In this document: positions 1 to 64,000 of the stretch, piece after piece | Position numbering within the stretch: the stretch's first letter is position 1 | Layout of the letters: every line of letters starts with the position of its first letter | NCBI GenBank assembly: GCA_964579145.1 | Contig: CAZOGB010000002.1 | Coordinates: 592 to 64,591 of the forward strand | DNA length: 64,000 nt | Source: an uncultured bacterium | GTDB lineage: Bacteria; Armatimonadota; HRBIN16 | Reading direction: 5' to 3' | Made by a program: the position numbers and the translations under genes | Notes under the pieces: generated by a model | The model's database searches: none | What the model saw: only the letters and a program-made list of their open reading frames with translations | What the model was told of the DNA's origin: nothing

Positions 1-51
1 CGTTAGAGCGAGAGATATGGTTCCCTCCCCTTCCCACCCTGAAAACGCCGT

Positions 52-2262
52 TTATCGCGCTCCCACGATGCCGACGTCGATGTACTGCCCGCCGGTGGTC
101 TGGCGACAGTGTACCGCAATTGTGTTCTCGCCCTGTTTCAGCGACGCCTTCAGGGCATCAGTGATGATATGCTCCGCGTAGCCGGTGAGAAAGCCTTTGA
201 AGCTCGCTACCAGCCTGCCGTTGACGTAGACCTCCGCGTCCTCATCGTGGTGCACCACCAGCGCGAGGTGTTTAAAATCCACCTCCGACAGATGGAACCG
301 CTTGCGAAGCCAGATGTCGGAGGTGTTCCACACGGTTCGCACCACTGCTCCGGGCGTGCCCGGCGTGCCGAAGCCGCCTTCCCCCTCCGACCATGCGCTG
401 TCGTCATAGTCGGGGCGTGTCCAGCCGTCTCCTGGCTTCTGCAGGGTATAGCGCCACCGCTGTGCGCTGTGCTGTGAGGTAGCCAGTAGTTCCACCCATT
501 GGATGTCCAGCACGCGCGGCGGCTGAGTTTCGTACGCGGCGGGGCGTGCATTGATCGCCTTCAGCAGAGGCGGGTCGTACTTGGGCTGGCGGTCGTAGAA
601 GTACACGCCGTTCTGTTCCTGCTCCACGTCGGTCAGCTGGGTATAGCAGAAGCCGAACATGTTGGGGTTATCCAGCAGAACATCGGTCAGCTCCTTGTAG
701 CGTTTGAGAAACTCCTGCAGGTCGGTTTCGCCATAGCCCCAGCCCTCGCCGGTGGAATGTCCGGTGCGAATGCGCATACCGCCGTACTCGCTCACGAAAT
801 AGGGTTGACCACGATAGGCACTGCGCGGGTCGCCGGGCACGTTATTCCACGCACGGGTTCCCATCTGCTTGAAGGGCTCATACCGTTGCGCAAAGACCTG
901 GGGGTCCTGCGTGTAGTCGTGGCAGTCGTACACGTCTGTTTCGGGTACGAAATGCACGTATCCGCTGGCGTCCAGCCAGGGGCGCGAAGGGTCCATGCTT
1001 TGTGTGGTCGCCAGCAGAATCTGCGCCAGCGCGGAACCCTTACTGCTGTCGGTTTCATTCAACGGACACCAGCCGATGATGCTGGGGTGATTGCGGTCAC
1101 GCTCCAGCACCTCGCGCCATTCCTGTACGGCGTAAGTAACCGCCTCGTAGTCATTCACGTTCAACCCCCACGAGGGGTACTCGCCCCACACGATGTACCC
1201 CAGTTTATCCGCCCAGTAAAGGAAACGTGGCTCGAACACCTTCTGGTGCAAACGCGCCCCGTTAAAGCCAGCCGCCATGGACAGCTCAATGTCCCGGCGC
1301 AGGGCTTCATCGGAGGGTGCGGTGTAGATACCGTCGGGATAGAATCCCTGGTCCAGAACCAGGCGCTGGAAAACCGGTTTACCGTTAATCAGGAAGCGGT
1401 TGCCTTCAATGCTAATCTTGCGCAGACCGAAATAGCTTTTCACGACGTCCACCGGCTTGCCGTTACGCTCTACCGTTATCGTCAGGTCGTACAGGAACGG
1501 CTTACCCGGATGCCACAGTTTGACGGTGGACAGATTGAGCACGCCAATGGTGTTGCGCCAGTTCGCTGGCACCACCTCTTCGCCAACCAGCCTGCCGCCG
1601 GCATATGCTTGCAGACGCACCTTGGTACCCTTCTGTGTGCCATCCACCCAGCCCTGAAAGATTACCCGTCCACCATCGGGGTCGGGGGTCAGCTGGAAGC
1701 TTTTGAGGTAGGTATCCCCCGTCGCTTCCAGCCACACGGTCTGCCAGATGCCTGTGGTGCGGGTGTACACACAGCCGTAAGAATGTCGCTCGTGGCTCTG
1801 TTTTCCTGTTGCCTGCTTGCCGGAGCGCGTTTCATCGATCACATGCACCACCAGTTCGTTGTCGCCCGGGCGCACATGCCGGGTGATGTCAAAACGGAAG
1901 GGCGTATAGCCGCCGCGGTGCTCGCCCAGGAACGTGCCGTTGAGCCATACGCGCGCGTGCCAGTCCACCGCCCCAAAGTGCAGGAACAGGCGTTTCCCTT
2001 TCATGCTGGCGGGCACTCGAAAGTGCCGGCGATACCATACGTGCGTCATGAAGTCGGTGTTGCCGATGCCGGAGAGTTCGCTTTCCGGTGCGAAAGGCAC
2101 CAGAATGCGCTGAGAAAAGCTTTTGCCCGATATCCAGCCCTGTTGTTCGCCGATGCCTTCGTGGTCTATCTCGAACTCCCACTCCCCGTTCAGGTTGAGC
2201 CACAGCTCGCGCTGAAAATCGGGACGCGGATGTTCAGGTCGCGGAATGTTTGTTTGCGCCAT
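52..2262 (-). CDS. glycoside hydrolase family 2 (beta-mannosidase/beta-galactosidase-like), cytoplasmic
   Basis: 754-aa ORF 52..2316 with a GH2-like sugar-binding plus TIM-barrel organisation; start trimmed to the ATG at 2262, preceded by AGGAG with 8-nt spacing; no signal peptide. Confidence 0.7.
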   Translation of the reverse strand: MAQTNIPRPEHPRPDFQRELWLNLNGEWEFEIDHEGIGEQQGWISGKSFSQRILVPFAPESELSGIGNTDFMTHVWYRRHFRVPASMKGKRLFLHFGAVDWHARVWLNGTFLGEHRGGYTPFRFDITRHVRPGDNELVVHVIDETRSGKQATGKQSHERHSYGCVYTRTTGIWQTVWLEATGDTYLKSFQLTPDPDGGRVIFQGWVDGTQKGTKVRLQAYAGGRLVGEEVVPANWRNTIGVLNLSTVKLWHPGKPFLYDLTITVERNGKPVDVVKSYFGLRKISIEGNRFLINGKPVFQRLVLDQGFYPDGIYTAPSDEALRRDIELSMAAGFNGARLHQKVFEPRFLYWADKLGYIVWGEYPSWGLNVNDYEAVTYAVQEWREVLERDRNHPSIIGWCPLNETDSSKGSALAQILLATTQSMDPSRPWLDASGYVHFVPETDVYDCHDYTQDPQVFAQRYEPFKQMGTRAWNNVPGDPRSAYRGQPYFVSEYGGMRIRTGHSTGEGWGYGETDLQEFLKRYKELTDVLLDNPNMFGFCYTQLTDVEQEQNGVYFYDRQPKYDPPLLKAINARPAAYETQPPRVLDIQWVELLATSQHSAQRWRYTLQKPGDGWTRPDYDDSAWSEGEGGFGTPGTPGAVVRTVWNTSDIWLRKRFHLSEVDFKHLALVVHHDEDAEVYVNGRLVASFKGFLTGYAEHIITDALKASLKQGENTIAVHCRQTTGGQYIDVGIVGAR

Positions 2263-2457
2263 CGTGTTTACTCCTACCGTCAGCAAAAGGATCATAACCG
2301 GTACTCTGAAAGCCACTGTGTGACCCTCCGTGTGCCGTTCCGTTGTTAGTTATAATACGGGAGAGGTGTGCTCTATTCCTGTCGACATGAAGAGGAGTAT
2401 CCAACGGGAAATGGAAATATAAGACAACTCTGCGGAAAACCGGAGGGTTCTGGCGCC

Positions 2458-3006
2458 ATGCAAGACGAGATTAAAGAGGCGGTTCGCGATGTGGTAGGCA
2501 TCCTGGATGATTTGAGCAAGGAGATACGCCACCGGGCAGCGGCGCGCGTGGAGGCTCGTGACGACGGCACGGCATCTACGCTGATGGAGTTGGCTCGGCG
2601 GGTAGAGCAGTTTTCCGACAGTATCAGAAGGTGGAAACCAGCACAACAAAAAGACAGCATCAATCCACATCGCCCGGCGAAGGCGATGAAAGGGAAACTG
2701 CCTCGTGGTGTGCGCACCCCAGAGAAGGCTTTTTACCTCCCCATTCTGCAAGCGCTGGTACAACTGGGAGGTGCGGCGCCCGTGCGAAAGGTGCTGAGTC
2801 TGGTGGGCGAGCAGATGAAGGACCAGCTTCGCGACGTTGACTGGCAACCTCTCCAGAAAGACCCGAAAACTCCGCGCTGGGAAAATACGGCGATGTGGGC
2901 ACGCTATAAACTGATACAGCAAGGTCTTCTGCGCAACAACTCCCCGAAAGGCATCTGGGAAATTACTGAGGCGGGGAGACGGTATTTGGAAGAGCATAGT
3001 CAATGA
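2458..3006 (+). CDS. hypothetical protein with a helical N-terminus and a C-terminal Mrr_N-like winged-helix domain
   Basis: C-terminus (LPILQALVQLGG...RWENTAMWARYKLIQQGLL...KGIWEITEAGRRYLEE) matches the restriction-system Mrr N-terminal wHTH pattern; start set to the ATG at 2458 after GGAGGG; its stop overlaps the next gene's start as ATGA (3003-3006). Confidence 0.5.
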   Translation: MQDEIKEAVRDVVGILDDLSKEIRHRAAARVEARDDGTASTLMELARRVEQFSDSIRRWKPAQQKDSINPHRPAKAMKGKLPRGVRTPEKAFYLPILQALVQLGGAAPVRKVLSLVGEQMKDQLRDVDWQPLQKDPKTPRWENTAMWARYKLIQQGLLRNNSPKGIWEITEAGRRYLEEHSQ

Positions 3007-3290
3007 AAGACTATCATAACAACCTGTTCTACAGCGAAGAGGACGTTGGCTATATTGCAGATATTCCTGACCTGCCGGGCTGTTCCGCTTTCGGCGAAAC
3101 CCCGGAAGAGGCTCTGCGCGAGGTGCTTATCGCGAAGCAAGCGTGGCTGGAATCTGCACGCGCGGAAGGCGAGCCAATACCCGCCGCCCCGTTACCGACC
3201 TGTGGTGTATCAGCAGGTGGATTGAACGGCTATCAATCTGCCTCTATCCCATGCCAACGTCGAACCGGTACTCTCCCGAACCGATGTTGA
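3003..3290 (+). CDS. HicB-like antitoxin family protein (UPF0150)
   Basis: N-terminal 60 aa (MKDYHNNLFYSEEDVGYIADIPDLPGCSAFGETPEEALREVLIAKQAWLE) is the classic HicB/UPF0150 signature; the ORF runs to 3290 and overlaps the convergent GH78 3' end, so the true C-terminus is uncertain. Confidence 0.55.
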   Translation: MKDYHNNLFYSEEDVGYIADIPDLPGCSAFGETPEEALREVLIAKQAWLESARAEGEPIPAAPLPTCGVSAGGLNGYQSASIPCQRRTGTLPNRC

Positions 3291-5862
3291 CCACCACAAA
3301 TCCGCGCTCGGCGCCGCGAACCTGTAATCCTTCTGCCTCGTCTAAAGGCTTGCCGCTTTCGGTGACAGCGCCCACATCCACCGCAGGCAGATAGACGGTC
3401 GCGCTGGTGTTGGCGGGAACGGTCACCTTCCAGTGCAGTCGTCCCCCTTCCCTGCACCACTCGCTGAGGATCATTCCGCGTACGGAACGGTAGCTTGCCC
3501 TTGCCCATTCTATGCCCGGCACGAGATGGGGCTTCAGCACGAAATGCCTGAAACCGGGCGTGTTTGCGCAGGGACGTATGCCCGCGATACCGTAGAAAAA
3601 CCACGCATCGAACCCTCCCTGCATGGGATGATTGCAGGAGCGCGGGCCTTCCTGCTGTTCAATCTCAGGCTCGCTCCACCATTCCCACAGCGTGGTTGCA
3701 CCTAACGAGAACAGATATCCGATGCTGGGATAGTCGGTTTGGTGCAGGATAGTCATTGCCACATCCCCATGCCCGTACTCACTCAACGCCCAGAACAGAT
3801 GACGCAGACCCAGAATGCCTGTAGAATGATGCCCGCGATGCCGTTCCATTACATCCCGCGCAAGGCTGTCCGCAACTGCCTGCTCCATCCCCTGCGGCAC
3901 CAGCCCCCATGCCAGCGCGAGCACATCCGCCGTTTGACTGCCATAAGTGCGCTCTTCGGCGTTGAAGAAGCGACGATTGAACGCCTCACGTATCTGCACC
4001 GCAAGCTGTTCAAACGCGCTGGCATCTTCCGTTTTGCCCAGCACCTGCGCCACGCGCTGCATCATGCAGGCATCCAGATAGAAAACCGCGGTGGATGTGA
4101 TGGGAATAGGCGTATTGCCGGGCACCGAGCCGGGCGCACACCAGTCCCCCAGCCCCGCCGACACAATCATGTCCTGCGCGCCGTCCCGCAGGTGTTCCAC
4201 CCACCGTTTCATGGTGTCGTAGTGCTTTTCCAGCACGGCGGTATCGCCGTAGTACACGTAGAGATAGTAGGGTATCTGTACGATAGCCGTTCCCCAGTCT
4301 GGTGACGCCTCACCGATTTTGCGCTTACCGGGCGCCACAAAGGTGGGCAGTCCCTTCTCGGTTAGCGAGGTTTCTATGTCCTCCAGATACTTGCTCCAGA
4401 AAGGCGCCATTTCAAAATTATAGATGGTCATCTCCGCCGAGACGTGCGCGTCGCCCAGCCAGCCACATCGCTCGCGGTGTGGGCAGTCGGTGGGCACGCT
4501 GTGCAGGTTACTCACCTCTGTCCACAGAGCAGTGCGATGGATGCGGTTCAGCATTTCATCAGAGCACTCAAATGTGCCCGCTGGCTGAACAGCGGTGTGC
4601 ACCACCACTCCCTCCAGCATGTCCAGCGTGGGCGTGCCCGGATAGCCTGTCATCTCCACATAGCGGAAGCCGTGATAGGTAAAGCGCGGTTCCCAGACTT
4701 CTACGCCCCTGCCTTTACAGGTGTAACGGTCGGTCTGCACCACATTGGTCGCGAAAACGCCGGTGCTGGCGGGGTCGATGCCGCCATCGGGATGCAGTTC
4801 CTCGGCGAAACGCAGGGTGATGGTCGTGCCTTCGGGAGCCTCCACCTTCAGCCTTGCCCAGCCGGCGAAGTTCTGTCCCATGTCATATACCCACACGCCC
4901 GGCTGTACCTGCCACAGGCTGATGGGCTGAAGTGTTTTTATCCGTTGGATGGGAGGCATCAGCTGGCTTTGCAGTCGCCTGGTCGGGGACGGAATCATCC
5001 GTACGGGCTGACACGCCGAATCGTCAAACGAAGCGGTGCTCCAGCCGGGCACTTCGAGCCGCGCGTCGTACTCTTCGCCAGCGTAGACATTGTTTGTGAG
5101 CACCGGTCCGGGGAAAGTTTTCCACGATCCGTCGGAGCAGATGAGTTCGGTTGTGCCGTCCTCGTACTCCAGAACCATCTGGAAGAGAGCGCACGGAAGC
5201 CCATACGACATTCCACCCCACACCACAGCCTGATGGAACCACCCGTTGCCCAGCATGATGCCCACCGCGTTCTCGCCCGGCGTCAGCAGGTGCGTGATGT
5301 TGTATACCACGTACAGCGTGCGCTGTTCGTAGTCTGTCTGAGCGGGGTCGAGCACATGGTCGCCCACGTGCACGCCGTTCACCCAGAGCTCGTAATAACC
5401 CAGCCCGCATACCAGCGCACGTGCCCGCCTTACCGGTGCACTCACCAGAAACGCTTTGCGGAGCAGAGGAGCCGGTTCCGCCTGCGGCGCCGAAATCCAC
5501 TGCGCCTTCCACTCCTCGGGGTGCAGGATGCCCATCTCCCACCAGGAAATCTCGCTCCACTCGGATGGGTTCCCCAGAGCATCCCACACCTGCACCTTCC
5601 AGTAACATCGCTGAAGCGACTGGAGGGGCTTGCCTGCGTAGGAAATGTGGGTGGTCTGGTCGGTTTCCACCCTGCCCGTGTCCCACAGGTCTCCCTCATC
5701 GCGGGCGAGCAGGTCGGGACTGCTGGCGACCAGAATGCGGTAAGCGGTTTGCCTCTGTGCGCGTTCGCGCGACCACAGCGTCCAGCTCAGGCGCGGCTGT
5801 GGCACATCCACCCCCATCGGGCGCGGCAGATATTCACAGCGAAGGTCCATGGGTATCATCAT
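3244..5862 (-). CDS. alpha-L-rhamnosidase (GH78)
   Basis: About 870 aa with the GH78 N-terminal beta-sandwich and six-hairpin catalytic domain signature; start trimmed to the ATGATG at 5862-5857, 14 nt after the upstream stop. Confidence 0.8.
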   Translation of the reverse strand: MMIPMDLRCEYLPRPMGVDVPQPRLSWTLWSRERAQRQTAYRILVASSPDLLARDEGDLWDTGRVETDQTTHISYAGKPLQSLQRCYWKVQVWDALGNPSEWSEISWWEMGILHPEEWKAQWISAPQAEPAPLLRKAFLVSAPVRRARALVCGLGYYELWVNGVHVGDHVLDPAQTDYEQRTLYVVYNITHLLTPGENAVGIMLGNGWFHQAVVWGGMSYGLPCALFQMVLEYEDGTTELICSDGSWKTFPGPVLTNNVYAGEEYDARLEVPGWSTASFDDSACQPVRMIPSPTRRLQSQLMPPIQRIKTLQPISLWQVQPGVWVYDMGQNFAGWARLKVEAPEGTTITLRFAEELHPDGGIDPASTGVFATNVVQTDRYTCKGRGVEVWEPRFTYHGFRYVEMTGYPGTPTLDMLEGVVVHTAVQPAGTFECSDEMLNRIHRTALWTEVSNLHSVPTDCPHRERCGWLGDAHVSAEMTIYNFEMAPFWSKYLEDIETSLTEKGLPTFVAPGKRKIGEASPDWGTAIVQIPYYLYVYYGDTAVLEKHYDTMKRWVEHLRDGAQDMIVSAGLGDWCAPGSVPGNTPIPITSTAVFYLDACMMQRVAQVLGKTEDASAFEQLAVQIREAFNRRFFNAEERTYGSQTADVLALAWGLVPQGMEQAVADSLARDVMERHRGHHSTGILGLRHLFWALSEYGHGDVAMTILHQTDYPSIGYLFSLGATTLWEWWSEPEIEQQEGPRSCNHPMQGGFDAWFFYGIAGIRPCANTPGFRHFVLKPHLVPGIEWARASYRSVRGMILSEWCREGGRLHWKVTVPANTSATVYLPAVDVGAVTESGKPLDEAEGLQVRGAERGFVVVNIGSGEYRFDVGMG

Positions 5863-5876
5863 GGCGAATGTATTCG

Positions 5877-7001
5877 TCAGTTGCACCAGTAATCCTGCGT
5901 TACAGGACGATTCTGTATCTCCCTCAAAAACGCTTCCGCTTCCTGCACGCTGGCGAACGCCTCTCCAACCGTCAACCACACTCCCTTTCGCCCCACCTGT
6001 TCCAGCACGTCCAGCGCATCCTGAGCGGTCTCTGCCAGCACCTGAACGCTTTTACCGGCACGCAGGCACTGGCGGTATACCTCCACCCATCGCGCCGCCG
6101 GTCCCCTGCCCGCTCCGTATACCCACTGTACGGCATGGAGGTTGGGTAGCTCCAGCAGAAGGGGCAAGTGTTTCAGAGCATCGGGTCCGTCCAGATGGAA
6201 GATGCTACGCTCTAAGGGTTCCATCTCGAACAGGATGTCGGGCAATATCATCTCCCGCGCCATGTCCACCGACACCATGCACCAGAAGTCGCAACTGGGC
6301 ACATAATAGCGTCCCTGATGGTATGCGGTTAGCCACGTCGTGCAACCGAAGCCTGCTTCCGCTATCCGGCGATATGAGCGTTCGAACGCATCCACAAACG
6401 CCTTTGCGACATGCCTGCCCGCCTGAACCACGAGATCTGGGCAGTCGATGAGGTCGGTGCACAGCGCTTGCGGGTCGCGCAGGGCGGCGAGAATATCGTA
6501 ATTGCCGTGCAGGTCAGTAATGCCGACGATGTAGCGACCTTCGCATCGCTGGATGGCATAGTCCGTCATGCGTTCTATCGTTTGCCAGTAGATGTTATCG
6601 AAGTTCGGCGGTGCTTCCAGAATGCGATACCAGTCCTCTGGTTCGTGTACGGCGGGTTTTGACCAGCTCGTGCCCTCCGAGAACTCCAGCTCGCACCCGA
6701 ACAGCGTGGCAGTAGTCTCGGGACCGAGGTTGGGCCAGTACACGGGGAAGCTATCGCCGACGTATTCATGGCATTCCATCCAGGCGATGGCACTCTCTAC
6801 CGCGTACTCCACGTCCATCCACCGTTCGCGCAGAGAGCGATGTTGCTTGACCGGTCCCTGATAGGGGCGCGAGGGTGCCACATACAGAGTGACGGGAGGG
6901 CGGTCAATCACTTCCCCTACCCACCATGCTTCGAACCGTTCCACTGTTTTTTCAAAGTCCGGTTTCCATTCCAGCGTGCGAATCATGAGAGCTTCCTCCA
7001 T
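5877..7001 (-). CDS. uroporphyrinogen decarboxylase (URO-D)-like family protein, paralogue 1
   Basis: URO-D/MtaA-like TIM-barrel family; candidate starts at M83 (7001) or at M88 (6986), the latter overlapping the upstream stop as ATGA; the N-terminal 82 aa of the track ORF are antisense read-through. Confidence 0.6.
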   Translation of the reverse strand: MEEALMIRTLEWKPDFEKTVERFEAWWVGEVIDRPPVTLYVAPSRPYQGPVKQHRSLRERWMDVEYAVESAIAWMECHEYVGDSFPVYWPNLGPETTATLFGCELEFSEGTSWSKPAVHEPEDWYRILEAPPNFDNIYWQTIERMTDYAIQRCEGRYIVGITDLHGNYDILAALRDPQALCTDLIDCPDLVVQAGRHVAKAFVDAFERSYRRIAEAGFGCTTWLTAYHQGRYYVPSCDFWCMVSVDMAREMILPDILFEMEPLERSIFHLDGPDALKHLPLLLELPNLHAVQWVYGAGRGPAARWVEVYRQCLRAGKSVQVLAETAQDALDVLEQVGRKGVWLTVGEAFASVQEAEAFLREIQNRPVTQDYWCN

Positions 7002-8101
7002 CGCCGTGACTGTTTGACCAGTTCGTCTGCCTCTTCGGGCGAGCGTGCCCAGGTGCTTATCAGCACGCCGCGTGTGCCCAGCGCTTCCACCAGCGGCTGT
7101 ACGCTTTCTGGGGGCACGCCCAGCGCCAGTATCCCCTTGCCTGTACGCAGCGCCTTTTGGTACAGAGGATACCAGCACGGGTCGCCTGCATGAGGTTGCC
7201 CGGCGCCTGGCGTCCACTGAATGGCGTTCAGCTTCTTGATACTGCATAGCGCGTCCAGGTGCTTGATCGCGTTCACGCCGTCCAGGTGATAGATGGTGTT
7301 ATCCAGCCGTTCACACTGCTGCTCTAGATACGGCAGGACGAACTCGTTGAACAGCTCAGGGCTGATCATGCACGACATATCGCACTGCAGTTTCGCCGTC
7401 CTTCCGATTCCCCAGATGTTAAATGCCGAGAAGACCGTGCCTCCGTCCCTGTCGCGGATAATCTCGGCGAAGGCGTCATAGTAGTCAAAGTAGCGGGCGA
7501 GGATGTCTCGCTGAAGCCGATGCACGTGTTCGGGATGGTCTACCAGGTCGGTCAGCAGCTCCAGCGTGCCGCGCAGAGACGCCAGAGTATCCAGATTCTC
7601 CACAAAGTCGGGGAAGCTCACCAGCGCTTTGCCCTCGAAATGACGCATCCCCTGGCGCGCCATCTCTGTGTTGATTTTCCAGTACTTTTCTTCGGGGTTG
7701 TACGGCGGTATCTCCGCAGTGGTGATATCGTCAAACACCTTGCCGTACCATACGGTGTTGTGGTCAAAGGTAGGTGGGCTACCAAGATGAATAGCCAGAC
7801 TGCCCGGACCGAGATTGGTATCAAACCAAGGGAAACCGTCACCCCCATGATAAGTATGGGCTATCTGCCACTCGTTGGAGATGATGCGGTATTCGATGTC
7901 CAGCCATTGCTCCTCTGGCGTCGGGTCGGGCTTGGGTGCAGGGACATCCACAACGGGCTTCTCAAGCGGCGCGTATACGATAAGTAGAGGCCCTTCTATC
8001 TCCTCTCGCGCCCACCATGCCATATAGCGAGGTTTCACCTTGTCCCAATCAGGTTTGTACAGCAGCGACACCCCTGTTACCTCCTGTTGTGCTATCCTCA
8101 T
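6983..8101 (-). CDS. uroporphyrinogen decarboxylase (URO-D)-like family protein, paralogue 2
   Basis: Clear paralogue of the downstream gene, sharing motifs such as WWxxE, LGPG, HLDG and QWTPGAG; tandem duplication. Confidence 0.6.
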   Translation of the reverse strand: MRIAQQEVTGVSLLYKPDWDKVKPRYMAWWAREEIEGPLLIVYAPLEKPVVDVPAPKPDPTPEEQWLDIEYRIISNEWQIAHTYHGGDGFPWFDTNLGPGSLAIHLGSPPTFDHNTVWYGKVFDDITTAEIPPYNPEEKYWKINTEMARQGMRHFEGKALVSFPDFVENLDTLASLRGTLELLTDLVDHPEHVHRLQRDILARYFDYYDAFAEIIRDRDGGTVFSAFNIWGIGRTAKLQCDMSCMISPELFNEFVLPYLEQQCERLDNTIYHLDGVNAIKHLDALCSIKKLNAIQWTPGAGQPHAGDPCWYPLYQKALRTGKGILALGVPPESVQPLVEALGTRGVLISTWARSPEEADELVKQSRRWRKLS

Positions 8102-8198
8102 TTTCTGTAAGGGAACGAACGTTTCCTTGCGTCAGGCAGGGTTTTGCCGTCTGCAGGTTTAACCTGATAACCAGCATACGCGAGCGAGGGGGTAAGCG

Positions 8199-10691
8199 AT
8201 GAAACTGCAGCTGTTATGGACGCTAGTGATCACCTTGTTTTGTGCCGCTGCAGGAAGCGCACAGGTGTTGCGAGAGTGTCTGGTACTACCTCTGGAAGGT
8301 GGGATGTCACGGGCGGTAGTGTACACCGACCCCGTTCAGGCGATGCTGGTGTCGGGGACATGGACCGCTCCAAAGGCTGGCGACACTGTAACCTTCCCCG
8401 ACGGCTCTACCCGGCAATGGGAAGCAATCACGGCGAACGCTGATGGCTGGTTTGAGCACCCCGCCCTGCGCAATGGATATGCCTTTATTGCGGTTTCTTC
8501 GGAGCGAGAGAAGGTTGTTCTGCTGGAGTCCTCAGGAAGCGTGACGGTCATCGTGAACGGCGAGCCGCGCGTGGGCGATGTGTACGGGCATGGGTATGTG
8601 CGAATACCTTGCCAGTTGAAGGCGGGCGAAAACCATCTGCTGTTCCGAACCAGTCGGCTGGGCAGACTGACGGCAAAGCTTTCCAACCCCTCGGAAGAGG
8701 TTCTGCTGGATGTGCGCGATGCTACCCTGCCTGACCTGGTGGTGGGAGATGGCTCTGATGTCTGGATGGGCATTGTGGTCATCAACGCCTCCACGCAGAG
8801 CCAGAAAGGGCTGTTTATCCTTGCGAACCATGAGGGAGGACGTACCGTAGAGAGCGCGGTTCCCGATTTGCCCCCGCTCAGCGTGTCCAAAGTGCCCGTA
8901 AGGCTTCGGGTATCCCCGCCGCAGTCAGCAGGCGTGGGCAAGGTACAGCTGCGCCTGATGCGCAGAGAGGGAAAAGAGCGATACACCCTGAGCACCGCCG
9001 AAGTGACCCTGCGCATTCGGGAGCCTCATGAATCGCAAAAGCGCAGCTTTATCAGCGCGATTGACGGCAGTGTGCAGTACTATGCGGTTCTGCCCGCGCA
9101 GAAGGTGGTCAAAGACTCGCCACCACCTGCTCTCGTACTGACCCTGCACGGCGCCGGGGTGGAGGCTATCGGGCAGGTGGATGCCTATTCGCCCAAGAGC
9201 TGGGCGGTGCTTGTTGCGCCTACGAACCGACGCCCCTTCGGCTTCAATTGGGAGGACTGGGGACGGCTCGATGCGCTGGAGGTGCTGGATCTGGCGCAAA
9301 AACAGTGGCGCACCGACCCCTATCGCGTCTACCTGACAGGACACTCGATGGGTGGGCACGGAACATGGCAGGTTGGACTGACGCACCCCGACCGGTTCGC
9401 CGCGATTGCGCCAAGTGCCGGGTGGGTGAGCATCTGGACGTATGCCACCAGCGCGCGGCTTGGACAGCGCGAACGCCCCGCCGATGAAAAGACCGACCCG
9501 ATGGAGGAGTTCCTTCTGCGCTGTGCCTCGCCGAGCGATACCCTCGCGCTGGCGCGAAATAGCTTTCTGCAGGGGGTGTATGTCCTGCACGGTGACGCCG
9601 ACGATAACGTTCCCATCACGCAGGCGCGCATGATGCGTGAAAAGCTAAGCGAATTTCACCGCGATTTTGAATACTACGAACAGCCGGGCGCGGGGCACTG
9701 GTGGGACGTTTCGGATGAGCCGGGCGTGGACTGCGTGGACTGGCTTCCTATTTTTGACTTCTTCGCGCGGCACCGCCTGCCCACTCGCGACAGCGTAAGG
9801 CGCGTCGAGTTCACCACGATGAGCCCGGGCGTATCCGCAAAGTGCCACTGGGTGAGCATCGAAATGCAGGAACAGCCCATGAAGCCCAGCTCGGTGAACC
9901 TGCGCTATGACCCGGGCAAGAGGCGTTTCGTGGGCACTACCAGCAACATCGCACGGCTTGCGCTGAGCCTGGAGCATATGAAACCAGGTGCACCCCTCAG
10001 CGTGGAACTGGATGGGCAGGTCATCGGCAATATCTCCTATCCGGCGCAACAGCGGCAGATATGGTTGCTGAAGGAGGGCGGACAGTGGAAGCTTTCCGCC
10101 GCGCCAGACCCGAAGCTGAAATCGCCCCAGCGCTACGGCGGTTTTAAGAGCGCGTTTAGCAACCGACCGGTGCTGGTGTACGGCACGAAGGGCACTCCCG
10201 AAGAAAACGCCTGGGCGCTGGCGAAGGCGCGGTTCGATTCCGAACAGTTCTGGTATCGCGGCAATGCCACCTTTGAGATTATCGCTGATGTGGAGTTCCA
10301 GCCCGACCGCTACCGCGACCGCAACATTATCCTGTACGGCAACGCTGACACCAACGCCGCGTGGCAGTTGCTGTTAGGCGATGGCCCCGTTCAGGTGCGC
10401 CGCGGAAGCGTCAACATCGGCAGTCGGGCGATTGCGGGAGAAAACCTCGCCTGCCTGTTTGTTCGCCCGCGGGCTGGTTCCGCCACAGCGCTGGTCGGGG
10501 CGGTCGCGGGGACCGGTATCGCTGGGCTTCGCCTCACCGACCGCCTGCCGTACTTCACCGCCGGCGCGGGCTTTCCAGACTGTCTGGTACTGTCCACAGA
10601 TATGCTAACTAAAGGCATGGAAGGTGTGCTGGCAGGAGGCTTCTTCGGCGAGGACTGGAGCGTAGACCGCGGCGAGTTCCTCTGGCGATAG
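8199..10691 (+). CDS. secreted alpha/beta-hydrolase (S9 peptidase/esterase-like) with an N-terminal beta-rich domain
   Basis: Signal peptide MKLQLLWTLVITLFCAAAGSA; GHSMGGHG nucleophile elbow; an LHGDADDNVP acid/His segment typical of dienelactone-hydrolase/S9 folds; 830 aa. Confidence 0.55.
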   Translation: MKLQLLWTLVITLFCAAAGSAQVLRECLVLPLEGGMSRAVVYTDPVQAMLVSGTWTAPKAGDTVTFPDGSTRQWEAITANADGWFEHPALRNGYAFIAVSSEREKVVLLESSGSVTVIVNGEPRVGDVYGHGYVRIPCQLKAGENHLLFRTSRLGRLTAKLSNPSEEVLLDVRDATLPDLVVGDGSDVWMGIVVINASTQSQKGLFILANHEGGRTVESAVPDLPPLSVSKVPVRLRVSPPQSAGVGKVQLRLMRREGKERYTLSTAEVTLRIREPHESQKRSFISAIDGSVQYYAVLPAQKVVKDSPPPALVLTLHGAGVEAIGQVDAYSPKSWAVLVAPTNRRPFGFNWEDWGRLDALEVLDLAQKQWRTDPYRVYLTGHSMGGHGTWQVGLTHPDRFAAIAPSAGWVSIWTYATSARLGQRERPADEKTDPMEEFLLRCASPSDTLALARNSFLQGVYVLHGDADDNVPITQARMMREKLSEFHRDFEYYEQPGAGHWWDVSDEPGVDCVDWLPIFDFFARHRLPTRDSVRRVEFTTMSPGVSAKCHWVSIEMQEQPMKPSSVNLRYDPGKRRFVGTTSNIARLALSLEHMKPGAPLSVELDGQVIGNISYPAQQRQIWLLKEGGQWKLSAAPDPKLKSPQRYGGFKSAFSNRPVLVYGTKGTPEENAWALAKARFDSEQFWYRGNATFEIIADVEFQPDRYRDRNIILYGNADTNAAWQLLLGDGPVQVRRGSVNIGSRAIAGENLACLFVRPRAGSATALVGAVAGTGIAGLRLTDRLPYFTAGAGFPDCLVLSTDMLTKGMEGVLAGGFFGEDWSVDRGEFLWR

Positions 10692-10692
10692 T

Positions 10693-11202
10693 TCAGGCAA
10701 GCTGCGATTCGAGAAACTGCTGGAAGCGTGATAGGTCCTCCTGCACGATGCTCCAGCGATCGAACACTGCCTGCCTCAACTGCGCCACCCGTTGAGGGTC
10801 CAGAGTGTAAGTGTAGGAATGGCGAAACACATGGCGGAAGCCTCGCAGGTCGTCCAGCAGTTTGAAACTGTCGGAAGAGACCAACCGTGGGCGTATCGTT
10901 GGCACATCAATGCTCATGCGCCGTAACAGGTCCCGATGGTAGCTTCCGCCCGGTTCCAGCTGATTCTCAAATGCGCTGGCGACCTCCTCGAACAGGTCTT
11001 CTACAGCCGAATACAGGTTGTGCAGGTAGTAACCTGTGACGACAACGCGCTCCTGATTATCCGGCTGGGTCGCCTGAAGGCTCTGCAGGATGTTATCGAT
11101 GACCTGCATCTGGTTCTGAAAGTAGCCCAGTAACAGGGCGATTGCCTCGCGCTTCACAGAATCCTCAGCCCCCTCTGGATAATCTGCTCCCTGAACAGGC
11201 AT
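10693..11202 (-). CDS. hepT: HepT-like HEPN toxin (DUF86 / nucleotidyltransferase substrate-binding family)
   Basis: Rx4HxY motif (RHVFRHSY) near the C-terminus; immediately downstream of, and overlapping, the MntA-like gene. Confidence 0.65.
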   Translation of the reverse strand: MPVQGADYPEGAEDSVKREAIALLLGYFQNQMQVIDNILQSLQATQPDNQERVVVTGYYLHNLYSAVEDLFEEVASAFENQLEPGGSYHRDLLRRMSIDVPTIRPRLVSSDSFKLLDDLRGFRHVFRHSYTYTLDPQRVAQLRQAVFDRWSIVQEDLSRFQQFLESQLA

Positions 11203-11498
11203 TTCTCCAGTTCAATTAGGTCAACGTCCCTGTCCAGCAGGGCTTCCAGCTCCACAAGGGTACGAAAATAATCGCCCTCAAAGCCCTCCACCGCCACGTC
11301 GATATCAGAAAAGGAGTGAAATCTGCCCTCCGTGAGCACCGAGCCGGTCAGGTAAACCGCTTTGACATTCTTGTCAGCGAAGTAGTCGCGCAGGGCTTCA
11401 ACCGCCTTGGCGAGTACCTGCTGGCGAACCCGTTCGCGCTCGGCATACTTCTCCTGCAAACGCTTTTCCCAGAGTGAAATATCGTACATCAGCACCAT
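11154..11498 (-). CDS. mntA: MntA-like minimal nucleotidyltransferase antitoxin
   Basis: 114 aa; Pol-beta NTase motif LTGSVLTEGRFHSFSDIDVAV (GS...DxD); start trimmed to the ATG at 11498; the 5' part of the track ORF is non-coding. Confidence 0.7.
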   Translation of the reverse strand: MVLMYDISLWEKRLQEKYAERERVRQQVLAKAVEALRDYFADKNVKAVYLTGSVLTEGRFHSFSDIDVAVEGFEGDYFRTLVELEALLDRDVDLIELEKCLFREQIIQRGLRIL

Positions 11499-11576
11499 CT
11501 CCCTGCACCCTGATTTTGCCACAGGTGGAGACAGGATGTCAAACAGTTCTGGTATAATGAAAACACATGCCCACAG

Positions 11577-12308
11577 GTGAGGGTGGTGATCCGAGTGAGT
11601 GTGACGCAACCCAAAACGCAACCTGAAACCGAAACCATCTATCCAGAAAGTGACGGAAAGCCGTTGGCGGACAATACGAAACAGTTTCGCTGGATACTGT
11701 ACATCTACACCGGTGTCGCCAGTCTTTTCAAGGACGACCCCAATGTGTTTATCGCCGGCGACCTGCTGTGGTATCCTGTGGAAGGCGATAACAAAACCCG
11801 CACCGCGCCTGATGTGATGGTGGCTTTCGGCAGACCCAAGGGCGACCGCCCCTCCTACAAGCAATGGGAGGAGGACAACATCCCGCCGCAGGTGGTGTTC
11901 GAAGTGCTCTCTCCCGGCAACCGCCTGAGCGAGCTGATTGAGAAGTTCCTGTTCTACCAGCGGTTCGGCGTGGAGGAGTATTACGTGTATGACCCGGACA
12001 CCGGACGCCTGGACGGATGGATTCGCGAGGGCAACGAACTGCGCCCCATTGAGAACATGGAAGGCTGGGTCAGTCCCCGCTTGGGCATTCGCTTCATGAC
12101 GCGAGGGAGCGACCTCGTGCTGATTCGCCCCGACGGGCTGCCGTTCGTGAACCCGGAGGAGCTGGAGTCATTGCTGACTGAGGCGCAAAAGCGGGCGGAG
12201 GAAGCGGAAACCAGAGCACAGGAAGCAGAGGCACGGGCGAGGGATGCAGAGGTTAGGGCAGAACGACTGGCGCAAAAGCTACGAGAGCTGGGCGTCGAGC
12301 CAGAGTAA
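11577..12308 (+). CDS. Uma2-family endonuclease (DUF820) with a C-terminal coiled-coil tail
   Basis: YPESDGKPLADNTKQFRWI N-terminal signature of Uma2/PD-(D/E)xK putative restriction endonucleases; an A/E/R-rich coiled coil at the C-terminus; an extended -10 (TGgTATAAT) at 11550-11558. Confidence 0.7.
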   Translation: MRVVIRVSVTQPKTQPETETIYPESDGKPLADNTKQFRWILYIYTGVASLFKDDPNVFIAGDLLWYPVEGDNKTRTAPDVMVAFGRPKGDRPSYKQWEEDNIPPQVVFEVLSPGNRLSELIEKFLFYQRFGVEEYYVYDPDTGRLDGWIREGNELRPIENMEGWVSPRLGIRFMTRGSDLVLIRPDGLPFVNPEELESLLTEAQKRAEEAETRAQEAEARARDAEVRAERLAQKLRELGVEPE

Positions 12309-12310
12309 GG

Positions 12311-13015
12311 CTATTCCAGCATCTGCGCCAATTGCACCGCACGTGCAAAGACGCTGTTCAGCATCTCGCGGGTAAGCTTGCCGGTGAAGGTGTTTTGCTG
12401 ACTGGGATGGTAACTGCACAACAGCCAGCGACCGTCTCTAAGTGGTAGCTCTGCCCCATGAGCGAACGCCGATGGCTTCCACGAGTGATCTAAGCCTATA
12501 TCCTTCAGTGCCCGCAGTGTCCACTCAAAAGCCACTCGCCCCAGCACCACAATGACCCTCCATCCATGCACGCACCGGAGAGTGGCTTTCATCCAGTGCT
12601 GGCAGTTCTGCAGTTCTTCGCGGGTGGGCTTATTGGCAGGCGGGACACAGTGCGCCACGGCGGTGATAAACGCATCGCGCAGTTCCAGCCCGTCGTCCCG
12701 CTGGGTGCTGGTAGGCTGATTGGCTAAGCCTGCTTCGTATAGCGCCCGAAACAGCCAGTTGCCGCTCTCGTCGCCGGTGAAGATGCGCCCGGTCCGGTTG
12801 CCTCCGTGAGCTGCTGGCGCCAGCCCGACCACCAGTATTCTTGCATCAGGGTCGCCGAAGTTTGGCACAGGCTTGCCCCAGTACTCCCAGTCGCGATAGG
12901 CACGGCGTTTCGTCTGTGCCACCTGCCTGATATAGTCCACCAGCCGGGGGCACTTCTCGCAGGCGGTGATTGCCACGTTCAGCTTGCGTGCGCACCTGCC
13001 TCCGTCCCCTACCAT
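12311..13015 (-). CDS. uracil-DNA glycosylase, family 5 (UdgB-type, Fe-S)
   Basis: GLAPAAHGGNRTGRIFTGDESG motif (the GLAPA variant that defines family 5) and CEKCPRL cluster cysteines; start trimmed to the ATG at 13015 to remove an Arg-rich antisense extension. Confidence 0.7.
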   Translation of the reverse strand: MVGDGGRCARKLNVAITACEKCPRLVDYIRQVAQTKRRAYRDWEYWGKPVPNFGDPDARILVVGLAPAAHGGNRTGRIFTGDESGNWLFRALYEAGLANQPTSTQRDDGLELRDAFITAVAHCVPPANKPTREELQNCQHWMKATLRCVHGWRVIVVLGRVAFEWTLRALKDIGLDHSWKPSAFAHGAELPLRDGRWLLCSYHPSQQNTFTGKLTREMLNSVFARAVQLAQMLE

Positions 13016-13941
13016 CGCTTCACCTCCACCTGCGACAACAGGTCGCGAATCTGCTCTGCCGCGCCGATATCGGAGCCGTCGGTCATGGCGGTCGCGGCGC
13101 CCGCTGCGGTGCCCCAACGGATGGCTTCCTCGACCCCTCCGCCGCGAATCAGCACGCTCAAAAAGCCCGCTATCATCGAATCGCCCGAACCGATAGTGCT
13201 GATGGCTTTGACCTTCGGAGGTATCGCGTACCAGCAGCCTTCCCCGCTGGCTACCGCCGCGCCCTTCTCGCCGATAGAGACGATAACCACCTGCGTACCT
13301 CGCTGGTGCAGTTCCTGCGCAGCGCGGGCGGCGTCCTCTATGGTGTCAATGGGGCGACCCAGCAGGCGTTCTGTCTCCGTCTCGTTGGGCTTGATCAGGA
13401 AGGGCTGGGCAGTTAAGCCCTGTATCAGCGGCTCGCCGTCGGCGTCCAGTACCACCTTGGCGCCTCCGAACTGTCCAATGCGAGCGAGGGTTGCATAGAT
13501 ATCGGTGGGAACTCCCGGCGGCAGGCTACCGCCCAGCGCAACGAACTCCGCTTCGCGAGCCAGCAACGCCACTGTGTCCAGAAGCCCCTGCAGTTCCTCT
13601 GCCGACACTTGCGGTCCGCGCTCGTTAAGACAGGTGGGCGGTGAACCGTCCTCCTCCTGAATGGCGAGGTTGATGCGGGTATCGCCCTGCACCCACACGA
13701 AGTCGCAGGGGATGCCCTCCTGCTCCTGTAGTTCGCGCTGGATGTAGCGACCTGTTCGCCCTCCCAGAAAACCTGTTGCGGTCACGGGCACGTCCAAGCG
13801 CTTCAGCACCCGTGCTACGTTCACGCCCTTTCCGCCGACGTCCTCCTCTATTTTCAGGATGCGGTTGGTATCGTGTGCCACCAGCTGCTTGACGTAGATG
13901 AGCCGGTCTACCGAAGGGTTCAATGTGACGGTGAGGATCAT
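13009..13941 (-). CDS. 1-phosphofructokinase / tagatose-6-phosphate kinase (PfkB family)
   Basis: Ribokinase/pfkB signatures: GGKGxNVA at the N-terminus and a TIGSGDSMIAGF anion hole. Confidence 0.7.
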   Translation of the reverse strand: MILTVTLNPSVDRLIYVKQLVAHDTNRILKIEEDVGGKGVNVARVLKRLDVPVTATGFLGGRTGRYIQRELQEQEGIPCDFVWVQGDTRINLAIQEEDGSPPTCLNERGPQVSAEELQGLLDTVALLAREAEFVALGGSLPPGVPTDIYATLARIGQFGGAKVVLDADGEPLIQGLTAQPFLIKPNETETERLLGRPIDTIEDAARAAQELHQRGTQVVIVSIGEKGAAVASGEGCWYAIPPKVKAISTIGSGDSMIAGFLSVLIRGGGVEEAIRWGTAAGAATAMTDGSDIGAAEQIRDLLSQVEVKRW

Positions 13942-14008
13942 GCTTCCTTAGTGCCTCCTGCAGTTCAGAGCCTGGATGCGCGAAATCATTGTCTCCTACT
14001 ATCCCCTC

Positions 14009-14971
14009 TCACGATGCCAGCACCTCGTTCAGCTTCAGAAGGCTTTCGTCCAGCACACGAGGCTCCTCCCAGGACAGGCGCAGGGGAACCGCTACCACCT
14101 CGCTTCCGCGCAGGGCGGTCATCATGCCGCTCTCGCCTTTCAGCAGCAGATCTACCGCTAGCGCACCGAAACGACTGCCAATGATGCGGTCGGTAGCTGT
14201 CGGAGAGCCTCCACGCTGGGTATAGCCCAGCACCGTCGCCCGCACCTCTTCGCGCAGGTACATCTCCACAAAGGTCGCCACCTCCGACGCTTTAGCTGCG
14301 CCCTCTGCCGTGACGATAATGGCGGACCTTTTGCCTCGAGCCATGCCTTGCTTCAGCCGCTCGCAAATCTGCACGGGGTCAAACGGGAGTTCGGGCACCA
14401 GGATGGCTTCTGCGCCGCCTGCCAGCCCCACCGCCGCCGCGATGAATCCGCGCGACCGCCCCATCACCTCAATCACGAAGATGCGCTCGAAGCTGTCGGC
14501 AGTATCGCGAATCTTGTCAATAGCATCCATCGCCACCTGCAGGGCGGTATCGTAACCCAGCGTGTATTCGGTTCCGCCGATGTCGTTGTCGATAGTGGCG
14601 GGAATACCTACGACGCAGATTCCGGCAACCTCCTCCAGTCGCGCCGCGCCGCGAAACGAGCCGTCGCCACCGATAACCACCAGCCCCTCGATACCCTGCT
14701 CGTGCAATGCTTTCGCGGCTGTTTGCAAGCCTTCTTCCGTCTTGAAGCGTTCACTGCGTGCGGTGCGCAGGATAGTGCCGCCGCGATTGATGATTCCGCC
14801 TACTGATGACATGTCCATCTTCCTAAACCAGCCGTTCAACAGACCTTCATAGCCTCTCTCAATGCCTACCACTTCCAGCCCGTTCACAATGGCAGTACGT
14901 ACCACCGCGCGCAGAGCAGGGTTCATGCCCGCGGCGTCGCCGCCGCTGGTTAACACCCCGATCCGTTTCAT
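14009..14971 (-). CDS. pfkA: ATP-dependent 6-phosphofructokinase
   Basis: MKRIGVLTSGGDAAGMNPALRAVVR... is the canonical PfkA N-terminus; start at the ATG at 14971 with a GAAGGGGGG RBS. Confidence 0.85.
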   Translation of the reverse strand: MKRIGVLTSGGDAAGMNPALRAVVRTAIVNGLEVVGIERGYEGLLNGWFRKMDMSSVGGIINRGGTILRTARSERFKTEEGLQTAAKALHEQGIEGLVVIGGDGSFRGAARLEEVAGICVVGIPATIDNDIGGTEYTLGYDTALQVAMDAIDKIRDTADSFERIFVIEVMGRSRGFIAAAVGLAGGAEAILVPELPFDPVQICERLKQGMARGKRSAIIVTAEGAAKASEVATFVEMYLREEVRATVLGYTQRGGSPTATDRIIGSRFGALAVDLLLKGESGMMTALRGSEVVAVPLRLSWEEPRVLDESLLKLNEVLAS

Positions 14972-14985
14972 GCTGTCACCCCCCT

Positions 14986-15993
14986 TCACAGGCTTTCCAG
15001 AAGTTTTGCCACCTCGGCATCCGTGGGCAGAGCGGGAATGGCTCCCGGGCGCGTTGCGGTCAACGCCCCCGCGGCATTGGCATACTGAAAGGTGCGCTGG
15101 AGGTCAGTAACGCTCAGGTTACGGATGGAGTCGCGCCCTCGAGCTCGCTTGCGCAACTGCACCAGCATCGCTGCCACAAAGGCGTCACCGCAACCAACGG
15201 TCTCCACCACCTCCACCGGTATCCCAGCCACTGCACTACTGTGCAACGGCGTGGCGTAGTAACACCCCTTCTCCCCCAGGGTGACGGCAATCAGCACCAG
15301 CTGCGGAAAGCGGTTGAACAGGTGGGTCACCGCCACTTCTGGAGTGCGAACTCCGGTCAGGAAATGCAGTTCGGTCTCATTCAGCTTCACCACATCGGCG
15401 TAACGCAGCCCTGTTTCCATCTGCTCCCTGCCTTCATCCTCATTGCGCCACAGGGCGGGACGCATGTTGGGGTCGTAGGAGATAACCGCCCCGGCCTCGC
15501 GGGCAATCTGCAAAGCGTACAGCGTGGCACTGCGCACGGGTTCGTCCAGCAGGGAGATGGAGCCGAAATGGAAGATGCGTGCCCGCCGAACTCGATGTGT
15601 ATCCACATCGCCCGGCTCATACAGCATATCCGCGCTGGGGTTGCGGTAGAAGATGAACTCCGGCACTCCCTCCGCGGTCAGCGAAACGAAGGCGAGCGCG
15701 GTTCGTGCGGTGTCGTCAAAGCGCATACCGCCCACGTCCACGCCGTTTGCCATTAGGGTATCGCGCAGAAGGTAGCCGAACGGGTCATTGCCGACTTTAC
15801 CCAGGAACGCGCTGCGTACGCCCAGTTTTGCCACGCCAGCGGCAACGTTCGCGGGCGCACCGCCGGGTGCAGGGGAGAAACCTTTCGCCTCCTGAATCTT
15901 TACCCCCTTCTGCTGGGCAACCATGTCAATTAACGCCTCGCCGAGGCACACAACCTCCGCCAACTCAAACCCTCCTTCCCCAGTGAACCACAT
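14986..15993 (-). CDS. PfkB-family sugar kinase (fructokinase-like)
   Basis: Ribokinase fold motifs (GGAPANVAAG; GCGDAFVAAML); adjacent to pfkA. Confidence 0.7.
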   Translation of the reverse strand: MWFTGEGGFELAEVVCLGEALIDMVAQQKGVKIQEAKGFSPAPGGAPANVAAGVAKLGVRSAFLGKVGNDPFGYLLRDTLMANGVDVGGMRFDDTARTALAFVSLTAEGVPEFIFYRNPSADMLYEPGDVDTHRVRRARIFHFGSISLLDEPVRSATLYALQIAREAGAVISYDPNMRPALWRNEDEGREQMETGLRYADVVKLNETELHFLTGVRTPEVAVTHLFNRFPQLVLIAVTLGEKGCYYATPLHSSAVAGIPVEVVETVGCGDAFVAAMLVQLRKRARGRDSIRNLSVTDLQRTFQYANAAGALTATRPGAIPALPTDAEVAKLLESL

Positions 15994-16168
15994 CCATAAG
16001 ATTATCCCGATGAGAGGTGGTGTCCTTTTTGCCCTGATAGTTGACGCCTCTGGCGGAGAGAGGGCTAACTACCCTGTTTGACTTCGGTGCACTGGTGGCA
16101 CCGTTTGGAAGCCTGCCCGGGGATGCCAGCTGGGATCCCAACGCCGACATGGACGGCGACGAGTAGCG

Positions 16169-17092
16169 CTATGAGTCTGTGGAGGAGGCACGCTCCGCCT
16201 CATCAGACGGGACGGATTGCCTGGGCGGGGGCAGCACGTGCGTTGCCTCCTCCAGCATCTGACGGTAGATTTTTTCTTTTTCTTTCTTGCTGAGCTGTTC
16301 GCCCGTTGTCCAGAACCAGTACGCGCTCTTGCCCACCACGTAGGTGCCGGCGTAAGCGATGGCTCCTTTAACCAGCACCCCTACCCCGCCCGGCACAATT
16401 CCCACGAACTCCCGGGCAAGCGACCGCCAGCCCATCGCTCCCGCTACCACCGGCACAATCTCTCTGAGCCTATCGCGCGTGTGATACGGCAGACCCAGCG
16501 CCGCCGCGATTTTGAGCAACAGCAGTATCTGGTTTTTCGTCAGCAGGACAATATCTGCCACCGCAGCAGGCGGGAGGAACGCGCTGGCTATCGGGATGAC
16601 GCCCGGTATTGCCGAGAGCATGGCAATCTGCCCGTTCACCCGCGAAGCTTCCCTGATGAGATGCTCTGTCGCGGGCTCGCGAAAGAGAGGAAACCGCCTC
16701 GCCAGGGCGATTGCCAGACCGGGCATGTCGGTGATGATGCGCCTGGCGACCTGTAGGCTCTGCTCGGGCAGGAGCCACTGGTAGTGCTCGCCGAGGATCG
16801 TCTCGGTGCCTCCGCCACAGTCGATAACGATATCGGCTGGCTCGTCGGGCAGATCTGTGGAGCATATCAGATGCTGGCGCGAGCGGTCGCGCTCTGCCGC
16901 AGATAGCCCCTCCAGCAGTTGTTCGCTCACGTCGTGCGTGCGCGTTGGGCTACCCACCAATGCAATACGGAACGGTTTTTCGGCGAGCTCCCGTATCTCC
17001 TCGGTGGAAAGCTCTTTGCTGATTTGCAGTATCTCGCGGATATTACGAGCCAACCTGCCCATCCTTCGCAAAGGTATCACCCCAATCCACAT
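16169..17092 (-). CDS. hypothetical protein, DUF697-like (degenerate GTPase-like N-terminus plus amphipathic C-terminus)
   Basis: ALVGSPTRTHDV resembles a G1 region but lacks the GKS/T; the C-terminal AIPGVIPIASAFLP...LLLLKIAAALGLPY resembles DUF697; last gene of the gyrA operon. Confidence 0.4.
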   Translation of the reverse strand: MWIGVIPLRRMGRLARNIREILQISKELSTEEIRELAEKPFRIALVGSPTRTHDVSEQLLEGLSAAERDRSRQHLICSTDLPDEPADIVIDCGGGTETILGEHYQWLLPEQSLQVARRIITDMPGLAIALARRFPLFREPATEHLIREASRVNGQIAMLSAIPGVIPIASAFLPPAAVADIVLLTKNQILLLLKIAAALGLPYHTRDRLREIVPVVAGAMGWRSLAREFVGIVPGGVGVLVKGAIAYAGTYVVGKSAYWFWTTGEQLSKKEKEKIYRQMLEEATHVLPPPRQSVPSDEAERASSTDS

Positions 17093-18188
17093 AAGGTCGC
17101 AGGTACTCTTTCAGTTCGCTCACTGCCTGCTCGGTGAACTGTCGGCTGGTTTCCATCATGCGCTCCGGCAATGCGGGTGGCGTGCTGTCGCGCAGCGTCT
17201 GCACCTCATCGTAAAGCGCGAACTGCGGTGGTATCTGATTGGGCACCGGCACGCCCTTCAGCGTGGCTAACGCCATCGTCCACATCCGCGTGACCGCTGT
17301 CAGCGAATAACCACCGCCGCCTGTCGCCACGATTGGCAGTCCCTGCTCTACCACCCATTGCACCGCCCGCAGCCAGCCCTGCGTGGTCAGCGAGACGTGG
17401 GCTAACGGGTCCGTGTAGTGCGGGTCTGCGCCCATCTGCAGAACGACCACTTCAGGCTGGAACCAGCGGAACAGTGTCGGCACCACCTGCTGAAACGCCC
17501 ACCACCATATTTCGTCGTCCGCATAGCGTCCCAGCGCGATGTTTGCCGAGGCGCCGCGCCCCTCTCCCGCTCCAATCTCGTCGGGATGCCCCGTTCCCGG
17601 AAAGAGGAACCTGCCCGACTCGTGAATGGAGATGGTCAGCACCTGCGGGTCGCGGTAATACAGCCACTGTACCCCGTCGCCGTGGTGCACGTCTATATCC
17701 AGATAGACAATCCGGCGGTATTTTTGTTTCAGCACGTGGATGGCGACCGCCGGGTCGTTGAAAATACAGAAGCCCGCTGCTTCCTCCCTGCGTGCATGAT
17801 GCAGTCCGCCCGCCAGGTTTACCGCCACCTGTGCGCCGTCCATGACCGCCTGCGCCGCGGCGACAGACGCCCCCACCACTGCCAACGAGGCTTCAAACAT
17901 GCCGCGAAACGGCGGGTTATCTCCGCTCGCGAAGCCGAACTCGTGATAGCCCGGCACGTGCTTGCCCTCGCTCAGCGCCTGTACCACCTGTACGTATCGT
18001 GGCGAGTGTACCTGGGCGACCAGTTCCGGCTCAGCAGGTGAAGCCTCCACAATATCCTCCTCGTGCAGAACACCCAGCATCCGCGCCAGCTCCTGCGAGA
18101 GCGTTACTCGTTCGGGGCGCAAGGGGTGATAGGCGGAAAAACTGTAGCGCTCTACCCCAGGGCAAACTATATACACGAAGGTTCTCAT
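17043..18188 (-). CDS. histone deacetylase-family protein (AcuC/acetoin utilisation-like)
   Basis: HDAC class motifs: GFCIFNDPAVA, DIDVHHGDG and GGGGY. Confidence 0.75.
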   Translation of the reverse strand: MRTFVYIVCPGVERYSFSAYHPLRPERVTLSQELARMLGVLHEEDIVEASPAEPELVAQVHSPRYVQVVQALSEGKHVPGYHEFGFASGDNPPFRGMFEASLAVVGASVAAAQAVMDGAQVAVNLAGGLHHARREEAAGFCIFNDPAVAIHVLKQKYRRIVYLDIDVHHGDGVQWLYYRDPQVLTISIHESGRFLFPGTGHPDEIGAGEGRGASANIALGRYADDEIWWWAFQQVVPTLFRWFQPEVVVLQMGADPHYTDPLAHVSLTTQGWLRAVQWVVEQGLPIVATGGGGYSLTAVTRMWTMALATLKGVPVPNQIPPQFALYDEVQTLRDSTPPALPERMMETSRQFTEQAVSELKEYLRPYVDWGDTFAKDGQVGS

Positions 18189-18258
18189 CGGTGGAAACCC
18201 TTATCCATAATGTCCAGCAATAGTTTCGCCCGGCGCACACCGAGTCCTGGCGCTCGCC

Positions 18259-18693
18259 CTAAACATCCACGTAGAACTCGGCTTCCCAGCCGTCCGGCGT
18301 CTGTTCCACTCTCAGGAGATGGTAGGTAACTGCTTTGACGGGCGCACCATGCAGCTGTGAGTTGTCCTCTACAAGCAGCCCATGCGCCTCGCCCTCAACT
18401 ACTGTGTCGGTTACCTGGTTGACCTTGAAGTCGATAAAGACCACCTTTTGCACATCGGTCAGGTATATCAGTTCGCGAAGCCACTTCACCAGCAGATCAG
18501 AGCAGTCCAGCGGTTCAGGCACTTCCACGCGGATGGGGAGATGAACATCCGCTTGCTTGCCTTCGGGATTAATGACCAGCCGATACATGCCTCGCGAGGC
18601 GTTCTCGAACAGTTCCTCTACGGTTTTGCCACACGCCCGAACGCCCTTATCGGCGGTATGGTCCAGAATCTGGTATTTTTCTGCTTCGTTCAT
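18259..18693 (-). CDS. archease
   Basis: YQILDHTADKGVRACGKT...KAVTYHLLRVEQTPDGWEAEFYVDV matches archease (DUF101) end to end; start trimmed to the ATG at 18693. Confidence 0.7.
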   Translation of the reverse strand: MNEAEKYQILDHTADKGVRACGKTVEELFENASRGMYRLVINPEGKQADVHLPIRVEVPEPLDCSDLLVKWLRELIYLTDVQKVVFIDFKVNQVTDTVVEGEAHGLLVEDNSQLHGAPVKAVTYHLLRVEQTPDGWEAEFYVDV

Positions 18694-18733
18694 GGCTTGC
18701 TCACCTTTCAGGTTCTCTGCGAGCAGGTATCTT

Positions 18734-19177
18734 TCACCCGCGCTCTCTGCGTTGGACAATACCTGTCCTCATCCACTGCTCAAACTGCTGGCGCATGCAG
18801 GCGAAACTGCCGTCATCCACTAACACCAGCCCCTTGTCCAGAGCCTCCAGCATCAGAGGATGATACTCTTCGAACATCATCTGCCACTCGCTTCTACTAT
18901 ACGCAAAGACATCTGCCTCGGTTTTCACAAACTGCTGGAATTCGCCGATACGGTCGATGAAGCGTTTGCCGTCGTCTATGTTCAAACCGATAAGCAGGTC
19001 ATAATCGCTGTAGGGGAGCCAGTTTCCCTTCGCCATCGAGCCGAAGAGCACCATAAAGGGTATCTGGTCTCCCCGCTCTGCAAAGATACGTTCCACTGTC
19101 TGGCGAAACGCCTCATAGCGAGGGCGATTCGATAGCCTGGCAAGCGTACTCGAGCACAGCTTCGGCGAGCGACTCAA
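18734..19177 (-). CDS. minimal nucleotidyltransferase (Pol-beta superfamily, MNT-like) with a short C-terminal helical extension
   Basis: LFGSMAKGNWLPYSDYDLLIG motif; apparent TTG start at 19177 overlapping the gyrA stop as TTGA, so the start codon is uncertain. Confidence 0.6.
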   Translation of the reverse strand: MSRSPKLCSSTLARLSNRPRYEAFRQTVERIFAERGDQIPFMVLFGSMAKGNWLPYSDYDLLIGLNIDDGKRFIDRIGEFQQFVKTEADVFAYSRSEWQMMFEEYHPLMLEALDKGLVLVDDGSFACMRQQFEQWMRTGIVQRRERG

Positions 19178-21648
19178 GAGCTCTCACCCTCTTCCACGCC
19201 TTCGTCGTCGATGCGCTGGACAATACGCGCCAGAGCGTTCACGTAGTCATCCGGGTCGGGAGTCATGATGCGCACGCCCTGCGCCGCACGCCCCGTGCGG
19301 CGAATCTGCTCCACCGGCACGCGGATAGCTTTGCCCTGCGCGGTCACCGCGATAATACGGTCATCGGGCAGAACGCCTTTCGCGTCCACCAGAAAGCCGG
19401 TGCGCTGGGTAACGTTAAAGGTGATGATGCCTTTGCCAGCGCGTCCCTGCAGACGGTACTCGCTGAAGGGTGTGCGCTTGCCGTAGCCCTTCTCGGAGAT
19501 GACCAGCAGGTCGCGGTCTTTGTACACCTTGACCATGGCAACGACGACATCATCCTTAGCCAGCTGGATACCGCGCACACCTCCTGCTGCCCTGCCCATC
19601 GCGCGCACATCCTTCTCGTGAAAGCGCAGGCTCATCCCCTTGCGCGTGACGAACACCAGCTCGTCGTTGCCGGAGGTGACCTGCACCCAGCCCAGCTCGT
19701 CGCCCTCCTCCAGGTCAAAGGCAAACAGCCCGTTCGCACGCAGGTTGGCGAACTCCGACAGGGCAATGCGCTTGACCTCGCCCCGGCGCGTGCCCATCAC
19801 CAGATACTTATCGGGCGAGAAGTCGGCAATGGAGACCGTGGCGGTAATCTTCTCGCCCGGCTCGATGCGAATGAGGTTGATAATCGCAGTGCCCCGTGCC
19901 TGTCGCGTCGCCTGCGGAACCTCATAAGCCTTCAGCCGGTACACGCGCCCGCGGTCGGTGAAGAAAAGGATGTAGTGGTGCGTGCTGACCTGGAAGATAT
20001 GTTCCAGCGTGTCCTCTTCCTTCGTGGTGGTAGCGATAATGCCTTTGCCGCCGCGCCGCTGACTGCGGTAGGTATCCAGCGGCAACCGCTTGATGTAGCC
20101 GTCGCGCGTGATGGTGACCAGCATCTCCTCTTCAGGAATCATATCCTCTTCGCCGATCTCTTCTGCCTCACGCGCGATGATTCGGGTGCGCCGCTCGTCG
20201 CCGTATTTATCCTTCAGCTCCTTCAGCTCCTGCTTGATTATCTGCGCCACGCGCCGCTCGTCCGCCAGGATGTCTTCCAGATAGGCGATTTCTTGCAAAA
20301 GCCCCTTGTATTCATCCTCCAGCCTCTGCTGTTCCAGCGCGGTCAACTGGCGCAACTGCATGGAGAGTATGGCTTCCGCCTGAATCTGAGTGAAGCCGAA
20401 CCGGCGCATGAGGGCGCGGCGAGCCACTTCGCTGTTCTCGGACTGCCGGATGATGCGGATGATTTCGTCCAGGAAGCGCACCACAACCTGCAGCCCTTCC
20501 AGAATGTGCGCTCTCTGCTGGGCACGATACAGCTCGTAGCGCGTGCGCCGAACGATAACATCACGCCGGTGGTTGATGTAGTTCTGCAGTACCTGCTTGA
20601 GGTTGAGCACACGCGGCACGCCGTCCTCCAGCGCGAGCATAATGACGCCAAACGACAGGCGCATCGGCGTGTGCTTCAACAGGAAGTTCAGTACCTTATG
20701 CGGGTTCACGTCGCGCCGCAGCTCGATAACCACCCTCATGCCGGTGCGGTCGGTGAAGTCATCAATGGCGGTGATGCCATCCACGCGCTTGCCCTTCACC
20801 AGGTTGGCTATCTGCTCAATCAGCTTCGCCTTGTTCACCTGGTAAGGTAGTTCGGTAATCACAATGGCTTGTTTGCCACCGTCCATCGGCTCAATCTGGG
20901 TCTTCGCCTGCATGATAATCTGCCCGCGCCCGGTCTCGTACGCCTCGCGAATGCCCTTTGTGCCCAGGATAAGTCCGGCGGTTGGGAAGTCGGGACCCGG
21001 CAGGTATTTCATCAGGTCGGTCACCGTGGCTTGCGGGTGGTCAATCAGATAGGTGATAGCATCTGCCACTTCGCGCAGATTGTGCGGAGGCACATTGGTC
21101 GCCATGCCCACGGCAATACCGCTTCCCCCGTTGCAGATGAAGTTCGGGAACTTGCCGGGCAGGACCATCGGTTCCATCGTTGACTGGTCGTAGTTGGGTT
21201 GCCAGTCCACGGTCTCCTTGTCGATATCCTCCATCATCTCCATCGCCAGCGGCGAGAGTCGGCACTCGGTATACCGCATCGCCGCGGGAGGGTCTCCATC
21301 CACACTGCCGAAGTTCCCCTGTCCGTCGATCAGGGGATAGCGCATGCTGAAGTCCTGAGCCATGCGCACGAGGGTGGCATACAGCGCTTCGTTGCCGTGT
21401 GGGTGGAAGCGTTTCATGGTCTCCCCGCAGACGGCGGCGCATTTCACGTGCGCACTGTTCGGGGTGACACTCATCTCTCGCATGGCGTAGAGGATGCGCC
21501 TCTGCACGGGCTTCAGTCCATCACGCACATCGGGCAGGGCGCGCGCGATGATGGTGCTCATCGCGTAACCGAGGTACGAACGGCTTAACTCTTCCTCAAG
21601 CGGTACGACTTCAATCTCCGGCTGTTGCTCCAGAATCTCCTCAGGCAT
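19174..21648 (-). CDS. gyrA: DNA gyrase subunit A
   Basis: Canonical GyrA N-terminus ([29 protein letters not shown]), the active-site Tyr region, and C-terminal beta-pinwheel repeats; 824 aa. Confidence 0.9.
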
Positions 21649-21703
21649 TCGCGGGTTGTTCCTTTCTTGTGGGCAGAGTACGGTAGACAGAAGCTACCAT
21701 GTT

Positions 21704-21732
21704 ATTATAACAAAAGTGTTCTTCGGTGGCAA
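21704..21732 (-). promoter_or_regulatory. sigma70-type promoter for gyrA (TTGCCA-17-TATAAT)
   Basis: On the minus strand: TTGCCA, a 17-nt spacer, TATAAT; lies about 55 nt upstream of the gyrA ATG. Confidence 0.45.
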
Positions 21733-21746
21733 CCGCCTATGCTGTC

Positions 21747-21771
21747 AAAAAGGGGCGGCTTGCGCCGCCCC
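21747..21771 (-). terminator. rho-independent terminator of the CBS-domain gene
   Basis: On the minus strand: GGGGCGGC-GCAA-GCCGCCCC followed by TTTTT; starts 14 nt after the stop at 21785. Confidence 0.7.
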
Positions 21772-21784
21772 CACCGAACCGATC

Positions 21785-22162
21785 CTACATTGCCTTGTTC
21801 ACGATGTCGCTCAGCGACACCACGCCCATCAGCCGGTGCTCGCCGATGACCGGCGCACGCGACAGCCCCGTGTTCGCCAGCAGTCGCGCCACGTACTTCA
21901 CGTCCAGATTCGGATTGACCACCACCAGCGGCTTGGACATAATCTCGTGTACCTGCACCGACTCGGGCGACAGCCCCTTCGCCACCACCTTGTACACGAT
22001 GTCGCGCTGGGTGATGATGCCATAGGCGTCGTCCTCGCTGCGCCTCTCCACGATAAGCGACCGCACGCCCTTTTGCTTCATCAGCGCGACCGCCTCCGCC
22101 ACGGTGGCAGTGCCCTGAATGGTGACCACGTCGGTGGTCATGATGTCTTTCGCCTTTGGCAT
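21785..22162 (-). CDS. CBS-domain pair protein
   Basis: Two CBS repeats (DIMTTDVVTI...; EIMSKPLVVV...); 125 aa; minus-strand promoter TTGCAC-17-TATAAT at 22266-22294 gives a roughly 100-nt leader. Confidence 0.75.
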   Translation of the reverse strand: MPKAKDIMTTDVVTIQGTATVAEAVALMKQKGVRSLIVERRSEDDAYGIITQRDIVYKVVAKGLSPESVQVHEIMSKPLVVVNPNLDVKYVARLLANTGLSRAPVIGEHRLMGVVSLSDIVNKAM

Positions 22163-22341
22163 GGCGAAGCCCCCCTTTCGTGGTATTGACGTGCGCAGAC
22201 CTGCACGATGCGGAAAAGGCGACTTCCTCTGCTCAGGCGTGCTCGGTGATGCGGTTTACAATTCCATTATAATACACCCCGAGCGAAAGTGCAATAAGCA
22301 GGGCATCGCCCTATACTACTCTTACGATTTTTAACGTCCCA

Positions 22342-23583
22342 CTAATCCGACGCTGACACCGCCGCGATGGCGCCGAGCGACCACCAGATAACCATCGTGC
22401 TCGCTATCAGCATCAGCAGACCGGCGGAAATATAGGGCGCGCTCATGCCTAAATGCCCGAAACTCCAGCCTCCCCAAGTTGGACCAATCACTCGCGCCAG
22501 ACTGGCCAGCGACTGCGTGATGCCAAACACTTCGCCTCGACGGTCGGGCGGCGCCAGCTTGGAAATCAGTCCGTTCAGGCTTGGACCGGCTACCCCGCCG
22601 CCCATTGCCATCATCGCCAGAATCACCATCAGCCAGCCAACGCCAGGCGCGAAGGGAATGAGCATCAGCGCAGGAGCCTGCAGAAGATAACCGCCGATCA
22701 ACAGGCGAACCTCGCCGAAACGTGTGCTGAGCCTGCCCACCAGACCACCCTGTACCACCGCTCCCATAATGCCCAGATAGGCGAACAGATACCCGCAGGC
22801 ACGCTGGTCGAGGCTGTAGCGATGCTTCGCCAGCAGGATAAAGGTCGATTCCAGGTTGGCGATGGCAAAGATGGCGGTAAACAGCACCACTGCCAGCAGA
22901 CCCACGTGAGGCATCGCCAGCACACGGGGCAGGTTACCCAGAGGAAAAGTGTAAAGCCCTTCGGATGGTCTGCGCTTTTCCGCAGGCAGGCTTTCAGGCA
23001 GACGCAGGAACGCGCTTAGCCAGTTCATCCCCGCCAGCAAGGCGCCAGCCAGTCCGATGGCGAAGTTCCCACCCCATGCACCAAGCAGTCCTCCTACCGC
23101 GGGACCAAGAATAAATCCAACACCGAACGCCGCTCCAATCAATCCCATCGCGCGTGTCCGCTCCTGTGCAGGGGTGACGTCGGAGATGTACGCCTGCGCT
23201 GTGGAGAGATTGGCGGCGGTGATTCCTGCCAGCAGACGCGAAAAGAAGATGGTCCATGCATTCTGCGCCAACGCGAAAAGCAGATACGAAAACGCTGACC
23301 CTGCGATACTCAGAAGCAGTATCGGGCGCCGCCCCACCCTGTCCGATAACCTGCCCCAGAACGGGGCAAACAGGAACTGCATCAGAGAGTAAACTGCCTG
23401 AATCAGCCCAATGAAGGTAGGGGTCGCGTGGAAGGCATCCGCATAGTATTGAAGCTGGGGGATGATTAACCCAAAGCCTAAAAGGTCAAGGAATATGGTA
23501 AAGTAAACAATCTTCCGCGCCGATTTGGAAGAGTCAGGCACTGCGACATCCTCCACAGCCAGAGTGCAACACGCAAAAAGCAT
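22342..23583 (-). CDS. MFS transporter (DHA1-like)
   Basis: 12-TM MFS pattern with the GRLSDRVGRRP motif between TM2 and TM3. Confidence 0.75.
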   Translation of the reverse strand: MLFACCTLAVEDVAVPDSSKSARKIVYFTIFLDLLGFGLIIPQLQYYADAFHATPTFIGLIQAVYSLMQFLFAPFWGRLSDRVGRRPILLLSIAGSAFSYLLFALAQNAWTIFFSRLLAGITAANLSTAQAYISDVTPAQERTRAMGLIGAAFGVGFILGPAVGGLLGAWGGNFAIGLAGALLAGMNWLSAFLRLPESLPAEKRRPSEGLYTFPLGNLPRVLAMPHVGLLAVVLFTAIFAIANLESTFILLAKHRYSLDQRACGYLFAYLGIMGAVVQGGLVGRLSTRFGEVRLLIGGYLLQAPALMLIPFAPGVGWLMVILAMMAMGGGVAGPSLNGLISKLAPPDRRGEVFGITQSLASLARVIGPTWGGWSFGHLGMSAPYISAGLLMLIASTMVIWWSLGAIAAVSASD

Positions 23584-23639
23584 ACCCCAAAATGTTTAGC
23601 GAAGGCAAGGGTAAACTGTTCTCGAATTGCTAGGCAGGA

Positions 23640-23668
23640 TTGACTTTCGCCTTCATGACCTGTATAAT
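23640..23668 (+). promoter_or_regulatory. near-consensus sigma70 promoter (TTGACT-17-TATAAT, TG adjacent to the -10)
   Basis: TTGACT at 23640-45, a 17-nt spacer, TATAAT at 23663-68; followed by AGGAGG at 23690-95 and the ATG at 23703. Confidence 0.55.
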
Positions 23669-23702
23669 CCTTGACCGGTGAAACTGAGAAGGAGGCGATG
23701 TC

Positions 23703-23804
23703 ATGCGCATCAGACAGAAGGAGCTGCGCCAGCGACGTAAGCGGAAAGAGGAGAAGCAGAAGGCAGCCCGACGCGAAGCGAGGATGCGGGCAAGGCGAGT
23801 GTAA
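23703..23804 (+). CDS. hypothetical 33-aa hyper-basic small protein (MRIRQKELRQRRKRKEEKQKAARREARMRARRV)
   Basis: Not in the ORF track, because the 23671 TTG ORF is in another frame; it has the best promoter, RBS and ATG geometry in the window; the hairpin CCCCTGC-GCG-GCAGGGG at 23833-23849 lies downstream. Confidence 0.35.
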   Translation: MRIRQKELRQRRKRKEEKQKAARREARMRARRV

Positions 23805-23862
23805 CCGCGTGCTTGTACCCCCTGCCCCGTTTCCCCTGCGCGGCAGGGGGACTGAAAGATGG

Positions 23863-24741
23863 TTATCCCAGCTGTAACTCCAGCTTGATATCGATAGCGG
23901 GAGCAGAGTGGGTTATCGCTCCGACGGAGATGGCGTCCACGCCTGTCTCCGCAATCTGACGCACGGTATCCAGGCGTACTCCCCCGGAGGCTTCCAGCAA
24001 GACGCGCCCTTTTGCCAGTTGAACTGCTTCGCGCATCTGTTCAAGCGTCATGTTATCCAGCAGAACAATATCCGCCCCCGCCTCGATCGCTTCTGCAACC
24101 TGCTGAACGGTGGTACATTCCACCTCTACTTTCATGGTGTGTGGCAGGGCACGCTTCGCGCTCTGCACCGCCGGAGTAATCCCGCCGCACACTGCGATAT
24201 GGTTGTCCTTAATCAATACGGCGTCGTACAGCCCGAAGCGGTGATTGTAGCCGCCGCCCACGCGCACCGCGTAACGTTCCAGATAACGCAGACCGGGCGT
24301 GGTCTTGCGCGTGTCGCAGATTCTGACGGGCAGGTCTTTCACCGCGTCCACAAACCTCGCGGTGAGAGTGGCTATCCCGCTCAATCGCTGAAGAAAGTTC
24401 AGCGCCACCCGTTCGGCGGTCAAAATCCGGCGTGCTTCGCCTCTGACCTCCGCCAAAACGGTACGTGTGCTGAAGTGTTGTCCTTCCTGCAGCAGAGGTT
24501 TTAAACGAATGCGAGAATCCACCTGATGAAAAACCCGCTCCACGACGGGGATTCCGGCCAGGATGCCCTCCTGCGTCGGGATAAACTGCCCGAACGCTTC
24601 CACTCCTTCGGGCACGGTCAGCAGAGTGGTTATATCTCCTGTGCCGATGTCTTCCGACAGGGCGCGGGATACTATCTCATCAACAAGTGGCAGATTGAGT
24701 GCGCTCATCAGTCCCATTTCACCTCCAGGATTCCCTCGCAC
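23863..24741 (-). CDS. nadC: nicotinate-nucleotide pyrophosphorylase (carboxylating) / quinolinate phosphoribosyltransferase
   Basis: Full-length match to the NadC family (motifs LSEDIGTGDITT, RKTTPGLR, LIKDNH); the true start is probably the internal Met (MSALNLP). Confidence 0.85.
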   Translation of the reverse strand: MRGNPGGEMGLMSALNLPLVDEIVSRALSEDIGTGDITTLLTVPEGVEAFGQFIPTQEGILAGIPVVERVFHQVDSRIRLKPLLQEGQHFSTRTVLAEVRGEARRILTAERVALNFLQRLSGIATLTARFVDAVKDLPVRICDTRKTTPGLRYLERYAVRVGGGYNHRFGLYDAVLIKDNHIAVCGGITPAVQSAKRALPHTMKVEVECTTVQQVAEAIEAGADIVLLDNMTLEQMREAVQLAKGRVLLEASGGVRLDTVRQIAETGVDAISVGAITHSAPAIDIKLELQLG

Positions 24742-25364
24742 TGCATCAGCGTCCCAAGCACCTGCACGGTTGAGGTCTGGGCGGGCATCTCCAGCGAGAT
24801 CTCGTAGCGTCGGGCGTGAGGCATCAGCGCAGGCAGAGTGCGAACAGAACTCACGTCTACGCGCAGGGAAGCCAGTACATGCAGTACAGACTCAATGACG
24901 GGTTTGCCCTCCTGAGCGACAATCTCTATGTCCCGCAGTCGCGTCTTCATTTTCAGGCGATTCTCCAGGAGGTGAACCAGCGCAAGCGTGAGGAAAACGA
25001 GCACCGTCGCCAGGGATGCCATCACCCAGAAACGGCGGTCCAGCCCCACAGCCAGCCCGATAGCAGCGGTAGCCCAGATGCTGGCGGCGGTGGTCAGACC
25101 ACGAACAGTTCCGCCCAGGTGGATAATCGTACCCGCGCCGATGAAGCCGATGCCTGTGACTACCTGCGCGGCGATGCGCGTGGGGTCAACATTCGGGTCA
25201 GTCAGTCCTCGCGAGACCGTTCCGAACATCGCTGCGCCCAGCGAGAGCAGGATGTGCGTGCGCAGACCCGCCGGTCTGCCATGCAATTCACGCTCCAGCC
25301 CGACGATTGCCCCCAATGCAGATGCCAGCAGAAGTGGTAGCAGGCTCTCTCCGAGTGAAAACAC
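24708..25364 (-). CDS. mgtC: MgtC/SapB-family membrane protein
   Basis: The conserved MgtC N-terminal membrane domain (LGAIVGLERELHGRPAGLRTHILLSLGAAMF) plus a C-terminal ACT-like domain. Confidence 0.8.
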   Translation of the reverse strand: MFSLGESLLPLLLASALGAIVGLERELHGRPAGLRTHILLSLGAAMFGTVSRGLTDPNVDPTRIAAQVVTGIGFIGAGTIIHLGGTVRGLTTAASIWATAAIGLAVGLDRRFWVMASLATVLVFLTLALVHLLENRLKMKTRLRDIEIVAQEGKPVIESVLHVLASLRVDVSSVRTLPALMPHARRYEISLEMPAQTSTVQVLGTLMQCEGILEVKWD

Positions 25365-25698
25365 TCCGCATTTCCCCTTCCCGAAAGAGGATGACTTTAT
25401 TGTACTGTGGAACTAAGGAAGAGACAAGGGCAAAACAAAAAATCGCCTGCCTCCAGAGCAATCGGGGTTGGGCGAAGCTCCGGGTGCAGGCTCCATCAAG
25501 ACGATGGACAGAGTGAAAAGGAGGACATGCGCTACTACATAATACGAGGGCGGGACACCGAAAGTTCCACAGGATGTAACCCCGCAGGAGGTGCTCGCGT
25601 CTAAATTGCAGTGGATTAGCAGGAATCCGGGTCTGACCTGCTGTATGATAACCCGGATAACCGTGTGTTGAGAAACAAACCCAACGCGAGGAGAGACG

Positions 25699-27357
25699 AT
25701 GATGCGAATGGGCTTGAAAGGCTTCATCTCTAGAGGATGGACCCGTGCGTTGCCAGCCTGTGTGTTGATTCTACCGATGGTATCTGCGGTGCTCGCTCAA
25801 GATGTTGTTGCCTACCGGTTCTCCCCGGCACACAACGGCATCGCTCCCAGTGGCATCCAGATGCCCGCAGCGATGTCCTGGCGATACACCGCATCGCCAG
25901 CGCCTCAGAACCCCGCGGCGCCCGCAGTGGTTGGTAACACGGTGTACTACGCCTGCCGCGACAGGTTCTACGCGCTCGAGGCGGACAGCGGGCGTGTCAT
26001 CTGGCGGTACCCCACCAACCAGCCGCTGGACGCGCAGTTCCGCACCACCCCAGCGGTGGTCAACGGCATTATTTACGTTGGCGCCACCGATGGGAACCTG
26101 TACGCTCTCTCGGCTACCACGGGTAAATACCTCTGGTCGTTTAAGGCGCAGGGCGCTATCCTCTCGCCGCCAACCGTGGTGGACGATGTGGTGTACTTCG
26201 GCTCTGCCGACGGGCGAGTGTATGCCATCAACGCCAGGACGGGCGAACCGATATGGCGCGGAGGCTTTCGTACGCTGGATGCCGTTAACGGAGCCGTAGC
26301 GGTTGCCGACGACGTGGTCTACTTTATCTCTGCGGACCAGACACTGTACGCGGCGGCGGCAGCGACAGGCTTGCTCCTGTGGCGCCAGCGATTGACAGGC
26401 ACACTTTACGCCCTGTCGCCGGTCGTTGCGGATCGCAACCTTTATGTTGTCGCCTCCAACGTGCTTTATGTTCTGCAGGCGCGAAGCGGACGCCAGCTGT
26501 GGGCACGCACCCTGCCCGATGACATCGTGACGGAACCCGTTGCGGGCAACGGAATGCTGTACGTGCTGACGCGCGACGGGCGCGTGTGGGCGTTTGACAA
26601 CACGGGCAAACTGCTGTGGAACACGAAGGAACCGGTGTTCACCAATCAGGTGCTGGCTCCGCCCACGCTGGCTGGTAACGTGCTTATCATCGGCACGGCA
26701 CGAGGTGGCATCTATGCCCTGGATGCTTCCAACGGCTCCATCCTGTGGAAGTATCTGCTGCAGTCGTCTTCCTCTACGCCCGAACGCCCGACCTTCACCG
26801 ACATCACCGCGCCGCCGGTGGTCGCTAATGGCACGCTGTACATCGTCTCGGACGACGGCAGTCTGACCACCTTCCGCGCGGACGCGCCGGATAGCATCCC
26901 GCCAACCATAACCGAGCTGGAGCCGACTCGCGGTTTGGCAATGTCGGGCGCGCCGCCTATCCGTTTCCGTGCGCTCATCAGCGACGACGGTTCCGGCATC
27001 AAGACCGACACCATCCAGTTCCTGCTGGACGACAGGCCGGTGAAATATGAGTTTGACCTTGCGAAGGGCGAAATCAGCTATCTGTGGGGGAGCAAGGAAG
27101 CCTCGGCAACTCCCACAGGGCAGGAAGGTGGTGCCACCACCGTTCGTCCCCTCGCCGATGGACGGCACACGGTGAAGGTCATCGCCGAGGACTGGCGCGG
27201 TAACCGCACGGAATACACCTGGTTGTTCATCGTGGATAACACCCTGCGCAAGCGCACCACCACCACTCAGCCCCGCCAGCAGGGTGTACCCGGCGTTCCC
27301 GGTGGCATTGGCGGTGGTCGCCGTGGACCGGGCGGACGCGACGAGGGCGGCTACTGA
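25699..27357 (+). CDS. secreted PQQ-repeat beta-propeller protein (BamB-like) with a Gly-rich C-terminal tail
   Basis: Signal peptide; at least seven repeats of the form G-x-(V/L)YxxxxDGxLYALxAxTGxxLW; the C-terminus is GGIGGGRRGPGGRDEGGY. Confidence 0.7.
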   Translation: MMRMGLKGFISRGWTRALPACVLILPMVSAVLAQDVVAYRFSPAHNGIAPSGIQMPAAMSWRYTASPAPQNPAAPAVVGNTVYYACRDRFYALEADSGRVIWRYPTNQPLDAQFRTTPAVVNGIIYVGATDGNLYALSATTGKYLWSFKAQGAILSPPTVVDDVVYFGSADGRVYAINARTGEPIWRGGFRTLDAVNGAVAVADDVVYFISADQTLYAAAAATGLLLWRQRLTGTLYALSPVVADRNLYVVASNVLYVLQARSGRQLWARTLPDDIVTEPVAGNGMLYVLTRDGRVWAFDNTGKLLWNTKEPVFTNQVLAPPTLAGNVLIIGTARGGIYALDASNGSILWKYLLQSSSSTPERPTFTDITAPPVVANGTLYIVSDDGSLTTFRADAPDSIPPTITELEPTRGLAMSGAPPIRFRALISDDGSGIKTDTIQFLLDDRPVKYEFDLAKGEISYLWGSKEASATPTGQEGGATTVRPLADGRHTVKVIAEDWRGNRTEYTWLFIVDNTLRKRTTTTQPRQQGVPGVPGGIGGGRRGPGGRDEGGY

Positions 27358-27373
27358 TTGGAGAGGATAGTCG

Positions 27374-28456
27374 GTGGAGGAAGCTCGCTGTCGTGCCCTG
27401 CTCAGACTGGCGTATCTCGAGCTTCCTCCCCGTCGTCTGCTGAGCCTGCTGGAGCACTTTGAGCGACCTGAAGCCATTTTGCACGCATCTCGCCACGAGC
27501 TGCTGCGCGTTGATGGTATGACCGAAGCCGCTGCGGCGCGCATCCTGAACGCTCCCGAGGTCCCCGAAGAGGTCTGGCAGAGGTGGAAGCAGAGCGATTC
27601 GCGACTTCTCACCTGGCGAGATGATGGCTATCCGCCTGCGCTGAGGGAGATTGAAGACTTTCCTCCCATCCTTTTCGTCCGGGGAAGCCTGCAGGAACGA
27701 GACCGCTTCGCGGTGGCCATTGTGGGCACACGCAAACCCACGGCGTACGGGCGACACGTGGCGGAACGCCTGGCGCGAGAACTGAGCCGATACGGATTGA
27801 CCATTATCAGCGGCGGCGCGAGGGGAATTGACACCTCTGCACACACCGGTGCACTGCGTGCGGGCGGGCGCACCATTGCTGTGCTGGGCTGTGGAATTGA
27901 TGTGGCGTATCCTCCCGAATCCGCCGGGCTGTTCAACCGCATCGCCACCCAGGGGGCGATTCTCTCCGAATATCCTCCCGGCGTTCCGCCCGACGCCTGG
28001 CGGTTTCCGGCGCGAAACCGCATCGTGAGTGCGCTGTCGCTGGGCGTACTGGTGGTGGAGGCTCCAAACGACAGTGGCGCGCTCATCACCGCAAACCATG
28101 CACTGGAGCAGGGCAAGCCGGTGTTTGCCGTACCCGGCAACATCGACACGGGGCAAAGTGCGGGCTGTCACCGGCTGATCAAAGAGGGAGCGACGCTGGT
28201 GGATAACGTGGAGGACATCGTGCGAGCGCTGGGCATCGCCCCGGAGCCACCCCCGGAACGCCCGGCGCAAACGCCTTCGCTGACGCCCGTCCAGCAAAAC
28301 GTTTTGCGCGCTCTCTCCCTGACGCCCAAGCATGTGGACACACTGGCGGAAGAGCTGAATCTGCCCGTTGCTCAGCTGAACGCCGAACTGCTGATGCTGG
28401 AGATGTATGGTCTGGTGCGTCGGCAACCGGGAAACACCTACGTTCGGGTACCATAA
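27374..28456 (+). CDS. dprA: DNA-processing protein DprA (Smf)
   Basis: Rossmann-like DprA core (AIVGTRKPTAYGRHVAERLARELSRYGLTIISGGARGIDTSAH...VVEAPNDSGALITA) with a C-terminal winged helix; GTG start. Confidence 0.8.
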   Translation: MEEARCRALLRLAYLELPPRRLLSLLEHFERPEAILHASRHELLRVDGMTEAAAARILNAPEVPEEVWQRWKQSDSRLLTWRDDGYPPALREIEDFPPILFVRGSLQERDRFAVAIVGTRKPTAYGRHVAERLARELSRYGLTIISGGARGIDTSAHTGALRAGGRTIAVLGCGIDVAYPPESAGLFNRIATQGAILSEYPPGVPPDAWRFPARNRIVSALSLGVLVVEAPNDSGALITANHALEQGKPVFAVPGNIDTGQSAGCHRLIKEGATLVDNVEDIVRALGIAPEPPPERPAQTPSLTPVQQNVLRALSLTPKHVDTLAEELNLPVAQLNAELLMLEMYGLVRRQPGNTYVRVP

Positions 28457-28461
28457 TAGCT

Positions 28462-29268
28462 GTGAAGACACTGGATATCAGCATTGCCGACATCGCCCTG
28501 AGGCTCGAATGCATGGAGGAATCGTTCCTGACCGACCTCGTGCAGGAGCGATACGGGGCGTTCTTGCTCGCACGCGCTGAACAGCCGCACATCCGTGTCC
28601 TTCTTCGACCGAAGCCCTCTCCGCCTACCCGGGCACGTATGGAGAGCGTGAAGGTTCGTCAGGCGGAGGGCGGCTGGCGGTTTGTGTATGATACCTTCGT
28701 GGCGGACGTCGCCCCGGAGGCGGATCGTGCGGAGGTGGACTGCCTGCGCAGTGTGTATGCCGTCGATTCTTTCCTTCGTACCCTGCTGGCTCTGTATCTG
28801 CCCCAACGTGATGGGGTGATGGTACACGCCTCCGCAGTGAGGCATGGACACTGGGGATATGTGTTCGCCGGGCGGTCGGGCGCAGGCAAGAGCACGGTGG
28901 CGCGGATACTGTCGGGCGAGACTGAGGTTCTCAGCGATGAGCTGGTCGCCCTGCGGCGCCTGTCAGGGGCATGGCACGTGTACGGCACACCTTTCTGGGG
29001 CGACTTCGCCCGCGCAGGCGTGAATCTCAACGCACCGCTACGCGCCATTTGCCTGCTTCAGCACGCCAGAGAGCCTCGTCTTGAAAGACTATCACGGCGC
29101 GATGCCCTGACCGGCGTTCTGCAATGCAGTTTGCAGTTCGCCGAGGGTCCGCAGGTTGCCGAATGGATGCTGAATGTGGTCTCTGCGCTGGTGCAGGATG
29201 TGGCGGTTTATCGCCTGTATTTCCCGCCCAGCATAGAGTTCTGGGGAGTGGTGCTGGAAGGAGTATAG
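28462..29268 (+). CDS. HPr-kinase C-terminal-domain-like P-loop kinase (HprK-related)
   Basis: Walker A FAGRSGAGKSTVARIL followed by SDELVAL, resembling the HprK/P C-domain; 5 nt after the dprA stop, so co-transcribed. Confidence 0.5.
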   Translation: MKTLDISIADIALRLECMEESFLTDLVQERYGAFLLARAEQPHIRVLLRPKPSPPTRARMESVKVRQAEGGWRFVYDTFVADVAPEADRAEVDCLRSVYAVDSFLRTLLALYLPQRDGVMVHASAVRHGHWGYVFAGRSGAGKSTVARILSGETEVLSDELVALRRLSGAWHVYGTPFWGDFARAGVNLNAPLRAICLLQHAREPRLERLSRRDALTGVLQCSLQFAEGPQVAEWMLNVVSALVQDVAVYRLYFPPSIEFWGVVLEGV

Positions 29269-29274
29269 ACAGGG

Positions 29275-29643
29275 TTACCCTGTGGACCGCCGCAGCTCGC
29301 CGCGGTGGGAGTTGCCCTCCCAGTAATCCACCAGCAGGTCATGTGCGATGTAGTAGTGCACCGAGTACACCGCCGGGCGACACTGGATCAGCCCCTTCGG
29401 TACGCTGTGGAAAAATGCTTCAGCAATGCGCTGAGCCTCCTCGTGGCAGATGGGTTCCCCATCCACCCGCGTGATAGAGAGATGGAGCAGGTCGTCCTCT
29501 CCTTCAAACTGCACCCGGAAGTCGCCGAGCGTTGTGCCATAGCGTTCCCTTCGGTCGAGCAGGATAGGTATTCCCGCCCGCGTGTCCTCAATAATCGCCT
29601 GCAAAATGCGGCGAACTTCCGGGTGCTCGTGCGTCAGCTCCAT
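29275..29643 (-). CDS. hypothetical protein (122 aa)
   Basis: Start trimmed to the ATG at 29643; 1-nt gap (TAAtATG) to the upstream small gene; no recognisable family. Confidence 0.4.
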   Translation of the reverse strand: MELTHEHPEVRRILQAIIEDTRAGIPILLDRRERYGTTLGDFRVQFEGEDDLLHLSITRVDGEPICHEEAQRIAEAFFHSVPKGLIQCRPAVYSVHYYIAHDLLVDYWEGNSHRGELRRSTG

Positions 29644-29644
29644 A

Positions 29645-29857
29645 TTACACCCCTGCACGTCTGCATCGGTCGGGCGCACAGCGGCAGTGTGCCACCCGTA
29701 CCGTGCCGTCCTGTGTCCATGTAACCAGCGGCTCGTCGAACGTGATAGGCTCCTCACATTGCTGGCAGATGAACAACCAGTTCACGTTCTCCTGTGTACC
29801 CGGCTGGGATGACCCTGCCTGCTTCAGCCGCTCCTTGCGCGTCGCCATCTCCGTCAT
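29645..29857 (-). CDS. hypothetical small Cys-rich protein (about 70 aa), possible zinc ribbon
   Basis: CQQCEEP...HCRCAPDRC spacing suggests a Zn ribbon; start set to the ATG at 29857, 10 nt after AAGGAGG; the track's TTG start at 29878 is embedded in that RBS. Confidence 0.35.
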   Translation of the reverse strand: MTEMATRKERLKQAGSSQPGTQENVNWLFICQQCEEPITFDEPLVTWTQDGTVRVAHCRCAPDRCRRAGV

Positions 29858-29965
29858 CGCATCCCAACCTCCTTTCAACGCGGCGTCATCGCGCTGGCAA
29901 AATGCTTAGACGGATGGCGCACCCTGCAGGTTTCACCGGAATCGGCAGTTTGTCATGCTTTCACC

Positions 29966-31150
29966 CTAAATACCGGGTACAGGCATTCCAAAGCGGTCGG
30001 TTGGATGGTCTGCCACGCGCAAACGCACCCGCCCCCGCTCGTTGCCCCGCTGGATGACCAGTGTGACTTCTGTGCCCGCAGGCAAGGAGGCGATCAGGTT
30101 CTTCAACTCGCCCGGTGAGGTCACTCGCTTGCCGTTACACTCGAGAATGATGTCTTCAATGTCCAACCCGGCGAGGTCGGCAGGACTGTTGCGGAACAGG
30201 TTGGCCACAACCACGCCCTGCACCGTGCCTTCGTCCAGCCGTGCGGGGATGATGCCCAGCCATCCACGCGACACCTTGCCGTAGCGAAGCAACTGCTCCA
30301 TCACGCGCCGGGCTTCATGGCTGGGGATGGCAAAGCCGATGCCCACGTTCCCGCCGCTCTGCGACAGAATGGCGGTATTAATGCCCACCAGCTCGCCGCG
30401 GATGTTCACCAGCGCACCGCCCGAGTTGCCCGGGTTGATGGCGGCATCCGTCTGGATGAAGTCTTCGTACACGGAGATGCCTACGTCTCGCCGTCCCTTT
30501 GCGCTGACGATGCCTGCCGTCACCGTCTGGCTCAGTCCATACGGGTTGCCAATGGCAAGCACCCACTCGCCGACCTCCAGCGCCCGCGAGTCGCCCCATT
30601 TGATAGCAGGCAGGTTGTTCGCGCGAACACGCAGGAGGGCAAGGTCGGTCGCGGGGTCGGTCCCCACTACCTGCACATCCGAAAACCTTCGTCCATCCGC
30701 CAGCGCTACCGAAATGCGGCTCGCGCCGGCAATCACGTGATTATTGGTGAGTATCAACCCGTCCCGGCTGACAATAACGCCCGAGCCCAGGCTGCGCACC
30801 ACGCGGTCAGGCTCCCGGAACGGAATGTCCTCATCGCCGAAGAAGTAGCGGAAGAGGGGGTCATCAAACAGTGGCGACCGCCTGCCCGGGATGATGGTCG
30901 CCGCGCTGATGTTCACTACCGACGGCGTTGCCACCTTCGCGACCGCAGCAAAGGCTTCAGACCTGGTCTTAAGCTGCGTGGACGCCTGCTCAAAGGTGAT
31001 TGGCGGCGGCTCTGGAACGCCCGAACCGGTGTGTGTTCTTACACCCAGCCACCATCCCACAAACAGCGCCAGGAGCACCATCGCCACCACCGCGACAGCA
31101 ACACGCCCCTCAACACGATGCATGGTCAGCGTTTTCTCCTGAACCTGCAT
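29966..31150 (-). CDS. htrA: Do/HtrA-family periplasmic serine endopeptidase with a PDZ domain
   Basis: Trypsin-like catalytic motifs (TNNHVI; GNSGGAL) plus a C-terminal PDZ domain; N-terminal TM anchor. Confidence 0.85.
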   Translation of the reverse strand: MQVQEKTLTMHRVEGRVAVAVVAMVLLALFVGWWLGVRTHTGSGVPEPPPITFEQASTQLKTRSEAFAAVAKVATPSVVNISAATIIPGRRSPLFDDPLFRYFFGDEDIPFREPDRVVRSLGSGVIVSRDGLILTNNHVIAGASRISVALADGRRFSDVQVVGTDPATDLALLRVRANNLPAIKWGDSRALEVGEWVLAIGNPYGLSQTVTAGIVSAKGRRDVGISVYEDFIQTDAAINPGNSGGALVNIRGELVGINTAILSQSGGNVGIGFAIPSHEARRVMEQLLRYGKVSRGWLGIIPARLDEGTVQGVVVANLFRNSPADLAGLDIEDIILECNGKRVTSPGELKNLIASLPAGTEVTLVIQRGNERGRVRLRVADHPTDRFGMPVPGI

Positions 31151-32507
31151 AGATGATTCCCTCCTCTGGGGTCGTTGGACGAACTGTTTGCCATTTCTGG
31201 ATGGGTACTTCGCCCACCACGTAGAAACTGCCTGTTACCACCACGAGGTCATCCGCCTGTGCCATGTTCATTGCCCGCTCCACCGCTTCGGGAACAGAGG
31301 GGATAATCTCGTACGGCGGCAGTGGCACGGTGGACGCTTCGGGCAGGTCGGGTGCAGGTCGCCTGCGCTGGTCGCTGGGCTGGGTGAAGATGATGTGCGA
31401 TGCCAGCGGCGCAAGAGTATCCACCACGCCCTGCGGCTCGTGTCCCCTCGTCATACCCAGCACCAATATCAGGCGGCGGTAAAGAAAGGTCTCGGGTATC
31501 GCCTGAGCCAGACACCGCACTGCGTCCACGTTGTGCGCGCCGTCCAGCAGAAGCGTTGGGGAGCGTCGAACTATCTGCATCCTGCCGGGCATCGTGGCGT
31601 GCTCCAGCCCGATTCGAATCGCGCTCTCCGGCACGTTCACTCGATGAGCATGTTGCAGTGCCTCGATGGCGGCGATGGCGACCGCCGCGTTGGAACACTG
31701 GTGTTTGCCTAGCAGGCGCAAGCTCAGATGACGATAAACCCTGTCGGTGGTGCGCACCGATACCTTCTGGCGCATACGATAGACGCCCTCGTTCTGCCAG
31801 TGCACGGTGCGTACAGGCGGCGGGATGACCATGCGCTCTGGTTTCACTTCAGTCAGCGGCACCCCGGCACGTTTAGCGTGTTCCCGAATCACCTCCAGAG
31901 GCTCCGGGTCGGTCACGCCCGTGACCACAGGCGCACAAGGCTTGATGATGCCCGCCTTCTCCGCTGCGATTTTCGCCAGCGTGTCTCCCAGCCGGTCCAT
32001 GTGGTCCCAGCCGATGGAGGTAATCACGCTCACCAGGGGGCGCACGACGTTGGTGGCATCCAGCCTCCCCCCCAGCCCAACTTCCACCACCGCAAAGTCC
32101 ACCCGCTGTTCGGCAAAGCAGGTAAGCCCCACCGCCGTTTTGAGCTCGAACTCCGTGACCTGCCCCAGCGGCGTCTGCGCCAGCTCTTCAATATGGGGCT
32201 TTATCCATGTCACCAGTCGCGCAAAGTCGGCTTCAGGAATCAGGTAACCGTTGACCTGAATGCGCTCGCGCAGGTTGAACACGTATGGCGAAAGGTACAG
32301 CCCCACTTTATAGCCCGCTGCCTGCAGAATGGTGGCGATAAAGGTGCTGGTGGAACCTTTGCCGTTCGTGCCGGCGACGTGAATGACGCGCAACTGGTGA
32401 TGCGGGTTGCCCAGACGCTCCAGCAATGCCTCGAACCGCTCATTACCGAGCTTGATGCCGAAGCGTTTCAAACCCTGCATGTACATGACGGCGCGTGTGT
32501 AGTCCAT
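31110..32507 (-). CDS. folC: bifunctional folylpolyglutamate synthase / dihydrofolate synthase
   Basis: Mur-ligase fold with HVAGTNGKGST P-loop and FolC-specific motifs; about 60-aa C-terminal extension. Confidence 0.85.
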   Translation of the reverse strand: MDYTRAVMYMQGLKRFGIKLGNERFEALLERLGNPHHQLRVIHVAGTNGKGSTSTFIATILQAAGYKVGLYLSPYVFNLRERIQVNGYLIPEADFARLVTWIKPHIEELAQTPLGQVTEFELKTAVGLTCFAEQRVDFAVVEVGLGGRLDATNVVRPLVSVITSIGWDHMDRLGDTLAKIAAEKAGIIKPCAPVVTGVTDPEPLEVIREHAKRAGVPLTEVKPERMVIPPPVRTVHWQNEGVYRMRQKVSVRTTDRVYRHLSLRLLGKHQCSNAAVAIAAIEALQHAHRVNVPESAIRIGLEHATMPGRMQIVRRSPTLLLDGAHNVDAVRCLAQAIPETFLYRRLILVLGMTRGHEPQGVVDTLAPLASHIIFTQPSDQRRRPAPDLPEASTVPLPPYEIIPSVPEAVERAMNMAQADDLVVVTGSFYVVGEVPIQKWQTVRPTTPEEGIIYAGSGENADHASC

Positions 32508-32532
32508 ATGCCCTTCCTGTTAACCTGTGATA

Positions 32533-33777
32533 TTATACCGCAGGCAGGTGGCGCACATCGCGACGTGCGGCAGTCATCGCTACGACCCCGGCGCATATCA
32601 TCGCGCCGGTCACCAGTGCCGTTGTTGCCGTCCAGTGAGAAGCAATCCATCCCATCAGCAGGTTGCCAAACGGCGCCAGCCCCATGAGCGCAAACACGTG
32701 CAGGGACATCGTGCGCCCGCGCAGATGCTCCGGGCTGAGCGACTGAAGCAGGGCGTTGATAGAACCCAGTGTGCTCACTGCCGAGCCGCCAATCAGCACC
32801 AGACAGAGCAGAGAGAGGGGATAACTGCGCGACAGCGCAAACAGCGTTAAGCCGGTACACAACCCCGTGGCAGCGGTGATGACCACTTTGCCTCTGGGCA
32901 CGGTACCCGCCACCTTCGCCAGTATTAGGGCTCCCGTCAACGCGCCAAAACCAGTTGCTGAAAACAGGTTGCCGAGCCCCTGCTTGCCGACCTGAAGCAC
33001 GTCACGGGCGAAAACGGGCATCAGCGTGGTGTACGACATGGCGAAAATACTCAGCGCGCAGTCCAGCAGGATTAACGACCGCAACAGCCCGTCCCGGTAC
33101 ACATAGGTTAAGCCTTCCTTCAATTCTGACCACACGGATAGTCTTTCCACCGGGGACTGAACGGACGATGCAGGTATCCGCCACAGCGCAAAGATGATGG
33201 CAACATAGCTGACCGCGTTGATGAAGAAACACCATCCCGCGTTCACCATCTCAATCAGCTTGCCCGCGATGGCAGGTCCCAGAATACGTGCGGTGTTGAA
33301 GGCCGCGGAGTTCATTGCCACCCCAACGGTCACAAACTGCTCCCCCACCAGGTCCATCACCATCGCCTGGCGGGCGGGCGCGTCGATGGCGGTGATGAAG
33401 CCGTTTAGCATAGCAATCAGCGCGATGTGCCAGAACGCCACCCGACCACTCAGTACGAGTATCGCCAGGATGAACGCATTTATCGCGAACAGGGATTGCG
33501 TAGTGAGAACCAGCCTGCGCTTTTCAAAGCGGTCGGCAACCACTCCGCCAAACAGGCTGAACAGCGTGGTCGGCAGCGACCCCACAAACCCTAGAAGCCC
33601 CAGAAGCATTTTACTGTTGGTGATTTCATAAACCACCCATCCCTGAGCGACCGTCTGCATCCAGCTGCCGAGAAAGGAGACGAACGCTCCAATCCAGTAG
33701 CTGCGATAGACCGTATTCTGCCACAACGCAATCGCGGAGGGGGCTGTGTGGCTTTCTGTGCTCTGCTGACGCTCCAT
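32533..33777 (-). CDS. MFS transporter (enterobactin-exporter EntS-like)
   Basis: 12-TM MFS topology; EntS-like family resemblance. Confidence 0.7.
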   Translation of the reverse strand: MERQQSTESHTAPSAIALWQNTVYRSYWIGAFVSFLGSWMQTVAQGWVVYEITNSKMLLGLLGFVGSLPTTLFSLFGGVVADRFEKRRLVLTTQSLFAINAFILAILVLSGRVAFWHIALIAMLNGFITAIDAPARQAMVMDLVGEQFVTVGVAMNSAAFNTARILGPAIAGKLIEMVNAGWCFFINAVSYVAIIFALWRIPASSVQSPVERLSVWSELKEGLTYVYRDGLLRSLILLDCALSIFAMSYTTLMPVFARDVLQVGKQGLGNLFSATGFGALTGALILAKVAGTVPRGKVVITAATGLCTGLTLFALSRSYPLSLLCLVLIGGSAVSTLGSINALLQSLSPEHLRGRTMSLHVFALMGLAPFGNLLMGWIASHWTATTALVTGAMICAGVVAMTAARRDVRHLPAV

Positions 33778-33942
33778 ACAGTCTTATTCTATCATGGAAC
33801 CCCACACTCGGCAATTCCATGCACGCCGGTGATTTTACACAGCTTGCATTTTGCCAACGGATGTGTTATTTTATTGATTAGAGTAACTGAATTAAACATC
33901 TGCTTCGCCTGCTCCGTTCCGCCTGCCGGGTGGAGGTAGTGG

Positions 33943-35148
33943 GTGCTGGAGGAAGTGTTTATGCCACAGTCGGAAGCGGTTTCAGAAAAGCGGTTTATTC
34001 TGCCCGCCGGGCAGTTTCAGCGGTTGTTTGACGCCCTGCATCAGGGCGGCTATCAGACCATTGCCCCTACCCTGTTGGACGACGCCATCGTGTACGAGAC
34101 GGTGGATTCGGTGAGTGACCTGCCCCTCGGTCTGACCGACGAACAGCGTGCGGGCGCATACAGAGTGAAACGCAACCCCGAGGGGCGAACTTTCTTTCGT
34201 TATGCAGTGGGTCCGCGTTCATGGAAGCACTATCTCTATCCACCCCGGCAGAGGCTCTGGCGGGCACAACGCAACGGCGATGGAGGCTTCCATGTGCTCG
34301 CCGAGCGGGAGGACGTGCCTCGCTATGCGTTCATCGGCGTACGCGCCTGCGAGCTCGCTGCCATCCAGATACAGGACAGGGTGTTTCTGAGCGAGCAGTA
34401 TCAGGACGAGCACTACCAGCGCAGGCGGGAGAACGCCCTGTTGATAGCCCTCAACTGCACCGCCCCGTCGGGAGTTTGCTTCTGCACCTCCCTGGGAACG
34501 GGACCGCGCGCCAAAGACGGCTTTGACCTTGCCCTCACCGAGGTCTTCGGCAATAATGAGCACTTCTTTCTGGTGGAGGTGGGAACGGAGAGCGGCGCTT
34601 CGCTGGTAGAAGATCTTGGCATGCCTCCAGCCACAGAACAACAGTGTCAGATGGCTGAGGCTCTGATAGCAAACGCCGAGCAACGGATACTGAAGCGTCT
34701 GGACATCTCCGACCTGAAGGAATTGCTCTACCGCAATCTGGACAGTCCACACTGGGAAGAGGTGGCGAGGCGATGCCTTACTTGTTCGAACTGCACGATG
34801 GTCTGCCCTACCTGTTTCTGCCACACGGTGGAAGATGTGACGAATTTGCAGGGCACGGTGGCCGAGCGATGGCGTCAGTGGGATTCCTGTTTCCACGTTG
34901 ACTTCTCGTATATTCACGGCAGCGCAGTGCGCATTTCAGAGGCATCGCGTTATCGGCAGTGGATTACCCACAAACTGGCATCCTGGCAGGACCAGTTCGG
35001 CGTGATAGGGTGTGTGGGATGTGGACGGTGCATCACCTGGTGCCCGGTGGGCATAGATATTACCGAGGAGGTGCGCGCCTTGCGACGTCGCGAGGGGAGC
35101 AGAGCCGCTCCAGCATCACCAAAGGAGGAGAACCATGCGAACGCTTGA
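33943..35148 (+). CDS. hydB: group 3b [NiFe]-hydrogenase beta subunit (HydB-like; 4Fe-4S dicluster protein)
   Basis: Two CxxCxxCxxxCP ferredoxin motifs ([12 protein letters not shown]; [12 protein letters not shown]) plus an N-terminal sulfhydrogenase-beta-like domain; first gene of the hyd operon; the start is either the GTG at 33943 or the ATG at 33961. Confidence 0.65.
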
Positions 35149-35596
35149 GACCATCCTGGCAGAACATCCCTTCTTTGAGGGGTTGCCCGACAAGCACCTG
35201 AAAGTCATCGTGGGCTGTGCCTCCAATGTGAGCTTCGAGGAAGGCGAGACCATCTTCCGCGAGGGCGAAGAGGCGAATCGCTTCTACCTCATCCGACAGG
35301 GGCGGGTGGCGCTGCAGGTGTACGCAGCGGGCATTGGCACGATAACCATTCAGACGCTGGACGCAGGAGACATTTTGGGGTGGTCGTGGCTGGTGCCTCC
35401 CTATCGCTGGCACTTCGACGCGCGAGCGGTGGAACCGGTGCGAGCCATCGCACTGGACGGTGAGTGCTTGCGCCGCAAATGCGAGGAGGACCACGATCTG
35501 GGATATGAACTGCTGAAGCGGTTCGCGGAGATAATCACCCAGCGGCTTCAGGCTACTCGCCTGCAGTTACTGGATGTGTACGGTCTCAGAAGGTAG
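35135..35596 (+). CDS. cyclic-nucleotide-binding-domain protein (CAP/Crp effector domain only, no HTH)
   Basis: [48 protein letters not shown] is the cNMP-binding beta-roll signature; 153 aa; overlaps the hydB stop by 14 nt. Confidence 0.6.
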
Positions 35597-35628
35597 CCTA
35601 TCAGGGAGGAGGACGATTTCCCAAAACG

Positions 35629-36444
35629 ATGATACCATGCCCTTTTCGCATACGGACAGTGCGCCGTGAAACGCAGGATACCTTCACGCTGGAGCTGGAG
35701 CCGGCGGGCGGTCCCGAACGATTCGCGTTCAAGCCCGGGCAGTTCAATATGCTGTATGTGTTTGGCGTGGGCGAGATACCCATCTCCATCAGCGGCGACC
35801 CCGCCGACCCCCGAGTGCTCATGCACACCACGCGCGAGGTGGGAACCGTCACCAAAGCGATGGGCAGGTTGAAGCGGGGCGATATTATCGGCGTGCGCGG
35901 ACCGTTCGGCACACCGTGGCCCGTGCAGGAGGCAGAGGGTGCAGATGTGGTGATTGTCGCTGGAGGCATCGGGCTGGCGCCTTTGCGCCCCGCACTCTAC
36001 CACGTGCTGGCACATCGCGACCGCTACGAGAAAGTCGTTCTGCTTTACGGCACGCGCACGCCAAGCGACATCCTGTACCGGCGCGAACTCCAACGATGGC
36101 GAGCACAGTTCGACCTCGAAGTGCACATCACTGTAGACCGTGCAATGAGCGGCTGGCGCGGCAATGTCGGGGTGGTGACCTCGCTGATACCACGTGCACC
36201 TTTTGACCCGCGCAGTGCGGTGGCGCTTGTCTGTGGTCCCGAAATCATGATGCGCTTTACCGTGCTGGAACTGCAGCGGCGAGGCGTTCCCCCCTCGCAG
36301 ATTTACATCTCGATGGAACGCAACATGAAGTGCGGTGTGGGCATCTGCGGGCACTGCCAGCTCGGTCACTGTTTTGTGTGCAAGGATGGTCCCGTGTTCC
36401 GCTACGACACGATACAGCATCTGTTTGAGAGGCGGGAGATATAG
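35629..36444 (+). CDS. hydG: group 3b [NiFe]-hydrogenase gamma subunit (FAD/NAD(P)-binding oxidoreductase, HydG-like)
   Basis: Ferredoxin-NADP-reductase-like fold (RPxS-like FKPGQF; GGIGLAPL) and a C-terminal 2Fe-2S Cys cluster ([17 protein letters not shown]). Confidence 0.7.
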
Positions 36445-36446
36445 CC

Positions 36447-37229
36447 ATGGCGCGTGCAATCAAGCCAAAGCTGGCGGTCTGGAAGTTTGCTTCATGCGAC
36501 GGGTGTCAGCTCAGCCTGCTGGACTGTGAGGAAGAACTGCTGGAGGTCGCTGGCGCAATAGAGATTGCCTACTTTCCCGAAGCGAGCCGGGCGGTAGTGC
36601 GGGGACCCTACGACATCTCGCTGGTGGAAGGTTCCATCACCACTCCACACGATGCCGAGCGCATCCACCAGGTGCGCCGGGCGTCGCGTTTTCTGGTCAC
36701 TATCGGTGCGTGTGCGACTGCCGGGGGCATTCAGGCACTGCGCAATTTTAAGGATGTTCAGGAGTTCATCCGGGCGGTGTATGCGTCTCCGCAATACATC
36801 GAAACCCTGAGCAAATCCACCCCCATCCGCGACCATGTGTTTGTGGATTACGAGCTTCGGGGTTGCCCTATTAACAAATATCAACTGCTGGAAGTCATCA
36901 ACGCTTATCTCAACGGGCGCAAGCCGAACATCGCTCCACACAGCGTGTGCACGGAGTGCAAGCGGCGTGGCATTGTGTGTGTGATGGTGGCGAACGGCAC
37001 GCCCTGCCTTGGACCCGTCACCCATGCGGGATGCGGCGCCATCTGCCCTTCTTATCGGCGCGGATGCTACGGGTGCTTTGGTCCCAAGGAAACGCCCAAC
37101 CCCGCTGCGCTGAGCAAGCGTTGGAAGCAGCTCGGCGTGAAAGAGGATAACCTGGTGCGCGCCTATCGCAGTTTCAACGCCTATTCGGAAGCCTTCCGAC
37201 GAGAGAGTGAAAGCCATGAAAGGTCATAA
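36447..37229 (+). CDS. hydD: [NiFe]-hydrogenase small (delta) subunit, group 3
   Basis: [26 protein letters not shown] is the Nuo20k/hydrogenase small-subunit proximal-cluster motif; 260 aa. Confidence 0.8.
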
Positions 37230-38505
37230 CATCCGGGTAGATTATCTGGCAAGAGTGGAGGGCGAAGGCTCTCTGCATGTTCGCTTCAGGGGCGGAAAAC
37301 TGGAGGAAGTGCATTTTAAGATTTTCGAGCCTCCTCGCTTCTTCGAGGCGTTTTTGCGCGGGCGAAGCTATCATGAAGCACCGGACATCACCGCCCGAAT
37401 CTGCGGCATCTGCCCGGTGGCCTACCAGATGAGCGCAGCGCACGCGATGGAAGATGCCTTTGGCGTGAAAGTGGAAGGGCCCATTCGCGACCTGCGCCGA
37501 CTGATATACTGCGGCGAATGGATAGAGAGCCACGTGCTTCACGTCGCCCTGCTTCACGCCCCGGACTTTCTGGGCTATGAAGACGCCATCCAGATGGCGC
37601 GAGAGCATCCGCAAATCGTGCAGACCGCCTTGCAGCTGAAAAAGGTGGGCAACGACCTGGTGAACCTCATCGGCGGGCGCGAGATACATCCGATAAACGT
37701 GAAAGTGGGAGGCTTCTACAGGGTTCCCCGTCGGCGCGACCTGGACGCGATTGAAGAGCGTTTAAAGTGGGCGCGCGACGCTTCGGTTCAGCTGGTTAAG
37801 TGGGCGGCGAGCCTGCCCATTCCTGACTTCGAGCAGGATTACGAGTTTGTGGCTCTGCAACACCCCGCAGAGTATCCGATGAACGAAGGCAGGCTCGTCT
37901 CGAATAAAGGGTTGGACATCGCCATAGATGAGTTCGAGACTCACATCGTCGAAGAGCATGTGCCCTACTCCAACGCTCTGCACGCGCGTATCGCCAGACG
38001 TGGAGCCTATCTGGTGGGACCGCTGGCGCGGTTCAACCTCAATTTCGCGCGACTATCGCCGCTGGCGCAGGAGGCTGCCAGAGAGGTTGGCGTCGTTCCT
38101 CCCTGCCGTAACCCGTTCCAGAGCATCGTGGTTCGCGCCATCGAAACCCTCTATGCGTGCGACGAGGCTCTGCGTATCATTGAACACTACACCATGCCGA
38201 ACAAGCCGGCTATAGACATACGTCCTTGCGCGGCGACCGGGCATGGATGCACTGAAGCCCCGCGCGGCATCCTCTACCATCGCTATCGCGTGGATGAATA
38301 CGGCACCATTCTGGACGCCCGAATCGTGCCGCCTACTGCCCAGAACCAGAAAACCATTGAGGCGGACCTGCGGAGCCTGATTGAGGCGAATCCTGACCTG
38401 CCGCTGGAACAGCTACAGTGGCGATGCGAGCAGGCGATACGCAACTACGATCCGTGTATCTCCTGCGCCACACACTTCCTGAAAATCAACATACAGAGGG
38501 AATAG
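37207..38505 (+). CDS. hydA: [NiFe]-hydrogenase large (alpha) subunit, group 3b
   Basis: N-terminal [10 protein letters not shown] and C-terminal DPCISCATH Ni-binding CxxC pairs; 432 aa. Confidence 0.85.
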
Positions 38506-38598
38506 ACCGCGCTGGCGTGCCTGTTCATTTGACCGTTAATTCACTCACTGCTGTCTTTCCATCCCCTTTCTTCCCTCTCTGATCCCATCGTTTATCTA

Positions 38599-38628
38599 TT
38601 GAAATATTTCGCATTGCTATGCTATAAT
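38599..38628 (+). promoter_or_regulatory. sigma70-type promoter (TTGAAA-18-TATAAT) in an AT-rich patch
   Basis: TTGAAA at 38599-604 and TATAAT at 38623-628; it drives a roughly 480-nt transcript segment ahead of the ATG at 39106. Confidence 0.45.
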
Positions 38629-39105
38629 TGGGGTGACTTTTGACATAGGGCACAAATGGCTCCATGAACCGCTGGCTTATCTGGCTGATACTTTGCATAC
38701 AGGGCATTTACGACCTGTCGTTAACGGGGCTGGCGCGGATGACCGCAACAGCTGGTCAGGACTCGTTACAACGGCTGCACGCGGTGTACTGCCACTGCCA
38801 ACACTGCTCGGACATCCACAGCTGCTGTTGCGTGCCCCACAAGCAGGTCATCACCGAAGCAGCCGTGCGCCAGTGTGACCCGTCTCCAGCAGCCAAAGTA
38901 GCCAATACGTGGGCATTTCGGCTGGTAAGCCAGCTGCCGACTGAAGTGCCGCTGTGTATCTCGTCTGAAGAGGCTGGTGGCTACGTACCCAGCTATCACG
39001 ATACCTTTGTGCTACCTCCTGAACCTCCTCCGCGTGGTGTCTGAGAAGACTCGTGTCTGCCAACTTTTCTCGGACATTACAAAACCAGCAAGAGGAGGTC
39101 AGGAA

Positions 39106-39846
39106 ATGCTTCGCAAGGGTTTTACGCTCATTGAACTTCTGGTGGTTATCGCGATTATCGCGATACTTGCCGCCATCCTGTTGCCTGTGTTCTCACAGGC
39201 TCGTGAGAAGGCGCGCGCTGCCGCCTGCCTGTCCAACTGCCGGCAGATGGGTATCGCGGTGCAACTCTACGTTCAGGACTACGACGAGACGATGCCGACA
39301 GTGAGGATGATGTGGCCTGGTATGCCTCAACCGCCTGTCAGCTGGCTCGAGCAGCTGCAGCCCTATGTGCGGACGCCTCTGCTACAACGCTGTCCCTCAG
39401 ACAGCAGCCCGGCGTGGCAGGCAAACCCGCCTCGCGTTTCTTCTTACGGGCTGAACGCCTACTTCGATCCCTTCCATGCCCCGTACGGCGACCACCTGGC
39501 GCCTCGTCCGCTGGCGCTTGCGTCCGTTGCTCGACCCGCCCAGTGTATCTACATCGCCGAACTGGCAGAGGTCAACCGCAAAAACGGAATGCCCATTAAA
39601 GCGGACCACTTTATGCCCATGTACTGGGGTAATCCGCCGCGGGTGATGGATATGATGATGAACGCCATGATGTGGGATGCCAATGCGCAGATACCCACCA
39701 CACTCGCCATCGCGCGCCACCAAGGCGGGGCAAACTATGTCTTTGTGGACGGGCATGCGAAGTGGCATCTGTTCGGGCAAACCTGGCAACAGAGAACAGG
39801 TGAAGTACCTCTCGTTGACTGGTACGACCCGATGCGCGCCGAATAG
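39106..39846 (+). CDS. DUF1559 (H-x9-DG) protein with a prepilin-type N-terminal cleavage/methylation domain
   Basis: [49 protein letters not shown] is the type-IV-pilin-like N-terminus typical of DUF1559; start at the ATG at 39106, 7 nt after AGGAGG; the upstream part of the track ORF is removed. Confidence 0.75.
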
Positions 39847-39879
39847 CAATGTGGGGGAGCGTGCGCTCCCCCTCGCCGT

Positions 39880-41013
39880 TCACGCCAGACGTTTGGTGAA
39901 GCGTAGGCTCGCCAGGCTGAACAGCAACAGCCCGATTATTACCAGAGCCAGCGCATCCCCCCACAACACCTCTAACCCCACCCCCTTCAGGAAGATGCCC
40001 CGTACGATGTTCAGAAAATAGCGCAGGGGTATCAGATAGGTGAGCAGCTGGATAACCCGCGGCATGTTTTCGATGGGGAACATGAAGCCCGACAGCAGGA
40101 TGGACGGAAGCATGATGAAGAAAGCGGTCATCATCGCCTGTTGCTGGGTGTGGGAGACGGTGGAGATGAATAAGCCGAGCCCCAGACTGGTCAGCACGAA
40201 GGTAAGCGTGAGCGCGAGCAGGAGCAACAGACTGCCCTTCAATGGTACTTTGAACCACAGAGTTGCAATGGTCAGTATCAACAGCACATCTGCGAAGCCG
40301 ATCAGCACAAACGGCACGGTCTTACCAATCATCAGTTCGTGTGCGCGCACCGGCGTCACTATAATCTGCTCCAGAGTGCCCACCTCACGCTCTCGAACTA
40401 TCGCCATAGAGGTTAGCACCATCGTCACCACCAGCAGGATGGTGCAGAGCACGCCGGGTACCATGTAGTTCACGCTTCGCAGTTCGGGATTGAACCACAC
40501 GCGCGTTCGCTCTTCCACCACAGGCAGGCGTGTGAGCCGGGCGTGGACGCGCTGTAAACGCTCAATCATGGTCTCCTCCGAGTAGCGCCGCAACAGCCCA
40601 GCGGTGTAAGCCTGTACCATCCCCGAAGTGGTGGAGTCTGTGCCGTCCATAATCACCTGCAGGGGCGCACTTTCACCTCTTGCCAGCTGTCGGGCAAAGC
40701 CCCGTGGGATTTCGATGCCCACCATCACCTGTCCGCTGTCCAGCAGGGGAACCAGGTCCTGGGGACGGTTGAGGTAGCATACAACGTCAAAGTAGCCCGT
40801 GTTCTCGAAGCGTGCAATGAGCTCGCGGCTCTCACGGCTGCTGTCCATATCAATAACTGCCGTCGGTATGTGCTTGATGTCGGTTGTCACGGCGTAGCCG
40901 AAGATAATCAGCTGAAGGACCGGCGCAACCAGCACTATCCTCAGCATCCGTGGGTCACGACGGAGCTGGATGAACTCTTTGCGAATGAGATATTTTATCC
41001 GCTGTGTAAACAT
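39880..41013 (-). CDS. ABC-2-type transporter permease
   Basis: ABC-2 family six-TM permease; start trimmed to the ATG at 41013 (MFTQRIKYLIRKEF...), removing a 130-aa antisense extension. Confidence 0.75.
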   Translation of the reverse strand: MFTQRIKYLIRKEFIQLRRDPRMLRIVLVAPVLQLIIFGYAVTTDIKHIPTAVIDMDSSRESRELIARFENTGYFDVVCYLNRPQDLVPLLDSGQVMVGIEIPRGFARQLARGESAPLQVIMDGTDSTTSGMVQAYTAGLLRRYSEETMIERLQRVHARLTRLPVVEERTRVWFNPELRSVNYMVPGVLCTILLVVTMVLTSMAIVREREVGTLEQIIVTPVRAHELMIGKTVPFVLIGFADVLLILTIATLWFKVPLKGSLLLLLALTLTFVLTSLGLGLFISTVSHTQQQAMMTAFFIMLPSILLSGFMFPIENMPRVIQLLTYLIPLRYFLNIVRGIFLKGVGLEVLWGDALALVIIGLLLFSLASLRFTKRLA

Positions 41014-41021
41014 GGAGCACC

Positions 41022-42155
41022 TCACAGTCGCTTTTGGAACTTCATCGCGCTGACCCCCACCGCAATCATCCCAAAGAGCACCAGAGGCAGGGCGTGTTTC
41101 CACAGCACCTCCGGTCCCACCCCTTTCAGGAAGATGCCGCGCAGGATCACGATGAAGTAACGCGCCGGGATGAGGTAGGTTAGCAGTTGCAGAGGCTTTG
41201 GCATGGCGCTGATGGGGAACACGAAGCCCGACAGCAAAACGGACGGAAGCATTGTGCCCAGCATAGCGGCGATAAAAGCGACCAACTGCGTGCGCGCCAC
41301 CACCGAGATGAGCAGTCCGATCCCGAGCGAGGAGAGCAGGAACACGCCTGAATGCACCAGCAACAGCACCACACTTCCGCGAACGGGAACATCGAAGAGC
41401 CACCTCCCCACCGCCAGCACCAGCAACACATCCGCGTAGGCGATAAGCACATACGGGATAACCTTGCCAATCATCAGCTCGTGAGGCATGACGGGCGAAA
41501 CCACCAGCTGCTCAATAGTCCCCCGCTCTCGTTCACGCACGATGGTCAGGGAGGTCAACAGCGCGGCGAGCATCTGCAAAATCACCGCAATCAGCCCGGG
41601 CACGATGAAATAGGTGCTGTTCATTTCGGGGTTGTACCAGACGCGCGGGCGGAAGTCTATCGGCGCCACGATGCGCTCGGCGGGAAGCCCCTTCCGCATG
41701 GCGAACTGGCGCGCGTATTCCACCGAGAACGCCTGTACAAAACCGGAAACATATCCCTGCGCGATGGTAGCAGTGGTGGAATCCGAGCCGTCTACCAGCG
41801 CCTGTATCTGTGGCGTTCTGCCCGACGCCAGGTCTCGCCCAAAGCCGCGCGGAATGACCAGAATCAGCTTCGCCTCTCCGCGATTGAGCAGGTCATCAAT
41901 CTGCCGATGCGTGTCCAAGTAGCGCACCACGTCAAAGTATTCGTTGTGCTGAAGCGAGCGGATGAAGTCACGCGAGGTGGAGCTCCTGTCATAGTCCAGC
42001 ACCGCCGTGCGCAGATGGCGGACGTCCATATTGATGGCGTAGCCGTAGAGGATCAGCATCAGCACCGGCAGTATCACCACGACCGCCATCGTGCGCACAT
42101 CTCGCAGGATATGAATGAACTCCTTGCGCATCACCGCGAGGATTCGGGTTATCAT
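41022..42155 (-). CDS. ABC-2-type transporter permease (paralogue)
   Basis: Paralogue of the downstream permease; start at the ATG at 42155 (MITRILAVMRKEF...). Confidence 0.75.
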   Translation of the reverse strand: MITRILAVMRKEFIHILRDVRTMAVVVILPVLMLILYGYAINMDVRHLRTAVLDYDRSSTSRDFIRSLQHNEYFDVVRYLDTHRQIDDLLNRGEAKLILVIPRGFGRDLASGRTPQIQALVDGSDSTTATIAQGYVSGFVQAFSVEYARQFAMRKGLPAERIVAPIDFRPRVWYNPEMNSTYFIVPGLIAVILQMLAALLTSLTIVRERERGTIEQLVVSPVMPHELMIGKVIPYVLIAYADVLLVLAVGRWLFDVPVRGSVVLLLVHSGVFLLSSLGIGLLISVVARTQLVAFIAAMLGTMLPSVLLSGFVFPISAMPKPLQLLTYLIPARYFIVILRGIFLKGVGPEVLWKHALPLVLFGMIAVGVSAMKFQKRL

Positions 42156-42156
42156 C

Positions 42157-43110
42157 TCAGTTGCCTCCCTCGCCCAGCTCGCGGTCTGTTCGTTCCACCA
42201 GCGCCACGAACACATCCTCCAGCGAGGGCAGTACGGGTTGCAGAGAGCGGATGGTGAACTGCTCCCGGAGAAGCCTTGCCCTCACCTGTTCTGCGGCGTG
42301 CTCGCCTTCGGGGACAACCACGTGCAGTTTTTTGCCGAACACCGCCACATCGCGCACCAGAGGGTCACCAGCCAGAACGTCCAAGGCAGGCATCTGCGGC
42401 TCCACCTCTACCTCCAGCAGTTGCCCCGACGTGTACGCCGATTTCAGCTGAGCCGGTGTGCCCATCGCCACGATTCTGCCCCGGTAGATGAGGCACAGTC
42501 GGTCGCAGTGCTCGGCTTCGTCCATGTAGTGCGTGGTGACGAATACCGTCACGCCCCCCTGCGCCAGCTCGTAGATAAGCTCCCAGAACTGCCTGCGCGA
42601 CACGGGGTCTACTCCTGCTGTAGGCTCATCCAGAAAGAGGATCTCCGGCTCGTGCACAATCGCACAGCCCAACGCCAGCCGCTGTTTCCAGCCCATCGCC
42701 AGCTCGCCGGTCAGCGTCCTTTGCCTTGCCTCCAGCCCTGCCATCTGTATTACCCATCGCTTGCGCTCCTCCATGCGGCTCGGCGGGACACCGTATATCC
42801 CCGCGTAGAACTGGATGTTTTCCTCAACGGTCAGGTCTTCGTACAACGAGAACCTCTGCGACATGTAACCGATGCGCTCCTTAATCTGCTCGGCTTGCGT
42901 TCGGATGTCCAGCCCGGCAACGGTGCCGGTGCCCGAGGTGGGTTCAATGATGCCGCACAGCATGCGAATGGTGGTGGACTTCCCCGCGCCGTTCGGTCCC
43001 AGGAATCCGAAGATTTCGCCACGCCTGACCGAAAAGCTTAACCGGTCCACCGCCGTGAAGTCACCGAACCGCCGCGTCAGCTCGTTGACCTCCACTGCCC
43101 ATTCGCTCAT
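42157..43110 (-). CDS. ABC transporter ATP-binding protein
   Basis: Walker A GPNGAGKSTT, LSGG signature and Walker B; start at the ATG at 43110, overlapping the upstream stop as ATGA. Confidence 0.85.
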   Translation of the reverse strand: MSEWAVEVNELTRRFGDFTAVDRLSFSVRRGEIFGFLGPNGAGKSTTIRMLCGIIEPTSGTGTVAGLDIRTQAEQIKERIGYMSQRFSLYEDLTVEENIQFYAGIYGVPPSRMEERKRWVIQMAGLEARQRTLTGELAMGWKQRLALGCAIVHEPEILFLDEPTAGVDPVSRRQFWELIYELAQGGVTVFVTTHYMDEAEHCDRLCLIYRGRIVAMGTPAQLKSAYTSGQLLEVEVEPQMPALDVLAGDPLVRDVAVFGKKLHVVVPEGEHAAEQVRARLLREQFTIRSLQPVLPSLEDVFVALVERTDRELGEGGN

Positions 43111-44045
43111 CCCCCAGTCCCCCTTTGCGCCTCCATGATGGCAACAAACACGTCCTCCAGACCCGGGCTCATCGGCTGAAGGTGCTCGATGCGGACGTTC
43201 GCCTGAGCAAGTGTCCGCTGGATAAGGGAGACGTCCCTTTCCGCGTTCTGGAGCCAGACATGCAGTCGCTCGCCGAACACCTGAACGCCCTGCACGCCCG
43301 CTGTGTGGCTTAATAGATGCTTCGCTTCGCGCTGGGGATGGCAAATGAGTTCAACCAGGTCGCCCATCATGCGGTTTCGCAGGTTGTCCGGGCTGTCGCA
43401 CACGATAATGCGCCCGGCGTACATGAAGGCTATTCGGTTGCACCGTTCCGCCTCGTCCATGTAGGGCGTGCTGACCACCAGGGTCATGCCCCTGCCCACC
43501 AGGCTGTAGAGTATCCGCCAGAAATCGCGCCGAGAGACGGGGTCCACGCCAGTGGTTGGCTCGTCGAGAAAGAGTATCTCGGGCGTGTGGATGAGCGTGC
43601 AGGCAAGCGCAAGCTTCTGCTTCATCCCGCCTGACAGATTCTGTGCGAGCCGGTGGGTAAACGGAGCCAGCCTGCTGAACTCCAGAAGCTCTTTCTGTCG
43701 TGCGATGCGCTCCTCTTTGGGCACGCGGTAGATGTCGGCAAAGAAGTCCAGATTCTCCTGCACGGTCAGGTCGCCGTACAGGCTGAACCGCTGAGACATA
43801 TAGCCGATGCGCTGTTTGACCTCTTCGGGATGAGTGCGCACGTTGAAGCCTGCCACGATTGCCTCGCCGGCGGTCGGCTCGATGGCTCCTACCAGCATGC
43901 GAAAGGTGGTGGTTTTGCCCGCGCCGTCCGGTCCGACAATGCCGAACACCTCGCCGCGCTTAACCTGCAAATCCACCGAGTCCACCGCGACGACCTCGCC
44001 GAACAGTTTGCGCAGGGCGTGTGCCTCTACTGCGAGCTCGCTCAT
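43107..44045 (-). CDS. ABC transporter ATP-binding protein (paralogue)
   Basis: Walker A GPDGAGKTTT, the ABC signature and Walker B. Confidence 0.85.
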   Translation of the reverse strand: MSELAVEAHALRKLFGEVVAVDSVDLQVKRGEVFGIVGPDGAGKTTTFRMLVGAIEPTAGEAIVAGFNVRTHPEEVKQRIGYMSQRFSLYGDLTVQENLDFFADIYRVPKEERIARQKELLEFSRLAPFTHRLAQNLSGGMKQKLALACTLIHTPEILFLDEPTTGVDPVSRRDFWRILYSLVGRGMTLVVSTPYMDEAERCNRIAFMYAGRIIVCDSPDNLRNRMMGDLVELICHPQREAKHLLSHTAGVQGVQVFGERLHVWLQNAERDVSLIQRTLAQANVRIEHLQPMSPGLEDVFVAIMEAQRGTGG

Positions 44046-44057
44046 CGCCGCCTCCGC

Positions 44058-45479
44058 CTACGGGGAAAGGAAAATGGTGGCATCGGCTGGCATTCCGGGC
44101 TTCAGCTCATGGCGCGGGTTTGCCAGCGTAATCTTCACGCCGAACACCAGCCTCACTCGCTCCTCCCTGGTCTGGACGTTCTTCGGCGTAAACTCCGGCT
44201 TGTCAGCGATTTCGGAGACCTTCCCCTCAAACCGGTTACCGGGAAAGGCGTCCACCACCACCTCGGCGCGGTCGCCCAGCTTCACGCGCATGTCAGGCTC
44301 GGGAACGTACACCTTCAGCCATACGCTATCCAGATTGGCGACGCGAACGATGGGCATTCCGGGCGTGACCAGCTCACCCTGCTCGGCGACCTTGAGGATG
44401 ACTCTCCCTGCCACGGGAGACCGAACGGTCAGGTGCTCGCGAAGCGCCTTTGCCGACTCCAGTGCGCCCCGTGCCTGTTCCACCTGTGCCCTCGCCGCTT
44501 GGATAGTCTCTTCGCGGGCGCCAGCGAGCAGGAGTTGCAGACGGGCGCGGGCAGCCGATACTGCTTCCAGCGCGGTGCGGTACTGTGTGCGCGCCTGTTC
44601 CAGCTGCTGTTTGGTCACCAGGCGGTCGGTATAGAGCTCTTTCACCACCTGCAGGTTGAGGCGTGCCCCTTCCATCTGCGCACGTGCCTGCGCTTCCGCT
44701 GCGCGTGCCTGTTCGCGTTCTTCCACGCGGGCACCAGCCTGCAGTTCTGCCAGCTTTGCCTCCGCCGCCGCAAGCGCCGCCCACGCGGTATCCCGTCGTG
44801 CGATGGCGGAGTCCATCTGCTGTCTGGAAATGGCTCCCGTTGCGAACATGTTCTGGGCACGCTCCACATCCTGCTGTGCGTTGATATACTGTGCTTTTGC
44901 CTGTTCAACGGCGGCGCGAGCCTGCTCTATCTGCTCCACACGCGCCCCGGCTTCCACCATCTCCAATCGCGCCTTCGCCTGCTTGTAGGCGTTCTCGGCA
45001 ACCTCATAAGCGGATTGGGCGTTGACCAGCTGTGCTTTCAGCTCCGTCGCTTTGGCGAACATCTCCTGAACCGTTGCCAGCGTCCGGCGTGCTCCCTCCG
45101 CGGCTGCCTCCGCCTGCGCCAGGTTCGCCTGCGCCTGACGTATCTCTTCTTCCCGCGCTCCCTTCAGCAGCTCTGCCAGCCGTGCCTGAGCCGCTCGGTA
45201 GGCTCCCTCCGCCTGAAGCACCTGTGCCTCCAGCTCCCTGCCGTCCAGAACGGCGATAACCTGCCCTGCCTGCACCTCGTCGCCCTCGTCAACCAGCAGT
45301 TTGAGGATGCGCCCTGTGGTTTTCGCGCTGACGTCTACCTCGGTGGCTTCAATGGTGCCGCTGGCGAGGATAACGTTGCCCGGCGGAGCAGGGCGCGAAA
45401 GCACCACACGCCACACCGCAAAGCCCGCTATCACCAGCGCAATCAGCACCAGCACACGAGACGCCCTGCCGTGTTTCAT
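44058..45479 (-). CDS. HlyD-family membrane-fusion (periplasmic adaptor) protein with a long coiled coil
   Basis: N-terminal TM, biotinyl-lipoyl-like halves, an extended A/E/R/Q-rich coiled coil, and a C-terminal beta-barrel. Confidence 0.75.
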   Translation of the reverse strand: MKHGRASRVLVLIALVIAGFAVWRVVLSRPAPPGNVILASGTIEATEVDVSAKTTGRILKLLVDEGDEVQAGQVIAVLDGRELEAQVLQAEGAYRAAQARLAELLKGAREEEIRQAQANLAQAEAAAEGARRTLATVQEMFAKATELKAQLVNAQSAYEVAENAYKQAKARLEMVEAGARVEQIEQARAAVEQAKAQYINAQQDVERAQNMFATGAISRQQMDSAIARRDTAWAALAAAEAKLAELQAGARVEEREQARAAEAQARAQMEGARLNLQVVKELYTDRLVTKQQLEQARTQYRTALEAVSAARARLQLLLAGAREETIQAARAQVEQARGALESAKALREHLTVRSPVAGRVILKVAEQGELVTPGMPIVRVANLDSVWLKVYVPEPDMRVKLGDRAEVVVDAFPGNRFEGKVSEIADKPEFTPKNVQTREERVRLVFGVKITLANPRHELKPGMPADATIFLSP

Positions 45480-46114
45480 CGCCGAATGCCCTCCAGAAGC
45501 AGATTCGCGAACACCTCCGCGTACTCTTCCGCACTGTGCCTCGGCAAAATCTGTTCTTTGGTCCCCTCACTGCACGCCAGCAGATGGTCAAACAGGATGG
45601 TCATCCAGAACGCCCCCACCAGCATCCGCGCGGCAATCTCCACCGGCACCTCGCGAAAAGCCCCCTCCTGCATCCTTCTGGAAAGGTACTCCTTCACTAT
45701 GCTCGATGCGGGGCGAATGACCTCCTGCATCAACTGCTCGGCTACCTGCTCGTCGTGCATCGCCTGGGGAAGCAGTGCCCTCAGAAGGTCGGCGTACCGC
45801 TCTCCAAAGCGTATCCTGTCCCGGAAGAGCGAGCGCAATACCTCCGGGTCATTCGTTTCCTGCGACGCCGAGAGGATGTCTTTCAATACCGGCAGGCTTG
45901 CCTGCCCCAGCAGGGCGAAAAGCAAGTGGCGCTTGGAGGGGAAATGAATGTAAATGGTTCCTTCCGCCACTCCGGCTTCCTGAGCAATCATGCGCGTGGT
46001 GGTGGAATCGTATCCCCGCTGGGCGAACAGCCGCAACGCTGCCTGAAGGATTGCCTCTTTTGTGTCTTTTGCTCCTCTGCGTCTGCCTTTTTGTGATGGT
46101 GCGGCGCACATCAT
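45476..46114 (-). CDS. TetR-family transcriptional regulator
   Basis: TetR HTH (TKEAILQAALRLFAQRGYDSTTTRMIAQEAGVAEGTIYIHF); first gene of the efflux operon. Confidence 0.8.
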   Translation of the reverse strand: MMCAAPSQKGRRRGAKDTKEAILQAALRLFAQRGYDSTTTRMIAQEAGVAEGTIYIHFPSKRHLLFALLGQASLPVLKDILSASQETNDPEVLRSLFRDRIRFGERYADLLRALLPQAMHDEQVAEQLMQEVIRPASSIVKEYLSRRMQEGAFREVPVEIAARMLVGAFWMTILFDHLLACSEGTKEQILPRHSAEEYAEVFANLLLEGIRR

Positions 46115-46125
46115 TTCTCCTTATG

Positions 46126-46145
46126 ATGAGTGAGCACTCACTCAT
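46126..46145. promoter_or_regulatory. probable TetR operator (perfect 9-2-9 palindrome ATGAGTGAG-CA-CTCACTCAT)
   Basis: Perfect inverted repeat 12 nt upstream of the tetR start codon, in the divergent tetR / hycI intergenic region. Confidence 0.55.
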
Positions 46146-46219
46146 ATATTACTCGCCACCTCTGGCATTGTCAAGAGGAGCGGGGCGCGTGCAGAACAAA
46201 TTATGCCGAGGAGGATTCC

Positions 46220-46684
46220 ATGCACAGGACACTTCTTATCGGGATTGGCAACGTTTACCGCAGAGACGACGGCGTGGGCATCGTGGCGGTGCGTCGGGCG
46301 CGCTCCCTGCTCCCCCCGTCGGTGGAGGTGTTGGAGTGGACGGGCGACCTCATGACGCTTCTGGAGATATGGCAGGGTTCCCGCTGTGTTGTGGTGGATG
46401 CGCTTCGTTCAGGAGGCACGTCAGGACAGATACTCCGCATGGAGGCGCACCGTGAACCGTTGCCTGTGGAAGGGCGCTTCTTCTGCACGCACTCGATTGG
46501 GCTGGAGGAGGTTATTGCTCTGGCGCATGTGCTGAACAAACTGCCGGTGGAGCTGATACTGTACGGCGTGGAGGGTAGCGACTTCGGCGAAGGCGAAGGG
46601 TTGTCGCCAGAGGTCGAAAAGGCAACGGATGATGTGGTACGATATATCCTGCAGGACGTTATGAAGGACAGGGCAGATGCATGA
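46220..46684 (+). CDS. hycI: hydrogenase maturation endopeptidase (HycI/HybD family)
   Basis: LLIGIGNVYRRDDGVG...HSIG motifs of the hydrogenase C-terminal maturation proteases; start at the ATG at 46220 after GAGGAGGA. Confidence 0.75.
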   Translation: MHRTLLIGIGNVYRRDDGVGIVAVRRARSLLPPSVEVLEWTGDLMTLLEIWQGSRCVVVDALRSGGTSGQILRMEAHREPLPVEGRFFCTHSIGLEEVIALAHVLNKLPVELILYGVEGSDFGEGEGLSPEVEKATDDVVRYILQDVMKDRADA

Positions 46685-47036
46685 GTTCTCGATAGCCGAG
46701 GCAATCGTGCGCACCAGTGAAGAGGTGCTGAGAGCGAACGGCGGCGGCAAGGCGGAAAAGGTGCATTTGCGCATCGGCGAGCTGCGTCAGGTGGTTCCCG
46801 ACGCGCTGACCTTTGCCTTTGACATCCTGAAAGAAGACACCCTGCTGGCGGATGCGTCGCTGGAGTGGGAGACCGCACCTGCGCAGGTGCGCTGCAGGTC
46901 CTGCGGGACGGAATATCATCCGAGAGATGTTTTCTGGGAGTGTCCTTCATGCGGCGCGATAGGCGCGGAGGTGGTGGCAGGCGAGGAGCTGGAGATACTG
47001 GCCATTACTCTGGCAGGAGGTTCAGATGGAGATTAA
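46677..47036 (+). CDS. hypA: hydrogenase nickel-incorporation protein HypA
   Basis: MHEFSIAEAIV N-terminus and the CRSCG...CPSCG zinc site. Confidence 0.85.
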   Translation: MHEFSIAEAIVRTSEEVLRANGGGKAEKVHLRIGELRQVVPDALTFAFDILKEDTLLADASLEWETAPAQVRCRSCGTEYHPRDVFWECPSCGAIGAEVVAGEELEILAITLAGGSDGD

Positions 47037-47688
47037 GGTTGTGCGGCGAATAATGGAGGCGAACGAACAGCACGCGGAGGTGGTGCGCCAGCGGCTGCGA
47101 GAGGCAGGCGTGGTGGCACTAAACCTCATCAGCGCACCCGGCTCAGGCAAAACGTCGTTAATCGAGTGCGCTATTCGCGAGCTGAAGGGCAAGGTGAACA
47201 TAGGCGTTATTGAAGGCGACCCCGACACCACCCGCGACGCCGAACGCATCGCCCGGCTGGATGTACCCGTCGTGCAGATTAATACCGAGGGCGGCTGTCA
47301 CCTGGAGGCGACGATGGTTCTGCGCGCGCTGGATGAAATAGACCTGAACGCCCTGCAGTTGCTATTTATCGAGAACGTGGGCAATCTGGTATGTCCGGTA
47401 GTGTTTGACCTGGGCGAAACGCATCGGGTGGCGGTGGTCAGCGCCGCGGAGGGTCACGATAAGCCCGCTAAATACCCTGCCCTGTTCCGCACCGCGCAGG
47501 TGACTGTGTTAAACAAAGTGGACCTGATACCCTATCTGGACTTTGACGAGTCGCAGTTTACCGCCGACGTACGCCGGCTGAACCCCGATATGCCGATACT
47601 GCGCGTGTCCTGTCGCACCGGCGAGGGAGTGGTGGAATGGGTCCGTTGGCTGGAGGGCTTGTTGAATAAAGAGGCTGTCACGCAGTAG
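47026..47688 (+). CDS. hypB: hydrogenase nickel-incorporation GTPase HypB
   Basis: P-loop SAPGSGKTSLIE, ENVGNLVCP and NKVDL G-motifs. Confidence 0.85.
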   Translation: MEIKVVRRIMEANEQHAEVVRQRLREAGVVALNLISAPGSGKTSLIECAIRELKGKVNIGVIEGDPDTTRDAERIARLDVPVVQINTEGGCHLEATMVLRALDEIDLNALQLLFIENVGNLVCPVVFDLGETHRVAVVSAAEGHDKPAKYPALFRTAQVTVLNKVDLIPYLDFDESQFTADVRRLNPDMPILRVSCRTGEGVVEWVRWLEGLLNKEAVTQ

Positions 47689-47708
47689 GTCTTACGAGAC
47701 AGCACCTG

Positions 47709-49979
47709 TTGAGCATGTCACATTCGGTCCAGCGCGTTCGTCTGGTTATTCGAGGGGCGGTACAGGGCGTGGGGTTTCGCCCGTTTGTGTTCCGCCTGGC
47801 GACCGAGCTCGACTTGCGGGGGTGGGTGCTGAACTCGGCGCAGGGCGTCTTCATCGAGGTGGAGGGCGAACCGGCTCTGCTCCAGCAGTTCGTGAAACGT
47901 CTCTATCACGAGTTGCCCCCACGCGCTTTCATCCAGAGCATGGAGCAGTCGGTTCTTGACCCCGCTGGCTACACCGCTTTCGAAATCCGTCACAGCGAAG
48001 AGACTGGCGAAAAGAGCGCACTCATCCTGCCCGACATCGCCACCTGCGCCGATTGCCTGCGCGAAATCTTCGACCCCGCCAACCGCCGCTACCGCTATCC
48101 CTTCACCAACTGCACAAACTGCGGTCCGCGCTACAGCATCATTGAGTCCCTGCCCTACGACCGCCCGAACACCACCATGAAGGCGTTCACCATGTGCGCG
48201 AAGTGCCGGGAGGAGTACGAGAACCCGCTGGACCGGCGATTCCACGCTCAACCGAACGCCTGCCCAGAGTGCGGTCCACGTCTGAATCTCTGGGACGAGC
48301 AAGGCGGTGTGCTGGCACAGTATGACGAGGCTCTGCGCAGGGCGGCGGATGCCATCCGCGAGGGGCGTATTGTGGGAGTAAAGGGGCTTGGGGGCTTCCA
48401 TTTGATAGTAGACGCCCGCAATGAGCAGGCTGTTCGTCGGCTCCGTGAGCGCAAGCGACGGGAGGAGAAGCCATTTGCGCTGATGTATCCCTCTCTGCAG
48501 ATGGTGCGGGCACACTGCTGGGTAGACGAAGCGGAAGAACGCGTGCTCACCTCGCCCGAATCGCCGATTGTCCTCCTGCGCCGCAAGGGGGATGCCGACA
48601 TTGTTCCTTCGGTTGCGCCCGTCAACCCCTATCTGGGCGTGATGCTCCCCTACACTCCCCTGCACCACCTCCTGCTTGCCGAACTGGGCTTTCCGGTTGT
48701 TGCCACCAGCGGGAACCTGTCGGATGAGCCTATCTGCACGGACGAATACGAGGCACTCCAGCGTCTCGCCGGCATCGCCGACCTGTTTCTGGTGCACAAC
48801 CGACCGATTGCCCGTCATGTGGACGACTCGGTGGTGCGCGTGCTAATGGGGCGTGAAATGGTGTTGCGGCGGGCGCGCGGCTATGCGCCTCTGCCTGTTC
48901 TGGTAAAGGAGCCTCTGCCTCCCCTGCTGGCCGTGGGTGCGCACCTGAAAAACACCGTCGCGCTGAGCGTGGGCAGGCAGGTTTTTATCAGCCAGCATAT
49001 CGGCGACCTGGAGACCCCACAGGCGCTGGAGGCGTTCCGGCGCGTGATTGCCGACGTGCGTGCCCTTTGGGAGCACCAGCCGCAGGCGGTAGCGTGTGAC
49101 ATGCACCCCGATTACCTCTCCACGCAGTCTGCGCACCGCATGGGGCTTCCCCTCGTGAGCGTTCAGCATCACTACGCGCACGTGCTGGCGTGCATGGCGG
49201 AGAACGAGGTCGCACCTCCCGTGCTGGGCGTCTCGTGGGATGGCACGGGCTACGGCGCCGACGGCACGGTGTGGGGCGGCGAGTTCCTGCTGGTGACCGA
49301 AACAGGCTTCGAGCGGGTGGCGCACCTGCGACCATTCCGCCTGCCCGGTGGTGACCGCGCCCCCAAAGAGCCTCGCCGCTCCGCGCTGGGAGTGCTGTAT
49401 GAAATGCTGGGCGAGCAGGCGTTTGACCTGCTGGGCAACCTGTTCACCCCTCGCGAGCGGCATCTTCTGGCGCAGATGCTCAGGCAGGGCGTGAACGCTC
49501 CCATCACCACCAGCGCGGGCAGGCTGTTTGACGCGGTGGCATCGCTGGTCATCGGGCGGCAGGTGGTGAACTTCGAAGGGCAGGCGGCGATGGAGCTGGA
49601 GTTCCTCGCCCATTCCGCACAGGGTGACGACTCGTATCCCTTCAGGTTGTCAGAGGGAACTCCGCGCGTGCTGGACTGGTCACCGACGGTGGAGGCAATC
49701 TTGCAGGATGTCCAGCAGGGTGCGGAGCCTTCATGGATTGCCCTGCGCTTTCACAACGCCCTGGTGGAGATGGTGGTGGCGGTGGCGAAGGCGGTCGGTG
49801 TGGAGCGGATTGCGCTCAGCGGGGGCTGTTTCCAGAACGCCTATCTGACCGAGCGGGCGGTGCGTCGCCTCACCGAAGAGGGCTTTCGCATGTACTGGCA
49901 TCAGCGCGTTCCTCCCAACGACGGCGGCATCGCGCTAGGACAGTTGGTGGGGGCAGGACACCTGCTGCCTAAAGGTTGA
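47709..49979 (+). CDS. hypF: [NiFe]-hydrogenase maturation carbamoyltransferase HypF
   Basis: Acylphosphatase domain, two CxxC Zn fingers, a YrdC-like domain and a Kae1-like domain; 756 aa. Confidence 0.9.
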   Translation: MSMSHSVQRVRLVIRGAVQGVGFRPFVFRLATELDLRGWVLNSAQGVFIEVEGEPALLQQFVKRLYHELPPRAFIQSMEQSVLDPAGYTAFEIRHSEETGEKSALILPDIATCADCLREIFDPANRRYRYPFTNCTNCGPRYSIIESLPYDRPNTTMKAFTMCAKCREEYENPLDRRFHAQPNACPECGPRLNLWDEQGGVLAQYDEALRRAADAIREGRIVGVKGLGGFHLIVDARNEQAVRRLRERKRREEKPFALMYPSLQMVRAHCWVDEAEERVLTSPESPIVLLRRKGDADIVPSVAPVNPYLGVMLPYTPLHHLLLAELGFPVVATSGNLSDEPICTDEYEALQRLAGIADLFLVHNRPIARHVDDSVVRVLMGREMVLRRARGYAPLPVLVKEPLPPLLAVGAHLKNTVALSVGRQVFISQHIGDLETPQALEAFRRVIADVRALWEHQPQAVACDMHPDYLSTQSAHRMGLPLVSVQHHYAHVLACMAENEVAPPVLGVSWDGTGYGADGTVWGGEFLLVTETGFERVAHLRPFRLPGGDRAPKEPRRSALGVLYEMLGEQAFDLLGNLFTPRERHLLAQMLRQGVNAPITTSAGRLFDAVASLVIGRQVVNFEGQAAMELEFLAHSAQGDDSYPFRLSEGTPRVLDWSPTVEAILQDVQQGAEPSWIALRFHNALVEMVVAVAKAVGVERIALSGGCFQNAYLTERAVRRLTEEGFRMYWHQRVPPNDGGIALGQLVGAGHLLPKG

Positions 49980-50005
49980 CTTTTCTTCCCCCTTCGTGGT
50001 AAAAT
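49976..50005 (+). promoter_or_regulatory. sigma70 promoter with an extended -10 (TTGACT-18-TGgTAAAAT)
   Basis: The -35 overlaps the hypF stop codon; a hairpin (CCCCA-TGTT-TGGGG) lies in the 5'UTR, then AAGGAGG and the GTG at 50113. Confidence 0.45.
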
Positions 50006-50112
50006 GCACGAGCGTTACAACGCCCGTAAAAAGGCGGGAGTAACTTGACAATCTGCGTCCCGACGGCACCGAAAAAGCCCCATGTTTGGGGTGCCCGAAA
50101 GGAGGTACCGAC

Positions 50113-50925
50113 GTGCACTTGCGTTACGCGCACGGCAGAACGCTTTCTGTCGCTCTGCTGATAGCTGCAACCCTGTGTGCGTTCGTGACCGCAGACGCAG
50201 GTCGCCGGTTCTCAGTGCGCCTGCGCGAAGGTGGCACGGTGCGTACATTGGACACACAAGCCGCAACCGTCGCAGAACTCTTGCGCGAAGCGGAGATACG
50301 CCTGGAGAAGTTGGACCGCGTCCAACCGCCTCCGGCAACACCTCTTGCCGATGGGATGGAAGTGGTGGTCACCCGGGTGCGCCAGCAGGTGGTTACCGAA
50401 GAGCAGACCATTCCGGCGCCCGTCAAGCGTTTCGCCGACCCCGCACTGCGGGCAGGGGTGAAACGGGTGGTGCAGGAAGGGCAGGACGGGAAAAAGCGCA
50501 TCCAGTGGCTGGTCACCATCAAAGACGGGCAGGAGGTGTCCCGAAAGGTGTTAGCGTCCAAAGTTATCTCGCAACCCAAGCCTCGCATTGAGCGGTACGG
50601 GGCGGGCGGCTCGCTGCCCGCGCGAGGTTTCTTTAGCGGACGGCGTGTGCTGACTATGATCGCTACAGGCTACGCACCTTATGTCTGTGGCGGCAGCCGC
50701 TCGGGACGCACCGCGACCGGGATTAAGGCGGGTTACGGAACCGTTGCCGTGGACCCCCGCTATATCCCGCTTGGCACGCGCCTGTACATCGAAGGATATG
50801 GCTATGCGATTGCTGCAGATACCGGTCGAGCGATTAAAGGCAATCGCATTGACCTTGGGCACGACACTTATCAACAAGCGAAGCGGGTCGGTATGCGCAA
50901 GGTCAAAGTGTATATATTGGACTAA
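50113..50925 (+). CDS. secreted DUF348/G5/3D-domain cell-wall-binding protein (YabE/Rpf-like)
   Basis: Signal/TM at the N-terminus; C-terminal 3D-domain motifs (TATGYAPYVCGGSRSGRTATG...AVDPRYIPLGTRLYIEGYG...IDL); GTG start with RBS. Confidence 0.6.
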   Translation: MHLRYAHGRTLSVALLIAATLCAFVTADAGRRFSVRLREGGTVRTLDTQAATVAELLREAEIRLEKLDRVQPPPATPLADGMEVVVTRVRQQVVTEEQTIPAPVKRFADPALRAGVKRVVQEGQDGKKRIQWLVTIKDGQEVSRKVLASKVISQPKPRIERYGAGGSLPARGFFSGRRVLTMIATGYAPYVCGGSRSGRTATGIKAGYGTVAVDPRYIPLGTRLYIEGYGYAIAADTGRAIKGNRIDLGHDTYQQAKRVGMRKVKVYILD

Positions 50926-50983
50926 CACCTGAACGTGGGCGGAGCCTCTGCGCTCCGCCTTTTCCATCCATGGGGGACGGGAC

Positions 50984-51841
50984 GTGAAACTGACCTCGCC
51001 ATCGCAGATACGGTTGCTGTTACTGCAGTTCGGGCTGTATCCCGATAAACGCAAGGGACAGCACTTCCTCGGCGATTATAACGTCCTGCAAAAGATTCTG
51101 CATGCCGCAGACCTCTCCCCCGACGAGGGCGTACTGGAAATCGGAAGCGGTATCGGCACGCTGACCCGTGCGCTGGCGGAACGAGCCAGACAGGTGTTGA
51201 CCTTTGAAATCGACGCCAAGCTCCTGCCCGTCGTCCAGCACAACCTGCAGGGCTACGCGAACGTTCGGCTGGTGCATGGCGACTTTCTGCGCGAAAACCT
51301 GCCCCAGCTGATACAGGAGACCTTTGGCGAATCTCCGTTCAAGGTGGTGGCGAACATTCCCTACGGCATCACCAGCCCCATACTGGACCGCCTGTTCGGC
51401 GTTGCCAGCGGATGGCGTCTCGCCGTGCTGATGATTCAATATGAGGTTGCGCTGCGGCTTGTTGCCCAGCCGGGCACGCCTGAATACAGCTCCATCACCG
51501 TCTTTGCGCAGTACCACTCCCGCGTGGAAATCGTCTCGCGCGTTTCGCATACCGTTTTCTACCCCCCGCCGGAGGTAGACAGCGCTATCGTGCGCTTCAC
51601 TCCCCTGCCCAACCGGCTGCCTCCGGAGGAGGAACGCCATCTGTTCCGCGTGGTGCGTGCAGCCTTCGCCCAGCGGCGCAAGACCCTGCTGAACACGCTG
51701 AGCGGAGGGCTGAACCTGCCGCGTCAACAGGTGGAGCGAACTCTGCGGGAGGTGGACGTAGACCCTCAGCGCCGCGGCGAGACGCTGTCGCTGGAAGAGT
51801 TTATCACTCTGGCTCACGCGCTATATCAACCGAAGGGATAA
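50984..51841 (+). CDS. rsmA: 16S rRNA (adenine1518-N6/adenine1519-N6)-dimethyltransferase
   Basis: KsgA/Dim1 family (KGQHFL; LEIGSGIGTLT; NIPYGITSPIL). Confidence 0.85.
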   Translation: MKLTSPSQIRLLLLQFGLYPDKRKGQHFLGDYNVLQKILHAADLSPDEGVLEIGSGIGTLTRALAERARQVLTFEIDAKLLPVVQHNLQGYANVRLVHGDFLRENLPQLIQETFGESPFKVVANIPYGITSPILDRLFGVASGWRLAVLMIQYEVALRLVAQPGTPEYSSITVFAQYHSRVEIVSRVSHTVFYPPPEVDSAIVRFTPLPNRLPPEEERHLFRVVRAAFAQRRKTLLNTLSGGLNLPRQQVERTLREVDVDPQRRGETLSLEEFITLAHALYQPKG

Positions 51842-51987
51842 ACAGACGCCTCTCCGGTGCGCAGCGCATCTCTGCCATTTTTGTGCGTGCAGATGTCATT
51901 TGACCAAACACAAGCAAGAAATGAAACTTTTTTATCGCGCACGAGTCTAAATAAGCACTTCGGTAACACAAAAAGGAGGGTGCTGAG

Positions 51988-53907
51988 ATGCTCTTTACCA
52001 GAGATGGCTCTGACTTTTTGACACTGCAGGAGAAGACCGAAGAGGCTCTCTACTCCATTGCACACGGAATGAATCTCCACCTGCTCGACACGCCAGTACG
52101 CGAGAGGATGCTGGATGCCCTCGACACCCTGTCCCTCGTGTGGGAACGCCTCCGTCAGATGCCGGCGAACAATAGCCTGTCCAACCACGACCTGCATCTG
52201 CTGAACACCGTCTGCGAGATATGCACGCTGACCCGCCACGCCACCGCCGAGGAGATACAGCGGCTGAGCGAAGTTATCACTCGCCTGGCAAGGGGGCTGA
52301 CAGAACGGTTAACGCCGGAAGTCACAACCGCGGTACAGCAGCATACGGTAACCGACGCGGAGCAGAGCGCACCGCCTCTCGCTGTCGCCGAACACGAGGT
52401 TGCACAACAGGCAACCCCAGCGTCTGTCGAACCGGAGACGGTTGAACCCGTGCAGGCAGAAGCGCCGCCAGAGGAACTCGCGACCGCAGTGGAAGCCCCC
52501 GCTGAGATGCTCTCGGAAGAAGCGGCGACGGTAGAGGCGTCTACGGAACCTGCCCCGCAAGAACAACCGCCCGCTCCTGCCCCACAGGAACAACCTACGC
52601 CTGTTCAGCCAGAGCGGGAGCCGTACGCTGGTCTTGCCGAAAAGCTGGACGAGCTCAGCGCGGTGCTGGATGACGTTGCCAACCATTCAATGCGCAGGGA
52701 GAGGGCGATTGCGCGTCTGATGTACGCCGCCTGTCTGTATCGCTTTCTGCGACCACGCGCAACAGGCTGGCATCGCGAGTGGGAGCTGGAGCAGACCAGG
52801 CGCCAGATTGACCAGCTGTCTGACGAGAAGCGGATAGGCGTATGGTTGCCCCCGTTTGACCCAAAGATAGAGTTCAGTGAGCATGAGCTGCAAACGCTGG
52901 AGATGGGCTACGGGGCGCTGAGCAAGAGCTGGGAGATGTGGGAATGGTACAAACAGCACGGACAGGTGCTGGATAAGGGCGCAGGTGCTCCCCTGCTGGA
53001 AAGCATCGCCGCCCCGATCCCGATGATTTACCAGATATACAATGCCCGCAATATGGCCCAGCGTGCTATGGATGTTGACCGTTCCCAGCATCTGTATGAT
53101 GAGGTTGCTGAAGAAGCGAAGGCGCGCAAATGGAGCCTGAATATGCTTAACCTGACATGCGCCCGCCAGAAGCAGGTTCACTACCTCAACACAGCGGATG
53201 AACACTGGCAAACTGCGCAGGAACAGGCACGCAAAAAGCGCGCACAGGACAAGGCACTGGGTAACCTCGAGCGAATCCTCGCCAACCCTGATCCAGCGCG
53301 ATTTGAGGAGAGCTTGCTGTGTGCGCTGATAGAGTGTCACAGGGCGCAGGTTCCCCATTCCAACCTGCGGCTGCGCCAGATTATGCAGGGCTATGACTGG
53401 CTTCTGGAAAACCCCGCCGTGCCCGACTGTTGCCAGTTGTCGCCATCCGAAAGCAAGTCCGCTCGCAGCTTTCTGGTGAACCTGGGCAAGTATCTGATTA
53501 AGGACATGCAAAAGGGCACGCAGGAGGAATCCACGGAGGAAGAGGAACCCACAGCAGAGCACAACGGCGACCTGTTGAAGCAGGCGCGACGCCTGACGAA
53601 GGGCAAGAAGCTCTTCCTGCTTTGCTTCAACCGGCGGGCGGAAGCGGAACAACGCATCAAGCAAGCCCTCCAGTTCTCTGAGGTGGACTGGCCCGACCTG
53701 GACGGCTCGGAAAGTTTGAACGACATGGAAGCGCACATCCGCAACGCCGATATGACCATCGTGGTGGTACGCTACAGCCGGACCCACTGGAAGGACGCCG
53801 ACAAGCTGGCGAAACAACACGGCAAGCTGTTCGTGATGGCGCCCAAGGGCTATGGGGTGACGCATCTGGCGGAGCAGATTGTGAAGCAGTGCCAGGCAGG
53901 AGGTTAA
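51988..53907 (+). CDS. large hypothetical protein (639 aa) with an acidic A/E/P-rich linker and a C-terminal Rossmann-like (DUF2325-like) domain
   Basis: Strong AAAGGAGGG RBS; no TM or signal; an N-terminal helical region, a roughly 80-aa low-complexity acidic linker, a central helical domain, and a C-terminal KKLFLLCF...DMTIVVVRYSRTHW...GKLFVMAPKG beta-alpha pattern. Confidence 0.45.
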   Translation: MLFTRDGSDFLTLQEKTEEALYSIAHGMNLHLLDTPVRERMLDALDTLSLVWERLRQMPANNSLSNHDLHLLNTVCEICTLTRHATAEEIQRLSEVITRLARGLTERLTPEVTTAVQQHTVTDAEQSAPPLAVAEHEVAQQATPASVEPETVEPVQAEAPPEELATAVEAPAEMLSEEAATVEASTEPAPQEQPPAPAPQEQPTPVQPEREPYAGLAEKLDELSAVLDDVANHSMRRERAIARLMYAACLYRFLRPRATGWHREWELEQTRRQIDQLSDEKRIGVWLPPFDPKIEFSEHELQTLEMGYGALSKSWEMWEWYKQHGQVLDKGAGAPLLESIAAPIPMIYQIYNARNMAQRAMDVDRSQHLYDEVAEEAKARKWSLNMLNLTCARQKQVHYLNTADEHWQTAQEQARKKRAQDKALGNLERILANPDPARFEESLLCALIECHRAQVPHSNLRLRQIMQGYDWLLENPAVPDCCQLSPSESKSARSFLVNLGKYLIKDMQKGTQEESTEEEEPTAEHNGDLLKQARRLTKGKKLFLLCFNRRAEAEQRIKQALQFSEVDWPDLDGSESLNDMEAHIRNADMTIVVVRYSRTHWKDADKLAKQHGKLFVMAPKGYGVTHLAEQIVKQCQAGG

Positions 53908-53966
53908 AGAACCCATCGCGAAACGCTGTGCGGTGGGTTCATCACACGCAACAGAGGAGGAATCCG

Positions 53967-55022
53967 ATGGATGGTTTACACCTGTTGAATCTGGGACTGG
54001 GTAGTCTGCCTCTGCTCTCGTCGGCGGAAACGCGCTCCATCTCTGCCGAGAACCCCACCGGCGAGCGCGGAGGCGGCGCCAAAGCGGAACCCGATGAGCA
54101 TAACGCCGCGTCCATGCTGGGTAAAGGCTGGAAGGTGCGTCCCTGTATCACACTTGACCCAGGTACCGTCACTACCTTAGCCGACATCACCGGACCGGGT
54201 ATTATCCAGCACATCTGGATTACGGTGGACGTGAAGGCATACCGGGATACGATACTGCGCATGTACTGGGATGACGAGACCTCGCCCTCCGTCGAGGTGC
54301 CACTGGGCGATTTCTTCTGCAACGGTCATGGCTTGCGCTATAACGTTGTCTCCATCCCGATTGCGGTCAACCCGTCGGGCGGGTTCAACTGCTACTTCCC
54401 GATGCCGTTCCGCAAGCGGGCAAAAATCACTATCGAGAACCAGCGCTGGGAGCCGATAGGCGGCTTCTTCTACCAAATTACCTACGCCCTCACTGAAGTG
54501 CCCGACAACGTCGCCTATCTGCACGCTCAATGGCGACGCTCAATGACCACGCGCGAACGCCCCGAGCATGTGATTCTGGACGGCGTGAAGGGTCAGGGAC
54601 ACTATGTGGGCACTTTTCTGGCATGGACGCAGCTTTCCGATGGCTGGTGGGGCGAAGGCGAAATCAAGTTCTATATGGACGGTGATACCGAGTATCCCAC
54701 CATCTGCGGCACGGGCACGGAGGACTACTTCTGCGGGGCGTGGTGTTTTGGCGAAACGTTCAACGCGCCGTTTACGGGCTATCCCCTGTGGCAGCGCGAG
54801 CCGGGCGCCGTGCCCAAACACGGGCTGTATCGCTGGCACATCATGGACCCCATCCGCTTCAAGCAGAGCCTGAAGGTGACCATTCAGGCGTTAGGCTGGT
54901 GGCCCAACGGTAAGTTCCAGCCGCTGACCGACGACATCGCCTCGGTCGCGTACTGGTATCAGGCGGAACCGCACGCACCCTTCCCCGTCCTGCCGCCGCC
55001 GCATGAACGCTGGTCGCGTTAG
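53967..55022 (+). CDS. DUF2961 / glycoside hydrolase family 172-like protein
   Basis: Jelly-roll DUF2961 signature stretches (GPGIIQHIWIT...; GEGEIKFYMDGD...GTGTEDYF); start at the ATG at 53967 after GAGGAGGA. Confidence 0.6.
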   Translation: MDGLHLLNLGLGSLPLLSSAETRSISAENPTGERGGGAKAEPDEHNAASMLGKGWKVRPCITLDPGTVTTLADITGPGIIQHIWITVDVKAYRDTILRMYWDDETSPSVEVPLGDFFCNGHGLRYNVVSIPIAVNPSGGFNCYFPMPFRKRAKITIENQRWEPIGGFFYQITYALTEVPDNVAYLHAQWRRSMTTRERPEHVILDGVKGQGHYVGTFLAWTQLSDGWWGEGEIKFYMDGDTEYPTICGTGTEDYFCGAWCFGETFNAPFTGYPLWQREPGAVPKHGLYRWHIMDPIRFKQSLKVTIQALGWWPNGKFQPLTDDIASVAYWYQAEPHAPFPVLPPPHERWSR

Positions 55023-55029
55023 CACACAG

Positions 55030-55051
55030 CCCCTGCGACGGGTCGCAGGGG
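55030..55051. terminator. bidirectional intrinsic-terminator-like hairpin (CCCCTGCGAC-GG-GTCGCAGGGG)
   Basis: Perfect 10-bp inverted repeat 8 nt after the GH172 stop, in a convergent gene gap. Confidence 0.5.
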
Positions 55052-55112
55052 CTTAGGACGTCCCCCTGCTTGCGGGGGGACTACAGGGGGGCGGACCACA
55101 TCCGTCATGGAG

Positions 55113-55240
55113 CAAACCCCTCTCCCGACCTCTCCCCGACGCGGGGAGAGGTGATGCGCCCCTTCCTTCGCAGGGAAGGGGCTGGGGGTTAGGTTGGCTC
55201 AAACCCCTCTCCCGACTTCTCCCCAACGCAGGGGAGAGGT
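55113..55240. repeat. two copies of a roughly 40-nt hairpin-forming direct repeat (CAAACCCCTCTCCCGACyTCTCCCCrACGCrGGGGAGAGGT), 87 nt apart, with another hairpin between them
   Basis: R1 at 55113-55152 and R2 at 55200-55240 differ at 3 positions; each folds as a 9-bp stem (CCTCTCCCC / GGGGAGAGG); an intervening hairpin CCCCTTCC-TTCGCAG-GGAAGGGG lies at 55159-55181. Confidence 0.6.
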
Positions 55241-55244
55241 AGCG

Positions 55245-57935
55245 TCAACGTGGGTTAACCGGACGGCGCACCTGAGCTGTTACCTCATACCACAGCGTCT
55301 GGTACTGGGGACCAATCTCAATCACCGCCCTGCCGTTAAAATCGCTGGATATTGGCAGTCGCGTCTTGCGTGCACCGCGGCCGTCCAGCGCCCATGCCTG
55401 TACCATGCTGGCTGGCATCGGCAGGGTGATGCGGGCTTGAATGCCCTCCACCAGCGAAGGCGCACTGCCCCAGTTATTGCGCACCGTCACACGGTTATCG
55501 CCCAGCTCCTCCCAGCCCCAGCCGGTGTTCTGGACGTAACCTGTGGCGGTAATCAGCACCTGCACCGTCTGGGTGGGATTCGCGCTCAGCGCGCCCTGCT
55601 TGACCGTCAGCGTGATGACGCCGAAGCCGTTCTGGCGGGTATCGCCGGGCTCCACGCGCACGCCGTCGCCCAGATCAAACGTTCGCCCTCCACCGAAACC
55701 GACCACCGCCTTGGAGCGGGGCGCGGAGAGCGTAACCACTCCCCTGCCCGCGGTGGCCAGGTCCCACACCAGCTGTCCCGTGTCCGCCACGAAGAGACTG
55801 GTGTTGACGTTGACCTGCTCTGGTCGCAGGGCATCGGCAGGCACGCTCTGTCCCTCTACCGCTACCGCCAGCCGGTGCAGAAGCCCCATCTCGCCGCGCA
55901 AGCCTGTGTCCGCTCCGTCTACCAATCGCCACGCCCAGCTGCCTCGCAGAGCCTGCACTTCCTGCTCCTTGCTCAGGGAGACCACCACCTGCCTCTGCGC
56001 GGGGGCAACGTCCCCTCGCAGGAACATCGCCGCCGCGGCAACCATAGCAATCCACTGTGTCGGGTGCTGGTCGATGTCAAAGAAACCGGTAATCATGCGC
56101 GCGTCGAGGTGATCGTTGCGATGGGCGTAGGTGTAGAAGTAGATGGCATCCCAGTCCTGCAGAAGCCCGTAGGCGGCAGCGAGTATCAGGCCCTCGCTGG
56201 TATAGGTGTTGGGCGCGGGATGGTTGTACTCGCTGACGGTGTGTGGCTTGCCCAGCACGCGCTTGGTCGACAGCCACGATAGAGTGCCGCCGCGTTCGTT
56301 CACCATTGGGATGTTGCGGATGTACCAGTTGTTCATGTCCCAGCTTCCGCCCGGGAACTCGGGATGCTGCCAGTAAGCATGGGTATCCACGAGGTCCATC
56401 GTCGTCATCAGATTGGGAGTGGTACATCCGATGATGGTGCCGGTCACCAGCGCGCGCACGCCGAGAGTGCTCTTCAGATATTCGCGCATCTCCGTCCAGT
56501 AGCGTGCTTCGGTGTCCCACAGGAAGCGGAGCCAGTCTTTCTGGATGGCTTCTGGCGTGCTGCCCCAATTACTGCGCAGGACGTTCGCCACGCTTTTTGT
56601 TTCCAGATTCTGGTCGGGTGGGAGCACGCGCAATGTGCCTCCCGGGCGCAGCGAAACGCCCGTAATCCAGTAGGTTCCAGTCTGGGTGCCCATGTTGGTA
56701 AAGAGCACGCGGGCGTTGTTATCGCTCTGGGAGACCATAAAGGTAATCTCGAAGCGGCGCCATTGCGTGTTCAGGCTGAACGTGTGCCAGCCGTCCAGAG
56801 CCTGCCAGGGGTCATGTGCCATCGTGACAGTGGCGATGATGTTGCGCGAAGTGTTTGCCTTTGCCCAGAACGAGAGCGTGTAGAGCCGCCCGCCTTCTAC
56901 CGTGAGACCCGGTTGTGTCCACTGCACATGCCAGCTTTCGGTGCCCGGCTGGGTGACCTGTATTCTGACAGAGCGGGTGTAGCCTGATGGAGCATCAGTG
57001 CTCTGGGTAGCGGATGCAACCGCGCCTGCGTGTTGCTCCAGATACCAGCCGTTCAGCCCATTCGTGTAGTTGCCGTTGGTGAGCATTTCGTTGCCCAACG
57101 GCTCCGAGCGTTCACCCCATGCCTGACGCAGGTTCTCGGTGTTGCCGTATTTAGCGATGAGCCACTCGTTCCACTGTCGCTGAAGGTCGGCACGAAAGAT
57201 GGCGGGGATGCGGTCAGTGACGCCTCCCAGGAAGCCGTGTATCAGCCCGTTTTCGTTGTTTATCTCCACGAACGCCACCGCCGGGTCCTGGGCGTAGGTC
57301 AGCCCGGTATAGGGGTTGCGGTGCGTGAGCACCAATCGCGCGTATTCCTTCTGCAGTTCCGTCAGGGGCTGATAGAAGAAACCGATGACATGCTGGTCCT
57401 TCATGTCGGTCACGCTGTCTATCTCCTGTGGCAGTCCGTCCTGCGAGGAGAACAGCCGGTGCACCACCAGGTTGATGTTGGCGTAAACACCCAGCTTCTT
57501 CAACTGCGCGAAGAAGTAGTCCAGCCGGTCTAAGGCATCGGGATTCAGAGTGCGTGAACCGCCTGCGGCGTAGTTGATCAGGGATGGACTGGACCACGGC
57601 GCGTCCATGTGGTGGAAGCGTACTACGTTCACCCCTGCCTTTGCCAGCCGCATTGCCACTTTCGGCGCGTTCGTTTTCTGCTGGAAGCAGGCGTTTGCCG
57701 TCATGTTCACGCCCCAGAAGCGGATGCGCTGTGCGCCGACGTAGAAGTGTCCATCCTGCCCGACGTGCACGTAGCCAAACTTGCCCGCCGGTCGGTGCAG
57801 GAAAACGCTCATATCCGCCACACCCGAAGGCGTGGAATCCCATGGTACCCAGAAAGGAAAGACGTTGTCCTGACCCTGTGCACCCATCGTCAGCATCAGG
57901 ATGAGACACGACGTCAGCCCAATGCTTCTTATCAT
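55245..57935 (-). CDS. secreted GH5-like (cellulase-family) glycoside hydrolase with an inserted carbohydrate-binding-module-like domain
   Basis: Signal peptide; GH5 (beta/alpha)8 motifs (VVRFHHMD; NENG); a central CBM4/9-like beta-sandwich; 896 aa. Confidence 0.55.
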   Translation of the reverse strand: MIRSIGLTSCLILMLTMGAQGQDNVFPFWVPWDSTPSGVADMSVFLHRPAGKFGYVHVGQDGHFYVGAQRIRFWGVNMTANACFQQKTNAPKVAMRLAKAGVNVVRFHHMDAPWSSPSLINYAAGGSRTLNPDALDRLDYFFAQLKKLGVYANINLVVHRLFSSQDGLPQEIDSVTDMKDQHVIGFFYQPLTELQKEYARLVLTHRNPYTGLTYAQDPAVAFVEINNENGLIHGFLGGVTDRIPAIFRADLQRQWNEWLIAKYGNTENLRQAWGERSEPLGNEMLTNGNYTNGLNGWYLEQHAGAVASATQSTDAPSGYTRSVRIQVTQPGTESWHVQWTQPGLTVEGGRLYTLSFWAKANTSRNIIATVTMAHDPWQALDGWHTFSLNTQWRRFEITFMVSQSDNNARVLFTNMGTQTGTYWITGVSLRPGGTLRVLPPDQNLETKSVANVLRSNWGSTPEAIQKDWLRFLWDTEARYWTEMREYLKSTLGVRALVTGTIIGCTTPNLMTTMDLVDTHAYWQHPEFPGGSWDMNNWYIRNIPMVNERGGTLSWLSTKRVLGKPHTVSEYNHPAPNTYTSEGLILAAAYGLLQDWDAIYFYTYAHRNDHLDARMITGFFDIDQHPTQWIAMVAAAAMFLRGDVAPAQRQVVVSLSKEQEVQALRGSWAWRLVDGADTGLRGEMGLLHRLAVAVEGQSVPADALRPEQVNVNTSLFVADTGQLVWDLATAGRGVVTLSAPRSKAVVGFGGGRTFDLGDGVRVEPGDTRQNGFGVITLTVKQGALSANPTQTVQVLITATGYVQNTGWGWEELGDNRVTVRNNWGSAPSLVEGIQARITLPMPASMVQAWALDGRGARKTRLPISSDFNGRAVIEIGPQYQTLWYEVTAQVRRPVNPR

Positions 57936-57965
57936 ACGGTTAGCCCTCCCTGTCCGTATAAATTA

Positions 57966-58622
57966 TCAGCGACCCAGGCGCAACCCCGGCAGTCGCTGCT
58001 GCATGGATTGCATCGCCTTTTCGATGAACGGTTGGAAGGTTGCGAAGAAGTCGCACTTCCATGTGCCGTCGTTCTGCTTGACCATGACCACATCCATGTC
58101 ATTACTCTTGCCGCCGCTGGTTATCTCCGTTTTCACTCTTGCTCGGTCCTGGTTCACGGAGACGTCTTTGATTTTGTAGGTGTCGAGGAACCTTATCTGC
58201 TGTCCAGTCAGGCGTTCTACCATCTCGAAGCCCTGTTTGAGCTGCTGTCCACTGGTGATGAAGGAGCCAAGCGGACCTGTCCACACGCACGCCTGGTAGA
58301 TTTTGTCGTAGTCTTTGGCTTTCATTGCCTCCAGGAACACTTTCGCACCGTACTGGGGCGAGCGCAGGTAAATCAGGTAGTACCAGCTGGCTCCTCCAAC
58401 CGCTGCCAGCAGGATGAGCACCAGTATCGCCGCGATAACGCCGCCGCCCTTGCCTCTGGAACGCGCTGGTTCCGCTGCTTGACGGGGCTGAGGCGTGGGC
58501 TGTGGCGTTTCCTTCGCGATTTTTGCTACACGCTCGGCTTCTTCACCGGTGAGGGGAGCGAAGCACACACTGCACGCAGCCAGCCCCTCCTTCACTTCGG
58601 CGCCGCATTTAGGACACTTCAT
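57966..58622 (-). CDS. membrane-anchored zinc-ribbon protein
   Basis: N-terminal CPKCG...CSVC ribbon, a Pro-rich linker, one TM, and a C-terminal roughly 120-aa domain. Confidence 0.5.
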   Translation of the reverse strand: MKCPKCGAEVKEGLAACSVCFAPLTGEEAERVAKIAKETPQPTPQPRQAAEPARSRGKGGGVIAAILVLILLAAVGGASWYYLIYLRSPQYGAKVFLEAMKAKDYDKIYQACVWTGPLGSFITSGQQLKQGFEMVERLTGQQIRFLDTYKIKDVSVNQDRARVKTEITSGGKSNDMDVVMVKQNDGTWKCDFFATFQPFIEKAMQSMQQRLPGLRLGR

Positions 58623-58643
58623 GGCTGAGAATCCTCCTTCGTA

Positions 58644-59042
58644 CTAAATTAACCCTTCGCGCAGGCGGCGGTCATATTCCGCCCGACGGTCAGGGTCGGA
58701 CAGTATCTCGTAAGCCGCGTTGATTGCCTTCATCTGTTCCTCCGCTCGCTGTCGCGCCCGCGCATCGGTCTGCCTGTCGGGGTGATACTTTATCGCCAGC
58801 TGCCGATAGGCTGCCTTGATGACCTCCGGTGAGGCGTTCGGACTGACCTCGAGCAGCTCATACAGGGTATTCCCACGTGGAGGCTCGGTGCGCGGCGGAG
58901 GAGTGTTGTCGTGCACCTGCTCGTATTGCGCACGAGGTTGGCCGCTCTGGTGCGCCATTGCCCATAGCGACCAGAAAAAGACCAGCCAGAAGAACGGCAT
59001 CTTCCACGCCAGAATGAACGAAATAATCGCTACCAGGCACAT
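58644..59042 (-). CDS. J-domain (DnaJ-like) membrane protein
   Basis: C-terminal J domain ([31 protein letters not shown]) and an N-terminal TM segment. Confidence 0.65.
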
Positions 59043-59094
59043 GCTTACCAGTACCTTCGTAAGGGTATGCGCCTGCGGGCAGGCGCATACCCAT

Positions 59095-60630
59095 TTATTC
59101 CATCAGCCCTGCCACCTCGGCGAAGTCCGCCTTCAGATGCTGATACAGTTTGCGATACAGGACATAGTATGGCTCGTAGGCGCGATGCGCGTCGGCATTG
59201 GCAGGCGTGTTGCTGACCACCTGAATCGTCGCGTGGCACGCCTCGGGCACGCTCTGCCAGACCCCTGTGCCCACGCCTGCGAGCAACGCCACACCGAACG
59301 CCGGACCCTCGTCCACGTTGATGGTCACATGGTCATAGCCCGACACGTCGGCGAGAATCTGCCTCCAGACCGCGCTGCGCGCCCCGCCGCCAGAGGCTCG
59401 CACCTGCGTGATAGGCAGTCCCATCTCGCGCAGGATTTCAAACGAGTCGCGTAAGCCAAACGCCACGCCCTCCAGTATCGCCCGGGCGAAGTGCGAGCGG
59501 TCGGAGCGCAGGGTGATTCCGAAGAAGACGCCGCGCGCATGGGGGTCGGCGTGCGGGGTGCGCTCGCCCGTCAGGTACGGCAGGAATATCATCCCCTCCG
59601 TACCCAATGGAGCCGGCGCCGCCTCGGCGGTTATCAGCTCATACGGGTCTACGCCCATCGCCGCGGCGACGTTCTTCTCTTCGGTAGCGAACGCATCGCG
59701 CCACCACCGCAGGCTTCCCCCTGCAGACAGCATCACGCCCATCACATGCCACTTGCCGGGCACGGCATGGCAGAAGGTGTGCGTGCGCAAGCCGGGGTCT
59801 ACCACCGGTTCGTCCGCGAAGGCGAACACCACTCCCGACGTGCCCACGGACACCGACACCACGCCTGTCTCCACGATGCCGTTGCCCACTGCGCCCGCCG
59901 CCTGGTCGCCACCGCCGCCCACGACCGGCGTTCCTTCCTTCAGACCGGTGGCGTTGGCCGCCTGCGCGGTGATGCGCCCCGTGATTTCGGGCGATTCGTA
60001 CACCTTCGGCATCCACTCGCGCGGCACACCGATGGCGTCCAGCACCTCGTCCGCCCACTGCCGGCGACGCACGTTGAACAGCGACGTGCCCGAAGCATCC
60101 GATACCTCGGTGGCGTATTCGCCGGTCAGCAGGTAGCGGATGTAGTCTTTGGGAAGAAGCACTTTGCGCACACGGGCGTATGCCTCCGGCTCGTTGTTGC
60201 GAAGCCAGATAATCTTGCCCGCCTGAAAGCCCGTAAGCACGGGGTTGGAGGTCAGTTCCACGATGCGCTGGCGCCCAACCGTTTCGGTAATCCACTCGCA
60301 CTCAGCGGCGGTGCGCTGGTCGCACCACAGGATCGCGGGGCGGATGACCTGGTTGTTCTCGTCCAGGAACACCGAGCCGTGCATCTGCCCCGACAGCCCG
60401 ACGCCTTTCACCTCATCGCCTGTGACGCCCGCCCTGCTCAGCACCTCCCGAATGCTTTCGCACGTGGCACGCCACCAGTCGGCAGGCTCCTGCTCTGCCC
60501 AGAGTGGCTTCGGCGTGTACAGCGGATACTCGCTGACCGCACGAGCCACCACCTTCCCGCTCGCGTCAATGAGCAGGGCTTTGGTGCCGCTGGTGCCGAC
60601 GTCAATGCCCAGCAGGTATGCCATAGACAC
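59095..60630 (-). CDS. xylB: xylulokinase (FGGY carbohydrate kinase family)
   Basis: FGGY N- and C-domain motifs ([14 protein letters not shown]; [16 protein letters not shown]). Confidence 0.8.
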
Positions 60631-60633
60631 CTC

Positions 60634-61479
60634 CTAAATGAACTGGCTGAGGTAGCGTTTGCCGGCAAGGAAGCCCTCTTCCCGCCCGAACGCGCTGTCC
60701 TCGTGCTCGATAGACAGCACACCATCATAGCCGACCGAACGCAGGGCGCCGATGTACTCGCCCCAGCGCACCGCGCCGAAGCCGGGTATCACGTAGCGCC
60801 ACCAGCCCATCTGCTGGTTGCCCAGCCAGCGCAGTTTGTCTTCGCGGATTTCAGTGTCTTTGGCGTGCGTATGGAAAATGCGCTTGCCGAAGTGATGCAC
60901 CGCCGCAATGTAGTCGATCCCCTGCCAGATGAGGTGCGACGGGTCGAAGTTCAGCCCGAAGTTCTCGTGCGGTACGGCGTCGAACATGCAGCGCCAGTGT
61001 TCCAGCCCCTGCATGTTGGTGGCAAACCAGTTCTCCAGCGCAATCTTCACACCGCGCTCGCCCGCGTACTCCGCCACCTGTGTAAAGACCTCTTTACATT
61101 CCGTTTCAATGGTCTTGAACTTGTCCTTGCCGGGCACAGGCATTCCGCCCAGGGTGCACACCACGTCCACATCCAGCATCTTCGCGGCGTCCACGGCTTT
61201 CTTCAGCAGGTCAACCACCTTAGCACGCTCCTGGGGGTCGGCCGGAGTGGTGTTGGTGTAAAACGCCACACTGCTGATGCGCAGGGCGCGTCGCTCCATC
61301 AGCTCCAGCACCCGCTCGGCGTCTGCCTGGGTGAAGCTGGTGATGTCAATGTGCTTGGAGCCGGGTCCCGATGCTACCTCCAGTGCAGCGAATCCGTGTT
61401 CGCCGGCGAAGGCGGCAACCACCTCCAGCGGCTCTCCTCCAAACGGCGCGGTCAATATGCCGATTTCCATCCTTTGCAC
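60634..61479 (-). CDS. sugar-phosphate isomerase/epimerase (xylose-isomerase-like TIM barrel)
   Basis: AP-endonuclease-2/xylose-isomerase-like TIM-barrel family; 3 nt downstream of xylB. Confidence 0.7.
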   Translation of the reverse strand: MQRMEIGILTAPFGGEPLEVVAAFAGEHGFAALEVASGPGSKHIDITSFTQADAERVLELMERRALRISSVAFYTNTTPADPQERAKVVDLLKKAVDAAKMLDVDVVCTLGGMPVPGKDKFKTIETECKEVFTQVAEYAGERGVKIALENWFATNMQGLEHWRCMFDAVPHENFGLNFDPSHLIWQGIDYIAAVHHFGKRIFHTHAKDTEIREDKLRWLGNQQMGWWRYVIPGFGAVRWGEYIGALRSVGYDGVLSIEHEDSAFGREEGFLAGKRYLSQFI

Positions 61480-61552
61480 AATCCTCCTTCGTCCATGCTG
61501 ACGGTGTTACGGTACGCTTTCGGGGGCGAAGGGAGGGATTCCTGCAAACAGG

Positions 61553-62068
61553 CTACCGTCTCCTGTGTTCCCGGCGAAACTCCCAGGGCGGGACCGGATT
61601 CTTATCCCGCCACAAGCCGCGTCGTTCGCGCCGCGCCTCCTCCTCGAGCTGCTGTAAAACCGGGTCGTTCGAGTAGCGGCGATACCACCAGGCGTAGCCG
61701 TTGCGCACCAGCTCGCGGTTGAGGCTTCGACCGTCGGGCAGGATGACCTCGCCCAGAATACGCCCGTACTGGTCGGTTCCGTATACCTGCACCGCCACCG
61801 TTTTGCCGAAGACCAGTTCCGCGGTGAACTGCTTGGCGCGTGTGCCGAACGCCTGCCTGCTTTCGGGGCAGTCGATACCCTGCAGGCGTACCCGAACGGC
61901 TCGCCCTGCACGCATGACCTCAATGGTATCGCCGTCGGAGACACCTACCACTTTGCCGGTGAAGTCGCCGCGAGCGGGCATCCAGCGGTACCACAGCGCG
62001 GATATCGCCAGGATAAGCACTATTGCGGCGAGAGGATATGTTCTTCTCAAACGTTGAGCCTTTCGCAT
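61553..62068 (-). CDS. thermonuclease (staphylococcal-nuclease-like), membrane-anchored or secreted
   Basis: SNase motifs GDTIEV...VRLQGIDCPE...YGRILGEV; N-terminal hydrophobic anchor. Confidence 0.75.
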   Translation of the reverse strand: MRKAQRLRRTYPLAAIVLILAISALWYRWMPARGDFTGKVVGVSDGDTIEVMRAGRAVRVRLQGIDCPESRQAFGTRAKQFTAELVFGKTVAVQVYGTDQYGRILGEVILPDGRSLNRELVRNGYAWWYRRYSNDPVLQQLEEEARRERRGLWRDKNPVPPWEFRREHRRR

Positions 62069-62148
62069 AGCAATGGTAAGTTAGCGAGCGAGCGAAACTT
62101 ATCCTGCTCGTGGAAAGGTGGCAGAGGCGCGCGCCTCTGCCACAACAC

Positions 62149-63348
62149 CTACTGCGGGAGGGAAGCGGTAGAGGAAACTGCCGACGATGTGGCGGGCGGC
62201 ATGGGAGGCTCGGAAAGGATCCCCTTCAGCGTCAGCGTGCCGATGAGAAAGATGACGATTAGCCCCGCTTCAACCACCCACATCCGGCGGGCGGGATGCC
62301 GGGAGGGCGAACGGTCCAGCCAAGGCAGAAGGATCATGCCCAGCGCCACCAGCCCCGGGATGACCACCGTGCCCAGTATCTCCAGCTTCGGCGGCATCAG
62401 CTTCAGCAGTTCGTACAGTCCCAGGAAATACCATTCGGGGCGCGGAGTGAAGTTTGTGCCAGAGGGGTCGGCGACGGGATACAACGCGGGTTTGAACAGC
62501 AGAGCACAGGTTACCAGTGTGCCCACACCGACCATCACCACTACGGCGTCGCGGAAGAGCTGGTAGGGGTAGAACGGCTGAGGCTTGCCCTTCTGCGGTA
62601 CCACAGGTCCCGCGATATGCAGTCGTCTCACCAGGTACAGGTGCGCCGCCGTCAGCAGCACCAGAACCACCGGCAGAAGCATAATGTGGATAGCATAGAA
62701 GCGGGTGAGGGTCAACGCGCCCACCTCTTCGCCACCGCGCAGGAAGTGCATCAACCAGTCGCCGAGGATGGGCACCGTCTGGGCGATTCGCGTGCCCACC
62801 ACCGTTGCCCAGTACGCTTTTTGGTCCCAGATGAGCAGGTAGCCGGTAAACGCGAACGCCATCATGACCTGAAAGATTGCCACGCCCACCAGCCAGGTCA
62901 GCTCGCGCGGCTTCTTGTACGCGCCCCAGAAGAACACGCGCAGGATATGCAGTATCACCACCAGCATGATGAACGAGGAACCCCAGTGGTGCAGTCCGCG
63001 GATGAACGACCCCAGTGGTACTTTCTCCATAATATGCTGCACGCTTTCGTGGGCGTGGTCCGGCGTAGGCGCGTAGAACATGGCGAGCGCAAAGCCGGTG
63101 ATGAACTGGAATATCAACAGGGTCAACAGCAGGTTGCCCAGCGTCTGCCACCACCCGACGCCCGGGGGCATCGGCTCGTCCAGATGGTGCTTGGCGAAGG
63201 CGAAGATGCCTGTTCGTTCCTCAATCCAGTCGCGCAGGCGACCTATCCACCCTGCCTCTTGCCGGGGCGATACTGGTTCCATCGGCTGTCCATCCGAACG
63301 CGATGGCGTCGGTTCTCTCTCCACGGGTTTTTCGATAAGGTGTGCCAT
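62149..63348 (-). CDS. cytochrome b (fused cytochrome b6 / subunit IV-type) of a bc-type complex
   Basis: Haem-ligating His pairs in the TM helices and a PEWY-region equivalent; 399 aa. Confidence 0.8.
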   Translation of the reverse strand: MAHLIEKPVEREPTPSRSDGQPMEPVSPRQEAGWIGRLRDWIEERTGIFAFAKHHLDEPMPPGVGWWQTLGNLLLTLLIFQFITGFALAMFYAPTPDHAHESVQHIMEKVPLGSFIRGLHHWGSSFIMLVVILHILRVFFWGAYKKPRELTWLVGVAIFQVMMAFAFTGYLLIWDQKAYWATVVGTRIAQTVPILGDWLMHFLRGGEEVGALTLTRFYAIHIMLLPVVLVLLTAAHLYLVRRLHIAGPVVPQKGKPQPFYPYQLFRDAVVVMVGVGTLVTCALLFKPALYPVADPSGTNFTPRPEWYFLGLYELLKLMPPKLEILGTVVIPGLVALGMILLPWLDRSPSRHPARRMWVVEAGLIVIFLIGTLTLKGILSEPPMPPATSSAVSSTASLPQ

Positions 63349-63352
63349 ACGT

Positions 63353-63859
63353 TTACACCCTCCGTATCCAGATTTTGCCCGCGTCCACCCGGACAGGCAG
63401 TTTCGTCAGACCGGTTGGCGGTGGACCCGACACCAGGTTGCCATCGGCATCAAACACCCCGCCATGGCAAGGGCAAACGTAGCGCTGTTTGCGTTCTCGA
63501 AACTCTACCCGGCAGCCCAGATGGGGACATGAAGGGTCAAAAGCCACCACCGAACCGTCTAACCGGCGATACAGGTAGACGCTGTACTTGCGCTGTGCGT
63601 TCATGTAGCCGTCCTGTATCGTTATCTGGTAGTTGACCGAAAGCGTTTCGCCCGGTCGCAGGCGGTGCTCATCGAGAACGGGTATCCATTCCTTTCTGCG
63701 CTGTCGCCAGTTTGCGGGCGAGCTGATGAACCCCAGAACGGGCGCAACAATACCCCCGAGCACTGCGAGGTTGATGACGCCTACCAGCCATCCCAGCACC
63801 GTGCGCCGGAGGACGGCGTTCGGCTGGTCGTCGTTATGTTCAAATCCGTTATTACTCAT
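63353..63859 (-). CDS. Rieske [2Fe-2S] iron-sulfur protein
   Basis: CPHLGC...CPCHGG boxes; N-terminal TM; GAGGAGG RBS. Confidence 0.8.
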   Translation of the reverse strand: MSNNGFEHNDDQPNAVLRRTVLGWLVGVINLAVLGGIVAPVLGFISSPANWRQRRKEWIPVLDEHRLRPGETLSVNYQITIQDGYMNAQRKYSVYLYRRLDGSVVAFDPSCPHLGCRVEFRERKQRYVCPCHGGVFDADGNLVSGPPPTGLTKLPVRVDAGKIWIRRV

Positions 63860-63877
63860 CGCTGATAGCCTCCTCTC

Positions 63878-64000
63878 TTATGGGTAGTAACGCAGACGGA
63901 ACTGCCCTGCCACCTCCGGTGCTACCTGCTGTAACACGTCGACGGCGATACGCTCGGACTTGTGGTGGCGTCCCGGCGAGGGTTCATCCAGAAAGCCTGC
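63878..64000 (-). CDS. partial CDS (3' end only) of an unknown gene upstream of the Rieske gene
   Basis: Open minus-strand frame running to the window edge and ending at TAA 63880-63878 (...LRYYP*); cannot be classified from 40 codons. Confidence 0.3.
   Translation of the reverse strand, partial: AGFLDEPSPGRHHKSERIAVDVLQQVAPEVAGQFRLRYYP

Follow-up and report, generated by a model that had tools for sequence, protein, structure and literature searches.

The small gene between hydB and hydG in the group 3b [NiFe]-hydrogenase operon of the window (the whole 64,000-nucleotide stretch of DNA that was analysed) encodes a 153-aa protein with a cyclic-nucleotide-binding (cNMP) domain, which is probably a fifth subunit of the enzyme and not a one-off insert, because the same gene accompanies the hydrogenase across a large bacterial clade. 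In the reading that we favour, with a probability of about 0.55, this protein would be a conserved, non-catalytic component of the 3b enzymes of that clade, working as a pair, bound to HydB/HydG and responding, if to any effector, to one that is not a cyclic nucleotide. Its conservation, its synteny, the gene fusions, the fold and the loss of cNMP-binding residues were all directly observed. The arrangement is already known in bacteria, and the operon of the window is a further member of it.

The ORF listing gave five co-oriented genes on the + strand (33943-38505), in the order hydB, cNMP gene, hydG, hydD and hydA, and together with the Pfam, NCBIfam and PDB matches it upheld the gene order and the group 3b assignment made in the initial annotation. 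The hydB (hyhB) gene (33943..35148, 401 aa) encodes the AsrA-like 4Fe-4S electron-transfer subunit of the diaphorase module, as judged by Pfam Fer4_22 (1.8e-32), NCBIfam sulfhyd_HydB (3.7e-48) and PDB 9nez_B, the beta subunit of P. furiosus SHI (8e-43); an alternative start ATG is found at 33961. It is followed by the cNMP gene (35135..35596) and by hydG (hyhG; 35629..36444, 271 aa), which encodes the AsrB-like FAD/NAD(P)-binding subunit with a 2Fe-2S site and matched Pfam NAD_binding_1 and DHODB_Fe-S_bind and the NCBIfam model 'cytochrome-c3 hydrogenase subunit gamma' (6e-68). The small subunit is encoded by hydD (hyhS; 36447..37229, 260 aa; Pfam Oxidored_q6, NCBIfam ShyD/HydD) and the large subunit by hydA (hyhL; 37207..38505, 432 aa as listed), which matched Pfam NiFeSe_Hases, PDB 5yxy_A (2.8e-60) and 9nez_D (5e-59) and, as its best NCBIfam models, ShyA and HydA. 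Both nickel-binding motifs reported earlier for HydA are present, RICGIC (N-terminal RxCGxC) and DPCISCATH (C-terminal DPCxxCxxH). The start of hydA is probably the ATG at 37216 (429 aa) and not the GTG at 37207, because a protein of 429 aa was called on the identical contig L002.

An AsrA-like HydB and an AsrB-like HydG are encoded with the small and large subunits, which is the gene content of a diaphorase-linked enzyme, and the top PDB matches were 5yxy, from Thermococcus kodakarensis, and 9nez, from Pyrococcus furiosus, both of them group 3b enzymes. Judged from its sequence, the enzyme of the window is a group 3b [NiFe]-hydrogenase, NAD(P)-linked by gene content. The top NCBIfam models for HydB, HydG, HydD and HydA were the sulfhydrogenase Hyd/Shy beta, gamma, delta and alpha subunits, all with scores under the equivalog cut-offs, so that it appears to be a distant member of the group. 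The presumed promoter of the five genes lies in the intergenic region upstream of hydB (33778..33942, + strand), beyond which an MFS transporter gene is divergently oriented; only weak sigma-70-like matches were found there, such as 33766-33795 (9/12 positions). Farther downstream, tblastn with the Hyc/Hyp proteins of related loci and Pfam searches located, on the + strand, a hycI-type endopeptidase gene (46130-46684; Pfam HycI), hypA (46677-47036; HypA), hypB (47026-47688; cobW/HypB) and hypF (47709-49979; HypF domains). These maturation genes (46130..49979) presumably serve the hydrogenase of the window. In Brocadia and Burkholderia, maturation genes are found directly 3' of hydA.

The cNMP gene is tightly set between its neighbours. 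It overlaps hydB by exactly 14 nt (35135-35148) and is separated from hydG by exactly 32 nt (35597-35628), both as first described, and the tight coupling proposed from these distances was borne out. A strong Shine-Dalgarno sequence, AAAGGAGGAG (35121..35130, + strand), was read within hydB, close to its 3' end, and is separated by 4 nt from the start ATG of the cNMP gene. HydB, the cNMP protein and HydG would be made together from one transcript.

This configuration is not particular to the window. Homologues of the cNMP gene number in the thousands, at about 70% identity across phyla, with 483 cluster representatives (50% identity) at E<=1e-30, and the nearest named relatives of the window's protein are found in Armatimonadota MAGs. 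Genome matches exceeded 600, which is a lower bound, and 80 species-level loci were compared. In 75 of these, labelled as belonging to at least a dozen phyla, hydB lies directly upstream of the cNMP gene, and hydG-hydD-hydA follow wherever the contig extends far enough. The 14-nt overlap was identical in 19/75 loci, most hydB/cNMP junctions ranging from -29 to +30 nt, and in the majority of loci the gap to hydG measured 31-37 nt. Against the proteins of the window, median identity was 66% for the cNMP protein, HydG and HydA, 75% for HydD and 51% for HydB, and the cNMP protein is conserved on a par with HydG and HydA. Conservation of the ORF in related operons, on which the initial annotation had made its reading depend, was found at the protein level in those 75 of 80 loci. 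That the ORF is an annotation artefact, a chance frame in the hydB-hydG spacer, has a negligible probability: nothing was found in its favour, and it is refuted by the conservation data, namely the thousands of homologues and the 483 representatives, besides a confidently predicted fold and a Pfam domain above its cut-off.

In an arbitrary metagenome sample of loci with the HydB motif, the cNMP gene was present in 26 of the 33 decidable 3b operons and absent from seven. In a neighbour-joining tree of HydA, all cNMP-bearing operons, of every architecture, formed one clade, and the cNMP-less 3b operons of the metagenome sample fell outside it. The five-gene operon is the majority architecture in bacterial 3b operons. 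Archaeal 3b operons consist of four structural genes, the Pyrococcus-type prototype hydBGDA, and lack the cNMP gene; it is this archaeal prototype that corresponds to the 'canonical hydBGDA' against which the insert had been judged unusual. The insert is in fact carried by most bacterial 3b operons, has been annotated by PGAP in generic terms, as seen in cultured Burkholderia and Rhodococcus, and is mentioned in three papers (PMC11879354, PMC13332983, PMC12319191), of which the first, on Frankia, labels it a 'small transcriptional regulator' and the last calls it 'HoxI'. These papers cover Frankia, Rhodococcus equi and a methanotroph, the name 'HoxI' being that used for the methanotroph. No biochemical work on the cNMP protein of 3b operons came up in literature searches.

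The product of the gene is a CRP-type effector domain and little else. It matched PF00027 alone (residues 32-119, 58.2 bits against a gathering cut-off of 27.5), Pfam gave no helix-turn-helix or other DNA-binding domain, and the protein ends after a long helix at residue 153, in agreement with its earlier description. NCBIfam holds no dedicated model for it and gave only generic sub-threshold matches. The AF2 model (pLDDT 88.4) comprises an eight-stranded beta-roll and a long C-terminal helix (120-150), the fold of a cyclic-nucleotide-binding domain, and Foldseek matched it with probability 1.0 to CRP and PKG CNB domains. The fold also matches the domains with which M. tuberculosis CRP and GlxR bind cAMP.

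Both the Pfam score and this fold would suit a genuine regulatory subunit that binds cAMP or cGMP and makes the hydrogenase responsive to cyclic nucleotides, as was first proposed, and such a subunit would share the support for subunit status with the favoured reading. The residues in the pocket argue against it. Glu72, Arg82 and Ser83, which contact cAMP in E. coli CRP, correspond in the alignment to Trp83, Trp92 and His93, three residues that vary hardly or not at all within the window's clade, and the signature of functional cAMP/cGMP receptors (Gly-Glu ... Arg-Ser/Thr in the phosphate-binding cassette, PBC) was not found in the protein. More broadly, the window's clade shows little or no variation at positions 82-86, 88, 89 and 92 (G, W, S, W, L, P, P, W), and sister clades carry still other residues there. 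Because the three cAMP-contact residues are Trp, Trp and His, cAMP/cGMP sensing is unlikely, and the cyclic-nucleotide-responsive enzyme was accordingly given a low probability; any effector would be something else.

The physical link to the diaphorase module is suggested by gene fusions. HydB-cNMP fusion proteins of 539-542 aa form eight clusters at 90% identity (P0125 and P0202 among them), and one protein of 837 aa (P0173) joins cNMP, HydB and HydG and is followed by hydD and hydA. In operons with a HydB-HydG fusion, a cNMP-only gene overlaps the start of the fusion by 4-8 nt in 4/4 cases examined, and across the four operon architectures the cNMP domain is always there. The fusion evidence consists of the eight independent clusters and P0173; two further candidates were left out, namely L026, an apparent in-frame HydB-cNMP fusion from a long-read MAG whose HydB contains a frameshift-like arginine-rich stretch, and P0121 (720 aa, with matches to all three proteins), which contains frameshift-like segments. 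In an AF2 model of the natural fusion P0202, both domains were well folded; since the pTM was 0.66 and the linker was disordered, no HydB:cNMP interface was drawn from it. The initial idea of an accessory or regulatory subunit thus gained support from the synteny, the HydB and HydB-HydG fusions and the four architectures. Pairing is suggested by two loci (L093, L094) that encode a HydB-cNMP fusion and a second, free cNMP gene, by about nine tandem two-domain representatives (300-348 aa) and by a partial tandem protein (P0028).

It has also to be considered that the protein acts in trans on expression, titrating or partnering another regulator although it has no DNA-binding domain of its own. 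Membership of the CRP/FNR effector-domain superfamily, the description given for Frankia (PMC11879354) and the orphan copies fit such a role; no hydrogenase genes lie near 5 of the 80 close homologues or near the Streptomyces copies, which are roughly 40% identical. Nevertheless, the protein has only 153 aa and no helix-turn-helix, its gene stands between two enzyme-subunit genes with overlapping or tight junctions, several lineages carry it as a fusion with HydB or HydB-HydG, and regulators are seldom as conserved as catalytic subunits across phyla. A trans-acting regulator was considered improbable, slightly more so than the cAMP/cGMP-binding subunit.

A more serious alternative is a purely structural or assembly role, in which the protein would be a scaffold or chaperone for HydB/HydG, sensing no ligand, aiding their folding, Fe-S and FAD acquisition or dimerisation, and maybe absent from the mature enzyme. 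Most of the residues common to all architectures are found in the C-terminal helix (R137, L138, R142, Q144, D147, Y/F149), W85, W92 and P89 of the pocket do not belong to this common set, and the putative ligand pocket differs between the clade with the gene order of the window and that with an upstream cNMP gene. This weakens a model with a single ligand, and a purely structural role fits equally well; the HydB-HydG fusion of a sister clade, which suggests selection for cohesion of the module, and the tandem and duplicated cNMP copies also point in this direction. On the other hand, hundreds of species in the window's clade show no change in the motif lining the pocket or in three cysteines, a degree of conservation beyond what a passive scaffold would need, and covalent fusions imply permanent presence, at least in the fused lineages. 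This alternative was held to be a real, clearly less probable explanation. An Fe-S or metal site formed by Cys28, Cys111, Cys116 and His120 is possible for the window's own clade; as a feature of the whole family it was rejected, Cys28 and Cys111 being missing in actinobacterial, fused and upstream-gene versions.

In the favoured reading, that of a paired fifth component, the cNMP protein would bind the HydB/HydG diaphorase module, with two CRP-like domains joined through the conserved C-terminal helix (a presumed 2:1 stoichiometry), and might stabilise, gate or activate the electron path that links NAD(P)(H) with the [NiFe] site. A candidate effector is NADPH/NADP+, which has been suggested to act on the comparable HoxI dimer in the group 3d enzyme of Cupriavidus; a redox signal through the clade-specific cysteines is an alternative. 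A broader proposal, more speculative than the favoured reading, is that bacterial 3b enzymes have five components (HydB, two CRP-like domains, HydG, HydD and HydA), in which the CRP-like pair is an allosteric gate. The pair might respond to NADPH/NADP+, to a flavin or nucleotide, or to thiol redox changes at Cys28, Cys111 and Cys116, and might toggle the enzyme between an idle and an active form; in aerobes and facultative anaerobes, H2 would then be vented or taken up only on demand of the NAD(P)H pool. If so, groups 3b and 3d (HoxI) would each have recruited this control principle on their own, as perhaps would other HydB/HydG-type oxidoreductases, such as that of the L118 operon. If the partner is obligatory in most bacterial 3b enzymes, models of their composition, regulation and cofactor coupling miss a component, as does heterologous expression for NADPH regeneration, and annotations as a cAMP-binding or transcriptional regulator mislead. 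Rhodococcus and Burkholderia thailandensis are genetically tractable hosts with the same operon.

Group 3b enzymes were described as widely distributed, oxygen-tolerant, bidirectional hydrogenases (PMC12319191); PMC6688271 gives the four-subunit archaeal type as the only one characterised, and reports the cofactor specificity of bacterial ones as not yet assayed. The best solved relatives of the four enzyme subunits are P. furiosus SHI (hydBGDA; 9nez/9nf0), for whose cryo-EM entries no paper was found in literature searches, and T. kodakarensis Hyh (5yxy). The matched sulfhydrogenase chains are named only as alpha and beta subunits, and a PDB search gave no solved hydrogenase entry matching the cNMP protein. 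Five genes in the order of the window are found in Frankia synton-4 (Francci3_4495-4500), Rhodococcus equi 103S, 'M. acidophilus' 29 and the PGAP-annotated plasmids of Burkholderia thailandensis and Rhodococcus qingshengii. The window's copy belongs to a lineage other than the described Frankia, Rhodococcus and Burkholderia clusters, and the actinobacterial copies are about 39% identical to it and lack Cys28, Cys111 and Cys116.

Among stand-alone proteins, the closest solved structure is Gmet_1532 of Geobacter metallireducens (PDB 3MDP; 32% identity, TM 0.79/0.91), a cNMP-domain protein that has an equally long PBC region, which reads S-S-L-I-K-P-Y-H-Y in Gmet_1532. Its gene lies in an ETF/thiolase/short-chain-dehydrogenase cluster and not beside hydrogenase or HydB/HydG genes, and a hydrogenase-associated paralogue was rejected for this beta-oxidation-like context; we know of no published function for it. 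The effector domains of CRP/FNR regulators (E. coli CRP, M. tuberculosis CRP, GlxR, DNR, NtcA) have the same eight-stranded beta-roll and long helix, the latter being the dimer interface in CRP, whereas the window's protein lacks their helix-turn-helix and has the cAMP-contacting residues replaced.

The closest functional parallel is HoxI, a cNMP-domain homodimer on the diaphorase module of the Cupriavidus soluble hydrogenase, where it provides an NADPH activation site (PMC3702609, PMC3189943). In the group 3d HoxFUYHI2 of Cupriavidus necator (Ralstonia eutropha) H16, HoxI is likewise a small protein with only a cNMP_binding domain, and both it and the window's protein are encoded in the operon of a cytosolic NAD(P)-linked [NiFe]-hydrogenase. 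The two share 20% identity over 127 residues (pairwise E 8e-7), at which orthology was rejected, and HoxI gave no match in a plasmid tblastn at E<=1e-3 in a collection including pHG1. The PBC Glu is retained in HoxI, which has His-Ser in the place of the Trp...Trp-His of the window's family; hoxI lies at the operon end after the protease gene, whereas the cNMP gene lies between diaphorase genes; and the partner of HoxI is the Complex-I-like HoxFU, whereas that of the window's protein is presumably the AsrAB-like HydBG. The analogy rests on this 20% identity and spans two diaphorase types. By this analogy, the best reading of the cNMP protein is that of a counterpart of HoxI as partner of the HydB/HydG diaphorase module, probably recruited independently.

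The group 3b [NiFe]-hydrogenase operon consisted of five genes on the forward strand, all recovered from the ORFs, their Pfam domains and the sequence as the initial annotation had described them: hydB (33943-35148; Fer4_22), a gene coding for a 153-aa protein with cNMP_binding as its sole domain (35135-35596; 58.2 bits, cut-off 27.5), hydG (35629-36444; NAD_binding_1 and DHODB_Fe-S_bind), hydD (36447-37229; Oxidored_q6) and hydA (37207-38505; NiFeSe_Hases, with the RICGIC and DPCISCATH motifs). The cNMP gene overlapped the end of hydB by 14 nt, was separated from hydG by 32 nt, and was preceded by a strong Shine-Dalgarno sequence, AAAGGAGGAG, read in the window at 35121-35130. The top NCBIfam models for the four enzyme subunits were the sulfhydrogenase beta, gamma, delta and alpha subunits, all scoring below the equivalog cut-offs, and among solved structures the closest were two group 3b enzymes, that of T. 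kodakarensis (5yxy) and that of P. furiosus (9nez). The hydA coordinates correspond to a GTG start at 37207 and a product of 432 aa; on a contig identical to the window, gene callers placed the start at an ATG at 37216 (429 aa), which is the more likely one. With this ATG, the overlap between hydA and the end of hydD is 14 nt, equal to that at the hydB/cNMP junction.

The maturation genes hycI, hypA, hypB and hypF were found on the same strand at 46130-49979, about 7.6 kb from hydA, and hypC, hypD and hypE were not found within the 64-kb window. The intervening region contained a DUF1559/prepilin-type protein (38977-39846) and, on the reverse strand (39880-46114), two ABC-2-like permease ORFs, an ATPase, an HlyD-type protein and a TetR regulator. 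Since the protease and hypA lie directly 3′ of hydA in Brocadia and Burkholderia, this transporter block looks like an insertion in the window.

The cNMP ORF proved to be conserved at the protein level in related operons. A word-indexed protein search returned 7,997 homologues at E≤1e-5, and the best 120 of them, of ~150-165 aa, were all at least 69% identical to the window protein; the names among these 120 included Armatimonadota, Blastocatellia, Ignavibacteriales, Brocadia and Bacteroidota, the nearest named relatives being Armatimonadota MAGs. Among 50%-identity representatives, searched exhaustively, 483 matched at E≤1e-30, and an NCBIfam search revealed no dedicated model for this protein. 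When one genome per species was scanned, at least 600 matches were obtained, from which 80 loci, with labels from at least a dozen phyla, were kept for context. In 75 of these 80, hydB was immediately upstream on the same strand, and hydG-hydD-hydA followed downstream wherever the contig reached. The exact 14-nt overlap recurred in 19 of the kept loci, the gap to hydG was 31-37 nt almost throughout, and median identities to the window proteins were 51% (HydB), 66% (cNMP), 66% (HydG), 75% (HydD) and 66% (HydA). The same gene order was present in Brocadia and Blastocatellia genomes, in PGAP-annotated Burkholderia thailandensis plasmids, and in a PGAP-annotated plasmid of Rhodococcus qingshengii, whose cNMP protein was only 39% identical to that of the window. 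Three complete operons of the bacterial type, with 64-78% identity to the window proteins (L065, L017 and L067), were located on contigs assigned to Bathyarchaeia, Enterobacteriaceae and Clostridia, apparently as a result of faulty binning or labelling, or of recent transfer. Orphan copies with no hydrogenase genes within ~7 kb were also observed (loci L073, L077, L081, L085 and L086; L090); five close homologues from Chthonomonadaceae, Mycobacterium, Chloroflexota and Actinomycetota MAGs were 64-68% identical to the window protein, and the copies on Streptomyces plasmids ~40%.

The frequency of the insert was assessed by scanning metagenomes at the DNA level for a pattern that codes for CxxCxxxCPTCxC, a cysteine motif of HydB that is shared with P. 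furiosus HydB; 120 arbitrary loci were returned and classified by tblastn and a broad cNMP HMM. The cNMP gene was present in 26 group 3b operons, in 25 of them between hydB and hydG and in one upstream, and was missing despite adequate flanks from 7, a further 9 being undecidable. With 26 of 33 decidable operons carrying the gene and 75 of 80 kept loci syntenic, the proposal that this insert is unusual did not hold. HydA was 32-49% identical to that of the window in the operons lacking the gene versus 55-70% in those with the hydB-cNMP-hydG order; for three of the former that were checked, the best PDB match was still to sulfhydrogenases. In a neighbour-joining distance tree of ~50 HydA sequences, the cNMP-bearing operons formed one clade, composed of the hydB-cNMP-hydG type and a sister group with the cNMP gene upstream of a HydB-HydG fusion gene, and the operons without it fell outside. 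Read most simply, the cNMP gene would have been acquired once, in the common ancestor of a large bacterial 3b clade. The window operon adds one more case to a five-gene architecture that is widespread and already annotated but functionally unexplored.

The metagenome sample also contained about 50 HydB/HydG-like pairs without hydrogenase genes, none of which had a cNMP-only gene except one: at L118:6514-9653, on the reverse strand, a ferredoxin, a HydB-like and a HydG-like protein were encoded together with a cNMP-only protein of 168 aa, and hydrogenase subunits were absent from the vicinity. It is a single example, and a hint that HydB/HydG-type diaphorase modules of other enzymes may also have cNMP-only partners.

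Other arrangements were searched for with a concatenated HydB, cNMP and HydG query, followed by mapping of domains on the matches. HydB-cNMP fusions of 539-542 aa fell into eight clusters, a single protein of 837 aa (P0173) joined cNMP, HydB and HydG in that order and had hydD and hydA downstream, and HydB-HydG fusions numbered about a hundred; in all four operons opened of the last type, a cNMP-only gene overlapped the start of the fusion gene by 4-8 nt. Because it was seen fused to or adjoining them in four gene arrangements, the cNMP domain stays with the HydB/HydG pair. An AlphaFold2 model of a natural HydB-cNMP fusion had both parts folded (pLDDT 85.7), but with a pTM of 0.66 and a floppy linker it defined no interface between them. 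An apparent in-frame HydB-cNMP fusion without hydG occurred at L026:5849-7462, in a long-read MAG named 'delta proteobacterium', in which assembly errors are likely since the HydB part has an arginine-rich, frameshift-like stretch. The domain was, in addition, repeatedly present in twos. The operon at L093/L094:6001-8184 encoded a HydB-cNMP fusion (P0202, 542 aa), a second, free and shorter cNMP protein (133 aa) and then HydG, the two cNMP domains being different, and tandem two-domain proteins of 300-348 aa with two matched stretches each (P0286-P0295, which ranked highest when representatives were searched, and P0028) were also found.

AlphaFold2 modelled the cNMP protein as a beta-roll with a helix of 30 residues after it (pLDDT 88.4, pTM 0.81), and Foldseek placed this model close to 3MDP and to M. 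tuberculosis CRP and GlxR in their N-terminal domains. In E. coli CRP, cAMP is contacted by Glu72, Arg82 and Ser83. In the alignment these positions corresponded to Trp83, Trp92 and His93, within a segment (G-W-S-W-L-x-P-P-Y-x-W-H-F-D-A-R-A) that showed little or no variation within the window's clade; canonical cAMP or cGMP binding is therefore unlikely, and with it the cyclic-nucleotide responsiveness that had been suggested for this hydrogenase. Cys28, Cys111, Cys116 and His120, likewise invariant or nearly so in this clade, could form a clade-specific disulfide or metal site, judging from the alignment; Cys28 and Cys111 were missing from the actinobacterial, fused and upstream-gene versions, and in more distant aligned versions they co-occurred or were both missing. 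Common to all architectures were a handful of glycines, Ser84, Arg113, Asp119 and, above all, a motif in the C-terminal helix, R-L-x-x-T-R-L-Q-L-L-D-x-Y/F, to which R137, R142, Q144, D147 and Y149 belong. The corresponding helix of CRP is its dimer interface, and by analogy this helix may serve as a pairing or docking element. The accessory subunit proposed in the initial annotation remains likely given the synteny and the fusions, and the favoured reading, with a probability of about 55%, is that the protein works in pairs, as a HoxI-like partner of HydB/HydG without catalytic activity. Its main rival, a purely structural or assembly role, appears rather improbable. Cultured carriers of the operon exist, among them Rhodococcus and Burkholderia thailandensis.

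Standard descriptions of group 3b enzymes still give the operon as hyhBGSL. The 3b-associated cNMP gene has nevertheless surfaced in the literature, labelled a 'small transcriptional regulator' in Frankia (PMC11879354), mentioned in R. equi (PMC13332983) and named 'HoxI' in a methanotroph (PMC12319191); according to a 2019 paper, the bacterial 3b enzymes were all still uncharacterised (PMC6688271). HoxI of the Cupriavidus soluble hydrogenase is a cNMP-domain homodimer that sits on the diaphorase module, provides an NADPH activation site and detaches at raised ionic strength (PMC3702609, PMC3189943), its loss occurring at 150 mM KCl and pH 8. It is the closest functional precedent for the 3b-associated protein. 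Orthology was rejected, since identity is 20% and both the operon position and the type of diaphorase partner differ; moreover, HoxI retains the Glu of the PBC, whereas the 3b-associated family is without it.

Follow-up and report, generated by a model that had tools for sequence, protein, structure and literature searches.

A conserved two-gene cassette in Armatimonadota with a predicted Shine-Dalgarno-masking helix: a candidate CutF-like co-translational sensor upstream of a DUF1559 gene

Translational coupling by sequestration of a downstream Shine-Dalgarno (SD) sequence is known from the coat-replicase pair of phages MS2 and Qbeta, from E. coli atpHA and from rpmI-rplT. The iraD leader ORF can be compared under the same heading (PMC5574718). 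A second class of systems is formed by the Sec/YidC monitoring substrates, which comprise SecM-secA, MifM-yidC2, VemP-secDF2 and the RAPP-type arrest peptides (PMC10987492, PMC7897499). In the CutF paradigm, a protein of <150 aa carries a Sec signal, a Cys/His motif and a PP in its last 15 residues, a stem-loop shields the next SD, and the distance from the metal motif to the stall motif is 45 aa (PMC9973294; bioRxiv 10.1101/2025.02.05.636593). CutF-cutO is the pair of Rhodobacter capsulatus, and the CutF-like (DUF2946) uORF proteins include CopL and CruR (PMC9973294; bioRxiv 10.1101/2025.02.05.636593; PMC8456105).

Herein, we analysed a gap in the window (the whole 64,000-nt stretch of DNA under study) between the end of a hydA-like gene at 38505 (TAG, 38503-38505) and the start of a DUF1559 gene at 39106; both boundaries agree with those of a preliminary description of this DNA. 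In that description, the region was taken for a non-coding leader of ~480 nt (a riboswitch or an attenuator) or an ncRNA. This was not supported, since the gap holds a conserved protein-coding gene and has no Rfam match. We consider it likely that the gap corresponds to a compact cassette of two genes, driven by a strong promoter of its own, in which the DUF1559 gene would be translationally coupled to the small gene by SD masking, with a CutF-like sensing layer on the exported nascent chain.

The resemblance to CutF extends over several features. The small protein (126 aa, within the <150-aa size of the paradigm) is encoded directly upstream of the presumably regulated gene, on the same mRNA and at a short intergenic distance. 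Its N-terminus may be of the Sec type, a Cys/His cluster lies in the part presumed to be exported, and prolines are repeated among the last 15 residues (12 of 13 loci, L083 excepted). An RNA helix is predicted to shield the SD of the next gene, and the metal-to-stall distance is roughly fixed (45 aa in CutF, 50-52 aa in the cassette). However, the small-protein family has no similarity to Pfam DUF2946 that is detectable at the hmmscan level: nine members searched against Pfam-A at E<=10 gave no DUF2946 match. The cassette motif is CxCxxC-x5-CCC...C, whereas that of CutF is CxxxC, and the helix has its 5' arm within the coding sequence, at or near the PP codons, whereas the CutF stem-loop is intergenic. 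The target is a prepilin-type DUF1559 gene rather than a multicopper oxidase, RND pump, TonB transporter or chaperone, and the host belongs to Armatimonadota rather than to Pseudomonadota or Bacteroidota; the cassette is known from sequence alone.

The monitoring substrates share with the cassette an N-terminal localisation signal (putative in the cassette), a spacer of >30 aa, a conserved C-terminal Pro motif and the placement of the next gene's SD in a stem that is expected to open on ribosome stalling. They differ in that the downstream gene of the cassette encodes N_methyl+DUF1559 in all 13 loci and not secA, secDF or yidC, in that the cassette motif is [D/E]xPPR rather than RAPP/RAGP, and in that only the cassette protein has a strongly conserved Cys/His cluster in its middle. 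As in classical coupling, an upstream coding sequence is predicted to pair with the downstream ribosome-binding site, so that translation of the first cistron would open the second. Unlike in classical coupling, no homologue has an SD ahead of the first cistron, whose signal, Cys/His and PP motifs stand at fixed spacing; the missing SD together with these fixed-spacing motifs points to a regulated coupling, beyond a stoichiometric one.

The small gene occupies positions 38664-39044 of the forward strand and encodes a protein of 126 aa. Its ORF had been dismissed in the preliminary description; judged by its homologues, it is a conserved protein-coding gene, because relatives at 25-52% identity (13 distinct loci) keep invariant His, Cys and Pro positions and show coding-type substitution. 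The identity at codon positions 1, 2 and 3 was 0.56, 0.62 and 0.45, respectively, in 12 of the 13 loci, and was thus lowest at the third position. The frame is open in 13 of 13 loci over 119-156 codons, giving proteins of 119-138 aa in 12 loci and of 156 aa in L083. Homologues were found with E-values down to 1e-33 by exhaustive phmmer, further members were recovered by profile search, and a metagenome scan with alignment A2 yielded nine loci; a word-index protein search with the small ORF returned the query itself only. The dN/dS was 0.2-0.6, only moderately below 1, in five of six correctly aligned close pairs after three indel-misaligned pairs had been left out, and these values are weak, as close pairs carry few substitutions. 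Two more close pairs were uninformative, one with a dN/dS of 1.49 on 11 substitutions and the other with no synonymous changes.

The odd composition attributed to this ORF was not seen: GC at codon positions 1, 2 and 3 is 0.61, 0.50 and 0.64, the high-low-high pattern of the neighbouring genes. Nor is it the only ORF in the gap, as had been thought, since ORFs of 81, 77 and 70 aa occur in other frames. The lack of a good ribosome-binding site was real. The 20 nt upstream of the small ORF pair with the 16S anti-SD at -3.5 kcal/mol, compared with -12.7 kcal/mol for the DUF1559 gene, whose strong SD had also been recognised; across the 13 loci the small ORFs give -1.1 to -5.8 kcal/mol and the DUF1559 genes -8.7 to -13.0 kcal/mol. 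Given that the absent site is conserved in 13 of 13 loci, we regard it as a design feature and not as an argument against translation. The small protein had no Pfam, NCBIfam or PDB sequence match, and the precomputed Pfam field was empty for all 14 small-protein clusters. Gene calls for it exist in NCBI and Logan assemblies and are missing from at least two public ones (L106/bacterium HR15 and L108); a conserved small gene without a Pfam or NCBIfam model is easily missed or dismissed in annotation. The low divergence of the cassette between the window and L082 (11 differences per 600 nt) was considered as a sign of nucleotide-level constraint and rejected, because the 8.3-kb alignment spans 3-25 differences per 300 nt, and the cassette, with 5, is no outlier.

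The predicted promoter of the cassette lies at 38596-38628 of the forward strand and coincides with the conserved block CTATTGAAATATTTCGCATTGCTATGCTATAAT. It comprises a -35 hexamer TTGAAA (38599-38604), an 18-nt spacer with TG and a -10 hexamer TATAAT (38623-38628). This element had been noticed before, and a consensus scan confirmed it with 11 of 12 consensus matches and a TG-extended -10. Two promoter-like sites, one of which is this promoter, were seen in 3 kb against 1.4 expected; its real support comes from conservation of the block across cassette loci. Each of the 18 main-group cassette loci has a single copy of the block TTGAAANNNTTMGNNNNNCTATG, whose distance to the small ORF does not vary, and 81 other loci have none. 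Remote members have different near-consensus promoters (TTGACT-17-TATACT, TTGATT-18-TATAAT and TTGACA-18-TATTCT). On the evidence of the conserved sigma-70-type hexamers, the gap region probably has its own promoter. Transcription would start at about 38635, leaving a leader of about 29 nt; the 5' untranslated region (38629-38663, forward strand) is short, lacks an SD and is conserved in part in the main group (GTGAAnnCGGGAAC-like). The low-GC patch reported here was also found (GC 0.41-0.42 at 38550-38699 and about 0.6 thereafter). A three-codon mini-ORF, ATGGCTCCATGA (38656-38667), which overlaps the start codon of the small ORF, was attributed to chance; it is not conserved in L083.

The N-terminus of the small protein resembles a signal peptide, with a hydrophobic helix at about residues 3-25 (nt 38670-38738). 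All 13 sequences show a basic N-terminus followed by a hydrophobic run of 12-15 residues, as judged by eye and by the AF2 helix. L106 has a clear AxA-like site (NAFA, then P), and a signal anchor remains the alternative to a cleaved signal. The AF2 model of the small protein has a pLDDT of 55, is confident for the helix at residues 2-28 only and shows no folded domain. Downstream of this helix lies the Cys/His cluster H39-Y42-C43-x-C45-xx-C48-x5-C54-C55-C56-x-P58...C71 (nt 38778-38876). Alignment A1 shows no variation at H39, C43, C45, C48, C54, C56 and C71, and alignments A1 and A2 together have invariant H, Y, C and P positions. Across the 13 loci the core reads H-x3-CxCxxC-x5-C[C/G]C-...-C[D/E], with H39 replaced in L107 and L108; the pattern CxCxxC-x4-5-C[C/G]C...C[D/E], a putative metal-binding motif, is found in every one of them. 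A zinc-binding anti-sigma motif (Hx3Cx2C) was considered by eye and discarded, as the spacing is unfit and the transmembrane segment is N-terminal.

The protein of the window ends in PPEPPPR (nt 39015-39035), and the C-terminal motif [D/E]xPPR is conserved, with HPPR as its commonest form. PPR (PPC in L094) stands 1-7 residues ahead of the stop codon in 12 of the 13 loci, and in L083 the frame continues for 30 codons. In all 13 loci the last Cys precedes PP by 50-52 aa and CCC precedes it by 65-68 aa; the first of these intervals is fixed in length and poorly conserved in sequence. The hydrophobic N-terminus and [D/E]xPPR are separated by >90 aa. Within the main group, a stretch of the N-terminal part, QG[IV]YDL[ST]LGGW (QGIYDLSLGGW), is highly conserved, which would be easier to explain in a stable membrane protein that has a function of its own than in a signal peptide that is discarded.

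The proposed regulated cistron is the prepilin-type DUF1559 (H-X9-DG) gene at 39106-39846 on the forward strand (246 aa). DUF1559 proteins occur in thousands in Planctomycetota, Verrucomicrobiota and Armatimonadota; to our knowledge, the family has no known function. By its matches to PF07963 (3.3e-8), PF07596 (6.1e-8), TIGR02532 (2.9e-9) and TIGR04294 (6.1e-7), all above cut-offs, the downstream gene is a bona fide member of the DUF1559/H-X9-DG prepilin-like family. In all 13 distinct loci the small ORF lies directly upstream, on the same strand, of an N_methyl+DUF1559 gene of 233-252 aa, at a gap of -25 to 142 nt (61 nt in the window). These partners form one orthologous group of Met-rich prepilin/DUF1559 genes of ~245 aa from Armatimonadota-like genomes. 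Compared with the family as described by PF07596 and TIGR04294, the group is unusually conserved, short (~245 aa) and Met-rich: Met makes up 6.5% against a background of 1.9%, the protein is also His-rich, and it has the conserved stretch DHFMPMYWG[ND]PPRV.D.MMN. The AF2 model of the DUF1559 protein has a pLDDT of 93, and a Foldseek search of the PDB with it found similarity to the pilin helix only.

The SD of the DUF1559 gene is predicted to be masked by the end of the small gene. The anti-SD arm UCCUGAACCUCCUC (39017-39030, forward strand; codons P118-P123) lies inside the small gene and pairs with 39092-39104 in both the MFE structure and the ensemble. The intergenic spacer (39045-39105, forward strand, 61 nt) provides the loop of the helix, with the SD arm GAGGAGGUCAGGA (39092-39104) at its 3' end. 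The arm-SD duplex has a predicted energy of -30.3 kcal/mol, compared with -17.3 +/- 2.4 kcal/mol with shuffled upstream sequence. The predicted probability of being unpaired for the GGAGG of this SD is 0.00 both at 37 C and at 70 C, whereas 41 other GGAGG ribosome-binding sites in the window have a median of 0.24, three of them being at <=0.02. In 10 of the 13 loci the value is <=0.01; in the remaining three it is 0.19-0.23, where the masking is no better than the background median of 0.24. The SD partner is always found in the last ~10 codons of the small ORF, in the [D/E]xPPR codons or those just after. Thus the earlier proposal of a structured RNA holds as far as a predicted full sequestration of the DUF1559 SD is concerned, but not for the non-coding nature of the region.

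When the SD and its MFE partner were used to anchor the alignment, a procedure that favours core pairs, 73% of the cells were paired versus 65 +/- 2% after shuffling (0/500) and 44-49% with the partner slid. Pairs that flank the helix core covary in this alignment (CG/UA/AU/GU types), and both arms are altered in the remote group (AGGAGAG:CUCUCCU). In contrast, an unanchored MAFFT/RNAalifold run of the 3' region left the SDs unaligned and gave an adjacent CGUG:CACG helix only. The four CCT Pro codons of the window ORF all fall in the anti-SD arm, although CCT accounts for only 17% of the Pro codons in the window's genes, and CCT makes up 18 of 31 motif Pro codons versus 73 of 428 in the remainder of these operons (Fisher p = 1e-6); because the 13 loci share ancestry, the Fisher and shuffle statistics overstate independence. 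In L100, L106 and L107, PPR is kept and the anti-SD stands just after the motif rather than in the PP codons; as far as can be judged from this comparison, the PPR peptide motif and the anti-SD are conserved separately. Together, a conserved RNA element is predicted to mask the DUF1559 SD in cassette mRNAs.

The mechanism that we propose starts from what the computation establishes, namely a real gene, a conserved cassette, a masked SD with covariation, a codon bias and a fixed spacer length. Transcription would begin about 30 nt ahead of the 126-codon gene, which has no SD, and the product would present a Sec-signal-like N-terminus, the Cys/His cluster (CxCxxC-x5-CCC...C) and the C-terminal [D/E]xPPR. 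The PP codons (CCU CCU) and their neighbours would serve as the 5' arm, and the DUF1559 SD (GAGGAGG), 61 nt downstream, as the 3' arm. On naked mRNA the DUF1559 ribosome-binding site would be closed. A ribosome at the end of the small gene would cover the anti-SD arm and open the helix, and DUF1559 synthesis would thus be coupled to translation of the small gene. Slow peptide-bond formation at PPP may prolong the open time. The 50-52 residues between the last Cys and PP would roughly match the length of the ribosome tunnel plus translocon, and an encounter of the exported Cys/His cluster with a thiophilic metal (Cu, Ni) or with oxidation might modulate the pause and, in turn, the output of Met-rich DUF1559 protein. 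Protein export, PPP pausing, ligand sensing and the identity of the ligand are inferred, the sensing by analogy with CutF; the small protein probably acts as a CutF-like sensor through its exported nascent chain.

In its fullest form, the proposal would be that Armatimonadota independently evolved a CutF-type co-translational sensor, in which a metal- or redox-dependent pause at PPR on the anti-SD activates translation of the Met-rich DUF1559 pseudopilin; this we put forward tentatively and with less than even confidence. If the mechanism is true, sensing by exported nascent chains (CutF, SecM, MifM) would reach another phylum and take in a protein family and a kind of target gene that are both new to it. 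CCU CCU would then do double duty as stall motif and anti-SD, an unusually economical design in which one set of nucleotides encodes the pause and the RNA switch, and the very large DUF1559/H-X9-DG family would gain a first regulatory or functional handle (envelope Cu/Ni or thiol stress).

A rival reading is an ordinary two-gene operon, in which the small Cys-rich protein would be stable and would work with the DUF1559 pseudopilin in the membrane or periplasm (as an accessory factor, a chaperone or a metal-binding subunit, for instance) and the helix would enforce a fixed ratio, without stalling or sensing. The strict conservation of the gene pair, the conserved QG[IV]YDL[ST]LGGW of the main group and the invariant Cys/His core are all compatible with such a partner, SD-masking coupling is a common non-regulatory device, and HPPR is not known to be a strong EF-P-dependent stall motif. 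However, the small ORFs are 25-49% identical where their DUF1559 partners are 66-87% identical, so that the small protein evolves much faster than its presumed partner, with conservation confined to motifs, and AF2 shows no folded domain in it. The fixed length of the poorly conserved Cys-PP spacer, the retention of PPR even where it is not the anti-SD, and the conserved absence of an SD from the first cistron also speak against this operon reading, which we take seriously while leaning against it. If plain translational coupling alone holds, the cassette would be an ordinary though neat operon feature.

The two remaining explanations place the function in the RNA. In one, the ORF would be spurious and the region non-coding, either as a structured leader (riboswitch or attenuator) or as a separate ncRNA. 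The 470-nt stretch does fold better than its shuffles (z = -2.9, compared with -0.4 for a control within hydA), the ORF has no SD, and between the window and its closest relative 4 non-synonymous changes stand against 2 synonymous ones. The enrichment of GCTG/CAGC pointed out in the preliminary description is likewise genuine, with 19 in 477 nt, the window maximum, versus 8.0 +/- 2.9 per tile. The homologues, however, have 1.2-3.2 per 100 nt versus 4.7 in the window, and the enrichment was dropped as a functional feature since they do not keep it. Rfam, which had been suggested as a check, gave no relevant match in the region (E<=10) or in the whole window (gathering score); with Rfam 15, positions 38000-39600 had only four chance-level eukaryotic matches (E 1.2-6.6). 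Protein homologues down to 25% identity with invariant Cys/His and a frame open in 13 of 13 loci, the least conserved third codon positions, and untranslated parts of only about 29 nt and 61 nt make a non-coding region extremely improbable. An RNA thermometer or mRNA-stability element that acts independently of small-gene translation is also very unlikely. An SD-masking helix is the usual form of a thermometer, and the relatives come from Armatimonadota-like genomes, some of them in hot-spring assemblies; yet, among the seven main-group loci tested, the long GC-rich helices are predicted to be closed at 70 C without exception and at 85 C in the majority, and the 5' arm always falls in the last codons of a translated ORF, a placement that a thermometer does not need.

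The wider gene neighbourhood varies among cassette loci. NiFe hydrogenase and hyp genes adjoin the cassette in the window, L083 and L104, and genes for a double redoxin and a periplasmic HMA protein follow it in L100/L102. In L104 a CsoR-family regulator is encoded upstream, past a divergently oriented five-gene sulfur-trafficking cluster, and in L087 an ArsR-family regulator gene comes immediately after the cassette. These neighbours and the Met/His-rich partner hint at metal or thiol chemistry for the cassette, and a metal homeostasis role of the DUF1559 gene is hinted at by composition and neighbours. A tightly conserved, Met-rich DUF1559 group that would be under such control, beside hydrogenase/hyp, redoxin and HMA genes, offers a testable hypothesis of envelope metal or thiol stress. 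L108 has, in addition, a second, ordinary DUF1559 paralogue that is not preceded by such an ORF.

The gap between the end of the NiFe-hydrogenase large-subunit gene hydA (38505) and the start of the prepilin-like DUF1559 gene (39106-39846, + strand) had been read in a preliminary description as a structured leader or ncRNA with a spurious ORF. The observations behind that reading were accurate and the feature is real, but the interpretation was mostly wrong. Judged from sequence comparison, the gap holds a member of an unannotated small-protein family (38664-39044, + strand, 126 codons) and a conserved predicted Shine-Dalgarno (SD)-masking helix, not an ncRNA or riboswitch. Gene and helix are best described as a CutF-like cassette predicted to control one orthologous group of DUF1559 pseudopilins, all of the evidence being computational.

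The composition of the gap was as first described. A consensus scan placed the promoter TTGAAA-18-TATAAT at 38599-38628 (11/12 matches, -10 extended by TG), and GC dips to 0.41-0.42 around it, reaching about 0.6 again from 38650. GCTG/CAGC tetramers number 19 in 477 nt (38629-39105, 3 CAGCTG among them) versus 8.0 ± 2.9 per tile, the maximum of the window. This enrichment was not found in homologues and probably stems from the codons present locally (TGC, CAG, CTG, AGC, GCT). Folding of the 470-nt stretch beat dinucleotide shuffles (z = -2.9), and an equally long control inside hydA gave z = -0.4. The Rfam check proposed at that stage was run; the region matched no family at a cut-off as loose as E<=10, and the entire window was without any match at gathering score.

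The case for the small ORF as a real protein-coding gene rests on its conservation. It had been called the only ORF of the gap and odd in composition. Other frames also contain ORFs of 70-81 aa, and its composition is not odd, since its GC values of 0.61/0.50/0.64 at codon positions 1/2/3 show the same pattern as the neighbouring genes. It is already annotated as a gene in NCBI and Logan assemblies. The sole hit of a word-index protein search was the ORF itself; an exhaustive phmmer run against 1.8 billion representatives recovered homologues 99-156 aa long (38-52% identity, E down to 1e-33), and a profile search yielded 14 clusters, every one "hypothetical" and without Pfam domains. Searches of Pfam, NCBIfam and PDB sequences with the small protein gave no match. 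The open frame is maintained across 12 distinct loci with a nucleotide identity of 0.56/0.62/0.45 at codon positions 1/2/3, a protein-coding signature; between the window and the homologous locus L087 the values are 0.51/0.58/0.32. Constraint is only moderate, with dN/dS of 0.2-0.6 in 5 of 6 correctly aligned close pairs; two further close pairs were uninformative (1.49 on 11 substitutions, and one pair without synonymous changes). Between the window and L082, its nearest relative, the small ORF shows 4 non-synonymous and 2 synonymous differences. Invariant in the alignment are H39, Y42, C43, C45, C48, C54, C56, P58 and C71 (window numbering); the N-terminus is hydrophobic, and the C-terminus carries (E/D)xPPR. 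An AF2 model from the shallow alignment was confident for the N-terminal helix (residues 2-28) only. Given this conservation as a coding gene and the empty Rfam result, the leader, riboswitch or ncRNA reading was abandoned.

Annotators had left the homologous small ORFs uncalled at L106 3009-3368 (GCA_002898555.1) and L108 2945-3358, creating "empty" gaps of 700-800 nt ahead of the DUF1559 gene that resemble the gap in the window. A three-codon mini-ORF (ATG GCT CCA TGA, 38656-38667), whose stop overlaps the small-gene ATG (ATGA), is probably due to chance because it is absent from L083.

Every homologue placeable on a contig was followed, on the same strand, by an N_methyl + DUF1559 gene of 233-252 aa. 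A search from the DUF1559 side added three more distant orthologues with an upstream ORF of like build: L106 (bacterium HR15), L107 and L108 (a Chthonomonadaceae MAG). Named orthologues of the partner belong to Armatimonadota, Fimbriimonadales, bacterium HR15, Chthonomonadaceae and Abditibacteriales, and the window probably stems from a member of Armatimonadota as well. The promoter block TTGAAANNNTTMGNNNNNCTATG occurred exactly once, at a constant distance to the ORF, in each of the 18 main-group loci, with 0 occurrences among 81 other loci; judged by this distribution, the promoter travels with the cassette. Remote members have different near-consensus promoters 30-50 nt upstream.

Between cassettes, the DUF1559 partner is 66-87% identical, versus 25-49% for the small ORF. 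Methionine makes up 6.5% of the partner (16/246 residues; background 1.9%), clustering at 63-73 and 162-189, and a conserved stretch reads DHFMPMYWG[ND]PPRV.D.MMN. In the alignment of DUF1559 orthologues, M68, H168, M170 and M172 are kept in 60-67 of 76 sequences and D167 is invariant. These conserved Met/His residues may form a putative Cu(I)-type site. The AF2 model of the partner was confident (pLDDT 93), and a PDB fold search with it left the globular domain without a match.

The absence of a ribosome-binding site, previously counted against the ORF, was confirmed: in the window the small ORF has no usable SD (anti-SD pairing, -3.5 kcal/mol), versus GAGGAGG at -12.7 for the DUF1559 gene. 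The same absence, however, recurs throughout the 13 loci compared, with -1.1 to -5.8 kcal/mol (none) for the small ORF versus -8.7 to -13.0 (strong) for the DUF1559 gene. With the SD missing before the small ORF in 13/13 loci, its absence is a conserved design feature and does not speak against the gene.

The strong SD is predicted to be masked. Its arm GAGGAGGUCAGGA (39092-39104) is the predicted partner of UCCUGAACCUCCUC (39017-39030), the anti-SD arm in codons P118-P123 of the small gene, and the duplex reaches -30.3 kcal/mol versus -17.3 ± 2.4 for shuffled upstream sequence. The predicted P(unpaired) of the DUF1559 SD was 0.00 in the window, <=0.01 in seven main-group types (window included), L104 and L102, 0.006 in L108, and 0.19-0.23 in L100, L106 and L107; for 41 other GGAGG ribosome-binding sites in the window the median was 0.24, with 3/41 at <=0.02. 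Masking was predicted to be still in place at 70 °C in the seven main-group loci tested. The SD partner always falls among the final ~10 codons of the small gene: on the PP codons in most loci, on L-S-stop in L102 and L100, where both arms are altered (CUCUCCU:AGGAGAG), on S-L-Q-V right after PPPR in L107, and on A-L-stop in L106. In L094 and L096 the PPR Arg has become Cys (CGT to TGT; tail EHPPCVLA-stop), and the helix is retained and extended to 12 bp via a G-U pair and UGUGUG:CACACG.

In an alignment anchored on the SD and its partner, 73% of cells were paired, versus 65 ± 2 in shuffles (0/500) and 44-49% with the partner slid; two pairs flanking the helix core occur as CG, UA, AU and GU types. 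Unanchored MAFFT/RNAalifold did not align the SDs and recovered the adjacent CGUG:CACG helix alone. CCT accounts for 17% of Pro codons in window genes, and all 4 CCT codons of the small ORF fall within the anti-SD; over the 13 loci, CCT made up 18/31 Pro codons in the motif versus 73/428 in the rest of the operons (Fisher p = 1e-6, with loci that are not phylogenetically independent). Such a bias supports selection acting on the RNA. The structured RNA first proposed survives as a conserved predicted SD-masking helix, but not as an ncRNA or riboswitch.

Translational coupling is an established mechanism and most likely accounts for this arrangement. The promoter would yield a bicistronic mRNA, as inferred because it is conserved and no terminator lies between the genes. 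On untranslated RNA the DUF1559 SD would be closed, a prediction backed by conservation and covariation. Ribosomes would start inefficiently on the SD-less small gene, and one reaching the PP codons would cover the anti-SD and thereby release the SD, making DUF1559 output track small-gene translation. A serious and simpler rival is that the small protein is a stable partner and the coupling purely stoichiometric. PPR is retained in L100, L106 and L107, where the anti-SD lies elsewhere; peptide motif and RNA arm are therefore conserved separately, always adjacent. The distance to PP is 50-52 residues from the last Cys and 65-68 from CCC in 13/13 loci. N-terminal lengths differ by 19 residues, and the spacer sequence is poorly conserved; the only conserved parts of the small protein are its signal-like N-terminus, its Cys/His cluster and its C-terminal motif. 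Separate PPR conservation, fixed spacing and motif-confined conservation point beyond a simple two-gene operon. In a coupling that included pausing, slow peptide-bond formation at PP(P) would prolong the open SD; polyproline is established as EF-P-dependent, which HPPR is not known to be. At such a pause the Cys/His cluster would be just out of the translocon, where metal binding or oxidation may tune the pause, CutF-style, a speculative step that we lean slightly against.

The small size, Cys/His cluster, C-terminal proline motif and putative signal sequence of the protein recall the operational features that define CutF-like proteins; in CutF itself a stem-loop shields the cutO SD, and the 45 residues from Cu motif to proline motif have been discussed as the length of tunnel plus translocon (PMC9973294; bioRxiv 10.1101/2025.02.05.636593). 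Tested against Pfam, the small protein showed no DUF2946 sequence membership. Its anti-SD coincides with the proline codons or adjoins them, whereas that of CutF is in an intergenic stem-loop; the Cys pattern, the pilin-like DUF1559 target and the phylum also differ. Of the criteria for Sec/YidC monitoring substrates (PMC10987492), the cassette agrees with ii-iv and departs from i, because the downstream gene is neither sec nor yidC.

The wider neighbourhood of the cassette differs between loci. It follows hydA in the window and L083. In L083 hycI-hypA-hypB-hypF comes directly after it; in the window these genes (46220-49991) lie beyond an inserted ABC-transporter block, in which ABC-2 permease and ATPase genes (39880-~46000, - strand) part the cassette from hycI-hypA-hypB-hypF, a DUF348/G5/3D gene and ksgA (46220-51823, + strand). 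The L003 genome, with a hydA relative 85% identical, has permeases directly after hydA and its cassette elsewhere (L085). The hydrogenase cluster has thus undergone repeated rearrangement. After the cassette, L100 and L102 carry a double redoxin and a periplasmic HMA protein with LHCEGC, and L087 an ArsR-family gene. In L104 the cassette is flanked by a DUF348-G5-3D gene and by a divergent upstream cluster (967-5785, - strand), between hypF and the cassette, of a CsoR/RcnR-family regulator, two Sulf_transp, DsrE-like, TusA and a rhodanese/beta-lactamase-fold fusion, a set of genes resembling a persulfide- or sulfur-trafficking system.

Inside the NiFe hydrogenase operon, a 153-aa protein consisting only of a cNMP-binding domain (35135-35596, + strand) is encoded between the Fer4_22 subunit gene (14-nt overlap) and the NAD_binding/DHODB_Fe-S subunit gene; it is kept in relatives (L082 4311-4772, L083 1445-1906) and may be a built-in hydrogenase regulator. 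In L083, the closest cross-species homologue, the small ORF (5001-5471) runs 30 codons beyond PPPR, across the DUF1559 SD and start codon (25-nt overlap); this reflects either natural read-on, as a variant of the coupling, or a frameshift in the assembly. The contigs of L001 and L082, independent Logan assemblies, both end 118 nt past the small-ORF stop (equivalent to ~39162 in the window), within the nearly invariant coding stretch of the prepilin N-terminus, probably because the many DUF1559 paralogues behave as a repeat.

Follow-up and report, generated by a model that had tools for sequence, protein, structure and literature searches.

The 222-nt spacer at 55023–55244 of the 64-kb stretch of DNA analysed here (the window) lies between the convergent stop codons of a GH172/DUF2961 gene and a gene for a secreted CBM_4_9 protein (Table 1). 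The initial annotation had named the left neighbour correctly but had assigned the right neighbour to GH5, whereas Pfam shows CBM_4_9 only, and an exact-protein look-up of the 896-aa sequence gave no match. All five hairpins that had been placed in the spacer were present, and most of them were stronger than first described: the palindrome next to the GH172 stop codon, h1, has 12-nt arms rather than 10 bp, and the hairpins given as 7 bp (module A), 9 bp (the two repeat stems, modules B and B′) and 8 bp (module C, between the repeats) do exist, although their stems reach the sizes listed in Table 1. The two direct repeats of about 40 nt (55113–55152 and 55200–55240), for which three mismatches had been claimed, are two substitutions and one indel apart, and their likeness continues upstream to 55108 and 55195.

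The strength of the spacer fold was evaluated against shuffled sequences, which gave z scores of −6.6 for the plus strand and −4.75 for the minus strand. Moreover, the window contains 15 perfect hairpins of 8 bp or more, of which three fall inside the spacer. As the initial annotation had stated, the repeat unit is confined to the spacer within the window: neither the unit nor its stem pattern was found elsewhere in it, and none (0) was expected by chance. The array in the spacer is a real, non-chance feature. In Rfam, the window had no match at gathering score; the best hit of the spacer reached 20 bits (E = 0.12) against a 71-bit threshold, and a search loosened to E values up to 10 yielded no family for the spacer.

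Table 1. Genes, hairpins and repeat modules at the GH172–CBM_4_9 junction (positions in the window)
Feature	Position	Strand	Description
GH172/DUF2961 gene	53889 or 53967 to 55022	+	Left neighbour of the spacer; TAG stop 55020–55022
h1 hairpin	55028–55053	+	Perfect 12-nt arms 55028–55039 / 55042–55053; 26-nt palindrome; starts 6 nt past the GH172 stop
Module A	55060–55093	+	GTCCCCCTGC-TT-GCGGGGGGAC (55060–55081), linker TA, third arm CAGGGGGGCG (55084–55093)
Module A hairpin	55060–55081		10 bp, one G.T pair
A–B spacer	55094–55116		Last 9 nt TGGAGCAAA (55108–55116) recur ahead of B′ as TGGCTCAAA (55195–55203)
Module B (repeat copy 1)	55117–55151	−	Plus-strand arms CCCCTCTCC (55117–55125), CCTCTCCCC (55129–55137), GGGGAGAGG (55143–55151); plus-strand loops CGA (arms 1–2) and GACGC (arms 2–3)
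Module B hairpin	55128–55152		11 bp, perfect
Module C	55159–55193	+	Y CCCCTTCCT (55159–55167), loop TCGCA, R GGGAAGGGG (55173–55181), linker CTG, reverse-Hoogsteen GGGGTTAGG (55185–55193)
Module C hairpin	55158–55182		9 bp perfect plus one T.G pair
Module B′ (repeat copy 2)	55204–55239	−	CCCCTCTCC (55204–55212), CGA, CTTCTCCCC (55216–55224), AACGCA, GGGGAGAGG (55231–55239)
Module B′ hairpin	55215–55240		10 bp, one T.G pair
CBM_4_9 protein gene	55245–57935	−	Right neighbour of the spacer; 896 aa, secreted

Modules A, B and C, together with modules D and H of relatives, share a design in which a hairpin of one pyrimidine arm and one purine arm is accompanied by a third arm that is the mirror (the reverse, not the reverse complement) of the purine arm. 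This would allow one strand of DNA to fold back on itself as an intrastrand purine-motif triple helix (G.G-C, A.A-T, T.A-T). This three-arm reading was reached from the sequence first and was then met in the literature, where BoxC, PIT and TM_ECO of E. coli are described as the same class II intrastrand triplex motifs, laid out as a Y stem, a loop, an R stem, a loop and a reverse-Hoogsteen stem (Holder et al., 2015; PMC4666352). Read on its minus strand, module B follows this layout as CCTCTCCCC-GCGTC-GGGGAGAGG-TCG-GGAGAGGGG, with loops of 5 and 3 nt and all nine triplets correct (9/9). Module C has eight of nine correct reverse-Hoogsteen triplets and one T.G pair, and module B′, which ends 5 nt short of the CBM_4_9 stop codon, has one mismatched triplet. 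The third arm of module A mirrors its 3′ arm at 10 of 10 positions, and its C arm was able to pair with either G arm when folded as DNA; module A is a weak class II triplex motif of the plus strand, with 7-nt stems and one G.T.

The mirror rule between the R arm and the third arm, with A or T opposite A, is obeyed by six module types, whose arm pairs are GGGGAGAGG/GGAGAGGGG, GGGAGAGGG/GGGTGAGGG, GGGAAGGGG/GGGGTTAGG, GGGGAGG/GGAGGGG or GGTGGGG, GGGGGAAGGG/GGGATGGGGG, and GCGGGGGGAC/CAGGGGGGCG. Alternation of A and T opposite A-T pairs was seen in the third arm only and never in the R arm (for example, GGAGGGG vs. GGTGGGG). In addition, the C-run of arm 1, which the search pattern did not cover, varies together with the G-run in the R arm (Fisher p = 2e-7, with related copies not independent), a correlation that was significant only before related copies were collapsed.

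The modules were further assessed with the ITxF class II rule, re-implemented here from the published description, which calls consecutive Y-R-RH stems on one strand with stems of 6–15 nt, loops of 1–6 nt and at most one mismatched triplet, allowing the triplets C-G.G, T-A.A and T-A.T. Module B was called on the minus strand at 55116–55151 with 9-nt stems and no mismatch, and module B′ at 55204–55239 with 9-nt stems, loops of 6 and 3 nt and one mismatch. No other motif in the window had stems of 8 nt or longer, and 100 first-order Markov simulations produced no such motif. B and B′ thus qualify as class II motifs under this ITxF-like rule. Module A passed only at the weak stem length of 7 nt, being called at 55061–55091 when that minimum was set. 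The copy of module C in the window narrowly fails the limits (either loop 1 is 7 nt long or two triplets are imperfect), whereas the module C consensus of relatives passes and was called seven times in the Chthonomonadia MAG Ch118.

The arms are nearly symmetric (the third arm of B agrees with the mirror at 9/9 and with the direct order at 8/9 positions), and the third arm could therefore simply offer an alternative Watson–Crick hairpin. A hairpin-only comparison of mirror and direct third arms was uninformative owing to this near-symmetry and to the appearance of each hairpin on both strands, and the folding tools used here handle Watson–Crick pairs only. Purine-motif triplexes are not formed in RNA (PMC4666352), and the pyrimidine-motif reading of B would require protonated cytosines; any triplex would therefore be a phenomenon of single-stranded DNA. 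Readings as G-quadruplex or i-motif were rejected: by inspection, B, C and D give two-tetrad quadruplexes only, and NMR of TM_ECO favoured the triplex.

The first hairpin of the spacer, h1, is not a dispersed module. It folds as DNA at −14.3 kcal/mol (z = −6.05), has no T tract downstream and has no copy in the 105 repeat-bearing loci, and the orthologous junction L112 carries a different hairpin at its position. Probably h1 belongs to the GH172 gene itself: it lies outside the repeat family, occupies the place of the ancestral gene-end hairpin and is the strongest candidate for a 3′ hairpin specific to the gene.

The spread of the repeat unit was determined with an exact scan for the 21-nt core CCCCTCTCCCGACYTCTCCCC of module B in one genome per GTDB species. 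The initial annotation had allowed for a unit that is unique in its genome and hence a local duplication or terminator. The scan instead found the core in more than 105 genome stretches among the matches listed, from at least nine phyla. An arm of the GGGGAGAGG type, which was not part of the search, followed downstream of the core in 96 of 112 occurrences (loci plus window), with core-to-arm loops of 2–37 nt and genome-specific flanks; in relatives, an AA dinucleotide nearly always stands directly before B. Among the matches listed, the core occurred 21 times in Ch118 (Armatimonadota), 11 times in the unclassified CAKZNX MAG and 13 times in MAG038 (Pseudomonadota). The matches listed also included the isolates Phenylobacterium terrae and Sphingomonas deserti, other Alphaproteobacteria and Gemmatimonadota, as well as Longimicrobium, Planctomycetota, Acidobacteriota, Bacteroidota, Ignavibacteria, Chloroflexota and Dormibacterota.

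Module copies were counted using blastn-short of the module consensus sequences against all loci, which gave 16 copies of A in 12 loci, 40 copies of B in 29 loci and 23 copies of C in 20 loci, and relatives contain the further module types D, E, F, G and H. Moreover, a composite of about 140 nt (55056–55196 of the window) recurs in about 10 Ch118 loci with 77–96% identity. A search of plasmid collections matched a 1-Mb Nostoc replicon with a B–C pair, in which the arms are conserved, including the GGGGTTAGG mismatch, and the loops are different. A phage route for the modules was effectively excluded, with one match in 2.9 million viral contigs. A cross-locus similarity at 39104–39291 of the window was also rejected as a repeat element, being the conserved N-terminus of a gene.

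The 64 kb of the source organism hold one cluster, and 22.8 kb from its closest relatives hold none. Short-read (Logan) contigs of the same strain break off within the array, those from the left at about 55084–55089 and those from the right at about 55165, which is consistent with, but not proof of, further copies in the same genome. Unselected GH172 loci, 441 kb in all, contained only five triplex motifs, four of them in one locus; this is the patchy spread typical of the class.

To place the copies relative to genes, the genes of relatives were called with weighting by GC at the third codon position. Of the 112 B cores, about 85 are not in any predicted ORF; the remainder are mostly near the 5′ ends of ORFs that are possibly over-extended. 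The relatives contain 29 clusters of 2–10 units each. In Armatimonadota-type loci, 13 clusters lie in tandem, seven in convergent and one in divergent spacers, and 20 of these 21 clusters adjoin at least one gene 3′ end. Divergent spacers, which carry promoters, seem to be avoided. Clusters in tandem spacers are sense to the genes in seven cases and antisense in six, indicating that the strand of transcription does not matter.

Within the 29 clusters, adjacent module pairs are co-oriented in 108 of 108 cases, yet they occur in 35 neighbour orders, the commonest being B followed by C (17 times). In terms of the triplex, B, D and H lie on the strand opposite to A and C, and the B–C pair is therefore an inverted pair, as in the BoxC pairs of E. 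coli. The combination of variable order and invariant orientation suggests strand-specific, target-specific insertion or recombination of arrays.

The history of the junction itself was examined in orthologous junctions of metagenome relatives, which have the same convergent layout, with GH172 proteins 91–92% and CBM_4_9 proteins 74–75% identical. In one of them (L112), a lone 11-bp hairpin occupies a spacer of 91 nt; in two others (L110 and L111), a hicA/hicB-like pair occupies a spacer of about 600 nt. Modules were absent from all three orthologous junctions (3/3), and the A-B-C-B′ array is therefore a variable insertion. The instability of the junction is inferred from these three junctions only. 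A second comparison of filled and empty sites, around position 5900 of the window, failed: the locus L027 is syntenic with 5929–10694 and 12358–13932 of the window at about 75% nucleotide identity, and the synteny ends at the gene boundary. This synteny and the recurrence of the composite in Ch118 suggest, without proving it, that the source organism is related to CAKZNX and Ch118.

Taken together, we favour, with a probability of roughly 0.6, the reading that the spacer is an A-B-C-B′ mosaic of small, non-coding, dispersed modules of the BoxC/PIT/TM class, inserted beside the h1 of GH172 and carried as DNA-level passengers. Such modules may be selfish or neutral and would pile up where they are tolerated. 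They would fold when the DNA is single-stranded during replication or transcription; the folding could lead to polymerase pausing, and the site could thereby become unstable and prone to more insertions. In the two convergent mRNAs, the modules would form ordinary stem-loops only, which may protect the 3′ ends rather than act as canonical terminators.

A broader proposal, which we hold to be doubtful, is that the three-armed modules (B, C, A, D and H) are cosmopolitan mobile elements of 35–40 nt that spread as co-oriented mosaics by a strand-specific mechanism recognising the folded single strand. The B–C pair is common to the Armatimonadota-type host and Nostoc, with different loops, and the identity of arms across phyla might then reflect either a horizontally transferred, undiscovered mobilising enzyme or a universal host factor. 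If true, this proposal would give BoxC-type repeats a mechanism of spread.

The stacked hairpins might instead serve as bidirectional terminators or insulators that stop or pause RNA polymerase arriving from both genes and protect both mRNA 3′ ends, as the initial annotation had proposed. The spacer does resemble intrinsic terminators in having G/C-rich stem-loops right after stop codons that are usable on both strands between convergent genes; its stems are very stable on both strands, the clusters of relatives nearly all adjoin gene 3′ ends as described above, and some other gene-end hairpins in the window also lack T tracts. However, no T/U tract follows any of the five hairpins (the bases after the stems are TAGGAC, TACAGG, GATGCG, TGGGGG and AGCGTC), and a terminator scan of 55023–55244 on both strands called no site, whereas canonical hairpin plus T-run sites exist elsewhere in the window, at 21752–21771 (minus strand) and 50938–50959. 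Furthermore, the modules form a multi-copy family with up to 10 units per cluster, occur in either orientation in tandem, convergent and also divergent spacers, and give five hairpins at a junction where the ortholog L112 has one. PIT/BoxC elements in E. coli had neither promoter nor terminator activity, according to the account of Hoyne and Maher's work given in PMC4666352. With no T tract, modules in either orientation and PIT elements that, in that account, lack terminator activity, bidirectional termination is not supported, and we regard it as unlikely. The stems could still stabilise mRNA 3′ ends.

The initial annotation had also compared the spacer with REP/BIME-type and MITE-type elements. 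Its core held, in that the modules are a dispersed family of extragenic palindromes in a BIME-style mosaic, but the classical REP/RAYT and MITE identities did not. In the classical REP/REPIN case, the modules would be substrates of a RAYT encoded elsewhere in the genome, excised and inserted as single-stranded hairpins. Like REP, BIME and REPIN elements, the modules are short, dispersed extragenic palindromes that lie mostly at the 3′ ends of genes and cluster with other short motifs as mosaics in which relative orientation is non-random, and the invariant co-orientation of neighbours (108/108) would fit strand-specific, target-specific insertion of single strands. In addition, module F of Ch118 has a GTAG tag before its hairpin, and one Ignavibacteriaceae MAG has a RAYT-like ORF (tblastn E = 2e-6) at a distance of 3.6 kb from a copy of B.

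On the other hand, by inspection the stem feet of A, B and C carry neither a GTAG nor a CGTC tag: the B stem is preceded on its 5′ side by CCCG (plus strand) or CATC (minus strand), and CGTC occurs only in the minus-strand loop. B and B′ form a direct rather than an inverted doublet, and adjacent units here are co-oriented whereas BIMEs alternate in orientation. The modules also have a third arm, which sets them apart from REP elements. A tblastn search with E. coli RayT as the sole query, a weak test, detected no RAYT-like ORF either in the window or across some 214 kb of Ch118 and CAKZNX loci chosen for carrying B. REP families are usually species-specific, and the arm sequences of the modules, unlike those of usual REP families, are common to several phyla. 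An identity as classical REP/REPIN elements is therefore improbable.

The third arm could also be a second Watson–Crick partner in a two-state RNA or DNA switch, with mutually exclusive hairpins that, for example, mask the Shine–Dalgarno-like GGGGAGAGGAG arm and with no triple-helix strand. The C arm of A, and that of B′ on the minus strand, indeed folds onto the distal G arm, and in several Alphaproteobacteria and other taxa the B core lies 2–20 nt before a predicted start codon, with a 3′ arm that resembles a ribosome-binding site. However, the two flanking genes here face each other across the spacer, which leaves no start codon downstream of the modules. Modules are found both sense and antisense to genes, the B copies next to a converging gene's stop codon are no fewer than those ahead of a start codon, and no Rfam family was matched. 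Moreover, the A-to-T changes are in the third arm and not in the R arm, which fits reverse-Hoogsteen rules and not Watson–Crick pairing. We consider such a switch very improbable.

A MITE, or a purely local duplication, has next to no chance of being the right description: two copies do lie 87 nt apart in one spacer and the 140-nt composite does recur in relatives, but the unit is dispersed across genomes, no terminal inverted repeats were seen around 55056–55244, a non-systematic look showed no target-site duplications around the composite, and the 35 different neighbour orders are unexpected for one transposable unit.

This locus contributes three points. It takes the BoxC-type architecture, its arm sequences almost unchanged, far beyond Proteobacteria and Cyanobacteria; it shows modules joined into arrays in which order varies while relative orientation is strictly invariant; and its own array is present or absent at a gene junction that is otherwise conserved. 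Co-orientation, the comparison of filled and empty sites and cross-phylum profiling offer handles on the mechanism. In practice, such arrays break short-read assemblies and risk being mis-called as small ORFs or terminators.

Elements of the BoxC/PIT/TM type were first described in the 1990s, and the PIT elements reportedly go back to Hoyne, Maher and colleagues in 2000 and 2002. The modules, of which a B–C pair lies in a Nostoc replicon, resemble the small dispersed repeats of Nostocaceae, a lead only; Elhai et al. are said to have described there, in 2008, very small repeats adjoining or nested in one another in intergenic DNA. The published count for TM_ECO is 3610 copies, spread over 262 genomes of Proteobacteria, while other G/C-rich motifs abound in cyanobacteria and Thermus (PMC4666352). 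Single-stranded TM_ECO oligonucleotides formed a triplex by CD and NMR, with a Tm of 70–82°C, although in vivo DMS footprinting detected no triplex; the elements were always intergenic, without strand bias, and were tied to locally elevated genomic variability (PMC4666352).

The modules described here agree with BoxC/PIT/TM_ECO in having three arms of about 9 nt, that is, a C/T-rich Y arm, a loop of 3–6 nt, a purine R arm, a loop of 3 nt and a third stem of G, A and T that mirrors R. They are likewise G/C-rich, multi-copy and intergenic without strand bias (as found here in relatives), often form close pairs on opposite strands, and are patchy among related genomes and at variable loci. The 9-nt run GGGGAGAGG of module B is also present in the R arm GGGGAGAGGG of the "A mm" type of TM_ECO. 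Module D of Ch118, which is absent from the window, has the same Y, R and third-arm stems as the K-12 BoxC copy 2 in the hrpB–mrcB spacer, with different loops, and fits the TM_ECO pattern with one mismatch.

Measured by inspection against that pattern, CCCTCNCCC-N3-6-GGGNGAGGG-N3-GGGNGAGGG, B and C do not fit in register: the arms of B (CCTCTCCCC / GGGGAGAGG / GGAGAGGGG) are shifted by one, and those of C are CCCCTTCCY / GGGAAGGGG / GGGGTTAGG. A BLAST search of the B–C pair against 5,426 E. coli genomes gave no match. Judged by their arms, B and C are best placed as other members of TM_ECO's class and not as TM_ECO proper. TM_ECO is reported in Proteobacteria only (PMC4666352), whereas the host here belongs to Armatimonadota. 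The third arms point outward in the B–C pair and inward in the hrpB–mrcB pair, the one K-12 pair examined, and the arrays here, unlike BoxC, contain as many as 10 co-oriented units, with non-triplex modules among them. The kind of element is thus already known and widespread, and what is new here is the host lineage, the arm variants and the co-orientation rule.

The 222-nt spacer between the convergent GH172 and CBM_4_9 genes is exceptional beside two other convergent spacers of the window, which measure 1 and 6 nt (gene ends at 10691/10693 and 29268/29275, from rough gene calls) and from which the repeats are absent. At two of the orthologous GH172/CBM_4_9 junctions in relatives (L110, 2377-2976; L111, 2440-3039), the GH172 protein identity is 92%. 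The convergent spacer of both lacks the repeat modules and carries in their place two ORFs that, as read from their translations, resemble a hicA toxin and a hicB antitoxin. The GH172/CBM_4_9 convergent spacer appears to act as an insertion hotspot.

In the Chthonomonadia MAG Ch118, the modules form arrays of up to 10 members, all co-oriented (for example, L022 5497-5915, L032 2162-2492, and L102 4766-5055). The arrays also hold three modules of non-triplex type (see table), and the order E-B-C-D-A-H-G was seen at two Ch118 loci.

Copies of the 21-nt core, the part of module B used for scanning genomes, were also located near gene boundaries. Together with the GGGGAGAGGAG arm, the core lies 2-20 nt 5' of predicted start codons at L006, L008, L099, L101, L106, L107, and other loci, for the most part in Alphaproteobacteria. 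Owing to this position, the 3' arm of the start-proximal copies looks like a sequestered ribosome-binding site. Copies adjoining the stop codon of a converging gene are at least as numerous as the start-proximal ones. An Ignavibacteriaceae MAG locus (L017) contains an ORF fragment resembling RayT, the REP-associated tyrosine transposase (7694-7936, E = 2e-6); a B-type element of that locus (4052-4084) lies 3.6 kb away.

A second stretch of the window, 39104-39291, showed 72-84% nucleotide similarity to several loci of Ch118 and the unclassified MAG CAKZNX. It codes for an N-terminal prepilin-type methylation motif and the beginning of a DUF1559 domain, and was rejected as a repeat element; what the loci share is the N-terminus conserved among members of a multi-copy gene family. 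Elsewhere in the window, a NiFe-hydrogenase large-subunit-like ORF occupies 37207-38505, and the hydrogenase maturation genes hycI, hypA, hypB-like cobW, and hypF lie at ~44300-50000, upstream of the studied genes.

Features of the window and of the Ch118 arrays
Feature	Location	Strand	Type or sequence
Module E	Ch118 arrays		non-triplex; GGAGGGCGAACCTCCCGGTGAGCCG
Module F	Ch118 arrays		non-triplex; hairpin with GTAG tag, GTAGGGGCAACCC...GGTTGCCC
Module G	Ch118 arrays		non-triplex; ACGGCTCGGCGGGAGCCTCGCCCTCC
Terminator	window 21752-21771	minus	canonical hairpin plus T-run
Terminator	window 50938-50959	plus	canonical hairpin plus T-run
ORF enclosing 39104-39291	window 38977-39846	plus

The canonical terminators of the window carry a T-run, as in GGCGGAGCCTCTGCGCTCCGCC followed by TTTTCC, whereas the hairpins of the studied spacer have no T tract. 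TM_ECO-like motifs recur on a metagenome contig (L135), where four are found at 3524-3673 and 5118-5150 (GGGAGAGGG / GGGTGAGGG), one of them ~70 nt 3' of that contig's GH172 homologue; this is an independent case of such motifs associated with a GH172-family 3' end. In E. coli K-12, a BoxC/TM_ECO pair occupies the hrpB-mrcB spacer (L193; NC_000913.3 164547-164631) and bears no RefSeq repeat annotation; elements of the BoxC/TM_ECO class are readily overlooked in annotated genomes.
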